Assembly (NCBI RefSeq): GCF_002113885.1
Contig: NW_018408769.1
Location: 422,832 to 486,831 of the forward strand
From: Mizuhopecten yessoensis
Lineage: Eukaryota
Direction of reading: 5' to 3'
Length of the DNA stretch: 64,000 nucleotides
Below are positions 1-64,000 of the stretch, piece by piece. The translations under genes and the position numbers were made by a program. How positions within the stretch are numbered: the stretch's first letter is position 1; each line of letters starts with the position of its first letter. A model generated the notes under the pieces. The model did no database searches and was not told the origin of the DNA. It was given only the letters and a program-made list of their open reading frames with translations.

Positions 1-1934
1 TCACTGTATATAACTCCTTTCTACTTCACTCCCCTGTATATAACCCCTCTCTACTTCACTACCCTGTTTATAACTCCTTTCTACTTCACTCCCCTGTATA
101 TAGCCCCTGTCTACTTCACTTCACTGTATATAACTCCTTTCTACTTCACTCCTCTGTATATAACCCCACTCTACTTCAACTCCCTGTATATAACCCCCTA
201 CTTCACTCCCCTGTATATAACCCCCCTATGTATATAACCCCCCTACTTCACCCCCCTGTATATAACCCCTGTCTACTTCACTTCACTGTATATAACTCCT
301 TTCTACTTCACTCCTCTGTATATAACCCCACTCTACTTCAACTCCCTGTATATAACCCCCTACTTCACTCCCCTGTATATAACCCCACTTCACTTAACCC
401 CCCTGTATATAACCCCCCTACTTCACTCCCCGGTATATAACCCCTGTCTACTTCACTCTCCTGTTTATAACTCCCCCACTCTACTTCACTCCCCTGTATA
501 TAACCCTACTCTTCTTCACTCCCCTGTATATAACCCCTCTCTACTTCACTCCCCTGTTTATAACTCCTTTCTACTTCATTCCCCTGTATATAACCACACT
601 CTACTTCACTCCCCTGTTTATAACTCCTTTCTACTTCACTCCTCTGTATATAACCCCCCTACTTCACCCCCCTGTATATAACCCCACTTCACTTAACCCC
701 CCCGTATATAACCCCCCCACTTCACTCCCCCGTATATAACCCCCCTACTTCACTCCTCTGTATATAACCCCACTCCACTTCACTCCTCTGTATATAACTC
801 CTCTCTACTTCACTCCTCTGTATATAACCATATAACCCCACTTCACTTAACCCCCCCGTATATAACCCCCCCACTTCACTCCCCCGTATATAACCCCCCT
901 ACTTCACTCCTCTGTATATAACCCCCTACTTCACTCCCCTGTATATAACCCCCCTACGTCACTCCTCTGTATATAACCCCCCTACTTCACCCCCCTGTAT
1001 ATAACCCCCTACTTCACTCCCCTGTATATAACCCCCCTACTTCTCTCCCCTGTATATAACCCCACTCTAATTCACTCCCCTGTATATAACCCCTGTCTAC
1101 TTCACTTCCCTGTATATAACTCCTTTCTACTTCACTCCTCTGTATATAACCCGAATTTAATTCACTCCCCTGTATATAACCCCACTCTTCTTCACTCCCC
1201 TGTATATAACCCCCCTACTTCACTCCTCTGTATATAACCCCCCTACTTCACTCCCCTGTATATAACCCCTCTCTACTTCACTCCCCTGTTTATAACTCCT
1301 TTCTACTTCATTCCCCTGTATATAACCACACTCTACTTCACTCCCCTGTTTATAACTCCTTTCTACTTCTACTTCACTCCTCTGTATATAACCCGAATTT
1401 AATTCACTCCCCTGTATATAACCCCACTCCATTTCACTCCTCTGTATATAACTCCTTTCTACTTCACTCCTCTGTATATAACCCGAATTTAATTCACTCC
1501 CCTGTATATAACCCCACTCCATTTCACTCCTCTGTATATAACTCCTTTCTACTTCACTCCTCTGTATATAACCCCCTACTTCACTCCCCTGTATATAACC
1601 CCCCTACTTCTCTCCCCTGTATATAACCCCACTCTACTTCATTCCCCTGTATATAACCCCACTCTACTTCATTCCCTGTATATAACCCCCCTACTTCACC
1701 CCCCTGTATATAACCCCACTTCACTTAACCCCCCCGTATATAACCCCCCCACTTCACTCCCCCGTATATAACCCCCCTACTTCACTCCTCTGTATATAAC
1801 CCCCTACTTCACTCCCCTGTATATAACCCCCTACTTCACTCCCCTGTATATAACCCCACTCTACTTCACTCCCCTGTTTATAACTCCTTTCTACTTCGCT
1901 CCTCTGTATATAACCCCACTCTACTTCACTCCCC
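1..1934. repeat. C-rich minisatellite, ~27-30 bp unit (ctacttcactcccctgtatataacccc...)
   Basis: Dozens of visible tandem copies. The ORFs at 228-440, 1220-1522 and 1754-2017 are repeat translations. The array runs off the window start. Confidence 0.97.
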
Positions 1935-2159
1935 TTGTTTTCTTGATTTAATGACGAGGCAACAACATGTGTTTTGCTTGTATCAATGTAATATGAAACA
2001 TAAACATAACAATGCATAAAAACATATTATATATATATATCTCAATATCACAATTACACAATAGTAAATGTAATACACACACTTTAATACTAATTTAATT
2101 TAAAACTAACCAGTACTCCTCTGACTTTAAGGGTTTTACGCACCTGTCCCTTTGTTTGT

Positions 2160-3203
2160 TATCCTTTACTGTATCCTTTACCTACTGTATCCCTTATACT
2201 TACTGTATCCCTTACCTACTGTATCCCTTACTTATACAGTATCCATTACTTACTGTATCCCTTACCTACTGTATCCCTTACCTACTGTATCCCTTACTTA
2301 CTGTATCCCTTACCTACAGTATCCCTTACCCACTGTATCCCTTACTTACTGTATCCCTTACCTACTGTATCCCTTACTTACTGTATCCCTTACCTACTGT
2401 ATCCCTTACTTATACAGTATCCCTTACCTACTGTATCCCTTACCTACAGTATCCCTTACCCACTGTATCCCTTACTTACTGTATCCCTTACCTACTGTAT
2501 CCCTTACTTACTGTATCCCTTACCTACTGTATCCCTTACCTACTGTATCCCTTACTTACTGTATCCCTTACTTACTGTATCCCTTACCTACTGTATCCCT
2601 TACTTATACAGTATCCCTTACCTACTGTATCCCTTACCTACAGTATCCCTTACCCACTGTATCCCTTACTTACTGTATCCCTTACCTACTGTATCCCTTA
2701 CGTACTGTATCCCTTACCTACTGTATCCCTTACTTACTGTATCCCTTATGGCAGACATCACAGTGTTAGGGGAGAAATCACAGCCCGCAGCCTGATGTAC
2801 ACAACCAATAAGAATCACACTATACCTTGTTTACGTAATACCAATCAAAGCAATGTAAATCATGTGCCAGTAAAACACTTACCTACTGTTTCCCTTACCT
2901 ACTGTATCCCTTTCCTACTGTATCCCTTATCTACTGTATCCCTTACCTTCTGTATCCCTTACCTACTGTATCCCTTACTTACTGTATCCCTTACTTACTA
3001 TATCCCTTACTTACTGTATCCCTTACCTACTGTATCCCTTACCTACTGTATCCCTTACCTACTGTATCCCTTACTTACTGTATCCCTTACCTACTGTATC
3101 CCTCACCTACTGTATCCCTTACTTACTGTATCCCTTACTTACTGTATCCCTTGTCTACTGTATCCCTTACCTACTGTATCCCTTACTTACTGTATCCCTT
3201 ACC
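2160..3203. repeat. 18-bp minisatellite (tactgtatcccttacc/t) in two blocks separated by a unique ~127-bp spacer
   Basis: Tandem copies at ~2160-2747 and ~2878-3203. ORFs 2152-2769 and 2156-3343 are periodic (TVSLTYCIPYLLYP). Confidence 0.96.
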
Positions 3204-3475
3204 AAAGGTTAAAGGTTAGTCCCCTGTGTGTGTGTTACATTCATCTTTTGTTCAGTCACATTTCAAATCTTATTCAAGTGTATGTAACACCGATTACCCA
3301 CACTAACCTTTACTATCACAAGACGATAAACTGTATCAGCTAAGGGACATGGCAGACATCACAGTGTTAGGGGAGAAATCACAGCCCGCAGCCTGATGTA
3401 CACAACCAATAAGAATCACACTATACCTTGTTTACGTAATACCAATCAAAGCAATGTAAATCATGTGCCAGTAAA
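2748..3475. repeat. Direct duplication of a 127-bp segment (2748-2874 and 3349-3475)
   Basis: atggcagacatcacagtgttagggg...catgtgccagtaaa occurs twice, apparently identical. Confidence 0.93.
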
Positions 3476-4951
3476 CTCTTTAACGTTATCGTGTACATGT
3501 ACATCACATCTATATCTTTTTATTATAATTACTTTTTATTATTATTATTTATTATAATTATATGTAGCATACCCAATTAATCCGTATTATCATTGTATAT
3601 ATAATACATGTACATCGTTTCTATAAAACCCGTATATAATTACAGATTGTAACACTTCGTTTTCAGGGTTTCAATTGTTCGAACGACAACCCTAAAAACA
3701 CTGTGTGATAAGCTGTATCATATATTTCTAGCTTATAGATTTTACAGATCTAAAAAAATTAAATAAGTATCGTATCTTCCAACCGACCTCCATGGTCACT
3801 AATATCCTCGGTCAGTGACATGTTCTGCAACGAGGAAGACCATTAAGTGTGAATCTTTGTATACATGTCTGTTTATTTTGAAAAGACTTTCCCAAATGGG
3901 AAAATGCATTCTGATATATCACACATATAAAAGACATATAGATCACAGTACACAGTGACGATAGCAATTTCTGTCATCTTCAAACAATGTGTATGATTTA
4001 TATATACATTTTGCTTTCATTCGCCTTTGATATATATTTCGAATCGTGGCTTTAACACATACAATTTCGTGCTAGTCAGCCATAAAAAAACAGAGCTCAC
4101 TGAAAAAACAATCGATGCCTTCCAAAGACCACATGAACAAAATGCAAGCTTACTTTTCCTAAAAACGCAATTGAATATTATTGTAATAATCAGATCTCGA
4201 GATGCAAATCAACTTAACATATTCTGATATGTTTAGATCGGCTCTATTCCAGATTTAAATAGCTATTAACAATTTCGATATTATATTACTCTTTTGTTAC
4301 TGCATTTTCAAGGAAATGAAAAAGAATTGAATAAATTAATAAATAATACACAAAGAGTATATGTAAAAAACAACAAAGTTTCTGTCTCCATTTATCAACC
4401 AAATAAAAGTCAGCGCTGAAATGCCCCATTCATGGTTTAACACACAAACAGAAAACGAAAACGAAGCAGGTGAAACGTATGTTTGACAGACGGAGAATGC
4501 TGCCCGGGCTTTGACAGACGGAGAATGCTTCCCGTGCTATCACACTGTCAATGGTATCCGATATCACAGGGAACTGTACCATATAGTAAATGTAAATTCT
4601 ACCAGTAATATACCAGAACTCGAACAATAAATTCGAGAAACACATATACTTTGAATTTGTGTATTCACCTGTTATTCACATAAAAAGACTGATTAGTGTC
4701 TCTCCTCGCTGCACTCAAAGTTCTACCTTAACACCAGTTCAGAGATCTGCAAATGTGAGCTAAGCAAAATTTCCCAATACTGGACTCAGAATTCATCGAT
4801 GTAGGCATTGTGACATGTTCCGTCCTAGCTTTAACGCACTCAAAAGTATCTTTACTAACTTCCATACACAACTAATTATGGACTCGTGTCCTAGAAAGGA
4901 AATAAAAGCATGGAAAATGGAAGAACACTGATAACTAACCTAATAATGGTT

Positions 4952-7348
4952 TCAAACATTTGCAGTCAAAGTATTATCCTCGTTCACCAAGCTTCTCTTT
5001 TCCATGGCGATATTGTCTGTGTCGCTGGAGCTAGTTGAAGTATAGTTGCCGCTGTCAGAGCCACGACTGGTCGATGAGATGATACTTTTTTGGGATGACA
5101 CCTTTGGTACGGTACGTCTGACATGTGTATCCGTGTAAGCTCCAACCATTCCAGGACATGAATTAACACATGGTCTACTTGACAGAGGCGCTTGACCGTC
5201 GATGTCGTCCGGCACTACCTCAATGTCGTCAGACCAGTCACAAGGATTGTTGGTCTTCACGACCGTAGCATCAGGATCAACACCTGGGAAATAAAACGCA
5301 TTCTTAAAGTTTTCATGTTAAATATTGAGTATTAAAACTCCTTATATTACATATGTATCACGTATAATGTGAATGTATATATTACACACATAACCTAAAT
5401 TGGAAGATGTTCTTCAGCAAATATTCATCACTTCTGGTGACATAACAGTGCACAAACTTCGATACCAAAATCGAGCTAATTAATCGACCAATATGGTATA
5501 TTTTAGGAGCACGCTAAATATTATTGCATGCCGAACTTTGAAATATTGGTACTATTCTGTTATTTCCCTACCCTTTGGAGTGGTCAAGCTGTCCCCGTCC
5601 AGTAGGTGAAAGTCTCCCATGTCCGAAACGTGATGCTCATCCACAGGATGTTGCTGCCGAAGATCAACCTTTGGTCGTGAATCCGCTGGGGATTCTGGTA
5701 TAGTTTCCGGCAGAATCCTGTGGTTTCCCCGTGAAGAGTCGTTCCCACCTTGTCCAGACGGTGACGGCTGGTATACACTGACTGACGAACCTTAAGATTA
5801 AAATATATTTCTATCAAAATCAAATAAAAAATAATAATTTAGTTCACAATGATAAATAAAATTGTCCCTTATATTTACATGATGCAATTTTAACTAACAA
5901 AACATTTCATTATCAATTTCGCAAGGTTCGTCAGAATGTTTTCTGACGTACATCATTGTCATATGACTGTTATGGTAAAAAAAGGTTCCTCAAAATCATA
6001 ATGGTTGAGCATCACCTTTATCTATCTCTCAGTAATCTCTATGAATCATATTAAATGTAGGTGCATAGGAAGCAGTCCAACCGCAGTAATAAGTCGTATT
6101 TAATAATTTACCAATAGGCCCCGACATAACAAGCTGTTGCGGTGGAGCTGTGGGGTTCACATGGTCAGAATTGACGTCTGTATCATCATCACGACCAGGT
6201 AGCTGCTGATATCTCTGTGATATACTGCCTTCGTCAGTGTTTTTGTCACGTGAGCGATTCCTACAGGCGATCACGTGTTTGACTATACAGAACAGTATGC
6301 AAGGGGACAACAGGGCCACGAGAATCCACACCACGTATGTCAGAGTGGTCACTTGGCCTGAAATAAGACATTTACCAAATTATCAACAACGATCCAAGGT
6401 CTTTTATTACTTAGTGCTATATGGTACTCAGTCTAGAAGCAAATATAATTGTCAATTTTACGAAACGATACATTCAAACAATGTACATTTACCTATCAAT
6501 GTGCTCAACAATTCCTCAGAAGGACCTTCAGTCTTCGGAATTTCTTCTTCCCCTTTCAACTCTACAATAATGGAAAAATGATGTTGTAACACGAATGAAA
6601 AGTGAACAAAATCCTTATTCAGTACACCATTTAATGCATATTCAGTTTGTTGAATCGTCAACCATCACCATTCCAGTGTATCCTTTGGACTATTTTATTT
6701 CAATGCAGACCGTAAACCTTGCTGACGAAAATGATATTATTTACAAAGAAAATGAATTAAACGAATTTCTATTAAAAATTCCCATGTTACAAGGTACCAA
6801 GAGAGGTAACTCCGTTATCTTTTAATGAAACATATTAATATAGACGGAAAAACACAAGACTATTTTTAGAAGAGAACAACATAATACTTAGTTGCCGCTA
6901 AGGTTTATCTTTGTCGTTGTTGTACACTGTAAAATAAATTGTCCATATGTGCAGACACTATGATATATTTTGTCCTTACGCGCTGACAATGCGCGCTATA
7001 TGTTGTATTTTTGTATATATACGTGATAACTATTATTTTGTCCCTGCGTGTTGACGCTGATAATGTATTCCTGTGTGTCGTCACTGTACTATATATCTTT
7101 ATTTCTATATAAGGTTACTCACCTTTGCATCGTTGTCCACATTGTGAGGATACGTTGAGCTCGTTACAAACATCTAAGGTACACACGTCACAGCGTTGTT
7201 TACCAATATTACAAAAATCACGAGGAAAGACGCAGATGTCGTGTCCACAATTAAATTTAAAACCTTCAGGTGGGGACGTAGTTTCCGCCAATAGTAATCC
7301 TTGTAGAAGTAAACCAAAACACACAAGGCATCTGGTGACGGGATCCAT
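4952..7348 (-). CDS. Grindelwald-like TNF-receptor-family type I membrane protein, paralog A (5 coding exons, ~363 aa)
   Basis: Exons 7348-7123, 6561-6493, 6357-6112, 5790-5572 and 5283-4952. All introns are GT-AG and phase 1; total 1092 nt, open. Signal peptide MDPVTRCLVCFGLLLQGLLLA. 8-Cys domain CGHDICVFPRDFCNIGKQRCDVCTLDVCNELNVSSQCGQRC. TM segment YVVWILVALLSPCILFCIV followed by basic residues. Disordered tail with no death domain. Family call rests on cysteine spacing recalled for Drosophila Grindelwald. Confidence 0.8.
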
Positions 7349-7435
7349 ATCGAGAAACACAACTGACACCGTTTGTATAAAATGACTAATGTTCCAATTC
7401 ACCTGTTCAAACGAACTTATTTTTATACCATTGTC

Positions 7436-7522
7436 TATTTATAAATGGGAATTTCCGTTTTCCATACCTAGTGGAAATACCCATTTACAGGAAATTTTCA
7501 ATATATCACGCTATATCACGTG
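7436..7522 (-). promoter_or_regulatory. Promoter of receptor A: TATA box, three kappaB-like sites and an E-box
   Basis: TATAAATA on the minus strand at 7436-7443, ~90 bp upstream of the ATG. GGGAATTTCC at 7447-7456 (exact NF-kB consensus), GGAAATACCC at 7473-7482, GGAAATTTTC at 7490-7499, CACGTG at 7517-7522. Confidence 0.7.
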
Positions 7523-9216
7523 ATCATAACGGTAGTTGTGGTTGTTAATATAAATGTTATTCTATTAGTACTAGACTCCATATTTACCTTAATTTACGGC
7601 AGTGATACAAGCGTCTCACTCTAAAGGAACTGTACATCAATTATATACATTTACGAAATCAAATGACATCTTACATAAGCAAAATTCTTCTTTAATGATA
7701 TCTTTGTGGTCAGGAAAAAAGGAAAAGTTATCATTGTTTCAGTATATAGCTGGAAGTATACGATCATTAAGTCCACACTTACCAGGTGACTAACTTATAG
7801 AGTGCTGATGATAACGGTCCTTCATTCAGAATATAATGTACCCATTATAAGTAAATACTATCATATCTTGTTTTGAACAAATATATTAGATCATTTCTGC
7901 ATCATTTGTTTCCAAACGTATCGTTTACGAACATGTGTTTTATATATCAAAGAATGCAATAAAGTGTCTTGTTGAAATAAAATTTAAAAATTACTTGTAG
8001 ATTTATAAAATGTGCGATTACGTTTTGTTCGGTAAATAAACATATTTCTTCATACTAGCGTACTGTTAGTGTGTTGTTATAGTGACGGAAACAGTAGCTC
8101 GTTTTCCTATTTATATTTTATTTATGGGGTCGCCAAACTAAACCTCTTATCTTCATTTTCCCATCAGATATACTGACTTATGACCTATCATCGTAATTTG
8201 CAGAACATTTATCAGCAACGTGCATTCATCCAGATTTAAGGTAGAATAATTAAATATTTCGGTAATTTATGTCATCAGAACGTTTGTAAAGAGTCTTTGA
8301 ATCCCCCTAAATATAGGTCCTCAGATGAGGCAATCTTACTTGTCTGACAATATTAATCCATACACACGTATAGATTATAAATGCAGTTATCCTGTGTTTA
8401 TCGAATACTTATTTGGCTACAATGTTGTCTTTTTGTCTGCCATTTACAAAGCTAAAATTTCACGCAATCATTCTTTCAAGCTGGATTTTGTTTTTTAAGA
8501 ATTACTTGTGTAGCTTTAGAATATGTTTATTACGTTTAAAACCATGCATGAATAATGCTTTAAGTTCATCTTGTTTTCTTGTTTTTACATTAATGATCTT
8601 ATAGTCAGTATTAAATAGGGTACATGAACGCCAGTTTTTAATTTTCTCACGTTGTTCTTGTTTTATAGAATAATGACGCATATGTATACTACAATGCATC
8701 ACCTCTGTATGTGCGTTTTTTTTCAAGTACTAATATTTTTATAGAACGCTGAATATATACTATCTGCACCAGGTGATTGTATCAATACATTTAGTTTTTA
8801 TATCACCATATTTTATTTGTCAATTTTTTTTTTCAAACCAATAAAGTAATAATTTAACCACTGCTGCATACCATTTTACTCCTGACCTTATTTTAGCTGC
8901 TGTTATCTTTTGTTAATAATAGCATTATGGTTTTTTTCAATATATCCAGACTCACCGTTATTTTGAAACTGTTAAGTTTGGATCACTTTTTTCATGGTTT
9001 TTATTTACATTTAATGTTGCACTTAAGTTTGAATGTTATTTCCGTTATATTTCACATTTTTTTGATAGAGCTTAATTTGTATTTACGTGTTTATCATGCA
9101 AGGACAAATTCTTGTGACCACTTTTTACAATTTATTGCTATCTATTACATGTATATTTTCTTCGATTTCCAATAACTGTAGGGTGTTGAATTAAAAAAAG
9201 AGGAACCATAGTCACA

Positions 9217-9222
9217 TTTATT
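9217..9222 (-). terminator. Candidate polyadenylation signal (AATAAA) for receptor B
   Basis: tttatt on the plus strand ~1.4 kb past the stop codon, followed on the minus strand by a T/GT-rich tract. Other AATAAA sites exist. Confidence 0.35.
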
Positions 9223-10648
9223 CATAAAATTAATACAGAGCGTATGCAACCACCGCCTATGGATCTGTTCTTTATCAATATTTTGAGATTAACATGCACG
9301 CATACTTAAATGAAACAAATTGCGGGGGACTTTGATAGAGTCATTATTCAGTGTATAACGCCATACTGCAGCCTTAACATTACATTGTTGTAATAGCATT
9401 CGCCTTAAAATGACCAGAAGTCTTGAAAATCGTTAGCAATAATCAACACTATTCGTGTTTTTTTTAAAATTTTTGTACGTCTAAATACAAATGAAACGAC
9501 AAGCAGTCTTCACAATATTGAACTATGTGTTTGTATGGTTTAGTCAAATATGAACTATGGATCCAAATACACATGTTTATTTTCCCATCTTTGATCTATT
9601 TATTCATCAGTCTTTATCTGGGATGAACTCTTACGCCATCTTTTCGTGCTAAGAAACTCCAGTGTTCACTTTCAGTGTTACAGTAATTGCACTAAGATCG
9701 TAAATGGCACAACTGTATTTGAAGATTTATGGGCTAAAGTTAACTTTGGTTACCATCTAAAGATGTATTTTTATTATAATTTGATTTCGCTCCTTTCAGG
9801 TAGGGATGTGATTTAACATAAACATTAACGTAAGAATTTACTACATGTGTGTATGTTACATATGAAAAATAGGAACTGATTCTGGTAGCTGTTGTTATTA
9901 AAGATGTTTTTGTTATAACTTTTTATGTTTCGAAGCTCTCTCGAAACTTTAACAACTGGTGATAGTCAGGATCAGTGTGTAAGCTATATGGTTGATGCAT
10001 GTGCCTCTACTTCAGTATACCGTGTAACGTATTTAATCTAAAAGTATATCGCCACAACCGGTAAAACTTGGACATTTGATAAAATGTGTAAATGTAGTAG
10101 AAAACACGAAATCGTGTTGTGAATTCTTAAATTTATTTCAAAATAAAACTTCAAAAGCAAACAGAGAAAATGCAAACCTGAAAATAAATAACGTCTACGG
10201 AAAACCAAACGTTTTACACTGCAATACAGTTAACACGTTTTACCATCATATATATTTACATGCATATGAATCAGGAATAATGATTCTTAATTTACAGCAG
10301 AAAGTCCTTATACCCTTCTGCATGCTTATAATAATTTCCAGAATGGTAGGCGGTTGGAATAGTTTGAAATCATTCTGAGTAATACATAACAATATCATGA
10401 CCTAAAACAATTTTCAATAACACCCTGATGGCTTCCAGTGTATCGATTGTGAGGAATAAATTAAAGTGTTTTTAAAACTAAATAAATACGAATTGTATAT
10501 GTAACTCTCCCGACAAGAAGTGGGTTTATTTTTATCCTCGTTCTAGAGTTTCACATCACCATCGTTGACATTAGCTTAATTCACGTCTTTATAATGATAC
10601 TGGCCATATTTACTACAATAATCAATCTATAAAGTATAACAACTCGGC

Positions 10649-13600
10649 TCATGATTCTACTTCCTGTTGTCTATTAACTGCTGGTTGCTGCATGATATTG
10701 TTCTTCAGATCAACGCTTCCGTTAGGGCTAGAGTTGCCGGTTCCGTAGTGACCACTGTCTGGAGTTGAGATTCCACTTGTGGTGCCACTTCTTTCAGAAG
10801 ACAGACTGATAGACGACTCGGCTGGAGGGGCTGTAGGTGTGACGTTATTTAATACCGTGGTTGATCGCGGTCTATGTTGTACTTGAGTCTCGATATCTCT
10901 CGGAAGGGATACTTGATCCTCCTTCTCAAAGACATTCTTTGTCATCGTTTCTTCGTCATTGGTAGAATGACGTCTGCTACTGGGGACGTTAGCATTCACT
11001 TTAAAAGGAAACAGAAAATACAGACGTATGATATATGTTTGCAGAATATAAAGAAAGTTAAAGCATTAAAAGGCAATAGCTTGTCCTAAAACTTACAGTT
11101 GTATTGCAGATAAAAATCAAGTTAATAATTCTAATTTATTAAAAGGTTGCCATTGCTTTTTGGCACAAAACGGATACTAAAGATGACTGCTTACATATCA
11201 GTTTCATATTATGCTTGTCAAGGAGGGTGCAGTCTGCAAGATTGGTCGACATGTGTTCGTCTATAGGATGGCTGATGACTGGTACTACCGCCTGGTTTGA
11301 GGGCCAATTGGTTGATTCCTCCATGTGTCTACCCAGACCATTACTACCGTCGTCCATAAGTTTGGATGAAAATTGACACTCTGTATTACCGGATCGCTCT
11401 GATGGTTGGCATTGTTCTCCTTCTGTAATGACACAGTGATAGTAACGTAGATAATTGTAAAATGCATAAAGAACGAGTTACACATCTGATATTGGGATCT
11501 AACTGTCACACATCTTATACTGTTTCTATATTATGTGCTCATTGCATGGTGTCAGAAAATAAAGCGTTATGTCGTTGTTTATATTTTTTTTGTTTTGTTT
11601 TTCGAAATTATATTTTTTTTTATATAGAATTAAACTTGATTCACAATATGCATATCCGTTCAATTATTGTAAGCATTTAAAATGGCCTCACCTGCTAGTG
11701 CTGGTTGCTTGTTTCCACGTGGAGGCAACAATGGGACTTTTTCTGCCAGACAGTTATCAACGACATGTGTTTCTCCCATCGTCTTCTGAACAACACTTGC
11801 TCCTGCAGGCTCTACAGTTATTCCGTTAGAAACGTCAGTCTCCTCGTCATCAAAACGTGTCATTTGCTGCGGTCCTGCTTTCAGTTGTCTCATTGTCCCC
11901 TGTCTGTCTTTGATACTTTGTTTTCGGTTATCTCTGCGTATCTTTATTAGTAGGACAATGATGAATATTAGCATGGCCATCATTATAGACACTAGGATGT
12001 AGATGATTGTCCATTGTCTTTTATTTTCCTCTGAAATGTAGTAAATACATTAATGACAACGGAGCTCTGAATAATATATAAAAAAAATAGATACGATTTG
12101 GAAGCGGTTCAAATTACAAGGTGATATGTAACATGTTCTAAATCAACTTCTCTCGCCGTTTTGTGATACATACCTAGTGACAATATAAGTCTGTCTTTCT
12201 CTTCTTCTTGGACAGCAAGCAGTCCCTCTGGAAGTTTTCAACAAATTTAATATAATTGTTTCAATTTTCATTCAATATATGATCGTGAGTCAGTTTCATT
12301 CAACATGATGTATCACAACGCGGTACTTTATATTATTGTTATAACCTACCTTTCGCTGCCTGGTTAGCACCGATACCATCAGATCCTCCATTCTCAAGTG
12401 CTGTAACGACAAAGGTGAAGGCCAAACTTTTATTGTACTCACGCAAGTGTCAAAATGTACAATGTATAACATATGATAAGATATCATTGTGTAGCTATTA
12501 CAAAATAATATATCGTCTTGGACTAACACAGGGTCACACGTCATAATGAGACCTTTACAATATACTGTACCGTACCTAACAACTGGGTTACACAAAGTAA
12601 CATACCATTTAGAGAACCTTACAATATACAAAATGTACCGTATTAGACCACTGGGCAGCATAGGGCAACATGTCTATCGGATCATTACAGTTTACCATTT
12701 GGATCTCCGGGAAAACATGGAGTAGTTTTTCATTGTGTCTATATCACATTAATGTGTACCATATCTGACAACTGGGCAACACAGGGTAACAAGTTATTGT
12801 CTGATTATTACTGCATACTGTATAATACATACTGAACTACTGGACACAAGACAATAAAATACGTCATTTACTTAACATTAGCATATACCGTATTGGAACA
12901 CCTGGCAACATAGGGCAACAAGTCAATGTGTGATTACAATATACCGTATTTGAACACCTGGCAACATATTGGAACACGTCAATGTGTGATTACAATATAC
13001 CGTATTGGAACATCTGGCAACATATGGCATCACGTAAATGTGTGATTACAATATACCGTATTTGTACACCTGACAACATAGGACAACACCTCAATGTGTT
13101 ATTACAATATACTGTACTTGAACACCAAGCAACGTAGGGTAACACGTCAATGTGTGATTACAATATACCATACTGGAACACCTGGCAACATGTCAATGTG
13201 TGATAACAATATACCATACTGGAACACCTGGCAACGTAGGGCAACACGTCAATGTGTGATTACAATATACCATACTGGAAAAAATGGCAACATGTAAATG
13301 TGTGATTACAATATACCATACTGGAACACCTGACAACAAAGGGCAACACGTCAATATATGATTACAGTATACCGTATTGGAACACCTGGCAACATAGGGC
13401 AACACGTCAATGTGTGATTACAATATACCGTAATGGAACACCTGGCAACATAGGGAAACACGTCAATGTGTGATTACAATATACCGTATTGGAACACCTG
13501 GCAACAAAGGGCAACACGTCAATATATGTTTACAGTATACCGTATTGGAACACCTGGCAACAAAGGGCAACACGTCAATGTGTGATTACAATATACCGTA

Positions 13601-16321
13601 TTGGAACATCTGGCAACATAGGGCAACACGTCAATTTGTTATTACAATATACTGTACTTGAACACCTGCCAACGTTGGGCAACACGTCAATGTGTGATTA
13701 CAATATACCATACTGGAAAACCTGGCAACATGTCAATGTGTGATACATGTAACAATATACCATAATGGCACACCTGGCAACGTAGGGCAACACGTCAATG
13801 TGTGATTACAATATACCATACTGGAACACCTGGCAACACGTCAATGTGTGATTATAATATACCGTATTGGTGGAACACCTGGCAACATAGGGCAACACGT
13901 CAATGTGTGATTACAAAATACCATTCTGGAACACCTGGCAACATGTCAATATGTGATTACAATATACCGTGTTGGAACACCTGGCAACATAGGGAAACGC
14001 GTCAATTTGTGATCACAATATACCGTGTTGGAACACCTGTCAACATAGGGCAACACGTCAATGTGTGATTACAAAATACCATACTGGAACACCTGGCAAC
14101 ATGTCAATGTGTGATTACAATATATCGTGTTGGAACACCTAGCAACATAGGGCAACACGTCAATGTGTGATTACAATATACCATATTGGAACATCTGGCA
14201 ACAAATGGCATCACGTAAATGTGTGATTACAATATACCGTATTGGTACACCTGGCAACATGTCAATATGTGATTACAATATACCGTGTTGGAACACCTGG
14301 CAACATAGGGCAACACGTCAATGTGCGATTACTATATACCGTGTTGGAACACCTGGCAACATAGGGCAACACGTCAATGTGTGATTACAAAATACCATAC
14401 TGGAACACCTGGCAACATAGGGCAACACATCAATGTGTGATTACAATATACCGTATTGGAACACCTGACAACAAAGAGCAACACGTCAATGTGTGATTAC
14501 AATATACCGTATTGGAACACCTGACAACAAAGAGCAACACGTCAATGTGTGATTACAATATACCATACTGGAACACCTGGCAACAGTCAATGTGTGATTA
14601 CAATATACCGTATTGGAACACCTGGCAACAAAGAGCAACACGTCAATGTGTGATTACAATATACCGTATTGGAACATCTGGCAACATATGGCATCACGTA
14701 AATGTGTGATTACAATATACCGTATTGGTACACCTGGCAACATGTCAATATGTGATTACAATATACCGTGTTGGAACACCTGGCAACATAGGGAAACGTG
14801 TCAATTTGTGATCACAATATACCGTGTTGGAACACCTGGCAACATAGGGCAACACGTCAATGTGTGATTACAAAATACCATACTGGAACACCTGGCAACA
14901 TAGGGAAACGCGTCAATGTGTGATTACAATATACCATACTGGAACACCTGGCAACAGTCAATGTGTGATTACAATATACCGTATTGGAACACCTGGCAAC
15001 ATAGGGCAACACATCAATGTGTGATTACAATATACCGTATTGGAACACCTGGCAACAAAGGGCAGCACATCAATGTGTGATTACAATATACCGTATTGGA
15101 ACACTTGGCAACAAAGGGCAGCACATCAATGTGTGATTAATATATTATCTGACACATGGGTCACGTAGGGTAAAATGTCACTTTATACATATTACAATGT
15201 ATATAATTGTAACATGTGGTTGCAGGACAGTTTGTGTAATGCATTATAGCGTATAAAACAGTATGTATAACAAATATAAAAGCGCCCTGTTACAATCATT
15301 GCGACAGGTCTAAAAATAAAGATTCATTCGTGCCGCATTGCAGTTTCGCTAAAATTAGCGACGTAAATTTTCAGAATATAAAGTTGGATCTGACTCAATA
15401 TACTCATGTAATACTATCTCCATTACACCATATATACGTGGTCAGATTGCATCATACATTAAACGTGACCCGATCGATACCAAATAACGCCACTATATTG
15501 TACACGTGTGATCACATTTACATTCCTTACAGAATATCGTGTAAGTCCTGACCAGGACAACATACAACAAATATATATGTAGAATAATACAAATTTTAAT
15601 AATTTAGAAAGCTCACAGGCTTAACAACACATAATTAAAAAAGAAAACATCTGTTTTAACTGTAGTAAAACGGTTTCTACTTTTCATTATACATATTTTC
15701 ACTACATGTAGTAATGCGTGTATCTGACAGGTGTATTGCTTTATATCTCGTGTATAAACAATGTATTGATAATAAGTTATTGTAAAAGTAGACATATGAA
15801 TATATAGAGTAAAGAGATAACAATGATGTTACAACATAACTTTTGAATAGATACATGATACACTCTTGTGTGATATATATTGTCCTGAAAAGAACTTTTC
15901 CTTAAAATGAGAGATTAGATAGACATTATTTGAAATACACGCGTTTATGAATATTTAAACAGTTGTGATTTGTTTTCTTATGAATTGAATGTTTGAACAG
16001 ATCAAAATTAAAAATAATAAATTCCTTACCATTAAAAAACTAGTTTCTTTTCGGATGAAGACATTTGTTAGGTAATGTAAACTTACCTTTACACTGACTG
16101 TAGCACTGGGACGGAGTGTCTAACGAGTAACACTCGTCTTGAGTACAGGCCTGACACGAGGGACGCTGACCCTTTATCACCCGACAGTATTCAGCTGGAA
16201 ACTCGCAAAAGTCAAGTCCACAGTTGAACCAAAAACCATCAGGGGGTAATTCCAAAGCGGAAGAAGACAGGAAATTATAACAGCAGAGAAGAGCGACGGG
16301 AATGACCACGAATCTAGCCAT
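10649..16321 (-). CDS. Grindelwald-like TNF-receptor-family type I membrane protein, paralog B (6 coding exons, ~418 aa)
   Basis: Exons 16321-16087, 12400-12350, 12227-12174, 12030-11692, 11422-11195 and 10998-10649. All introns are GT-AG and phase 1; total 1257 nt, open. Signal peptide MARFVVIPVALLCCYNFLSSSA. 8-Cys domain CGLDFCEFPAEYCRVIKGQRPSCQACTQDECYSLDTPSQCYSQC, homologous to paralog A (PPxGFxFNCGxDxCxFP). TM segment WTIIYILVSIMMAMLIFIIVLLI followed by KIRR. Confidence 0.8.
12880..15140. repeat. Minisatellite of ~53-bp (and ~42-bp) units in intron 1 of receptor B
   Basis: Unit caatataccgtattggaacacctggcaacatagggcaacacgtcaatgtgtgatta, with degenerate copies extending to ~12500. ORFs at 13094-14867 are repeat translations. 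Confidence 0.96.
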
Positions 16322-16376
16322 TTTAATTGTATGAACTGTATTGCACGGATCTATTCTTAGTGTAGATAAATTCCAG

Positions 16377-16445
16377 TTTATAAATAGCCACAAGGAGTGT
16401 TAAACTATTTGTGTTCAAAGTTGTGACGCAGATGACTCACACGTG
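16377..16445 (-). promoter_or_regulatory. Candidate promoter of receptor B: TATA-like element, CRE-like site, AP-1 site and E-box
   Basis: tttataaata at ~16377-16386, TGACGCA at 16424-16430, TGACTCA at 16433-16439, CACGTG at 16440-16445; all within 125 bp of the ATG. Confidence 0.5.
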
Positions 16446-17736
16446 ATGTGTACTGGGTGTTGTGCAATCTATTCTGCATACTTAAACCTTTAGATCGAGA
16501 CAGGTCGATATGAAAATAAGGAATGGCATGAAATTCAGTGTAACACGATATTGCTGACAAGAATTATTCTCATTTTAGTATGTCCTATTTATCAAGAAGT
16601 TAGGGAGAGATTTATAAGAAAAGGAATAAATGAAAAAGGCAGGCAGAATTATAGCTTTTACCGCTTAAATAGATTTAGTAAATATGTATACAATGCTACC
16701 AATTTTAGCATGCGCAGTGTCCCACAAACCATGTTGATGTCATGTATGAGATGTTATGCTCGAATGAACTGTAAAACTCCACGACGAAATTAAATAAAGA
16801 ATGTATGTGTGTGTATTGCGAGAATGTGAAAAGGAATGTTAAAGAATACAAAATAGTTAAAATAAAGGATGATGAAGTATACATATCTCTATCTCGATAG
16901 GTTGTACTCCACAGAGACCAAAATGGCATTAATGCAGGGGGATATATAACATATATAATATTTGAGATGTTTTTATCGGAGTCTTAGCTCTGATATATAT
17001 TAAGCGTACCATATGATAAACAACATGGTCACTAAAGGGGTATGTCTGATAATTGAATAAAATGAGCATTAACATAGACAAGTGCATATTGCCCATACGT
17101 AAATAACAAACGCTTGTCGAGTCAATAATCATTTGCTGTATATGTTAGCTAATATAGAATAGTAATATCTCTGGAACATACCTGGTAAAACGTTTAAAGA
17201 ATAATTGATTTAATATTGGTGTTTGATTTTATTCTGAAATTAAGAATAAGAACACAGTATGAATGAATTTAATGATTCTCATTTATTGATGACAGATAAA
17301 AATAATCTGTTCTTGTTATTATAGATTTCGATTGTGGAATATTAGGGTTTCCGCTGCTCCTAAGAGTTTAAAGTAATAATTCTGTTAAAGAAAGGCTTTA
17401 TACCTTGTGCATTAAAGAAACAATTTGGCACATATTTAAATATGATGTATACATTGACAAGAGTTTACCATCCTGTCTTCTACTGGTTTATGGTGTTTCA
17501 AGTTCTATCGTAAATTAACCAACATATTGAGATGAACTTCTTCGAGGTATAGATATGATACATGTACGCACTGGTTCCTCCTGAACAGGAACAATACAAT
17601 GCCATTCGATTACAGAACAATTGTCTTCTTGTCTGGTCTAACATAATTATCAAATGAACTATACTCTATGAGTATTCATTCCAACCATTGAAAACCCGAA
17701 TATTTTAAATTTAGCATAGAAAATATGTGATATGAT

Positions 17737-19587
17737 AAGGTTTTCTTTACTGATTAATATAAAGCTTACATGTTGTTGCTGTAAAAGTTATCTGACCAAG
17801 TTTTCTTTACTGATTAATGTCAAGCTTACGTGTTGTTGCTGTAAACGTTATCTGACCAAGTTTTCTTTACTGATTAATATAAATGCTACATGTTGTTGCT
17901 GTAAACGTTATCTGACCAGCTTACATGATGTTGCTGTAAAAATTATCTGACCAAGTTTTCTTTACTGATTAATGTTAAGCTTACATGATGTTGCTGTAAA
18001 AAATATCTGACCAAGTTTTCTTTACTGATTAATATCAAGCTTACGTGTTGTTGCTGTAAACGTTATCTGACCAAGTTTTCTTTACTGATTAATATAAAGC
18101 TTACATGTTGTTGCTGTAAAAGTTATCAGACCAGCTTACATGATGTCGCTGTAAAAGTTATCTGACCAAGTTTTCTTTACTGATTAATATAAAGCTTACA
18201 TGATGTTGCTGTAAAAGTTATCTGACCAAATTTTCTTTACTGATTAATGTTAAGCTTACATGTTGTTGATGTAAAAGTTATCTGACCAAGTTTTCTTTAC
18301 TGATTAATGTTAAGCTTACGTCGTGTTGCTGTAAAAGTTATCTGACCAAGTTTTCTTTACTGATTAATGTTAAGCTTACATGTTGTTGATGTAAAAGTTA
18401 TCCGACCAAGTTTTCTTTACTGATTAATGTTAAGCTTACATGTTGTTGCTGTAAAAGTTATCTGACCAAGTTTTCTTTACTGATTAATGTTAAGCTTACG
18501 TCGTGTTGCTGTAAAAGTTATCTGACCAAGTTTTCTTTACTGATTAATGTTAAGCTTACATGTTGTTGATGTAAAAGTTATCCGACCAAGTTTTCTTTAC
18601 TGATTAATGTTAAGCTTACGTCGTGTTGCTGTAAAAGTTATCTGACCAAGTTTTCTTTACTGATTAATGTTAAGCTTACATGTTGTTGATGTAAAAGTTA
18701 TCCGACCAAGTTTTCTTTACTGATTAATGTTAAGCTTACATGTTGTTGCTGTAAAAATTATCTGACCAAGTTTTCTTTACTGATTAATATAAAGCTTACA
18801 TGTTGTTGCTGTAAAAGTTATCTGACCAAGTTTTCTTTACTGATTAATATAAAGCTTACGTGTTGTTACTGCACAAGTTATCTGACCAAGTTTTCTTTAC
18901 TGATTAATGTTAAGCTTACATGTTGTTGATGTAAAAGTTATCCGACGAAGTTTTCTTTACTGATTAATGTTAAGCTTACATGTTGTTGCTGTAAAAGTTA
19001 TCTGACCAAGTTTTCTTTACTGATTAATATAAAGCTTACGTGTTGTTGCTGTAAAAGTTATCTGACCAAGTTTTCTTTACTGATTAATGTTAAGCTTACA
19101 TGTTGTTGCTGTAAAAGTTATCAGACCAGCTTACATGATGTCGCTGTAAAAGTTATCTGACTAAGTATAAAAAATATCTGATCAAGGTTTCTTTACTGAT
19201 TTGCTGTAAAAGTTATCTGATCAAGTTTTCTTTACTGATTAATATTAAGCTTACGTGTTGTTGCTGTAAAAGTTATCTGACAAAATTTTCTTTACTGATT
19301 ATTGTTAAGCTTACGTGTTGTTGCTGTAAAAGATATCTGACCAAGTTTTCTTTACTGATTAATGTTTAGCTTATATGTTGTCGCTGTCAAAGGTATCTGA
19401 CCAAGATTTCTTTACTGATTAATGTTAAGCTTACATGTTGTTGCTGTAAAAGTTATCTGACCAAGTTTTCTTTACTGATTATTATAAAGCTTACGTGTTG
19501 TTGCTGTAAAAGTTATCTGACCAGCTTACATGATGTTGCTATAAAAAATATCTGATCAAGGTTTCTTTACTGATTAATGTTAAGCCT
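17737..19587. repeat. 60-bp AT-rich satellite array
   Basis: Unit aagttttctttactgattaatgttaagcttacatgttgttgctgtaaaagttatctgacc, about 30 copies, in register with the 60-base lines over 18181-19080. Confidence 0.97.
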
Positions 19588-22459
19588 TATATGGAGATAT
19601 TAGAGTTAAGATCTGTTCCTACAGAAAAAACTGCACTGTACACCAGTTTTGAAATTGAGACTTAACATATAAAATAATTAATGATGGTTGTTTACACTGG
19701 AAGTTGGAGGAGTTGGATTAGCATGCTACCGCCCGAGATGATATAGTTATTGTAAAAGTAAATTAATTGGAAGATGAACGCCATTTTGTACGTGTGACAG
19801 TTGGTAATTGAAACATTATACCAAAAGTGAATGACACAACACCACTTACAGTTGGTTCGATCCTCTAGTACTTATCGACGATACTAAGGGCAAAACATAA
19901 TAAATACAAATTGGTCTGAACTACTGCTTAAACAGAAGGGAAGATGCAGAAAACCCCTTTATTAAATGAATTTGAAATATTAGAGAAATACTGGTTAATT
20001 TTAAATTGATAGTGGGAAAATTACGTTTATTATTAACCCTGTCACTACTCAAAAAATGTAGTTGTTGCAATGAAGTTTACGGCAAATCCCGTGAACTTAG
20101 AAATTCACCAGGATAGTCTAACACGTACCATGTACCTTGAACTATGAACGTACGACATTCACATGTAGTGCACCTAATTTATACAGTATGCCAAAAACGA
20201 GCTACATGACACCATATACCGCTATTTTATCCATCAAGGACTAAACGGTGCTGCTAGGGCCAAAAATGATGGAAATCCAAATCAGTCTGAGAAAATGAAA
20301 CCTAATGGGAGTTAAATATTTAAAAATGACACATTGAACTCAATGTTAGAAGAAAAAAGTATACTTTGATAACAATGTTTAATTTCACATTCGAACAAAC
20401 ACATATACCTTTTGGCTTTTGAAATCATACAAAAATAAGAAAAAAATAAACTGATGTTTTGCGTTCACTAGATAATTTGAAATCAATAGGATAGACATTA
20501 AAAAGAGAAGAAAAGTTAGTTAATATGATGACCGCTTCACATTCGTGAATATAATTTGAGTATTATACAAAACAACGGAAGACGTAAGATATACACATAT
20601 TGTTTGTAAATAGGAAATATTGCACAATCTATTCGCAGCTAAATGAGGTAAATATGTTTTACTCACTAGGAAATATATGTTAACCAAAACGAAGATTTAA
20701 TGCAAAAAAGAGATATATACCAAAACACATATGTACTGTTGTCCAAGGTTGTAAATATCCGTTTTGGAGAATAATGGTAGTAGGTCGACCCATGGAAAGG
20801 TTTATTAATGAAATACTCTCTACTGGATTTTATAAAGTCATCCATATTATCTTAGAATGCTGTACACCATTCGAAACAATTCATCAATATAGGATTAATG
20901 GTCAGGGATGTCACTCAATCTGCTATGCTCGACTATGTTGGAAGGGTAGGGATATCTATTAATGCTATGATGTCCATTGTCGCTTGCTGGACTTATCTCT
21001 AGACTAACGATAACTTTTTCTTTCCATGATAGCAATGTTAAATATGTTTTGCATTGGCCTTCGAATAAGTGAATGTAAATGATATATTAAAACAATTTGT
21101 ATCTGCCCAGCTTATTTGCTTGGTGTAAGAATAGGATCGGAGTTAGCTTACTTTACCTATCGTCTTTTATGTTATATTTTTGACACGTTTCGTGTAGTAT
21201 TATTAACAGAAAGCTGATAATACTGTTCTGGTTTGAACATAGCGCCTTGCGTAATAGAATATATCCTGTTGTAAAATATTAGATTGATCTGCTAAAATAA
21301 GTTGTGTACTCTCGCCATGGTTTGTGTTATTTGTATTTCTACACAGGAAACTATGTGACTGGTGTTGTTTTTTACTACTTATTTACAACGATATTCCTGA
21401 TTGTTTTGTGTCGAGTCAAATGCAATAAGTGCAAATATCAGATACACAATGGCAATACTTCAATAATCAGCAAAATGAAATGAAAGTTGTTACTCGACAG
21501 TACAATATACATTTTGAAGAAAATATGCTTCAATATTTTCATTTCTACTAAACAACACCCACTTAAATCTGCAAAATAAGATGTTCCTATAATCTTTTAA
21601 CAGCAAAACATTTTACACGTGAATGTGTTCCCTTTGAAACCGACTGGAGTCCTTCTGTCACACTGTCATGATTTCCAAATGGACGGTTTGCTCTGCTATG
21701 AGTTCTGTGATTATCGTTTTTTTTGGAAGTGACTATTTTTTTGTATAATTTCTAAATCCTCATTTTTCAATCAACTTTTGTCTTAGGGGAGACCCCTTAT
21801 ATACAACAACGTGACGCATGTTTTTCACAATATTTTTTTAACAAGTATAATATAAATATCAACAGTCACTCTAGATCTAAGCTTTCGGGCTTAGCCCTTT
21901 TTCAGGGATTGTGTGGTCCTTTTCCCGTATGTCATTTGAATCCTGAGTGACTGATAATCTTCATTTTTATTACGTTCCCTTTAGGAATTGTCGATATGCA
22001 TTCATTATGATAAATCGGGGAAGCGAAATCCGGAAATTCTAAACGGATTGCCACTAATGTAAATAATAAGGATTATCAGAAGCATATCTGATCATCTCTT
22101 TTTAAAACATGCTAAGAGATTGTGTCGGACTTATAGACTGACCAAGGGAAATAACTCCGTCATTCTTATAGGCAAGACCATTATTCGTGTTATTAAAAAT
22201 GTTTCCATTATTTTAAGGATTGTTATAACGTGTGTTAAATATATTTCATTGTTTTTTGTGCGATGTCAAAAAAGTAAGGAAGACTTTTTTTGTGATTGAT
22301 TCAAATATACGACGATATAAAAAAATGTTTATGCTTAGTCACTCTTTCTGGTTTGTTTTTAATAAATAAATAGATGTTTTCCTAGTCAGTGTTCTGTATC
22401 TTTAGACATTTTTCTGTTTGGTATGTACTTATAAATAAATTTGATTGATTTGTATAACT

Positions 22460-22935
22460 AGTTACTGTGTATTAACCTGTAAACCGTATGTATTTCACTG
22501 TTTGTATTACTTTGTATACAGTAAGTACGTATGCCACTGTATTATTAACCTGTATGCTGTATGTATTACACTGTATATATTATGTATTACATGGTATTAA
22601 AATGTGTACGATATGTGTTACACTGTTATGTATTACACTGTAAAGAGTATTATAAACCTGTATACAATATGGATTAACATGTAAACAGTATAATTTTTTA
22701 TTAAATATAAATATTCCCGTATGTAGTGTTTATTACATTTTATTTTATCTTGTAGCAGAATTATTACACTGTATGTATTACCATGTTAATAATATGCATT
22801 TCACTCAATAATTCACCTTATATTTTGTATATATTACTCTGTATACAGGTTGTATTACACTGTATGTATTACCTTGTAAACAGTATATATCACTCTTTAT
22901 GTATTACCCTGTAAACAGTTTATGTAACCCTGTTT
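22460..22935. repeat. Degenerate low-complexity repeat (gtatgtattacactgt-like)
   Basis: Recurrent tatgtattac/cactgta motifs with many mismatches. Confidence 0.6.
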
Positions 22936-23598
22936 GTAAACAACTAAACAAAAAAAGCAAAAAACAATAAAACGAATGAAGTAAAAAGAAAAGATAATGG
23001 ATTACGAATTACAGATAATGCTTTCATCATATCTAAATGAGACAGAATACCATTTTTAAGTTTTTAACAAGGCATATTAAACTATCATTATTATAACAAA
23101 AAATGATAATATACTACTGTTGTGAATTAACATATAATCTAATATTAGAAGAATGACAGGGCATCAGACGTTTTAAATTTCATGACAATTATAACCTTCG
23201 ATCAAAATGAAAGGAAAACTCCAAATACATTGCTTTGAACGTCAAGTTAGATGTACACTGAATTGAAAAGCTTTTTTGTCGAATGAATCATGCTGTGTCG
23301 AGTTAATGACATTGTGCCCGTGCAATTGTTATCCTTCACATACCTCACATATACAACCTAAAAACCATAACATACATGTATATACTAATGACCATGTCTA
23401 ATTCTGACATATCTTTTATTTTTGTATGTAAAGTTTCGTTGTGAATATGAAATATTCAGTAAGTACTATTTGTGGGTTTTTTTCTGCCATTGTTGTTAAC
23501 ACATGATAATTATAATAAGTAAACATCGATACACTGATTTCTCTTCCTCTAAACTCGGAATCCACTTCGAGATATAACTCGATTGAGTCTAAGTACAC

Positions 23599-26500
23599 TT
23601 ATATAAAATGAAATATAAGAAATACACTTATCAGCAGCTGTACAGTGGTTGAACTTTCTGTGGAGGATGCCGACCCTCTCTCAGAATTACACAAAGAGTT
23701 TGAGCAACACGAGAAACACTGTATCCTCTCATAGCTGTCCTTGATACGGCGACAGTCCGGACGGCAGTCTTCCTGACATCTACGACCATATGTGACGTCA
23801 CCGGTTACTGTTTCGTTCTTTATTACCTAAAACAGCAAAGGAATTACATTTTCAAACCAAGATTCAATAGTTTATGTATTTTTTCTATTATAATTTTATT
23901 AAAATATATTATTGAAAATCAGTTGATTTGATATCCATGTAAAATCCAAACGTTCCAAAGGATTCATAACAAACTCAGAAATCATACCTGATAAAAAAGG
24001 ACAACTATTATTACTGAGGAGTTATGAACGTCAAAACGCCACAGAATGAAACCTCCATATATTACTTGATTTATAACAATTAAACAGGTATTAAGTAGGA
24101 GCCAGTTCAACGATGTTGCTATTTTAAGAGTCATATATTTGCAACGCAATCTACTGTAATGTTCTGAAATCTGCTGACAAATCGCCTGTATTCCTTCTAC
24201 TTGATACCTCGTGCAACGTCACATATCCACACGTCATCGTCTAAAGGTAAAGTTTTATCAAACAAATTTGCACCTAAGTTTGATGTACATGTACTATTAG
24301 AGCACGTAGACATGGAACGCATAAACTTTCATTCCATTTGGTTTTGTCATGTACCAACAAGTGTACGTGAACCACTTATTTATGCCTAGTGTCAATTTAA
24401 CTGTCACTGACACGAACAAATGTGAATAACATGACAGTTTGAAATATTTGTTTCATTGAAATAATGCTTTAGATAACAGCTAAAACAGGGATACGAACAT
24501 GAAAATGGACCTTCACCTTTTCATGTTTTTTATTTCACTTAAAATCACTAACATGCAAACCAATTTATGTATAATTAGCAAATATATAATCCACTCATCG
24601 CTAGCTTCAAATTTGTATACGTGAAATTCTAACTCCAAGTGGAATTTCATTTCAACTAGGCTTCACAACATTTGTTTTTTTGTTTGTTTAAAAACGCAAT
24701 GTTTATTAACAGGAACTGGGTTAGTATAGATTTATTCGCGGTTTCAGTTGACAAATATGTTATGAAAATTGAAGATTTATTCTGAAAATAGTGCGCTACA
24801 ACTCACCAAGAAAACTTTGATCGCCCCTGAATGTGTTTTTTATTAAAAAAATGCTAAATAAATGTTCATGTCAATATTTTACACTCTTCAGTAAATGTAA
24901 TATAAACACCACTTTTACTAGTCAAATATTAAAACTTAACGATTAAGAATTTTCTTTAAAATAAAAATAATATCGTATGTTATACACAAACGATTTTACC
25001 CTACTAACATCGTCTGTTTTAGGTCCAGGTTTCTAGCCTAAGGTTAAAACACATGTTTAATAACTTAAACTCTGTTAAAATTGATTATAATCCTTTCAGC
25101 AACATTTTTATCAACAATTGGGGACAAAAAGAAACGCGCTGGTACACCACACTACCTGTGTAAGTTGGCGGATCGGTTATAAATGCCCTTTGGCCATGGC
25201 ATTAACAGGTAACACTTTCTGGGTAATAACTTTGGTCTCTATTAGTTCACCTGTTAATTCTCAGGTAAGTATCGTAAATGCCCTTTGGCTATGGTATTAT
25301 ATGATACAGTAAGACCTACAAGTAATTATCATTTCTTTTAATTCATAGGTAGGATATTCGGGTGTGTAAACTGTGTATTACTGTCTTTCAACTTTAAGTT
25401 ACATTGAATGTAGTTGATGCAGGCACATAATTAGATTTCCGTAATTAAGGCGATTAACTACCATACAACATATATTGGTAGATGACAATATTATGCAGAT
25501 AATAATAAGAGCGTGTCAGAATGGTTACATGTAATGAAAAGAGTATCGGATAAATTAGGTCACTATGACGTCACACATCACATGATCTTGTACCAAGTTC
25601 AAAAGATGTAGCATCACCTGGTCTGTCCATCACATGAGTACCGAGATAGAAGGGGTCTCGGTGACTACACGTATTATTGCATCGCAGGACCGTAAAATAT
25701 GAAATTATGAAAAATCGTGGCCAAAATCCTTTAAGTCTGAGTAGATTATTTATCCATATTGGAAAAATACACAATCTCAAGGAAGTTAACGTGAGTGTGA
25801 CGTTATTGCAGATGCTGAGCATCAAATGTCTAAAAGGCAGTCATAATGATTCTATCTACTCTAAATACATACATTTACTAAACAGTCTAGATTATTTCGA
25901 AAGAGAAAAAACAGCTTAACCTGAAATTCAAGTATTGTAGAGAGGGAAAAATATCATTAAAGTAAGATAAAAAAAATCACAGCTTCGACACCGAAGCATG
26001 AAATCTAAACTGGAACTCAATTATAAGTAACGGGGGCCGCATCAGTTGATTTTAGATCGGAAGTGCTCCCTACGCAACATGTGATTCTCGCGAGTTTGTT
26101 CTTTGTCAAATCCAGTATGGTATATGTCAGCCGCAAGCGATGTAAGACAAGAAACTGCAACTATGTTTGCAATCATGACCGGCAGTACACTTGCTTTGTT
26201 GGAAGTTGAAATAGAATCAACAAAGTACTACATCAACAACATCCGAAGTCAATACAGAAGACAACAACAGGAGCTGTAAAGGTGATACTTATGCAAAGTG
26301 CTGTTAAATTCAAGAAAGTATGTAGGTCGCCAAACTTCTACGACATAATGAACGATACTGGAAGATGGAATAAAGGTCATGATCAAGATTGATAGTTTTA
26401 CAACATATAGTACAAAAGCCTTTTAGGTAGAACACGTTGGACGAATATTGTGATTATGAACAGAACGCATAAATCTAGAACGTCCAGATATTTATGGTAA

Positions 26501-26981
26501 CTTTCGGTACTGTAAAAGGAACCACACTGAGACAAGGAAAGATTACTAACAGTGGATTTGCTACGTTTGTCACACATGTTTGTTGTGAGGTAAACATTTT
26601 TATTATAATGTAGGTAAAAGTCATCGAGTAATGTAAAGGGGTAACTTCGCTTCTTCACGGACATAGACCTTCTTGGGAAACCAGCACCTCACAATATTAC
26701 TCGGACTTATACTTTAACTGTAGAACATTTATCGAAACCAACAATATCGCCACCGCGGATATAATGTCACGTACCAGGAACTCCACTCTCAAAACAGTAT
26801 TTGATACTCACTGCACAGAACGCCTGGTCCAGTCGACAGATCGTGGTGGTCACTCCCGTTAGGTCGTACATGTCACGGCAGTGATCGGTCTGGTTACATG
26901 TCCAACATCGCAAGAGTTCGGCACTTACAGCGGGGTCGATTGTCAGCTCGGCAGATACAGTCGTGCCAATCGTCAATCCAC
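23599..26981 (-). CDS. Ly6/uPAR (three-finger) family protein C, probably GPI-anchored; last two coding exons, first exon uncertain
   Basis: Exon 26981-26812 (phase 1 to 0; ...LRCWTCNQTDHCRDMYDLTGVTTTICRLDQAFCA|gtgagt) and exon 23826-23599 (VIKNETVTGDVTYGRRCQEDCRPDCRRIKDSYERIQCFSCCSNSLCN...VQLLISVFLIFHFI*). LxCxxC start, CCxxxxCN end, hydrophobic C-terminus. A candidate signal-peptide exon lies at 36690-36636. Confidence 0.8.
26420..26700 (-). mobile_element. Degenerate Penelope-like reverse transcriptase relic
   Basis: VYLTTNMCDKR in ORF 26398-26664 resembles the GxLxTKLYDKR motif of Penelope-type RT C-termini. Heavily decayed. Confidence 0.35.
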
Positions 26982-27709
26982 CTGTGAGGCATGTAAACAC
27001 AAGCAATAAAGTAAAACAACATGGGGACAGGTAAGACACCAACCCTGTCGTGCGGGCTAGGGTGTTGATAACTTCATAACAACTATGATATGTCCTGTTA
27101 TTGTTTCCACAGTTATGCCATTTAACTCGGATGAATGATTGATGCCTCCAGAGAGGTTTCAAGAGAGTACTCAAAAGGCTTCAGTCTTTGCTGGTGGTCA
27201 TCATTGTAAACTGATTTGCAAGGAATATTAGTCAACATATTATCTAAAACTGGTCACTATGCCGGTATGCATGTGGTATTTGATGGGATACATGACATAC
27301 ATGTGTTGTCTTTAATCGGACGCTGTGTTGATAGACTCGACATATCAACTCTGCAAAGTAATCGATACTTCGTGTTGAGTTTCAGTAAAGCTCTATATAA
27401 GTATTCCAATGAGAATAAATACGGTTTGGGTTGTTTAATGCAATGACACGTATGACATTCGGCACATGGATATTATTATTTTTGTTTAACACTTGAAATT
27501 TTTCGTTTATACCCCATCCCCCAAAACACTACATACTCTTCTCCGTCACCTGCCTACAGAGATCGATAGGTTCTACATCATGACGCATATCGTGCAGCTT
27601 AATTAAAATTAAAATTCGTAAACTGATACTTTCGGAATTCTTGGACTCTGGGTAAGTTTTGTAGTGGCCAATATTGTCTAACCGGAAAATACGCTATTTC
27701 CATGTGCGA

Positions 27710-28318
27710 TAGTTTTATTTAGAATGTCGGCAGTTTAATTAGAATGTCGGAAGTTTTATTTAGAATGGCGGTAGTTTTATTTAGAATGTCGGAAGTTTTA
27801 TTTAGAATGTCGGTAGTTTTATATTGGTCGGTAGTTTTATTTAGAATGTCGGTAGTTTTATTTAGAATGTCGGTAGTTTTATTTAGAATGTCGGAAGTTT
27901 TATTTAGAATGTCGGTAGTTTTATATTGGTCGGTAGTTTTATTTAGAATGTCGGTAGTTTTATTTAGAATGTCGGTAGTTTTATTTAGAATGTCGGTAGT
28001 TTTATTTAGAATGTCGGTAGTTTTATTTAGAATGTCGGTAGTTTTATTTAGAATGTCGGTAGTTTTATTTAGAATGTCGGTAGTTTTATTTAGAATGTCG
28101 GTAGTTTTATTTAGAATGTCGGTAGTTTTATTTAGAATGTCGGTAGTTTTATTTAGAATGTCGGTAGTTTTATATTGGTCGGTAGTTTTATTTAGAATGT
28201 CGGTAGTTTTATTTAGAATGTCGGTAGTTTTATTTAGAATGTCGGTAGTTTTATTTAGAATGTCGGTAGTTTTATTTAGAATGTCGGTAGTTTTATTTAG
28301 AATGTCGGTAGTTTTATT
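27710..28318. repeat. 21-bp minisatellite (gtagttttatttagaatgtcg)
   Basis: About 29 near-identical copies; explains ORF 27744-28388 (MSVVLFR)n. Confidence 0.97.
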
Positions 28319-28719
28319 GTGCCAAAGATATGCCTTGTGGCGTCGTTGTCATTGTTACCTTTTTAGTTTTCACTATGGCATTGCTTGAGTGTGCGTGTCG
28401 TCAATGAAACGGAGGGCACTTGCCCTTTTGGAATACATGGTCTTATTATCCATGTACCTTTCCTAGGATATCCATGTATATCTTTCCAATTTTTACCCTA
28501 GCTTCATAGAATTCGTATAACGGTTATCTATTCACACTTAAATTTCTTTTATTTTTGATTAATAATTATATTTATTTGTTTTGTCTTTTTTTCCAGCCAT
28601 GTCATCAATGATAACATGTCAATGATGACATCGACGAGTAGGCTTCCTTTTTGTCATAAGCATTAACGTCTACTCACCTTATGATGGAAATGTGTTACTA
28701 CACAACGTATTAGTATTTT

Positions 28720-31700
28720 CAGTTATTACAGACCTAGCAATGCCATTAATTACTACATGCCTAGCAATGTCATGAATAACTACAGACCAATCAATGTCAT
28801 GAATTACTACAGACCTACTAATGTCATAATTAATTACGGACAAATAATGTCATCAATTACCACAGACCTAGTAATATCAACATTCACTCCAGGCCTTCTA
28901 ATGTTATCATTTATTACGGACAAAGTCATGTCATCAATTACTTCACACCAAATAATGTCATCAATTACCACAGACCTAGTAATATCAACATTCACTCCAG
29001 GCCTTCTAATGTTATCATTTATTACGGACAAAGTCATGTCATCAATTACTACCCACCAAGTCATATCATCAATTACTACACACCAGGTAATGTCATCAAT
29101 TACTTCACACCAAGTCATGTCATCAATTACTTCACACCAAGAAATGTCATCAATTACTACATACCAATCAATGTCATGAATTACTACAGACCTAGCAATG
29201 TCATCATTTACTACAGACCAAGCAATGTCATCAATTACTACAGTCCTAGTAATATCAACATTCACTCCAGGCCTTCTAATGTTATCATTTATTACGGACA
29301 AAGTCGTGTCATCAATTACTACACACCAGGTAATGTCATCAATTACTTCAGACCTAGGAATGCCATTAATAATAACAAATTAAGGTAACTACAGACCTAG
29401 GAATGTCATGAATTACTACAGACCTACTAATGTCATAATTAATTACGGACAAATAATGTCATCAATTACTACAGACCTAGTGATATCAACATTCACTCCA
29501 GACCTACTAATGTTATCATTTATTACGGACAAAGTCATGTCATCAATTACTACACACCAAGTAATGTCATCAATTACTACACACCAAGTAATGTCATCAA
29601 TTACTTCACACCAAGTAATGTCATCAATTACTACACACCAAGTCATGTCATCAATTACTACACACCAAGTAATGTCATCAATTACTACACACCAAGTAAT
29701 ATCATCAATTACTACACACCAAGTAATTTCACCAATTAATACACATAAAGAAATGTCATCAATATCAAGGCACCTATTTATGTCATCAATTACTACCGAC
29801 CAAGTGATGTCAACAATGATTACTCACCAAGTCATTTCATCAGTTCTACAGACCAAGTAATGTCCTCAATTAATACACACCAAGTGTACAAGTTTATTGG
29901 TTTTCCTCAGATACATTAAAATGTACAACATGAGGTATCAGAGTATAATAATACACATGTGATGACAACATGGATGGCAAGTTCACAAAACAGTAATCAT
30001 GATACATATTACAGCAGTTTGTTAATTTTTTCCAACAAAAGACAAATTCCATTTAATACTGTCGTGTTACAAAACAGACCATTCATTTTAATTTTAGCAG
30101 GATATTTTCTGAGGCAGGGGGTAGGGGTACCCGTGGTAAGTGGGTCACAACAAGTTTGTTGTTGTTGTGTATTTTGAGTGGAGCTCCCAGAGTCAGAACC
30201 CTCTATAGAATTACTACTTTCCATACCTGTGGACATCGACGAGTAGGCTTCCTTTTCGTCATAAGCATTAACGTCTACTCACCTTATGATGGAAATGTGT
30301 TACTACACAACGTATTAGTATTTTCAATTATTACAGACCTAGCAATGTCATCATTTACTACAGACCAAGCAATGTCATCAATAACTATATACCTAGTAAT
30401 GTCATCAATTACTACAGACCAAGTAATGTCATTAATTAATACACATCAAGTAATGTCATCAATTGTTACACTACAAGTAATGTCATCAATTACAGGACAC
30501 CCATTAATGTCATCAATTACTGTATACCTAGTAATGTCATCAATTACTACACATCAGTTTATGCCATCAATTACTATACTCCTAGTTTGTCATCAATTAC
30601 TACACAACAAGTAATGTCATCAATTAACATATACCTAGAAATGTCAACAATTAACACATACCAAGTAATGTTATCAAGTAACACATACGAAGTAATGTCA
30701 TCAATTACTTAAGACCCAGGAATGTCTTCAATTATAACAGATTAAGTAATACCATCAATAACTACATACCAAGTAATGTCATCAGTTACTACACTACAAG
30801 TAATGTCATCAATCAATACACGTCTAGTTATGATAATAAAAACTACAGGCCTAGTTATTTCATCAATTACTACAGACCAAGTAATGTCATCAATTAATAC
30901 ATACCAATAATGCCATCAATATCAAGGCAACTAGCAATGTCATCAATTAATACACTACTGGTAATGTCATTAATTACAAGACACCCATTAATGTCATCAA
31001 TAACTATATACCTAGTAATGTCATCAATTACTACAGACCAAGTAATGTCATAAATTAATACACACCAAGTAATGTCATCAATTAATACACTACAGGTAAT
31101 GTCATCAATTACAAGACACCCATTAATGTCATCAATTACTTCACAACAAGTAATGTCATCAATTACTACACACCAAGTCATTTCATTAGTTTCTATACAC
31201 CAAGTGATGTCATCAATTAATACACACCAAGTAATGTCATCAATTAACACCTACCAAGTAATGTCATCAGTAACTACAGAAAAAATAATGTCATCAATTA
31301 CTTCAGACCTAGGAATGCCATTAATAATAACAAATTAAGTAATGCCATCAATAAATACACACCAAGTAATGTCATCAGTTGCTACACTACAAGTAATGTC
31401 ATCAATTAATACACATCTCGTAATGTCATGAATCACTACAGACCTAGTTATGATAATAATAACTACAGACCTAGTTATTTCATCAATTACTACAGACCAA
31501 GTAATGTCATCAATTAATATACACCAAGTAATGCCATCAATATCAAGGCACCTAGCAATGTCATCCGTTTCTACCGACCAAGTAATGTCAACAATAATAA
31601 CACACCTAGTAATATCACCAATTGCTTCATACCAAGTAATGTCATCAATTACTACAGACCAAGTAATGTCATCAATTACTACAGACCAAGTAATGTCATC

Positions 31701-32565
31701 AACTACAAGGTACCCATTAATGTCACTAATAACTATATTCCTATTAATATCATCAATTAATGCAAACCAAGTAATGTCATCAATAAATACACACCAAGTT
31801 ATGCCATCAATATCAAGGCACCTAGCAATGTCATCAATTACTACCGACCAAGTAATGTCATCAATTACTACACACCAAGTAATGTCATCAATTACTACAC
31901 ACCAAGAAATGTCATCAATTACTACACACCAAGCAATGTCATCAATTACTACCGACCAAGTAATGTCATCACTTAATAACACACCTATACACCCCTGATG
32001 ACGTCACAATTGAAGCAATGTCATCAATAACTTTAAACCTAGTTATGTCATCAATTATTACAGACCAAGCAGTGTCATCAATAACTATAAACCTAGCAAT
32101 GTCATCAATTACTATCGACCAAGTAATGTCATCACTTAATAACACACCTAGTAATACCATCAATTACTCCATGCCAAGCAATGTCATTAATAACTATAAA
32201 CCTAGCAATGTCATCAATTATTACAGACCAAGCAGTGTCATTAATAACTATAAACCTAGCAATGTCATCAATTATTACACACCAAGTAATGCCATCAATA
32301 TCAAGACACCTAGCAATGTCATCAATTACTACCGACCAAGTAATGTCATCACTTAATAACACACCTAGTAATACCATCAATTATTACAGACCAAGCAATG
32401 TCATTAATAGCTATAAACCTAGTAATGTCATCAATTACTGCAGACCAAGTAATGTCATTAATTAATACAGACCAGGAAATGTCATTAATTAATACAGACC
32501 AGGAAATGTCATCAATTACTACAGCGCTAGTAATGACAATAATAACAACAGAGCTAGTAATGTCA
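28720..32565. repeat. ~30-bp minisatellite (caagtaatgtcatcaattactacacac) interrupted at ~29885-30325
   Basis: Over 100 degenerate copies; explains the MSSITTHQV / VIDDITW ORFs. The left flank (~28628-28745) is duplicated at ~30232-30348. Confidence 0.95.
29885..30230 (-). mobile_element. Probable 3' fragment of a non-LTR retrotransposon inside the minisatellite
   Basis: Unique insert. The minus strand shows an ORF end (30009), a UTR-like stretch, then caataaacttg right at the junction. Confidence 0.4.
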
Positions 32566-33676
32566 TCAATTACAACAGCCATAGTTTTGTCATCAATGAT
32601 TGCACACTAACTATCGTTTTTGTGACTTATCATCTAATTATTTGTTCAGTTTTGATATTCTGTTTCCACTGCAGATAATGTTCCCACGCAATTGCTGTTT
32701 AAGAACAGAATTATCGTTGAACGAACAAAAAACCCAGACACTTTCGTTAGGTTAACTCCGGCTGCGTGAGGATGCAATATACATTTTGTAGATGACCCCC
32801 TACGGCAAACCAACGACGACATCAATAATTTATTGGCAAACGTATGTTGTAGACTTAAACCGGTGACGTGTTGGCAAAACATGTAAGATTTTAGTTTTAT
32901 ATTCTGGTGTTATTATAAAGCAATGCTTTAAAACTCTCTATACCACTGAACAGGCAGTTTGTATGATTTATTCTAAATTTTGTTTAATTCATTGTGGCCT
33001 TTTCAATAAACCTTCATAATGTTGTTTTTTGTCAATTTTGTCAATTTTATTCAATTCTCTTCTATAAAGAATTCCGAGATCTAGTGAAAGTGGAAAGGTC
33101 AGTACGGTAGGTTTGCATACATCTCCTGTCACAAATTTGTATACTTTTCATTGTTTTTCGTGTAAATTTATGCCTTATTTATTTGGCAATAATTAGGAAA
33201 TAGCTGTTTTTACACTTATATTTTATCACTGTTGTGGTGGCTCGGACAAATCCGTTCAAAAGTGACCCACGTGGTCGGGTTGGTGGTTGGTAACACACTA
33301 CCTCTTTGTGATGGGCGGGTGCGGTATCACCATCTACATGACCATTCCCGAAATGTTATACTAATTGTATCTGGTTCTAACACTACAATGTAACTAATAT
33401 TCTGATTAGCTTTTCGCTGTTGGAATGTTTTTTCTTAAATAAATAACCCCAAATCCGGTAATGTCATAATGTCTCCATACTTTAGTGTTGTTATCAATGA
33501 TGACAAATCTTGCATCAACCACTACACATTTTGGTATCGTTTCATAACTGTTACTTCAGGTTGCTTAGAATAGAAAGCATACAGAATCATTGACTTACAC
33601 CGGTAGGATGTTAATGAGTGAGGTGTTGATGATACATGTAAGTACGATATGGACATTTATATCAATGATGTATGTA

Positions 33677-34419
33677 TGGTGGCATATTTCTGCCATCCAC
33701 TTGCGACTTACGAGTTACGTATGTCGACATAATTATTGAAAGATGTCGACATAATCTGAGAATATGTCGACATAATCTGAGAAGATGTCGACATAACTGT
33801 TAAATTATGTCGACATATTATCACATTTGCCGAGATAATTTTGCCGAGATAATTATCTCGTAAGTGGGTAACTCGGCTTTTTATCGTGTTAATGCTCGGG
33901 TGTGACATCGACTTACGACTTGCCACTTACGACTTATTTATGTAAAATCCCTCTTTGATTGATAAACTCTGTACATCATAGTAACCTACTGTAATATCCA
34001 TATCTTTGATTTCCCATATTTACATTGATTTTACCAAGTTACTCACCAGTATAGTCACCACTGTTCAGTCACCATCAGCCCACCTTCGCGGTCCTCGTGC
34101 ACAAGCCTCGTTTTGGTAAGTCGGCAATAATCTACTAGGATGTCGACATAAATAAGTCGTAAGTGGCAAGTCGTAAGTGGCAAGTCGATGTCACACCCGA
34201 GCATTAACACGATAAAAAGCCGAGTTACCCACTTACGAGATAATTATCTCGGCAAAATTATCTCGGCAAATGTGATAATATGTCGACATAATTTAACAGT
34301 TATGTCGACATCTTCTCAGATTATGTCGACATATTCTCAGATTATGTCGACATCTTTCAATAATTATGTCGACATACGTAACTCGTAAGTCGCAAGTGGA
34401 TGGCAGAAATATGCCACCA
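33677..34419. mobile_element. Non-autonomous DNA transposon (MITE) with ~270-bp terminal inverted repeats and TA target duplication
   Basis: Arms 33677-33943 and 34146-34419 are near-perfect reverse complements (the same peptide appears in ORFs 33708-33926 minus and 34188-34388 plus). Ends TGGTGGC...GCCACCA are flanked by TA within a (TATG)n tract. Internal ATGTCGACAT subrepeats. Confidence 0.88.
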
Positions 34420-34768
34420 TATGTATGTATACGCTTATATCGTAGTCAAATCGACGGCAACTAGCTATAGTATATCTTTGGCATCTTTACGCCTTTGTGT
34501 ACATATGCTTTACCAGTCATTTGAAGATGACCAAGGTCATATTGTACTAGTCATCGAAACATCACACGTTGGGATTTTGCTGGATGTGTATGTGAACCTG
34601 TACAGAGCCTTAGTGTTGTCAGCAATGAATATAAACCTTTAAAGGCTTTCCGGACTACTGACTTTCATTTTTCTCCTTGTGACCAATGGTTGCACACCTC
34701 AGTAATGTTGTCAATGACTACACAACTAATATTGTCATACATGAGTACACACAGAAACATTGATTAAT

Positions 34769-34932
34769 AGAATCTTCCCCTACCCCGAAGGTGTGATAGA
34801 GAAATCCCCAACTCGAGGGGTGATGTTTTTTGGTTGTCTAACCCAAGGCTCTGCCGAGGTTTAGACAACCAAAAAAATCACCCCGAGGGTTGGAGATTTC
34901 TCTGTTACACCCTCAAGGTAGGGAATGATTCT
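34769..34932. mobile_element. Imperfect ~160-bp palindrome, probable end of a non-autonomous DNA element
   Basis: agaatc...gtgatgttttttggttgtctaa-cccaaggctctgccgagg-tttagacaaccaaaaaaatcac...gattct. Confidence 0.6.
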
Positions 34933-37129
34933 TTCTCTCCCATCCTATTATTTCAGTCACAGCTCCACCGACTGTAGTTTGCCAACAAAACCTGTAAACA
35001 AAAACACATGTGGGGTATGCATATCGTCATTCACTTTTGATGACGTCACAATTGCCGATGACGCATTTTAATGACGTCACAATTGAACACGTGCTAATCG
35101 GCACGAGGCTATCTCCCCCTAGGGGGTGGCAAGCTGATCTTTCCCGGCTAAAATGGGAGACACACGTGTGAAGGGTGGGATAAATCGCTATCTACTAACA
35201 ATCCTTAGAATGACGATATGGCAACCCCAAACTTTATATTCTTGACAAGTATTGATTAAAGACTGAACATTGTCTCATGGTAGCGTTTAGGTTACAAACA
35301 ATTCTGACAGCCCACGTGTATACTATCAACTTCCTATAAAGGCATCATCCTCTATGCCTTATTATTGACTAAAATGAATTCGTTATGTGTCAATTTTATA
35401 ACTAAAAACAAATTCGGTTGTTCCGATCACATCTAAAACTTATATAAATAAATAAAAAATAAATATGATTTATCAGAGGACTGAAATTTGAGGAGACAAT
35501 GTTATCATTCTAGGGGACATTTTGAACAGTTATGTTGTGAGCACCTATTTATTTGTGAATTATGAACTGAAATATCAGAGTATTTTCAGACACTGTCGTC
35601 AGATTAGCCTTGGCTGTGTGTCGATACTAAAACGATCACCCCGACGGCGAAAGACACGACAACATCAATTATTCATTGTCAAACGTATGGTAGACTTAAG
35701 CCGGGGACATGTTGGCAAACACAGAAGGGAAATTGGAATACTGGTGGAACTGGCTTTCGTTCGTATTTGAATACCAGAAATCATTTAAAAACAATATACT
35801 GAATTGTCAGCTTGTATTGTTTCTCCATCGTGATTACTTCACTGCGCCTTGGTAATTATTTCTATTAATAATCAATTTAGATGATTTTATGCATTGTGCC
35901 TCCAGAAGAAATCCAATATTAAAGACACCAATGCATTTGTCGATTTTGGCCGTGGTATTCACGTAAGTTAAACGTAATTAATCAAGTTTTAAAAGTAACG
36001 AATAGTCTTTTTAATTTCTCGCTTTCCGATTATACATCTTTTAACTTAAAAATCTCTTCATATCATCAATGACTCTCACCTGGTTACTTTTCTGTAATAA
36101 ATTGACTACACAGCTGTAGTCATAGTGAGTTAACACATAATTGTCGTCAAAACAATGAAAATGAAAAATAATACAATTCTACATTTTGTATGACAAATAT
36201 CTCACCTGAATACTGTAGTATTTATCTTGTAGGTACATGTACAAATAACAGGTACGAAAATATCACTGGTTTCAGCAGCTGATACCTTTAGATCTTAGTA
36301 ATACACAAACTGCCATATCGTACTGATCTAATTTGGATTATGTAAATAAGAACAATATCCGTTATATATTGTAAAGTAAAGTGTCAATGTACAAGCCATA
36401 AACGTATTTCGGTATTTGCTCCTGCAAAGATTTAATAATAGAAAACAAATGTTGCGATATCATACAGGCTTGAATTATGTCAAACATGCTACTACTACTT
36501 GCCACTACTATGGGGGGCAATATGAAAACATATATTACCATTATATAAGTTGCTTTTCCATACACGACTGATATCTTCTTGACACATGTATAAGATATAT
36601 ACGCTAGAAATCTACTGTTAATTAGACATACATACCTGAAATCCCAAACAGCAGATTGGTTACACTACACAAATAGATACTGATAGACATTGGTCTTCCG
36701 AACACGATCAATGGCCACATCCGTATCAAAAAGACGTTTGTCATCGTCTTTCATGCCTCTTTCATGTCGACGCTTTATAATGATGACGACAAGCAGTAAA
36801 TACTGCTTAGTTATGAATATTTAGACGTCACATGATCCATTTCCAATGACTTCTCTACACTAAAGAACAATTTGGTGTTACAATAACATTCCAGTGGAAA
36901 GTGTTGATTGTTGTTTCTGATAAGGTTTTCTTCGAGTACTAGTATTGTACAAATCACATTTGATCGGATTCGGAGTACAAATAAGGTCAGCATTAGCTAA
37001 ACACGATAACTGCAGTTTAGCACCTCGGTATCGAACGACGCTAAAGGGGACAAAGCAACTTGTAATTATACTGTATATGGTATACTCATACTGAACATCG
37101 TATACTTATACTGTAAATAGGGTAATCAA

Positions 37130-40100
37130 ACTGTATCATATGTGATATGATATTGTACATCGTCTTATTAAACTAAATTTGGAGCTGAACATCGTGTTAT
37201 TATAAAATATATCGTGTAGTGATACTGTACATCGTGTAGTCATACTGTACATCGTGTTATTATAAAATATATTGTGTAGTCATACTGTACATCGTGTAGT
37301 GATACTGTATATCGTGTAGTCATAATGTACATCGTGTTATTATAAAATATATTGTGTAGTCATACTGTACATCGTGTAGTGGTATTATACATCATGTAGT
37401 CATCCTGTACATCGTGTAGTCATACTGTACAACGTGTAGTGATATTGTACATCGTGTAATCATACTGAACATCGTGTAGTCATACTGTACATTGTGTTAT
37501 TATAAAATATATTGTGTAGTCATACTGCACATCGTGTAGTGGAATTGTACATCATGTAGTCATCCTGTACATCGTGTAGTCATATTGTACAACGTGTAGT
37601 GATATTGTACATCGTGTAATCATACTGAACAGCGTGTAGTCATACTGTACATCGTGTTATTATAAAATATATTGTGTAGTCATACTGTACATCGTGTAGT
37701 GGAATTGTACATCATGTAGTCATCCTGTACATCGTGTAGTCATACTGTACATCGTGTAGTGATATTGTACATCGTGTAATCAGACTGAACATCGTGTAGT
37801 CATACTGTACATCGTGTTATTATAAAATATATTGTGTAGTCATACTGTACATCGTGTAGTGGTATTGTACATCATGTATTCATTCTGTGAATCGTGTAGT
37901 CATACTGTACATCGTGTTGTTATACTGTACATCGTGTATTCACACTGTGAATCGTGTAGTCATACAGTACATCGTGTAGTCATACTGACCATCATGTATT
38001 CATACTGTTTATCATGTATTCATACTCTACATCGTATATTCATACTGTGAATCGTGTAGCCATACTCTACATCGAGTATTCATACTGTACATTGTGTATT
38101 CATACTGTACATCATGTATTCATACTGTAAATCATGTTTTCATACTATGAATCGTGTATTCATACTGTACATCGTGTATTCATACTGTGAATCGTGTAGT
38201 CATACTGTATATCATGTAGTCATATTGTATATCGTGTAGTCATACTGTATATCATGTAGTCATATTGTATATTGTGCAGTCATACTGTACATCGTGTAGT
38301 CATACTGTATATCGTGTAGTCATACTGTGCATCGTGTAGTCATACTGTACATCGTGTATTCATACTGTGAATCGTGTATTCATACTGTACATCGTGTATT
38401 CATTCTGTGAATCGTGTATTCATACTGTATATCATGTTGTCAAACTGTACATCGTGTTGTCATACTATATATCGTGTAGTAATACTGTACATCGTGTTGT
38501 CATACTATATATGGTGTAGTCATACTGTATATCGTGTAGTCATACTGTGCATCATGTATTCATACTGTAAATCATGTATTCATACTGTGAATCGTGTAGT
38601 CATACTATACATCGTGTAGTCTTACTGTATATCGTGTAGTCATACTGTACATCGTGTAGTCATACTGTACATCGTGTTGTCATACTATATATCGTGTAGT
38701 CATACTGTACATCGTTTAGTTATACTGTACATCATGTTGTCATACTGTACAACGTGTTGTCATATTGTATATCATGTTGTCATACTGTACATCGTGTTGT
38801 CATACTATAAATCGTGTAGTCATACTGTGAATCGTGTATCCATACTGTGAATCGTGTATTCATACTGTGAATCGTGTAGTTATACTGTACATCGTGTAGT
38901 CATATTGTACATCGTGTAGTCATACTGTATATCATGGAGTCATATTGTTTATCGTTTAGTCATACTGTACATCATATAGTCATACTATATATCATGTTGT
39001 CATACTGTACATCGTGTTGTCATTCAATATATCATGTAGTCATACGGTACAACGTGTTGTCATACTGTATATCATGTTGTCATACTGTACATCGTGTAGT
39101 CATACTGTACATCGTGTATTCATACTGTGAATCGTGTATTCATACTGTACATCGTGTATTCATACTGTGAATCGTGTATTCATACTGTACATCGTGTATT
39201 CATTCTGTGAATCGTGTAGTCATACTGTATATCATGTTGTCATACTGTACATCGTGTAGTCATACTGTACATCGTGTATTCATACTGTGAATCGTGTCGT
39301 CATACTTTACATCGTGTATTCATACTGTACATCGTGTATTCATACTGTGAATCGTGTAGTCATACTGTATATCATGTAGTCATATTGTATATCGTGTAGT
39401 CATACTGAAAATCGTTTAGTCATACTGTATATTGTGTAGTCATACTGTACATCGTTTAGTCATACTGTACATCATGTATTCATACTGTAAATCATGTATT
39501 CATACGTTGAATCGTGTATTCATACTGTACATCGTGTATTCATACTGTGAATAGTGTAGTCATACTGTATATCATGTAGTCATATTGTATATCGTTTAGT
39601 CATACTGTACATCATGTTGTCATACTGTACATCGTGTTGTCATACTATATATGGTGTAGTCATACTGTATATGGTGTAGTCATACTGTACATCATGTTGT
39701 CATACTGTACAACGTGTTGTCATACTGTATATCATGTTGTCATACTGTGCATCGTGTTGTCATACTATCTATATATCGTGTAGTCATACTATGAATCGTG
39801 TATCCATACTGTGAATCGTGTATCCATACTGTGAATCGTGTAGTCATACTGTACATCGTGTAGTCATATTGTACATCGTGTTGTCACACTGCACATCGTG
39901 TTGTTATACTGTACATCGTGTTGTTATACTCTATATCATGTTGTCATACTGTACATCGGGATGTCATACTGTACATCGTGTTTTCATACTGTACATGGTG
40001 TAATCATACAGTGACACTTGTAGTCACATTTAAAATCGTTTAAATGTCAAGCCAACCATGTAGACATACTCTACATCGTTTAATCATACTGTATATTGTG
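37130..40100. repeat. 20-bp minisatellite (catactgtacatcgtgtagt), ~3 kb
   Basis: About 145 tandem copies in register; ORFs 37832-40003 are repeat translations. Confidence 0.97.
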
Positions 40101-41796
40101 CAATTATACTATTTACCTAGAATAATTATTGGGTTCTCGTTAATTTTTTTTTTTTTATTACATTCTCACTAATGAATACGTTTGTTTTGTATAAGCTATA
40201 CGACTCAATTTCTCTAACCCATATCAGCCTTCGCCGTATCACAACCCAAAACCCTTATCAACCCTCTCCGTATCAGCCCGCAAAACCCGTATCACACCCC
40301 TTTTGAAACACTTCGTTACAATTGTTCCCATCCTTCAAAAGAACATTATTAGTAAACAGAATAAAATATGCCTTTTCTCATATCACACCCAGTATCAACC
40401 CTCGACCAATATCAGCCTTCGGCCCTCGGGCTGATACAAAACAATCAGTCAGGCGTCGTTAAGGTAATAGAGAGTTTGATTCCTGGTTTCCAACGATGCT
40501 GGTGGCTGTGTATAGTATTGAATTTACACACGTGTTATTATTTATCGTCATTCCAGTGAAGTACTTGTGTTGTCATGGTTATACACTATAACTGACCATG
40601 TGCATGACACACAACATGTGTTGTCATATAATTTATTTGGTACTTAACGTGTGTTGTCATTGACTCATACAATATGTTGTCGTTCAACAGGAGTGTGTTG
40701 TCATGGTTATTGATTAATCACTTATACTGCACACAACATGTGTTGGCATGGTTATTGACTAATCACACAACCTGACGTCATCCACTAGGAGTGTGTTGTC
40801 ATGGATACAGTATACCGGTGTATGTTTCACATTATGTTGTATCGATCTGTAGCTATATTCACAGTAACGCTGTTCCCATGTGATTATTTTGTAGATATAG
40901 TTCAGATTATATTTCGTTTATAAGTCTTTAAATCCATAAGGACGTAAATAGGTAATTATCTACAGGAAAAGCAGGCCAATGTCTTAGATTCGCAAAACAA
41001 GGCCAAGAGAAATTAATGGTGTTATTTTTCTAAGTTCATCAGTGCACGTTTTCTTTGAAAAACCCAAGACCTAAACAATTATTTTTCAATCTGTAATCAA
41101 TTATGTATCCCTCGTTAAATGGTTTGATGTGATATAAGTGTATAGAGTGTGATGAAGGGTGACATACACATATCCATTAAAAAGTGAATCATGGAACTAT
41201 TTATTGTGACCTAGTACATATTTGATATATAAGTTACATTATCTAAAGGATCACATAGCCTACCTGAGATGCATGTATGTCCAATACCTGCGGTCAGAAC
41301 ATTTTGATAATATTTATCTGCGTTGTACTTTTCTTGGTTTTAGACAAATTGTTAAATAAGTGATGTATTGACAATTGCTCTTTCATAAAAAGTACTCTTT
41401 GTTCTTGCATACCAACGTTATTAATGCGATTTATTGCATTAAGAAACAAAGAATGCAATTCAAAAATGCTATATGAATTCATAAACTCGGTCATTACACA
41501 TTTTCAAGATGCAACTTTTTTAATTTGATTTTGAACATTTCTGTAACGCTTACCTAACATAGTACGGCATGCCATCTTTGGATGGGTTCATAGTTGATAA
41601 CAAGTCTTTGGTTTATTTTCTCAAATCTTACCAAGTATTTAAGTACTGCTGCACTGCAATCAAAATGTTTGGTCACACAGAGTTAATTGGTCAGTAGAAG
41701 AACCCAAACGATCTCTTTTGTCAGAAATCCTTTAATTAGACGTCTATTGGTCAACAGAACGTTCCAATCTCTCCTGATAATTAGAACAGAATCATG

Positions 41797-42213
41797 GAAT
41801 TGTAAAATAATCAGGGAAGGATAGTGTAGAGTATAACTACTAAAACAGGTAACTGTGAAATTGTAAAATAGTCAGGGAAGGATACTGTAGAGTATAACTA
41901 CTGAAAAAGGTAACTGTGAAATTGTAAAATAGTCAGGGAAGGATACTGTAGAGTATAACTACTGAAAAAGGTAACTGTGAAATTGTAAAATAGTCAGGGA
42001 AGGATACTGTAGAGTATAACTACTGAAAAAGGTAACTGTGAAATTGTAAAATAGTCAGGGAAGGATACTGTAGAGTATAACTACTGAAAAAGGTAACTGT
42101 GAAATTGTAAAATAGTCAGGGAAGGATACTGTAGAGTATAACTACTGAAAAAGGTAACTGTGAAATTGTAAAATAGTCAGGGAAGGATACTGTAGAGTAT
42201 AACTACTGAAAAA
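41797..42213. repeat. 61-bp tandem repeat, about 7 copies
   Basis: gaaattgtaaaatagtcagggaaggatactgtagagtataactactgaaaaaggtaactgt repeated almost identically. Confidence 0.95.
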
Positions 42214-42700
42214 CGGTATATTCATGATCGTGAAACTAAATTGTTCATTGAAACTGGTCGTGGTCATGTAAAGGTCAAGATCTTTAGCTATGGTGTCATC
42301 ATCACTATACCTGAACATATCGGCCATGTTTCTCATATTATTCTTCAATACCTTGTGTAATATTAAGTTCGCTGTTCACGGGTTTTATATGAGTATTACT
42401 ATTTCTGTGATAGATGTCGAATGTTGATGACCAAATTTAAAAAACATTATTACGTGAGATGAAAAATATGGGGGTTTATGGTCACAATCACAGAGAAATA
42501 TTCCATTTTACTACCCGATATGAGTATCGACGTTTTAGTTGTTCTCATCTAAGTATTTTATGCTATCGTTGTCACCTCCCCAGATATCGTGCTGAGGACC
42601 TACCGTTGTTTGGATTTGACGTATATTAACACAGCCGATGTTGTTGATGGAGCAGGTGATGCCTTCTCTTCCAGAACACCATTGCGTGTTCTTCCGTATG
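42195..42700. mobile_element. Penelope-like retroelement relics in both orientations
   Basis: Minus-strand ORF 42142-42348 contains MFRYSDD (RT FRYxDD motif) and FSFTIMNIPFFSS. Plus-strand 42390-42470 resembles 46640-46750 (gtgatagatgtcga). Confidence 0.55.
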
Positions 42701-44499
42701 AGTGTATGTGGAAATGTTTCCTTTGGTCATATTCCCCTAGTATTGGATTAATCGAATCATTTAGGATTGGGATCTTGTTAAAGTTAGACCTTCCCTTTTT
42801 TCATTAGCTTGATAATAGGGGAAAAAGCAATTAGGAATCTCATTCCGATTAGCAGGGACTATTTTATCTATTCAACGATATTATGTAAAGAGAATGAGTA
42901 TGGAAAAATATGTCATTACCTTCCATTGAATCCCTTCTAGTAGAACAATGTTCATCAATTACCAATATCCAGTCAATTACTACACCGTTCATTGGATTCC
43001 ACTGGTTCAATGGAGTCCGCACGCCATTGTAGTACGTATTTCCAAGGGAACATTTAAAATATCAAGTATTTTCAAAACATTTGGCGTCATTTCATCGTAC
43101 TTTATTTTGAAATTGTCTTGTGATGTTTCAAGTGGACACCCTGTTGGTTAAGTTCAAATTTTACCATCGAGATTTTACTAAGTGATTTGCATATCAAATA
43201 CAGTCTTGCGTATGTGATTAAAAATTAAAAATTATATCTAGTAGCTATGCCATTGTAATTGTTTGTTACATTGTATATTGACGTAACGATATGGATAATT
43301 GATATGGCACCGAAGCTTTGAAAAAGACAACGCCAAAGAAAATATGTTACAAAAGTGTTAAAAATGTATTTGCTTCATTGGTAAATTAACTATGTGACTA
43401 AATTGTTAAATAAACGATTCTTATGACTCAAATGTATCACAGATAAATACCTTCCAAAACAAAAATGACAAAATGGCTGTCATGCTGATGTGTCTGTCCA
43501 AGTGAGAAAATGAGATGTATTAATTGTAGATACTTGCCACCTTATACGAAATCACCTGCCCAATATATTTCAGGTATGACATAGATAGCAAAATAACTAA
43601 TGAGTAAATTTGAATCTCAGACGTCATGGCGTTCATCTCAAAATAAGGTATCAGGTGATGACACAGGGAAGAATAACAAAGTTTTCAAAATAGTCCATTC
43701 GTTGACATTTCATTTGTGATTAATGCAACTGATTCGAAAGGTCTAAACACGTAATTCATAGAGTTTGGCGTCATTTTCCTAAACCTCAAATGAGGTTTTA
43801 TTCAGTGAAACACAAATCTAATCGATGTTTTGAAGTGTTATATATATAAGTGAAATATTATACGCTCAGTTCTTTTAAGATAAAGGTTTTCTTTTGAAAA
43901 GTGAAAGAAAGACGGGGGACACTTTAGTCTTTTTGCTTCTCAACCTCAGTTATCATTTGCTATTTTTCACAAGGTATTACTCGCCATATTGTTTTGAAAT
44001 ACGAATCGTTATTTGGCGTTATCGACATAGCTCTTCATTTTTCATTGCAGGTAGCTTACTAGTTGAGTGTTGACATAATCGATGGAAGATTTAGCGATTA
44101 CAGCCTGTGGCTCTGATATTGTCATTCACTGTTTGGTTATAGTTCTTGTGTAGCAGCTGTGTGCATATTCACAGTGAAAACATACAGTACCTTTAATCAT
44201 ATGAAATTGCATTCAAGTCACTGACATGCTTAAAATTGTTTAAAAAAGGAATGATGTTTCAAAAGTAAAACGTATTTACACGATGGTCACATAACGACAT
44301 ACATTGTTAAACTCTTAGTCTGTTTGACCCCTCATTTCCAATATAAAATGAAGATCATGGTGAGTGCTTTTTCCAAGTTATCACTATCATCGAAGATAAA
44401 TATCAATTAAAAGGTAAATTTGTGCTGTCTCTCAGCTCCGATGTTGAATGTAAATTATGCGCAGTATTATTACCAGTTAACCACCATCCATTCGGTCCG

Positions 44500-47400
44500 T
44501 CAGTTCAGTTGTACAATGTAGACCATGGCCAGTGTTATTGTCAGAAGATCGCCGGACAGTGTGTAAGGCCTCACATATCCATTACCTACATTACACAGTT
44601 GGGTACGACAGCAGGAGTGACATCTCTCCTCATCCACATCGTCTCCCCAGATACCACAGTGGTTCTTACACACGGAGGAGCACCCCCGGGCAAAGCTCAT
44701 GAGGTCCCCGTACTGGGAATCCACACGTAACACCTGTAACAGACAAAGCTCTGTGTCTAAGTGTTTATTGTATAGTTTCCTTCGCATGAAATTATCTCCC
44801 CTTCTTTCGAAATTGTTTATGGCTGTCGTAGTGGTAGAGCATTATATAATTTAAATGCAACATATCCATAATGCCCTCATTTTATCACTTTCATGGAAAA
44901 GTACATTTGCTTATCTTTATAGGCAGCTGAATTTCAGTTTACATGATATCCAGACATTTTCGAAACACAGAAAGCAATAGAACAGGGAAGCTAAACAACA
45001 AGTAGTGGACAGGGAATTTATGAGGTATGTCTAGTAGAGGTAAATCTAGAATATAATAATATATTTCAATGGGTTGAAACAAAAAGCCATGGAATCTATT
45101 GAATGACTTACACGACAGAATGGTTTATCATCAGCACACATGACCACCTCTGATTGGTTGGGTGAATGGACACAAGGGTCACTTGGCACCGTAGCCGTGC
45201 ACGTGTAACACGTCAAATTGAGGGAGTGGATTCGCTCTGTAAAGGTAAAGGTACATCACAGAGTAAAACCAATTTGTAAAGTTCTAAAACACAGACTATA
45301 TCATATTATATGTATTGCTCTGTTGTAATCAGGCAAGTCCCTATATGGGTAAATTAAACTTCATGGTAACACACAATTCGTTTGGTAAAAACGTTATTGT
45401 TTATGCCTCCAGAAACTGAAAAATACACCTTGCAGGTAAATTCGAAAGTGCATGCCATCTGGTGTACTGGTTTCACTGACTGTGCTATTCTTCGTTACAT
45501 TTTGTATTAAGATGACTCCTTTGGGAAAAATGAAAAACAAAATGTGATGTTCATGAGAATATTACTATTCAAACTGTATATCTATGACATTGATTAAAGG
45601 ACAGACACTTAAATTATCTGTTACTACACCAAAAATTGACCTTAAATCCGACCTTCTTTCCTCTATGACACAGTATTTTTCGGTTTTAATGTAAATAAAG
45701 TGAAAACAATTATTTTTGTAATACTCCATCTCATTGGTTAATCTTGTTACACTTTATTTCTTCCGGTTGTTTAGATACAGTCTATCTTAGTTAATGGGTT
45801 TAATTAAGGTACGTGAAAGAGAATTGCATACGTGATTGTCAGCTCTATTGGTTGATTTCAGTCTTTGTGTGATAATCTGTTACCTCTATTTGGCATTTAT
45901 TTACAGCGTACGCGTATGTTAATCTTTAGCTGAAACACATTGCTATTAATCGTGACATCAGGACTCGGTGACGTAGGAATATTGTTTTATGTTCGTTAAT
46001 TGTTTTTCTGAACGTTTGGTTTTGATGGAGAACAAAAGTGAGTCATGTCTAAATTACACAGGATCTCAACAATAAATATTCGTGTTTATGGATTAGAATT
46101 TTCCCTTAAATTGAGTTGCTATTTGCAAAGGAAAGCATTTGAATTGTTCACTTCGCACACTTTTGTGACCGGAACTAAGCCGAGAGGGTTTCAAACCCTG
46201 GTCGAAATATCCTATGTGAGACAACGGACGTGGAGGTAGAAATTACCACTGTTTACCGTCTCTTGTGACATTCTTATTGGTTCTTGCATTAACTTCTATT
46301 GGCTATGTCAATTGTAAATACCCTCCTGAAATTGAAATCGGGGTCACTATGGACACGTCTATATCAGCTGGTTTTTCTTATTTTTTGGTTTAAACTTGGT
46401 TTTATTCAATGTTTTTTGACAATATATTGAAATACAAATAGTACGTTTTATAGAACAGAAGTTTTACTTAAAACTAAATCAACAGGTTCCCTGTACTACC
46501 AAGTTGTACGATAAGGGTGACAATTTGGATTTTCCGATTGTGGATTTTTACCTTTCTCGATAGAACATTCCTTTTTTTACCAAACTTATGGAGTTACTAT
46601 GTCGCAGTTGCTTTGATATTAAAGAACTTGATCCTAATGTCATGATTTCCGTGATAGATGTCGACTGGTAATGGACAAACTTAAAACACGGGGTTCTAAA
46701 GATGCAGATGGATGAAGACCACGGGCAATTTTACAGTCACTATCATGGACTTGGCGAAATATGCTATTTCTTTGAATGAATTGAAGGCCGATTATTTCAT
46801 TATGCTTGTTCATGTCCCTCTTGGATTTTAGTTAGATAAACATGACGGGTGTTGTCGATAAAGCTAAACACATGGTCTTGTTCTCAGAACCTAATGTCGA
46901 GTATTTAATGAACTTGACATATTGTTTACTAGTACTTTTTTTTATAGTTTGAGTCATATAGTTTGAAAATGAGCATCAATCTACATGTAAGAAAACAAAT
47001 GCATACAGCTTTTACCCTCGTTAATACATTGCTTGTTGTAACCATAATGATAAATGATACATGTATGAATGACATACATTTCTAGGTTGTTTGTATCAGT
47101 GTTGATCATTACATAGCACCAGGCAATACACGGAAGACAAGCATTGCTTGGTTGTTTGTATCAGTGCCGATCATTACATGACACCAGGCGATACACGGCA
47201 AACAAAAATAATAATCTACAACATTTGATATAGCGCCCAACCTAGGTAGAATTATCCACCCTGAAGCGTTTTGCAGTACATAGATATACAATTTATACAT
47301 TCAATACCATTAGCATATACTATTAATCAATGCAATTTTGAGGAATTCGCAGGAGCTGCCTTATCAGGCGCTACATTTAACTACTAGTCCTATGCCACCT

Positions 47401-48362
47401 GTCTAATATCTCTTTATGTATGTATGCCTGCGTGTGTACTGGAGATGCATTGAGTTCTGTTTGTAGTTGACCGTGCTTCCAACAGTATCATTTATAGTGC
47501 CACCTCACTTGAATGCTACAGCACATATACCGCAACATCCACCCTTGAGCATTTCATACCTCATCTGGGTTGATGGAGTTGTGACGGCTGGCGAAAAACA
47601 ATTCCTCTAAATATTCCATGCGTACGACGACTTCGGGGATCGAACTCCGGCCGCCTGCGTGGAAGGCCGCAATGTTTACCCCACGACCAACCGACCCATA
47701 CACAATATGACTTTGATTTACTTAAATAATATCTGTACTATGTATCACAACATGCTGCTGTCTATTCACATGTGCTATAGATAACACAACAGCGTGGGAA
47801 GCGACCCTTTACAAAAGTACAATGTATAAAAAAGGAATACATGAGCAGGGGATTCAATCACGACGCGCTATCGCCAAATGCCTGTAGGGTGAACAGGAGA
47901 TTCCCTAATGTATTCCGTATCGTGTGAACAGGAATGTTTCACCGACAGTGTTTTGCGTGTTCTGAATATCATTCCAGTAATTATTCGTAATAGATCCGAA
48001 AAATTGCAGATTATTGCTTTGTTCATATGTAAGGTACATAGATTAATTAAGTGCATACTTGTTGGACATAGAGATTTAGTGTAAAACTGTGTGCATCTGT
48101 GACAGACTTGTTGTATAATATCAGTGGCACTGTTCTGGTTACATTTGTCATACTCTTTTGTCAGAGGTTCACTGTTCGTTACCTATCGATGCGTATTTAC
48201 ATAATGCTTTAAACTCTGTACATGTAGAATGAAAACTGTATGTGTACAACGAAAGGCCAGCTGTTGCTTGTAACGTATATTATACTTACGGCTACATAAT
48301 GCTACAAGAACGAATCCATACAAAACACCTCTCGTGCAGCTTGCGGAAACGCAGTATGCCAT
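44500..48362 (-). CDS. Ly6/uPAR (three-finger) family GPI-anchored protein D (3 coding exons, ~143 aa)
   Basis: Exons 48362-48290 (MAYCVSASCTRGVLYGFVLVALCS, Kozak-like aacATGG, gtaagt donor, phase 1), 45236-45112 (RIHSLNLTCYTCTATVPSDPCVHSPNQSEVVMCADDKPFCR) and 44733-44500 (VLRVDSQYGDLMSFARGCSSVCKNHCGIWGDDVDEERCHSCCRTQLCN...LLTITLAMVYIVQLN*). Total 432 nt, open. Exon 1 is less certain than exons 2-3. Confidence 0.82.
46490..46885 (+). mobile_element. Degenerate Penelope-like RT C-terminal fragment
   Basis: Reads TKLYDKGDNLDFPIV...NIP...YGV.MSQL with frameshifts, which matches the Penelope-type RT motif order. Confidence 0.65.
47414..47697 (-). mobile_element. tRNA-derived SINE in intron 1 of Ly6 gene D
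   Basis: Head gggtcggttggtcgtggggtaa...gagttcgatcccc carries A and B boxes but no 3' acceptor stem. Body contains ttcaagtgaggtggcactataaa (Meta-domain-like). (ACAT)n tail. Confidence 0.7.
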
Positions 48363-50171
48363 GTTCGACCGTACAATCCACTAATGAACGACCCATTCAC
48401 ACCATTGGAATATTCCTGTTCTTAAAAAGTATGTTGTCGAACATCAAGAAAGCTATATTTTGCAAGTAAAATGTTGCCCTTTTAATCACATCGCCATATC
48501 CGTTAGCGTCTGACCAACGAGAACCAATTAGTGTTCATTGACGTAGTTGATCGATAGCTTCAGGTAACAGTGGCAACAATACACACGCCAGTCAAAGCAA
48601 TACCGCGGCATCTGTTTATTAAACTGAGAAACACAAATACTCATCTTTTAAAACAATATGACAACTACGTAATTGATTGCAGACATGGATTTTATGTGTA
48701 TGTTTTACGATAAGCTACAACGAGTCCGTGCCTATATATTAAGCTATTGGCAAATTATATACAAATAGCAAAAAAGGAGGTAGTACCCACCAAATATAGG
48801 CAAAGAACCAGTGTGTTATTACGTTGGTTGGTCGAATTACTTTCTATATCCAACCATTTGTATTACTTGTCGATATTTTATAGATCAGACAAAAGACGTC
48901 TCCAATGCCATGCTGTAAGGTCGATTCTATGAAAGTATTGAGGCCGTTTGACCAAGTATCGTGATCACATGAACGTTTGATCAGTGGATTTCACGGGGTC
49001 GTCCTCATTAAGCCTCTATCACGTTATGTTGTAAAACTGCCGAGATCGATCAGCAGCTTAAGGCCAGAGACGTTGAAGTTAATAATGTGTATGCGTATGA
49101 GTCGTCTAGATTTGCGTGTTTTATTCAGAGGCGTGTACATGTCTTTTATACGCAATACCGTGTCGTTTTGTTCCAAATAATTGTATGTTTGTGTTTGAAA
49201 TAAAATTAGGGATTGATGTCGCTTACATAGAACTTGACATACGACGGATTGACCATGCGGGCCATCTTCGTCACGTCCTTTATAGCATCAAATCTCGAGG
49301 TGTTAATAAAGTTACCACGGTGTAACGGCTACTAATGGATAGGAAATACTGATTGGCAGACATCGATTTCCTGGCCTCCGACGCATGATTGGTCAGCACT
49401 CACAATAAAAGAGTTATTAGAAATATTTATCTGGACTGGGTTGTGAAACTACCGTCAACCTATAACCTTGACCTTGAAGGAACTTTTTTTCTAAATCTAT
49501 CGAAAATATATAGTCTTTGTCAAAACTCTATCCAAATACATAAACATAGTAATGTGCTTACGTTTTTATTTAATTAACTCGATGGTAATTGTAATGTTCA
49601 TGATTATGTCTCAATAAGTAGGGGTATTATTTTTATAAATAACATCACATGAATGTAAGCCTCACATCTATGAGTCCTTTGCTCGATGCTCTGGCGGCCT
49701 GCATATGTTGTAATAACTGTTGTCCCCGTAGACTAAACTTATAAGGGGAGCCTTGCAGACACGAACAACCATCTCGCCAGTAGAAAACAAACATCAAGAA
49801 AATCAATATTCATTTGAAAAATTATCAGACAATACACTAAATTGCATTAAGTTTGTAGAACAATACAAATTTGAATTGCGAATGATTCAAATGAAAAGCA
49901 AAGTCGGGCAGAGATGGGACAAACAGAGGTGTGTAATGGCGTCAGAGCTGTATACCACCTAATATTTACTCTGAATCAAATAACTACATAAAATAAGTGA
50001 TATTATCGGCTCCCAGTCAGATGACTGTATCTATACCGGGTTTTTGTACCGAAATTGTATTACAGTGTTTTGATGTTATTAATCATGATGGAGTGTAGGA
50101 TACTGTGTCGTTTGTGTAAATTACAAACATCGTAATATATAAAACAAGAATAAAACAACTCAGTTTAGCAA

Positions 50172-50177
50172 TTTATT
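50172..50177 (-). terminator. Candidate polyadenylation signal of the formin gene
   Basis: AATAAA on the minus strand ~1.8 kb past the stop codon, followed by a GT/T-rich element (tgagttgttttattcttgtttt). Confidence 0.45.
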
Positions 50178-51192
50178 TGTTAATTATTTGTAACATAACA
50201 TAACATGCAAATTATATCAACACGATAAATTGTTCAGAATAATTACAATATATACTCCATTGACACTGATTCTGAATGGGAGTGTATTGCGTTTAAGAGA
50301 AGGTCATGGACGTGTTATTGTTAAATATTAACATACTCAGCAACTTATTATTAACGTTTTTTCATTTTTAAAAAATAGAATCTTTAACATTTAAGTAGGA
50401 CACATTGATATGTTACATCAGCGTAACATTTTCCTGCATATAAAAGTTGAAGGTCAAAAATAAATGAACTGCAATCAGTTTTTACTTTATGCAAATAAAG
50501 TTTTCTCACCGATTCGTCTATATGCAAATCTATAGCCTATATTTAATAAGTGGAAGTCTTATATAAGCAATAAAAAATGTGTTTTTGTAGACAAATGTTT
50601 ACAGTCAAAAATGTTAGTAGAAGTAGTAGAGTAAAATGATGTGTAAAACTTTTTCAATATGCAGGTTACATGTTACACACTTATTGATATACATATCTGT
50701 TTGACACTCCCATCTTTATTGTCGTTTGCATATCCTATACAAATAATACATATTTTGCACAGAATCAACTATAATTAATAGTGTATGTTTACTAACACAC
50801 TTACGTTGTTGAGGTTGCTTTACCCTAGAAATCTTAAAAACAGGCCGCGATAAATGTATTGTGATAACATTTCTAATGATGGCTTTCTTGACCGACGTAT
50901 TTCAGATCAATTGTAGACGGTGGCTCAGACTCACCATGTTGTATTTATAGGTCAGCACTCAATTAAATTTAATTTAACAATAAGTAAGAGATATATTACA
51001 ATTCGTACCTGTATTTCTTTGTACAAATGAGCCAAACACTTCCTCAATTATCCTGTATGAAATTTCGAGTATTCTAAGCGGTTAATTGCCATTGAATTCA
51101 AAGTATGCAATATGCAAAGATATAGGCCTAGTATTAATGTCAATTCCGGTTAGATATTGAGTTTAACACTGTTATATCTGACAACATGGAAC

Positions 51193-51302
51193 CACACAAC
51201 ATTGTTTATTACACACAACATTGCTTATTACACACAACATTGTTTATTACACACACACAACATTGTTTATTACACACAACATTGTTTATTGCACACAACA
51301 TT
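51193..51302. repeat. Short ~19-bp tandem repeat (acacaacattgtttattac) in the presumed formin 3' UTR
   Basis: 5-6 copies visible. Confidence 0.85.
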
Positions 51303-51970
51303 TACACATTAACGTTTGAGGACTAACTAGAAAATATTGCACTGTAACAGGGATTGGACTTGGAACGCTGTTGCCATGTTGTACAATGTAAGTAGTACCA
51401 GTCTACTTTAGTTTTACTAAAACAAAGGGAAATAATTTATGCGTTTGTTAAGTTGAAGGGCAACATAAATATGACTGATATGATTGACGGTTGTGCCGCT
51501 GTTATAGTTGTGTGGATCACTGCCTTATCACCTTGGTTGGCCTAAACAGAACACATTTTCCTCAAGATATATTATTAAAACTTACGGAGGGTTGATTAAT
51601 TAACAAGGTTGCTTAAAATGTACAAATTTGTCATGGTCTATATTCCCTGTGAAAATAGGTGACATGATTCAGTTGATACACAAAGAACGAGTTGTTCTTG
51701 GGTACGGTAGTGACCGGTACTAAAGTGGTACAAGTAATCATTTAAAATTGTTGCTAAAATTGATCGCTGAAGACTGTCGTCTTGAATGATGTTTCTGCTA
51801 CTTGCTGCTTTCAGATATGTGTAACTAAAGAAGTCCATAATCTCCCGAAATCGAAAGAAAAGCAGCATGTGATGATCACAAAACGGCCCTGGTACCTTAC
51901 GAATATGGCGCGTAGTTCACTGAGCCTATACCCGACAACACGAACTTTATTCTAACAATATCAGATTGCT

Positions 51971-54900
51971 CTAAAGGTAGATAATGGACTTCACGGTGTA
52001 AAACCGACGATAGGTCGGGGAAACTTCGGATTCATACTGGTTCAGATTGCCTTCGAATTCAGTGAGAATTTTGGAGAGCTCGCTGCTGTACGTGTCCTTA
52101 CTGGCGAAGCTCCCTGCAGGAGATGGGCATCGGCTGTAGTCGGGAATTGGATCTGCCGTACGCATGCACGTGTAAGGTGTGCTAGACCTAGGCATACTAG
52201 GTTGTGTTAGCACATCTTCTTGTGAACTTCGTCCCGAGGATTTCAAAACGTTCGCATCAGACCCAAAAAATGCACTGTCATAGCTCTCAGTATCTATTTT
52301 GTGTTGTACGTCATGCACATTGTTGTTGATGTCATCACCGTAATCTAGGGGAAGTTCGTCACCAGCCCTGTAACTAGTCTCTAACATGGCTTTATTATTA
52401 CAAACAATCCAATTTTCCACTGCACTGTTTCTTTTTGTCGGAAAATTTCCGTATTGGTTATTGGCTAGCGCGCATTCTCCCGTTTCCTTGAAACAACAGT
52501 CACACAACAGTCCGTCTGTTTCCGATTCACAATGGTTTCTAAGCGCCTCAGCTACTTCTAAATCGCAGTAGGACAAATCATCTGTCCTCTCACTCCCTAA
52601 GTCGTGGGTATAGGCGGGAAATTCTTCCCGTTGATCTGCATTGACGTAGTCAATAGTAGGTGTTTTTCTAATGACCTGTAGAGAAGTATACTCTGTGGAC
52701 GAATCGTAAGAGGTCTCGACTGCTGGCTGCGCATATTCCGATTGGTCTGGGCGATTCACTACTTCAGATGGAGATTCTGTCATCAGTTTGGTCAACGATC
52801 CCTAAAACGTATGCAACTTAAGTATATTATTATGTCACAGACAGAAAACCACTGCAGTGTCAAACATATAAGTTACTGAACAGATAGTTGTAAATCAACA
52901 AAGATTAAAAACAAAAACAAAATAAAGTGATAAATTGATTTTAAGATAAAAAAAATCGTAGATAGACTTCATTACGTATTAATGTTCTTATCAATATATG
53001 AGTAAGCACGATTTCATAACATATTAAACTTGAAATAATCAATACCTTATACGCATTGACAAACTGTTTAAAGTGTCCAAACAGTTCTGAAGGCTCAATA
53101 TTTTCAGAATTCTCCCCAAACGTAGAACACGCACGTGTGTAGACAGTGTGTGTACGCTGGCATGACCGCCTCAGTTTCCAAATGCGCTCTTCGCCTTCTT
53201 CATAAAAAGTCTGTTTTTAAGTCAAAGAAACAACTGTAACAATTAACGGTAATTTATTTAAAACTCTTCTTCGTTTCCTTATCTAAATCCCATTCAGTAA
53301 TTTTTACTAATCATACGACAATTCTATACCACGCACAACGAGAAATATCGCTGAATATGATTGGTATCAGAAAAATATACTAAATGACAATCAAGATATA
53401 AATCATGTTTCAATTTTTTACTAATTATTTCAACGTCCGCAGTATGCATCCATATATGAAAACTGTTTTTACAATTTAAAAAGAGAATATCTGGATGGTT
53501 TGTATATCATATAATAGCAAAGGATACAGCCAATCGTTCTGAATGACCACTAGACGTCTGGTTCATGTGGTCGCCCACCATCCGAATACCCTCGTCTAGC
53601 TCCTGTACCAGGGATGTCAGGCGAGCAAAACTACCTGTGGCACATAATAAAGTATACATGTTCGACATTTGGTATTGATTGTGTTCAACGTAGGCAGTGA
53701 GACGTGTTCCGCGTAGGCAAGAATAAAACCTGTACATATTTTACATGAACCACAGCCTGTACAGGACAACGTCGGAACAAAATGTGTACACTTAAGCATA
53801 TTTTAAATCAAAGCATACATCAAAACAAAGCCCCAACCCTTATAAACAAGCTGTATAAATACATGAATAGAATATCCTGCTTGACAAAAAATCTTTGGTT
53901 AAACATTAGAAAAAAGGTAAAAGTGGAAATGTAAGGACACAATTAGAATTGGTTACGTTCAGTGCAGGCAATATTATATGCTCAAATTATGCATTTGCAA
54001 ATGCCCAAAGGGGTTCGAGCAGTTTTATGGAGTATTCCTTTTAGCCTTACCTTTAGCCACGGGGAGCAGGTCGATGTCTTGGTACCAGTGAAGAATATCC
54101 GGATGGTTACGGGCCATCATCCTTACAATGAAATCGACGAGAGTCTGTGTCTTATCACTTGACTTCATGTCTTTCAGCTGGGGAAGAAACAAATAGACTG
54201 TTGATACATGTAGGTTCTAGTTTACGTTAAATTATATACAGTATTGGACTGCAACATTAAACAAGACAGAGACTTTTCCTCTGCGTGACGGCAGGATAAC
54301 ATTTATATTTGCTGTTATTAGATAAGACGAGAATATCATTATGACAACAATGTACACTATGGCTTACCGATGACAGACAGGAAAAGTGGAAGCCGTGGAT
54401 GGAACCGCATTTGTTGGTATTTGCGTAATTTCCGAGAAGCAGGATTATCTGTGTTCAGAAAAAATATTGTCAAACAAAGTTGTGAAGAACTGTCTTTTTT
54501 TGTTGTTGCTAAAAGTCATTCTAAAATAGATTATTCTTTATCATTTTAGTGAATCAACATTACCTCAAACACTTTCTTAATCCTTTCACAGTTCAGCAAA
54601 GAAGAAGAGGATTTCTGAATGTTATTCAGTTCCTGAAATAAAACGAAGAGTGTTCTACAATGTTTATATTGAGAGAAACTAAAATTCTTAATTGTTAAGT
54701 ACTACAAGGTACTTGAAAAGTTGCTTTGTTTTGTACTAAAACTACATTTATTAAATAAAATTGAACAACAGGGGAGGCCTATATGTGTTCTCTTCTGTGA
54801 GATGTTAGAATGCATCTGTATACAGAACATGTAATATATAAGAAATGTCAAATTGATAACAACTATCATGAATATACAAACAGTATACAAATCCAAGTCA

Positions 54901-57900
54901 GTGGTGTAGGGGAGATAAATCTGTGTCACATGTTTAGGGAAGATAACTTTAGATATGCGTTCATGTTTCACCACCAGGACAACAGACCATACATTGTACA
55001 TAATGTAACACTAGGTCTTCTCCAGGATCTAAAGAGACTCACAGGGTGACTGGCACTTAATAACACATTAAGGTAATAAACTCTTCATAATCAATAGAGG
55101 CTTGAGCTTGTATATATGTAATTCAGCAAACGAAGTAAAGATATAACATACAGACAATTCCGTTATCTGTATTGATGATTTACTTGAACAGTGCACTAAT
55201 CATATGTACAAATACTGAATATTCATGTATATATATAGCATTCTCTCATTTAAATATTGGCGACAGGTGCACACATGATCATGATAATATTACATATAAC
55301 TGGTATTTTACAGGAATCTAAAAGAACTGTGTTGAATTTAGAAATAAAGTTGATACACTGTTTAGAATATTCTTATTGAATTCATCATCAACAGTAGTGA
55401 TGCCATGTTTCCTATTTAAAACACGCTCCAAAATTTCCCATTACAAGATACAGTTTCCAAACTTTCTCTATGTAGATTTGTAAATGTGATGTACCTCCAC
55501 GGAGTCCCGATCACACATGGTGCGCACAACTGTGCGATTTAGCAATCGTTCGCCCCGTTGTGCGCTTCTCTCCGCACAGTTAACTGTGCGATTTGCTATC
55601 ATTTGTAGATCAAAATTACGGAATGACAAAAATACGGAAGGCTTGTATGCTGTACACTGTGTATATATCTGTAATTTCTCATCACAATAATCAAGATTAT
55701 ACAATTTCACAATGCGTGTTACACAGTATTACAGCGACCGTTAAGCTGTCAAGAATGGGTTTGGCTCCAAAGGTAACAGAACAGGTAAATAACAATTTGA
55801 TGAGTGTCCGGAGTTTTACCTGACCAGTGCCTGACACACAGAGCTGATATGCGATACCGTTTGACCGTAATGAATAGTATTTGTTATTTGCATTCGTTTG
55901 CCTATAGCTCCCCTTCACCTGGATTTTCACACCCCCGGCCTTACCCGACGAGTTACGTAAGTGCCCCAGGCGGGGAGAAAACTACGGTCCAGGTACATGT
56001 ACAAAGTGGTTATGTTTACCTGTATACGGGATTGTGTTGTAATTATACATGTGTCGATTAAGTTTGTTTAAAAACACAGAAAACACAATTTCTAAATATA
56101 AGAATGCATAGACAGAAAGATAAGTTTATATATGTTACTAGAATATAGAAACATACGTAAACATCAAGTTGATATATTTAAACACGAACTCGTATAAATT
56201 GTTAAGGCATTCCTCAATTTACACGAACCACGATTGTTATCGCACAACGTCCGTCCAACGTGCGCACAGATGTGCGCATACAATGATCGTCCAGCTTTTT
56301 ATCGTTCGCCCATCGTGCACACACCGTTCACACACCGTGCACACATCGTGCGCACACCGCACATCGTGTAACATTGTGCGATCCCACAACTGTAACTATA
56401 TCAGCTATGCCATGAAAAATATTAAGTAGGAACAGAAAAGGACCAAAGACGTCTCCCTGCAGCAATATTGCATTAACAATTTCAGGATGGCCTTCAGTAG
56501 CTACCAATAACAAGCTTGTAGTTAGTTTAATTGGTTTAATTTATCACTGTACTTCCAAAAGACGAAATAACTTCATGGTTTATCACGAGATTGAGGACAG
56601 CTGACAAACTATATCAATAACCTCCCTTGTTTCAACCGACTTTGTACTTACCGGTGCCAGGGCATCCACCTTCCTCTGAAATTGATTCATGAAGGCTATA
56701 CAGCTGAGTTTGCCCTCCAGATCCGACACAGACACAAGCTGTAAATAATACGCGATGTAATGTAGTATTGCGTATGACTTTTTCCAACCAAATCTTGATA
56801 ATACTGTATAACGCGTTAATTTCTGTGAAACGAATTCCAATGAGGAAAATCTTTTTTGTTTTATTTTGTTATAAAGTTCATGAGCTTATACAATCTTTAT
56901 TGAAAATTGTCGATAGTTATCGTCATAAAAAAAGTTTACCTGAACAATGAGCTGTTCCGCCTCTGCCAACTCTTCATAGTTACAGGTAAGTGACATCACG
57001 TCTCTCAACTAGTTCAAAGAAAGATAAGATTATGACAAGTAACTACTCAATGTCATTCAAATTAAGCTGTATATCAACATATTTAGTGCGATTGAGTATC
57101 AAATATGATATTTGTTTATGAAGTACATACCTCGGTCTCAGTTGGAATGAATCGCGACAGCAGCTCCGCACTGTCCGCATCTACAGCTTCATAGTCATAC
57201 TGGTCCAGTGCTGTTTTTACATCCTCCGCCGCCAGTCCCACCTTCCGCCGAGCCAGAACTGTAAGGTAGACACCTGTTTTAGTCGAGACTCTTTACATTA
57301 CAATTTAATAAGGTTGAATACTAATATCATATCGGGGGATGCGTGATGTATTAAGTGATGTCATGTTGTCATACTACTTCAAAAGCAAATATACGACTAA
57401 AACAGTCAATCTGTCTGACACCATTTTAAACAGAGTATGTTCTTCAGATTTTCAAAGCCTGTGCATAATGATATGTTTTCATCTTACTTACCCAAATTAT
57501 GTGCTCTTGATCGTTCTAGAAAAATCATTTTCTTTTCGTGACGTAGCTGTCGAGATTCTGAAACATGAAAAGGAACTGGTGATATTTGATTAGCGTTTGC
57601 AAACTCTATTCCCAAGGAAAATATACTTTGATACCTTTTACAAGTTGGTGATTGTGAAACCAGGCAAGAACGCAAAATTATTGAATAATAAACTAGGACA
57701 CAATAAATCAAAGTACTCAAAACAACTTTATAAAACAAAAAGCACTTACACATAAAAGTAAAAATATCAAAAACTAAGTATCCCCCCCCCAGCCAACCCC
57801 TCCTCCCAATCACTCCAAACACCTCCCCGGTCCATACGACTAGCACTCTATACAGCCCTTACATCTATCATCACATTTCTTTGATACCCATCACTTCTTT

Positions 57901-60900
57901 CAATCTCCAGCCCCTCCAGCCCCCATCAATGTGAAAGCGCGGGATTGATGCCGACTTTGTAGTGTTATCTCACTGAAACATACTGCCGAAAACACCCAGC
58001 AGGACACCCCACCCGGTCACATTATACTGACAACGGGCGTACCAGTCGTCCCACTCCTAATTGCTGAGCGTTAAGCAGGAGTTGAAACTACCATTTTTAC
58101 AGACACTGGTATGTCTCGACCAGGGGACAGAACACAAAGCCTACCTCACAGGGGCGAACGCTCAACTAAAGGCCAAAAGTTAGGCATTGTCAAGGGAGAC
58201 ATTATGAAGAAGAAAGTTGTTTAGACAGAAGACAAAAGATAAGATCCCAAATTTAGTCGCCTCTTACGATTTTGCAATGGGGGCAGCAGGTACAATTCTT
58301 ACGCCCTACCTGCAGGGACATTAAGTAAATAAATAGCATTATTATATGACTGGTGCTTATTCACAACCCTGATTGGAGGAGCGACATCATGTGACGTGTC
58401 TGTAAATATGTTACAGACCTTGTTCTATGAATAGAAAAGTGTTACAGACCTCGATCGTTCTATGAATAGAAAAATGTTAACGTTACAGACCTCGACCTAT
58501 ACATATCAAAGTGTTACAGACCGCTACTAGAATAGGCCTCGGAAATTTCCCAGCCACCGATTAACAGCCAATTGCAATCAAATGACCTGTTACAAACCTC
58601 GTTCTATGAATGGAAAAGTGTTACAGACCTCGACCTATAAACAGACCGCTTCTAAAATCAGGCCTAGGTCATTTCCCAGCCAGTCTGTATAATTCTGTTA
58701 CCAACCACACTACTAAATTCAACTGCAAATGAATTATCTCATCACATTCTGAACTATGTGAATATTGATGATGTCGATTGTGCAAATAATATTTACTTGA
58801 AATTAAATATCACATGAATTGAATCTGAAATTCAAATTTTGTGTATGTTATTTTGTATTTGAAGTCCTTCACTCTGTGATTCTATCCTAAATGGTCCATG
58901 CCTACCATGTGTTTATGACTTGAAAACATATTAATCTCATTGTAAAATGTCATACATGTATAATAAAACAATTGTGGACTTCAGATTCGGTCTATCCCTG
59001 ATTTACGGACCTGGTCGGAACAATATTCACCTCGGCCTTCGGCCTCTGTGGATATTGTTCAGACCAGGTCCGTAAATCAGGGATAGACCTCATCTGAAGT
59101 CCATAATTGTATAATATTGAACAAAGATGAAAATCTGATCTTTTACCTTGATTCTTTTTCAGAGTGACAAGCGGTTTTCTTGATTCAAGTCTGAACGCTG
59201 CTTCAAATGCGTCTAAGTCCTCATCGTGTAGGATGTTGTCACTTCTCAAAGTCTGAAATGGGATATTTATATGTGACGTCATCTATAGGTCTAAGTCCTC
59301 ATCGTGTAGGATATTGTCATTGCTCAAAGTCTGAAATAGGATATTTATAGGTGAAGTCATATACGTCCAAGTCCTCATCGTTTAGGATATTGTCATTGCT
59401 CAAAGTCTGAAATGGGATATTTATAGATGACGTCATATACGTCTAAGTCCTCATCGTGTAGCATGTTGTCACTTCTCAAAGTCTGAAATAGGATATTTAT
59501 AGGTGATGTCATGTCAAAGTCCTCAACGTGTAGGATATTGTCACTGCTCAAAGTCTGAAATGGAATAATTATAGGTGACGTCATATGCGTCTAGTACTCA
59601 TCGTGTAGTATATTGTCATTGCTCAAAGTCTGAAATGGGATAATTATAGGTGACGTCATATGCGTCTAGTCCTCATCGCGTAGTATATTGTCATTGCTCA
59701 AAGGCTGAAATGGGATATTTATATGGGACGTCATCTATAGGTCTAAGTCCTCATCGTGTAGGATATTGTCATTGCTCAAAGTCTGAAATAGGATATTTAT
59801 AGGTGAAGTCATATACGTCCAAGTCCTCATCGTTTAGGATATTGTCATTGCTCAAAGTCTGAAATGGGATATTTATAGGTGTTGTCATATACGTGAATGG
59901 ATTTCAGTGAGACTTTACTTTAGTAAGAAAATCATCGCTGTCATGTACATTTTTCTGTGTTTAACACATATTGTCCTTCACGAAAATACTTAATAGGTTT
60001 TTACCTGGAAGATGGTGTCTTGTACGTCATTGAGGGGTTTCCAATAGAGGAACGGAAATGTTATCCCCGTGTTTGGTTTTCTGGATGGCCCGGTACACGG
60101 AGGTGGTGGCGGGGGATCTGTAAAATACGGGGTTGGGCAGACATATAAAACTCAATAAGTCATCAATTATCTATCAATTAGTTAATAGCAATAAAGAGTA
60201 TATAACATGTAATACGTATTCGTTAATAAGAATACGTCTGTGACAATACGTCAACGAATGTACGTCAATTATCATACTGGCACATTCGTTGACGTACAGG
60301 GCAATTCCTACGTTTTATTAAGAATTCTTCAACAGAATAACGTCAATAACTAATATAAGTATACGTTAATAAAAACACGTCAATGAGTACATGTCATGGA
60401 AACACATCAGTAGAAGAGTTATATCATATTCCATCACAAACGTATAGAGTGTTTGATATATTAAAGATTAAAAAAACTAATTAATTTGATCGCAATTCAT
60501 AAACTTTGTTTGAATTATTTTAACCTGTATATTTAAGCGTTTCGTTTGTTCTTAACTATTTGTAAATGAACAAGTGCATTTGTGAATGTGTGTCTGATCG
60601 GTTCCGGTCGTACTCACCTGGAACTTTGGGGTGAGCACTGTTGTCACCTGTCTTTGACTTCATAGACGCATCCCCAGAGTCAATGTCACTTGTGTTCCGT
60701 GTACTCTGCGTACCATATAAACACTCGTGATGTATAACAATGATAGATTATTTCAATCATGGGTTTAACAGGAATTTTCAGCAAAAAACAGATAATTTCA
60801 AGAAGCAAACTTCATTTCCCGGCGTACAGTTTACGGATTTGCATAATTCGAAAACGAACAACAATAACTGGAGAAATGGAATGTATAATGTATATACTGA

Positions 60901-63541
60901 TAACGAATAATACAAATTAAAATAATTTAATTCTATTGCTAATCAACTTTGAATTTTCTCATAGAAAACAGCTTACCTGGACTTCCTCTTGCAGGACGAA
61001 TAACTAAAAGAAACCAGCAAGGGTGTGTTAATGTAATGATTTATCAACATATCAATATTCATTTTACCGTATTTATTTATTTCAAGATCCTTTTTTATTA
61101 TTTTTTCCTTTTCATATACCTTGTCAAAGAAAGGTGCTCTTAAGAAATTCAAAGCATGTGTACCTTTTTACAGGAGATTGTGTGAATCTTTAATAGCAGA
61201 TCAATAGATGTATGTATTACTTGTTTCTGGAGATCGTCGTTCGTTGTTTCAAGAGATGATCGGTATTCTATCAACGCATCAACATCCACAAACGTTTCAT
61301 GGAATTCGGTTAATTCTCGACCCAGTTCTATGTGTTCCAAACTTGACTCAGTATCAACACTCTATATGAGAATTGAAAAACAGACGGTTTAACACGTTAG
61401 TATTACAAATGTAAATACGTAAAGAAACATAATGGAATATTGAAGAAATTAAATATACATAGTGCCAACCTTTCAATATCTCCTTTAGATCGAGTGTATG
61501 AAAACAAAGAATGAACAGCTAACCTGCTTTAAGGTATCCGCATCCAGTCCTGCAGTGATCAGCTCATTCTGAAGAAACACCCTGGAGTTCATGTTTGGGC
61601 TCGCAGCAAGGAGCGAGTTGATAAACTTCATACAACAAACCTGCATTATGAAATAAAAAAAATTTAATTAATGCAAACCTGCATACACTGTAGTGTTGCT
61701 AGTTAGTTTAAAAACCTTTCGTAGTATGAATATTCCAGAATAAAATTGAAAAAAAGATAGGTGAGTATATGGACAAAACTAAAACAACATGAAAGAAAAC
61801 GTTTGTAAAGCTGAATCTGTTCCACAATAACATCGCGTTTCTGTGTTAAGATAAAACCTACCTGAAAGGCAACATTCTGTGAGCCGGTAGACATCAGCAT
61901 GCTGACGAGAAAACGAAAACGGACAGGCTCGCAGTTCTTCAATCGGAAGTACGTAAAACAATCCAGGTTTCTGGAAAACCCTTTCGAGTCAGTCAAAACA
62001 AGACTCATTATCTGAAGTAAACAAAAGAGACCAAAACATTAACGTCAAACACAAGCAAAGTAGTTGGAACCCAAACAGTAACAGATTACAGCTTGTGGCA
62101 TTTTATATACATTTGATCTCTACCGGAATCGAAATACAAAATGTATTAAAGAGCCACAACGATTGTTGTGACATGTCATTACGAGAATCGTCGTATAATA
62201 TTGCATTATTTTATGTGTAGCTATTCGTACATTTAAACTTTAGCCCTATGGTGTTCCCGTCTCGTCTGACAGTACCCACCTCTAACGCAACCAAGCGGGA
62301 CTTCGTGAAGGAACTCATTAGGGCTGAAGCTACGCACTCCAGTCCGTACGACTCGTCAAGGAGCAGATTCGTGGCCTCCTAAAACAATAGACCCTAGAGG
62401 TTAATGGTGTCGCTAGCATGACTAAAGACAAAGATTACAACATCCCTATTTCGGCCAATTTTGACAATAATACAGTGTGGTTTATTTTTTTCTCTATGTT
62501 GGCAAAGGTATTATCCTCATTTTCTAAACAATTAGAATAATAAATTAAATAGTCATTGCAACGAATGAACTGTGGTCGGTATACCTTGTATACAAAAGTC
62601 AAGGAATATCAATATGGGTGTTTGGTCATTAATGGGAGAAACATGTCGCAAGAAAATCAATGGTCGCAGTCCATACCTAACGTTTGAGAGCAAGGCCCTA
62701 CACTTAAATGCCATTAAATGATTACGTCATACACACCTGTTCACGTAAGGCAAATTTGAGGCACAGCAAGCAGTCGTGTTCATCCGTCTGAAAATAAGAA
62801 TATGTCACAGGGTATACTCGATACTTCAGGTCCATTTAATTAGTTTTATTAGCTTACTAAAAGTAGTATCGATGAGTGACGTAACATATAACATACAAGG
62901 ACAACTCGAGCATAGAGAGGATATATCGTTTTTGAAGACATGGTTTAAAGTTAGGACTAATCTTATTAATGAGACTGGTGTTTTTATCTACAACGCAGAG
63001 AGATTTTGAAAATAATAGACCTTTCTTAAAAAGGGAGGGGGAAAGGGAAAGAGGTAGGAGAGATTGGAGGGGGGAATTAGATTCACTAATGAAAGGCACA
63101 ACGTACCAACAGTCGTTTGGAGTTGATGGCTTTGACTTTGGCAGTGGCACGTGAGAAGTCGGATGTGCATTTTTGGACGGCCTTGAGAGTAGCAAGCAGA
63201 AGACCAATACCCAATAGTGGCTCTCGCAGGAACTCCTGTACGAAACTGCAACAGTAATGGTGTCGGTCAGTCGGCTATTGGTACAATTTAAGTAATTTGG
63301 GAAAATGAAAACAAATTAAATTATACTCAACAAAACTATAATAGAGAAATAGAAGTGATTTATTTTTGTGTTACCTTTGAAACGACATTTGTAAGTCGAC
63401 TTTGAGTTTCCGCAGTAAATACGACATTGGTCTTTCATCTCGGCTCCCAGAATTCCCTTCTGTCTGTCCAGACAAGCTCTGTAAGTATTTCCGGATGTGA
63501 TCGCAGTACTGTTGTGCACTGTATACAGACTTTCGCGTTTG
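51971..63541 (-). CDS. Formin (GBD/FH3, vestigial FH1, FH2, long tail), probably MWH-related (MWHF) or FMNL-related; 5' end outside the window
   Basis: 21 GT-AG exons join in frame (2928 nt): 63541-63375, 63245-63107, 62787-62737, 62378-62280, 62011-61862, 61640-61524, 61361-61221, 61003-60977, 60705-60618, 60117-60005, 59252-59147, 57557-57492, 57258-57131, 57008-56940, 56738-56652, 54632-54564, 54448-54368, 54177-54051, 53634-53528, 53210-53046, 52801-51971. GBD/FH3 motifs: LKVDLQMSFQSFVQEF, EPVRFRFLV, CMKFINSLL. FH2 motifs: FPFLYWKPL..TIF, RAHNL, RFIPTETE, GNYAN..GF, LKDMKSSD, FGE..ELFGHFKQF. Confidence 0.9.
57935..58320 (-). mobile_element. Mollusc-type tRNA-derived SINE (Meta/RUDI-like core), possibly composite
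   Basis: Minus strand: ggcctttagttgagcgttcgcc...gtcagtataatgtgaccgggtggggtgtc...tttcagtgagataacactacaaa, preceded by the SINE-tail-like tcgtaagaggcgactaaa. Family assignment is from recall. Confidence 0.7.
58969..59109. mobile_element. ~140-bp near-perfect palindrome with central GGCC-TTC-GGCC hairpin
   Basis: ggtctatccctgatttacggacctggtc ... gaccaggtccgtaaatcagggatagacc. Upstream tgttacagacctcg repeats (58410-58635) suggest a larger non-autonomous element. Confidence 0.7.
59210..59893 (-). repeat. 72-78 bp tandem repeat (9 copies) made of a formin splice acceptor plus the first 42 nt of an exon
   Basis: Each unit is ...atatcccatttcag|ACTTTGAG.A.TGACAA.ATCCTACACGATGAGGACTTAGAC. The last copy is the true exon start at 59252. 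Confidence 0.92.
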
Positions 63542-64000
63542 CTACAAGATAAAATACAGTTCGTAATCCTCGTTAACCAAATAAAGAATTATATATAAAA
63601 TACAGTTTGAACACTTGTCTATGCAGAAATATAATAGGTAAATAAAAAATATTTTGAAATCCCTTTGAAATATATTGATTTACACAAGCCAGGTTGACCA
63701 CACAGTTTGGTCGCTCTGTCGTCCGATTTAATAAAATGCAGCAATGCTATTTATTTATGTCATGTTCTCTTTCTGGATATAGATACGGCTTCTTTTTAAT
63801 GTGACATTTTCCCGTTCACTTCCTTTGGAGGTGTTTGGTTACCTATGGTTACAATAAACACTGGTTATTAGTTCTTTGATCATATTCGCTTCCGTCAGGT
63901 ATCAATGAAACCGCAACACGGTTGACAAGTGATTACAATCTTCACCTATAAACATCCCTTTACTAAAAATATTCAATGAACAACGTCATAACTTGATGGC

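What the first reader, a model, noticed from the sequence alone, without database searches (positions are those of the whole stretch)
4952..16321. Tandem pair of Grindelwald-like TNF receptors in a probable mollusc genome
Seen: two paralogous type I membrane genes, each with one ectodomain spaced C-x4-C-x6-C-x6/9-C-x2-C-x4-C-x8-C-x3-C, an acidic stalk, a TM helix and a ~230-280 aa disordered tail without a death domain. Established (from memory): Drosophila Grindelwald, the Eiger/TNF receptor signalling through TRAF6 and JNK, has one atypical 8-Cys domain with nearly this spacing. Inference: these are lophotrochozoan Grindelwald-type receptors that standard TNFR_c6 searches may miss and that are probably annotated as uncharacterized. 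They could represent an under-described, duplicated TNF-sensing branch in molluscs.
Basis: partly seen in the sequence, partly recalled or inferred. Interest (0 to 1): 0.85.

Follow-up and report, generated by a model that had tools for sequence, protein, structure and literature searches.

The report
Two scallop Grindelwald-type TNF receptors
Two neighbouring genes of the Yesso scallop encode real membrane receptors whose single small outer domain most resembles the fruit-fly TNF receptor Grindelwald and human BCMA/TACI; receptors of this kind were already reported for this species in a preprint, and no ligand or signalling partner has been tested.

Summary
Observation confirmed. The window is Mizuhopecten yessoensis. 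Gene A (5 exons, 363 aa) and gene B (6 exons, 418 aa) equal RefSeq XP_021373359 and XP_021373385 letter for letter; RNA contigs confirm all gene A joins plus an in-frame skip of its stalk exon. The 8-Cys domain defines a bivalve family under purifying selection. Grindelwald is the only PDB sequence hit of the family profile (E 1.6, all eight Cys aligned), and the top four structural matches of both AlphaFold models are Grindelwald, BCMA and TACI (Z 3-4.3). Each score is weak; together they are consistent. Most likely these are single-CRD, death-domain-less TNF receptors signalling through tail motifs (TRAF-like P[VI][DE][DE], PTAP, DSGxY), probably NF-kB-inducible (kB sites enriched in family promoters). 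Ligand binding is untested and Grindelwald's Eiger-contact residues are not conserved. Novelty is limited: UniRef names both 'TNFR-Cys domain-containing', and a bioRxiv preprint lists three grnd homologues in this species (accessions not checkable). New here: head-to-head ancestral arrangement with B inverted, stalk-exon skipping, kB promoters, a divergent recombining A copy, and signal-peptide-less mussel members. The scan had no earlier Grindelwald/TNFR finding on other DNA of this genome.

The parts
7123..7348 (-). Gene A exon 1 (coding): signal peptide and the whole 8-Cys domain (Cys34-Cys74), N-glycan sequon at Asn65
6493..6561 (-). Gene A exon 2: acidic stalk, 69 nt cassette exon that is skipped in frame in some transcripts
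6112..6357 (-). Gene A exon 3: transmembrane helix, juxtamembrane tail, PTAPP motif
5572..5790 (-). Gene A exon 4: tail with the QPS and HPVDEH...D..LLD block
4952..5283 (-). Gene A exon 5 (coding): distal tail with DSGNY motif, stop
7436..7500 (-). Gene A proximal promoter: TATA-like element with adjacent kB-consensus site (7447-7456) and further near-consensus sites
   Evidence: function inferred
16087..16321 (-). Gene B exon 1 (coding): signal peptide and 8-Cys domain (Cys34-Cys77) with a 3-residue longer hairpin
12883..15139 (.). 56-bp tandem repeat inside gene B intron 1 (not coding)
12350..12400 (-). Gene B exon 2: stalk
12174..12227 (-). Gene B exon 3: stalk
11692..12030 (-). Gene B exon 4: transmembrane helix and proximal tail
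11195..11422 (-). Gene B exon 5: tail with the QPS and HPIDEH...D..LLD block
10649..10998 (-). Gene B exon 6 (coding): distal tail with PTAPP and DSGHY motifs, stop

Best explanation
[quoted passage not shown] Shown: genes, splicing of A, topology, conserved ectodomain under purifying selection, a predicted fold that matches Grindelwald over its whole length. Inferred, from the Eiger-Grindelwald and APRIL-BCMA complexes: three receptors bind the grooves of a trimeric scallop TNF ligand through the second hairpin and the helix-loop-helix; clustering lets the disordered tails recruit TRAF-type adaptors at the conserved P[VI][DE][DE] block and activate JNK and/or NF-kB; PTAP and DSGxY motifs then drive ubiquitin/ESCRT-dependent endocytosis or turnover; kB sites make A an inducible feedback gene. 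A and B probably differ in ligand choice because their hairpin tips differ in length and sequence.
For: Grindelwald is the top PDB hit of A exon 1 (E 1.1) and the only hit with E<=10 of the 21-sequence family profile, with all eight Cys in register (E 1.6). AlphaFold models: pLDDT 84 and 93, strands then two helices, as described for Grindelwald (PMC8024323). Against 48,161 chains the top four hits of both models are BCMA, TACI and Grindelwald; Grindelwald in the Eiger complex aligns over 44 of 52 residues, rmsd 2.4, Z 4.2, BCMA over 37, Z 4.3; Atlas shape search ranks arthropod Grindelwald clusters 1st and 3rd, TM 0.57; language-model features give TACI/BCMA (0.75-0.86). The core aromatic equivalent to Grnd Phe46 is F/Y in all 23 family members. 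Ectodomain dN/dS 0.02-0.21 between scallop orthologues. Tail block is kept from scallops to mussels, twice in mussel tails; its core reads PIEE/PVEE in two members, like the Fn14 TRAF site PIEET (PMC3895871). kB consensus in 4 of 10 family promoters against at most 1 in 300 shuffles. The species has 27 TNF-family ligands by the preprint's count.
Against: No sequence or structure score is significant on its own (E>=0.76, Z<=4.3, feature scores <0.9); small disulfide-rich domains can converge. Foldseek did not list Grindelwald for model B. Grnd residues that contact Eiger (Tyr48, Thr51, Glu52, His66, Asn67) are not conserved and the C6-C7 loop is 3 residues shorter. No canonical TRAF6 motif in A or B; in this species the block reads PVDE/PIDE, not the TRAF2 consensus, and it is lost in two A orthologues. 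The block regex was designed after seeing the sequences. Four promoters lack kB sites. Disulfide pairing was not read out.
Confidence: 0.72

Rival explanations
1. They are true TNFR-superfamily CRD proteins but act mainly without TNF signalling: as decoys or sinks that bind and internalise ligand, or as trafficking regulators of other receptors, in the way Drosophila Wengen regulates an FGF receptor.
For: No canonical TRAF site in this species; the best-kept tail motifs (PTAP, DSGxY) are sorting/degradation-type; kB-driven promoters fit negative feedback; Eiger-contact residues are not conserved; Wengen precedent (PMC10514202, title and abstract).
Against: Long tails with a block conserved between scallops and mussels, and a PIEE/PVEE core in some members, suggest adaptor binding; pure decoys usually lack such tails (own knowledge).
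Confidence: 0.16
2. The domain is a bivalve-specific Cys-rich module that only converges on the TNFR CRD and binds a non-TNF ligand.
For: All cross-phylum scores are weak; the exhaustive profile search reached only bivalves; a nuclear-receptor zinc finger scored better than Grindelwald against the 2-sequence profile, which shows how noisy Cys matches are.
Against: The zinc-finger hit covers 25 residues and vanishes with the 21-sequence profile. Independent searches return only single-CRD TNFRs among tens of thousands of chains, including the one named beforehand; architecture matches too.
Confidence: 0.1
3. The genes are mispredicted or non-functional remnants.
For: Two raw-read runs gave no reads (no test, since the organism was not shown in them); gene B joins not tested with reads.
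Against: Intact frames, RNA-contig joins for A, identical RefSeq models, orthologues in three further scallop genera, purifying selection.
Confidence: 0.02

Closest known systems
Drosophila Grindelwald (PDB 6zsy, 6zt0)
   Same: Type I, one 8-Cys CRD with spacing x4,x6,x6,x2,x3,x11,x3 against x4,x6,x6/9,x2,x4,x8,x3; Pro after Cys2 and aromatic before Cys3; hairpin plus two helices; no death domain; an N-glycan sequon in the C6-C7 loop in A
   Different: Eiger-contact residues not conserved; shorter C6-C7 loop; strongly conserved N-terminal PxxGFxFN segment; longer tails with their own motifs; two or three copies; orthology not shown
Human BCMA, TACI CRD2, BAFF-R, Fn14
   Same: Single small ligand-binding CRD, same hairpin/helix core (rmsd 1.7-2.5 over 35-37 residues), death-domain-less tails; PIEE-like core as in Fn14; mussel members lack a signal peptide as BCMA/TACI/BAFF-R do
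   Different: BCMA and TACI CRD2 have six Cys and match only the C-terminal 35-39 residues; the DxL hairpin motif is absent in A and B; A and B have signal peptides
'grnd' homologues of bioRxiv 10.1101/2024.07.27.603686
   Same: Single CRD with CXXCXXXC-type signature; 3 listed for M. yessoensis, 1 for C. virginica, 14 annelid, 6 brachiopod
   Different: Accessions are not in the held text, so identity with A and B is likely but unverified; the preprint does not describe gene order, splicing, promoters or tail motifs
Classical multi-CRD bivalve TNFRs (e.g. the two Yesso scallop TNFRs of Xing et al. 2016, PMID 26988286, seen only as a reference title) and Wengen
   Same: Same superfamily by inference
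   Different: A and B have one atypical CRD that Pfam TNFR_c6 does not detect and no death domain; the paper itself could not be read

Membership tests
TNF receptor superfamily | Single-pass membrane protein with extracellular N-terminal Cys-rich domain | tested here: met
TNF receptor superfamily | CRD fold | tested here: met
   Top structural hits are all TNFR CRDs, though Z is only 3-4.3
TNF receptor superfamily | Match to Pfam TNFR_c6 or BCMA/TACI/BAFF-R models | tested here: not met
   No Pfam hit for 21 family members; Grindelwald itself also fails TNFR_c6 according to the preprint, so this does not exclude membership
TNF receptor superfamily | Binds a trimeric TNF-family ligand | not testable with these tools
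   No complex prediction or binding assay available
Grindelwald type | One CRD with eight Cys in X2-C2 register | tested here: met
   All eight Cys align with 6zsy; spacing constant in 23 members
Grindelwald type | Disulfide connectivity as in Grnd | not tested
   The structure tool returns no coordinates or bond list
Grindelwald type | Core aromatic (Grnd Phe46) | tested here: met
   F45 in A, Y45 in B, F/Y in all members
Grindelwald type | Eiger-contact residues Tyr48, Thr51, Glu52, His66, Asn67 | tested here: not met
   lowers the claim of functional equivalence, expected if ligand and receptor co-evolved
Grindelwald type | No death domain; tail binds TRAF6 homologue and Veli | tested here: inconclusive
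   No death domain; no canonical TRAF6 motif, only a TRAF2/Fn14-like core; binding untested
Grindelwald type | Orthology to arthropod grnd (significant profile link or tree) | tested here: inconclusive
   E 1.6; no arthropod sequences reached, so no tree with Grnd was built
BCMA/TACI/BAFF-R group | DxL hairpin motif, six or fewer Cys, no signal peptide | tested here: not met
   A hairpin NIGKQR, B RVIKGQRPS, eight Cys, signal peptides
EGF, EB, WAP, LU domains | Sequence or fold match | tested here: not met
   No Pfam hit; none in the wide structure searches; one EGF cluster at Atlas rank 7, below Grindelwald

The most novel reading that the evidence does not exclude
These genes represent a bivalve-wide, NF-kB-inducible branch of single-CRD TNF receptors that descends, with arthropod Grindelwald and vertebrate BCMA/TACI/Fn14, from one early bilaterian receptor. 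It signals through an undescribed TRAF-binding block, is tuned by stalk-exon skipping and by loss of the signal peptide in mussels, and in the Yesso scallop gene A carries a strongly diverged, recombining haplotype whose divergence rises toward the ligand-binding end, as expected under balancing selection.
Probability: 0.25. Interest if true: 0.55.

Novelty: new member of a known kind. Interest (0 to 1): 0.32.

Why it matters
Bivalves have 20-27 TNF ligands but few recognised receptors, because Pfam-based surveys miss this domain. Defining the family gives candidate receptors for those ligands in farmed shellfish and a test between two published views: Grindelwald as arthropod-specific (10.1101/2021.12.26.474206) or as widespread in invertebrates (10.1101/2024.07.27.603686). 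This result sides with the second. It is a useful annotation with testable details, not a new kind of system.

Tried and rejected
Pfam on exons, ectodomains and tails: nothing relevant (Gag_p6 hits are only the PTAP word). Word-based homologue search with exon 1: no candidates, a length/word limit and not evidence of absence. Nuclear-receptor zinc-finger hits: partial, disappear with the deeper profile, and incompatible with a secreted domain. P0006 (beetle peritrophin-like mucin): false positive, left out of alignments and tree. A weak third ectodomain-like hit at 45586-45738: full of stops, rejected. Metagenome and viral contig scans: no relatives. No inverted repeats of 30 nt or more flank gene B. 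Positive selection between A and its copy A': dN/dS 1.4 but not different from neutral (Fisher p 0.5); the exon 2 value is unreliable because of an indel. Raw-read runs X21 and X22 laid no reads. No paper names the accessions; the Xing 2016 paper is not held; no paper found for a DSGNYS degron, so that resemblance rests on my own knowledge.
Full report
Observation. Reading 4000-17500 and building models locally gives two minus-strand genes. Gene A has coding exons 7348-7123, 6561-6493, 6357-6112, 5790-5572 and 5283-4952 (363 aa). Gene B has 16321-16087, 12400-12350, 12227-12174, 12030-11692, 11422-11195 and 10998-10649 (418 aa). All introns are GT-AG and phase 1. The 8-Cys pattern occurs twice in the window and never in 100 shuffles. 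The window holds no N.

Identity. An exhaustive profile search with the two ectodomains returned a 418-aa protein identical to model B: XP_021373385 / A0A210PWL0, Mizuhopecten yessoensis LOC110463262. Model A is identical to XP_021373359 / A0A210PWN1, LOC110463250. NCBI calls both uncharacterized; UniRef calls both 'TNFR-Cys domain-containing protein'. RNA-type contigs from two studies join all five exons of A, and one also joins exon 1 directly to exon 3 (depth 67.5 against 36.3 for exon 2 to exon 3), which shortens the stalk from about 31 to 8 residues in frame. Contig depth is a poor measure of isoform level.

Family. Relatives come from scallops, an ark clam, mussels, Solemya and unnamed assemblies; all named ones are bivalves. 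Eight Cys and a Pro are invariant. A tree of 24 ectodomains groups the scallop A and B rows together (96/93) apart from other bivalves, with A and B each on one side of a branch (one search failed). The tree is short, midpoint-rooted and flags long branches; P0006, fragments and near-duplicates were left out. It suggests a duplication in the scallop lineage. Ectodomain dN/dS between orthologues is 0.02-0.21 where dS is estimable.

Relation to TNF receptors. A exon 1 finds Grindelwald as top PDB hit (E 1.1). The 21-sequence profile finds it as the only hit up to E 10, with all eight Cys paired (E 1.6). AlphaFold models of A and B are confident. In the widest structure search both return BCMA, TACI and Grindelwald as the top four of 48,161 chains. 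Grindelwald is the only one that covers nearly the whole domain (44 of 52 residues, rmsd 2.4, Z 4.2); BCMA ties on Z over a shorter core. The Atlas shape search ranks Grindelwald clusters first and third and shows a separate mollusc cluster with TACI/BCMA Pfam hits. None of these scores is significant alone, and Foldseek missed Grindelwald for model B. The argument is the agreement of different methods on a target named in advance. The core aromatic that Grindelwald needs for folding and binding (Phe46, PMC8024323) is kept in every member, but the Eiger-contact residues are not.

Likely working. Inferred from the solved complexes: a TNF trimer clusters three receptors and the disordered tails signal through short motifs. 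There is no death domain. A block with core P[VI][DE][DE] followed by D-x-x-L-L is shared by A and B, recurs in mussels (twice per tail) and reads PIEE or PVEE in two members, like the Fn14 TRAF site PIEET. It is lost in two A orthologues and no canonical TRAF6 site exists, so TRAF binding is a hypothesis. PTAP(P) and DSG[NH]Y are conserved among scallop orthologues; from my own knowledge these resemble ESCRT-I and beta-TrCP motifs, pointing to regulated internalisation. A has it; B of this species has an AP-1-like site instead. NF-kB induction is inferred, not shown.

Gene order. In Pecten maximus and Ylistrum balloti A and B lie head-to-head, 0.8-1.6 kb apart, and in Ylistrum the LU gene and 27/54-bp repeat follow B as in this window. 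So B alone is inverted here, by a real inversion or an assembly error. In Argopecten the orthologues are about 17 Mb apart on one chromosome. A 3.6-kb scaffold of this species carries an A-like copy lacking exon 1, whose divergence from A rises from 2-3% at the 3' end to 10-13% in exons 3 and 2; RNA contigs carry its letters at four positions on an A background. That fits a recombining divergent allele or a converting paralogue; selection is not shown.

Prior work. bioRxiv 10.1101/2024.07.27.603686 built a grnd HMM because Pfam misses Grindelwald and lists 115 invertebrate homologues, three in M. yessoensis. The accessions are not in the held text, so I could not confirm that A and B are among them, but it is likely. 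An older preprint called Grindelwald arthropod-specific. No held paper names these loci.

Handling notes. Searches used exons by reference or protein ids that tools returned. My own joined models were used only inside scripts to check frame and compare with fetched proteins; the step of searching a joined, typed model was left out. No contig taken for human was met.

Verdict. Real, conserved genes, with A shown to be spliced and expressed; most probably Grindelwald-type single-CRD TNF receptors (about 0.7 for the signalling-receptor reading, about 0.9 for superfamily membership). New members of a known kind, probably already counted in a preprint; interest 0.32.

Noticed in passing
window 6493-6561: Stalk exon of gene A is skipped in frame in RNA contigs; one Mytilus gene model (P0050) also lacks its stalk exon.
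   Followed up: partly
window 10649-16400 vs L002 and L003: Gene B is inverted relative to the head-to-head A/B pair of Pecten maximus and Ylistrum balloti; real inversion or misassembly not resolved.
   Followed up: partly
L006 1-3584 vs window 3323-6584: A-like copy (LOC110445041) with divergence rising toward the 5' end and an unrelated intron 1 beyond about 25 nt; RNA contigs look recombinant between the two.
   Followed up: partly
L009-L011 and L005 upstream of the start codon: Mussel-type family members start directly at the Cys domain with an in-frame stop just upstream, so they seem to lack a signal peptide, like type III BCMA/TACI/BAFF-R.
   Followed up: partly
window 7436-7500; L001, L003, L005 promoters: kB-consensus sites near the TATA region recur in family promoters across scallops, ark clam and mussel.
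   Followed up: yes
window 23602-23826, 26770-26970, 44503-44730, 45049-45255 (minus): Exons of two three-finger/LU (Quiver-like) genes with signal-like and GPI-like ends; the first is syntenic in Ylistrum.
   Followed up: partly
window 51971-63541 (minus): Gene with a Tyr-rich 274-codon ORF and a weak FH2 hit (E 0.2); noted by another reader as a divergent formin.
   Followed up: no
window 28719-32597 vs L002 21361-23473: The 27/54-bp tandem repeat with long open frames on both strands is conserved at about 70% in Ylistrum at the same position; it may be coding (mucin-like) rather than a neutral satellite.
   Followed up: no
L008 17176-17268: Frameshifted fragment nearly identical to the Argopecten A ectodomain exon just downstream of Argopecten B, a trace of an older A/B linkage or a partial duplication.
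   Followed up: partly
L001 16252-20558: Partial second copy of the family gene next to the Tegillarca gene, interrupted by a DUF4371 transposon-like ORF.
   Followed up: no
window 7400-7500: One RNA contig runs upstream through the putative TATA/kB region, so the transcription start of A is not fixed.
   Followed up: no

Follow-up and report, generated by a model that had tools for sequence, protein, structure and literature searches.

Gene structure and the shared tail block

The window, a 64,000-nucleotide stretch of the Mizuhopecten yessoensis genome (NCBI RefSeq assembly GCF_002113885.1, contig NW_018408769.1, positions 422,832 to 486,831 of the forward strand), carries two adjacent receptor genes on its minus strand, here called A (RefSeq LOC110463250) and B (RefSeq LOC110463262). 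Their coding parts, numbered from the first base of the window, are as follows.

Gene A
7123-7348, minus strand: coding part of exon 1, signal peptide and single cysteine-rich domain (CRD)
6492-6563 (ends approximate), minus strand: stalk exon, skipped in one RNA contig
6112-6357, minus strand: transmembrane exon, with PTAPP
5572-5790, minus strand: penultimate exon (4 of 5), phase 1 at both ends, with block A
5597-5650, minus strand: block A, HPVDEH-x6-DFHLLD, residues 228-245 of RefSeq protein P0036
4952-5283, minus strand: last coding exon and stop, with DSGNYT at about 5036-5056

Gene B
16088-16321, minus strand: coding part of exon 1, signal peptide and CRD
about 12351-12401 and 12175-12228, minus strand: two small stalk exons
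11693-12031 (ends approximate), minus strand: transmembrane exon, with EKVPLL at about 11726-11743
11195-11425, minus strand: penultimate exon (5 of 6), with block B; most conserved island of the tail at 11343-11396
11217-11270, minus strand: block B, HPIDEH-x6-DCTLLD, residues 278-295 of RefSeq protein P0001
10649-10998, minus strand: last coding exon and stop, with PTAPP and DSGHYGT

Minus-strand translation gives HPVDEHHVSDMGDFHLLD at 5597-5650 in gene A and HPIDEHMSTNLADCTLLD at 11217-11270 in gene B, and so bears out the preliminary description of an HP[VI]DEH-x6-DxxLLD block at identical spacing in the two penultimate exons; its coordinates for block B were exact, and its start for block A (5598) was one base off. 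The A copy had also been reported, correctly, as missing from the open reading frame list, the reason being that no start codon follows the upstream stop in that frame. In both genes the block comes late in the penultimate coding exon, near its 3' end, with the phase-1 donor 8 codons further on in A and 7 in B, and both blocks are included in the RefSeq proteins. RNA-derived contigs from four runs in four studies have both block exons spliced into transcripts; for the penultimate exon of A the contigs give a joint at 5788/6110 and a loose end at 5570 that runs on into exon 5. At position 11265 a synonymous variant was seen in the Pro codon of block B.

Nine of the 18 residues are identical between the two blocks. 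In a pairwise BLAST of the penultimate exons the block was the sole significant match (E 1e-5), the last exons gave no alignment by BLAST (E 11), and at least 9 of 18 ungapped identities arose in 1 of 3000 shuffles. A chance origin of the likeness is unlikely on the BLAST and shuffle results. The codons differ at five of the nine common residues, so the likeness is held at the protein level; the differences at synonymous sites rule out a recent gene conversion between the two genes. These results confirm that the block is genuine and that the receptor tails conserve it at the level of the protein. That the flanks do not align, as had been noted, holds for BLAST, but PTAPP and DSG[NH]Y, two more short motifs, occur in both tails. 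The DSG[NH]Y-type motifs resemble degrons.

Receptor class and disorder of the tails

The AlphaFold2 model shows type I topology, with a signal helix, a CRD, a transmembrane helix, and a disordered tail. Pfam scans of all exons returned nothing useful, and the tail exons held no Pfam domain, death domain included. Within the tail, the block has a pLDDT of 35-41 against about 90 in the CRD; the model thus places it in predicted disorder, where a linear motif is expected to lie.

The CRD profile matches Drosophila Grindelwald (6zsy) with the full cysteine register, but the sequence similarity is weak (E 3.4) and on its own not significant. The best Foldseek matches of the CRD were Grindelwald, BCMA, and TACI, all at E above 0.8, and VIA aligned it with BCMA at Z 4.8 over 41 of 41 BCMA residues and with Grindelwald at Z 3.7 and 27% identity. 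Grindelwald is the closest in cysteine register and fold of the structures found, and A and B resemble it in architecture: a signal peptide, one putative TNFR-type CRD, a transmembrane segment, and a disordered tail that lacks a death domain. On these best fold matches, A and B would be a tandem pair of Grindelwald/BCMA-type TNF receptors, each with a single CRD and no death domain. The Grindelwald tail has Traf2- and Veli-binding regions. Signaling by the fly receptor requires its internalization (PMC8024323), and homologs of grnd in M. yessoensis have already been listed in a preprint (10.1101/2024.07.27.603686).

Conservation of the block in related species

Orthologs of B in four scallop genera (Mizuhopecten, Pecten, Ylistrum, and Argopecten) retain the block at an overall identity of about 50%, with P, I, A-D-C, and L invariant in the four copies. 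Among 18-residue windows of the B tail it ranks third in conservation, with a pair identity of 0.56 vs a tail mean of 0.39. The history of A is different: in the orthologs of Pecten maximus and Argopecten irradians the block has decayed while the gene is still there. A second M. yessoensis copy of A (A') differs from A by one conservative change in the block, compared with 8 of 57 residues in the rest of the exon. Across A, A', and the B orthologs, both halves of the block occur together at constant spacing in six of six scallop copies.

Elsewhere the signal fades. The block is absent from the C-type paralogs (a third paralog type) and from unionid homologs. Mussel-like and ark-clam homologs have relaxed two-part units, two or three per tail, which are weakly supported look-alikes; a relaxed regular expression matched 11 of 16 tails where 0.18 were expected, the pattern having been written after the data were seen. 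A hidden Markov model (HMM) of the six scallop blocks gave only weak partial matches to the first half in the tails of distant homologs, which 4-41 of 300 shuffles equaled, and conservation across the family is therefore not claimed. Searching for homologs with the family-wide alignment as query returned A-type and unionid proteins only, so that sampling outside scallops is thin, and the Argopecten block region had no sequence match in the PDB. The suggestion that the block defines the whole receptor family fails on the decay in two A orthologs, the absence from C-type and unionid proteins, and the weak look-alikes outside scallops.

The first half as a candidate TRAF-interacting motif

PVQET of CD40 is an example of the TRAF1/2/3/5 major motif. 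The consensus of that motif is Px(Q/E)E (PMC6125299), and Fn14 carries it as PIEET (PMC13079164). The block resembles these two at P-2 (Pro), P-1 (hydrophobic), P0/P1 (both acidic), and P2 (polar), and it too is placed in a disordered tail of a death-domain-less TNFR-type receptor. P-2, where the major motif takes Pro or a small residue, is Pro in A, A', and all four B orthologs. At P0, where it takes Gln or Glu, A, B, and Pecten B have Asp, and A', Ylistrum B, and Argopecten B have Glu; P1, a Glu in the motif, is Asp in Pecten B and Ylistrum B and Glu in the other four copies. PxDE is accordingly only a near match to the TRAF consensus, as the preliminary description had cautioned, and the exact form appears in two relatives, A' (PVEE) and Argopecten B (PIEE). 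The copies in the window depart from the major motif by their Asp at P0, and orthologs with PIDD and PIED depart from it as well; such free exchange of Asp and Glu at P0 and P1 suggests that acidity in general is what counts, and not recognition by a TRAF pocket.

A regular-expression scan of the M. yessoensis A and B tails found no other strict TRAF2 or TRAF6 consensus anywhere. The same scan gave no match in either tail to PxExxZ, the TRAF6 motif with its Glu at P0 and acidic or aromatic P3, and a TRAF6 site was rejected. The genome contains at least 12 TRAF MATH loci.

The second half as a candidate sorting signal

Acidic-cluster dileucine signals of the DXXLL type are read by the VHS domains of GGA proteins in mannose 6-phosphate receptors (MPRs), sortilin, BACE1, LRP9/12, and TrkA. 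The DxxLL form, with Asp at -3 and Leu-Leu, is present as DFHLL in A and DCTLL in B, and also in Pecten B and Ylistrum B, and as in the GGA-read signals an acidic residue follows. The genome has a GGA-type gene, recognized by its VHS exons and, about 10 kb away on the same contig and strand, a GAE exon; a genome search for the GAT domain found nothing, and the call rests on these VHS and GAE exons. The block differs from the known signals in its distance from the C terminus (118 residues in A and 123 in B), in the residues upstream of DxxLL, which are an SD pair in A and NLA, without an acidic residue, in B, and in the variants of relatives, LI in Argopecten B and IL or VL in mussel-like homologs. 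Internal DXXLL motifs can nonetheless function (PMC4666136).

An AP-type [DE]xxxL[LI] signal was rejected for the block, position -4 from the first Leu being Gly in A and Ala in B. Elsewhere gene B has a canonical match to this pattern, EKVPLL, which is kept in all four genera; this separate signal could by itself account for endocytosis, which would speak against a sorting role for the block. LIR, clathrin box, and caspase site were also considered and rejected, because A, B, or both deviate from each of them at a position that defines it.

What the block may do

The preferred reading, to which we give a probability of roughly 0.4, takes the block for a short linear motif, maintained by selection in disordered receptor tails, that docks an adaptor and is composed of a TRAF-type first half and either a second contact or a sorting signal. 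Under this reading the first half, [HQ]-P-[IV]-[DE]-[DE], would most likely serve as a TRAF-interacting motif of the kind seen in Fn14 (PIEET) and CD40 (PVQET), and once the ligand has trimerized the receptor it would bring in one of the numerous TRAFs of the scallop. At a fixed distance of six residues, the second half, D-x-x-L-[LI]-[DE], may make a second contact with the same partner or, alternatively, act as an acidic dileucine signal for post-endocytic sorting. Judged from the motifs themselves, the composite of TRAF docking and sorting is plausible. After the duplication that gave A and B, the module would have stayed under constraint in B and been lost by A in some lineages.

It is somewhat unlikely that the block is a trafficking module only, an acidic-cluster dileucine signal for Golgi-endosome sorting, recycling, or down-regulation with no TRAF role. 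The DxxLL form in A, B, Pecten B, and Ylistrum B, the GGA-type gene, the precedent for internal signals (PMC4666136), and the other trafficking-type motifs of the tails (PTAPP, the DSG[NH]Y degron look-alikes, and ExxxLL in B) are all in keeping with it; yet the motif is far from the C terminus, lacks upstream acidic residues in B, and varies to LI, IL, and VL, neither the fixed spacing nor the invariance of Pro and Ile in the first half would be explained, and the receptors would be left without any candidate TRAF site. The fixed spacing in six of six scallop copies would be accounted for if one surface read both halves as a single bipartite ligand of another partner, for instance a scaffold comparable to those of the Veli/Lin-7 or Traf2 binding regions of fly Grindelwald. 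Such a ligand would also fit the two or three relaxed units per tail in mussel-like and ark-clam homologs and the fact that the block follows neither known consensus strictly, but no candidate partner was found, and the repeats outside scallops rest on a post hoc pattern with a weak HMM test; we regard it as unlikely.

Still less probable is that the block does little today and is a relic of common descent, at which A and B in M. yessoensis have simply not yet diverged. Its decay in the Pecten and Argopecten A orthologs without loss of the gene, and its rank of only third among the conserved islands of the B tail, are what a relic would leave, but the B block is kept over four genera at about 50% overall identity, its residues have been preserved while synonymous sites were scrambled, and A and A' differ by a single conservative change there against 8 of 57 in the rest of the exon.

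The tail of Fn14 has a hydrophobic pair about ten residues after PIEET. It is conceivable, though improbable, that bilaterians inherited one ancestral TRAF-docking element, of which the scallop block would be the lophotrochozoan form and which the Traf2-binding region of fly Grindelwald and the Fn14 tail would share; if true, the link between Grindelwald-type receptors and Fn14 would extend from the CRDs to the tails, and an extended, bipartite type of TRAF-interacting motif would be defined.

To our knowledge, the coupling of invertebrate single-CRD TNF receptors to TRAFs and endocytosis is poorly mapped beyond Drosophila, while the TNF, TNFR, and TRAF families are greatly expanded in bivalves. 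The block offers a short, conserved, and mutable handle for finding the TRAF or sorting adaptor through which these scallop receptors work, and the contrast between a constrained B and a decaying A lineage is a natural experiment on the division of function after tandem duplication.

Receptor Genes and Transcripts

Genes A and B, neighbors on the minus strand, encode the Mizuhopecten yessoensis RefSeq products LOC110463250 (protein record P0036, 363 aa) and LOC110463262 (P0001, 418 aa), which UniProt alike names 'TNFR-Cys domain-containing'. Their cysteine-rich domains (CRDs) are 52% identical. A CRD profile of three paralogs was aligned over the whole cysteine register of the Grindelwald ectodomain (6zsy), but with an E of 3.4. 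The AlphaFold2 model of the CRD (pLDDT ~90) gave Grindelwald, BCMA, and TACI as best Foldseek matches, every E being above 0.8, and in VIA-align the Z score was 4.8 for BCMA, all 41 of whose residues were covered, and 3.7 for Grindelwald, with 27% identity; such low scores follow from the small size of the domain. A and B are therefore likely, if not proven, members of the Grindelwald/BCMA-type TNF receptors. M. yessoensis grnd homologs have been listed in a preprint (10.1101/2024.07.27.603686), and the genes and family are already annotated or reported.

Gene models were built exon by exon, while full-length proteins are database records. Gene B has six coding exons on the minus strand; those of gene A and the 18-residue block HP[VI]DEH-x6-DxxLLD of both tails are as follows.

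7123-7348, ~6492-6563, 6112-6357, 5572-5790, and 4952-5283, minus strand: five coding exons of gene A
5597-5650, minus strand: block of A, translation HPVDEHHVSDMGDFHLLD
11217-11270, minus strand: block of B, translation HPIDEHMSTNLADCTLLD

All introns checked in A and B are in phase 1, so that exons constitute in-frame cassettes, and in both genes the penultimate exon carries the block, with 8 (A) or 7 (B) codons between it and the donor. Joints 5788/6110, 6356/6492, 6561/7123, and 10998/11198 were seen in contigs from four RNA-type runs, one from each of four studies, indicating that both block exons are carried in spliced transcripts. A micro-exon at the B joint was considered and rejected, the three letters between its sides reflecting a T-to-C polymorphism adjacent to the splice site. 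The stalk exon of A is skipped in one M. yessoensis RNA contig (joint 6356/7122). The block exon is missing from Argopecten isoform X2 and the transmembrane exon from a transcript-derived protein (records P0006 and P0039); the latter could be a soluble form. Large tandem arrays occupy 4-1935, 2167-3203, and 12883-15139 (units of 30/60 bp, 16 bp, and 56/158 bp); the third array accounts for a large part of gene B's long intron (12401 to 16088).

Conservation of the Block

The preliminary description had noticed the block in both tails, and this was confirmed: in BLAST of the block-exon translations the block was the sole significant match between A and B, with 9/18 residues identical over the same 18-residue span (E 1e-5), a level of ungapped identity reached once in 3000 shuffles of exon A. 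The transmembrane exons aligned only weakly and the last exons not at all, and no other HPxDEH turned up when the window, which has no N runs, was translated in all six frames. Codons differ at 5 of the 9 shared residues, indicating that the likeness is held at the protein level and ruling out recent gene conversion at the block. The A copy was, as described, invisible in the ORF track, since no start codon follows the upstream stop in its frame.

A search of the M. yessoensis genome (987.6 Mb, 82,659 contigs) found the block exon at just three loci: A, B, and A', a second copy of gene A found on a contig of 3.6 kb (G000:C82619, locus L008). A' is 93% identical to A in DNA, introns included, has the block HPVEEH...DFHLLD (P0037), with PVEE in place of PVDE, and is a divergent haplotype or else a duplicate of very recent origin. 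A third paralog, C, lies on another contig (G000:C2059:455700-460000, locus L005) and has the CRD, but its tail is short and lacks the block; it carries a long repeat-bearing N-terminal extension ahead of the CRD and has orthologs in other scallops (P0007-P0009).

State of the block in homologs
B orthologs of Pecten maximus, Ylistrum balloti, and Argopecten irradians: kept, as P-I-[DE]-[DE], three variable residues, [ST]-[NH]-x-A-D-C-x-L-[LI]-[DE]
A ortholog of Pecten maximus: decayed to YHVEVH...GEFPPLQ
A ortholog of Argopecten irradians: decayed to HPRSEQ...GWAPSLK
Mytilus, two transcript-only mussel-like proteins, and Tegillarca: 2-3 relaxed units, P-x-acidic-acidic and, 5 to 12 residues on, D/N-x-x-[ILV]-[LI]
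Unionid homologs: first half, then PPPY

The ortholog alignment proposed in that description thus upholds the block in scallop B, where its conservation in sequence is firm, and in A only within Mizuhopecten. B orthologs are ~50% identical overall, and, among 18-residue windows of the B tail, the block ranks third in conservation (0.56, the tail mean being 0.39), behind RSGN...KLMDDGS and GHY...VDLKN. Conservation beyond scallops is only suggestive, because the relaxed pattern was written after the data were seen and an unbiased HMM, built from the six scallop blocks, gave weak partial matches in Mytilus and mussel-like tails, which 4 to 41 of 300 shuffles equaled, and no match in Tegillarca tails. 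The A and B orthologs share one chromosome-scale contig in Pecten and likewise in Argopecten, so that the tandem pair is older than the divergence of the four scallop genera. The top-ranking island of the B tail (RSGN..QFS.KLMDDGS, 11343-11396, minus strand, pair identity 0.86) shares its exon with the block and has been assigned to no known motif.

Possible Functions of the Block

The preliminary interpretation, a composite TRAF-docking and sorting element defining the receptor family, survives in part: the family-defining claim was overstated, the block being decayed in Pecten and Argopecten A and absent from C. Receptors of this class normally signal through TRAFs, and neither M. yessoensis tail has another strict TRAF2 or TRAF6 site, leaving the first half of the block as the only candidate by elimination. 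TRAF1/2/3/5 recognize Px(Q/E)E and, as minor variants, Px(Q/E)xxD and Px(Q/E)xT; TRAF6 recognizes PxExxZ (PMC6125299). Rightly described as a near match, PVDE (A) and PIDE (B) are one conservative step off at P0, whereas A' (PVEE) and Argopecten B (PIEE) are exact; the Fn14 motif is PIEET (PMC13079164). Against this, D and E are freely interchangeable at the two acidic positions. At least 12 TRAF MATH loci occur in the genome; one stretch of ~80 kb (G000:C5558:30000-111000) holds five loci with TRAF-type MATH domains, suggesting a local TRAF gene expansion.

The second half formally matches DxxLL in A and B, and a GGA-type gene is present in the genome. Unlike GGA-type signals, however, the motif is separated from the C terminus by 118 to 123 residues, lacks upstream acidic residues in B, and has LI, IL, or VL forms in relatives, although internal DXXLL motifs can be functional (PMC4666136). 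In flies, Eiger-driven internalization of Grindelwald is needed for signaling (PMC8024323), so that a putative sorting element in these tails would make biological sense. AlphaFold2 predicts the tail and the block within it to be disordered (pLDDT 35-41, no secondary structure), which fits a short linear motif.

On this evidence the block may be a composite docking module whose first half is of the TRAF type, a reading to which we assign a probability of about 0.4. That it is a trafficking signal only, as the DxxLL match would allow, is rather doubtful given the departures from GGA-type signals. B also carries a separate canonical [DE]xxxL[LI] signal, E-x-x-P-L-L-P, in its transmembrane exon (~11726-11743, minus strand), which is found in all four scallop genera and is absent from A. 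One bipartite ligand for some other partner appears unlikely, although the spacing of the two halves is the same in A and B. A relic with little present function, as decay in two A orthologs might imply, is very improbable beside retention in scallop B. The block itself is not described in the literature searched; it is a fresh example of known motif classes and no new kind of element.

Both tails also contain DSG[NH]Y (~5036-5056 in A, ~10739-10759 in B, minus strand), with S/T within 2-3 residues after it, conserved in every scallop A and B ortholog except Argopecten A; we take it to resemble the beta-TrCP phosphodegron of the IFNAR1 DSGNYS type. PTAPP likewise occurs in both, in different exons (6140-6160 in A, ~10830-10845 in B), and in Pecten and Argopecten A orthologs, Pecten B, and one mussel-like homolog.
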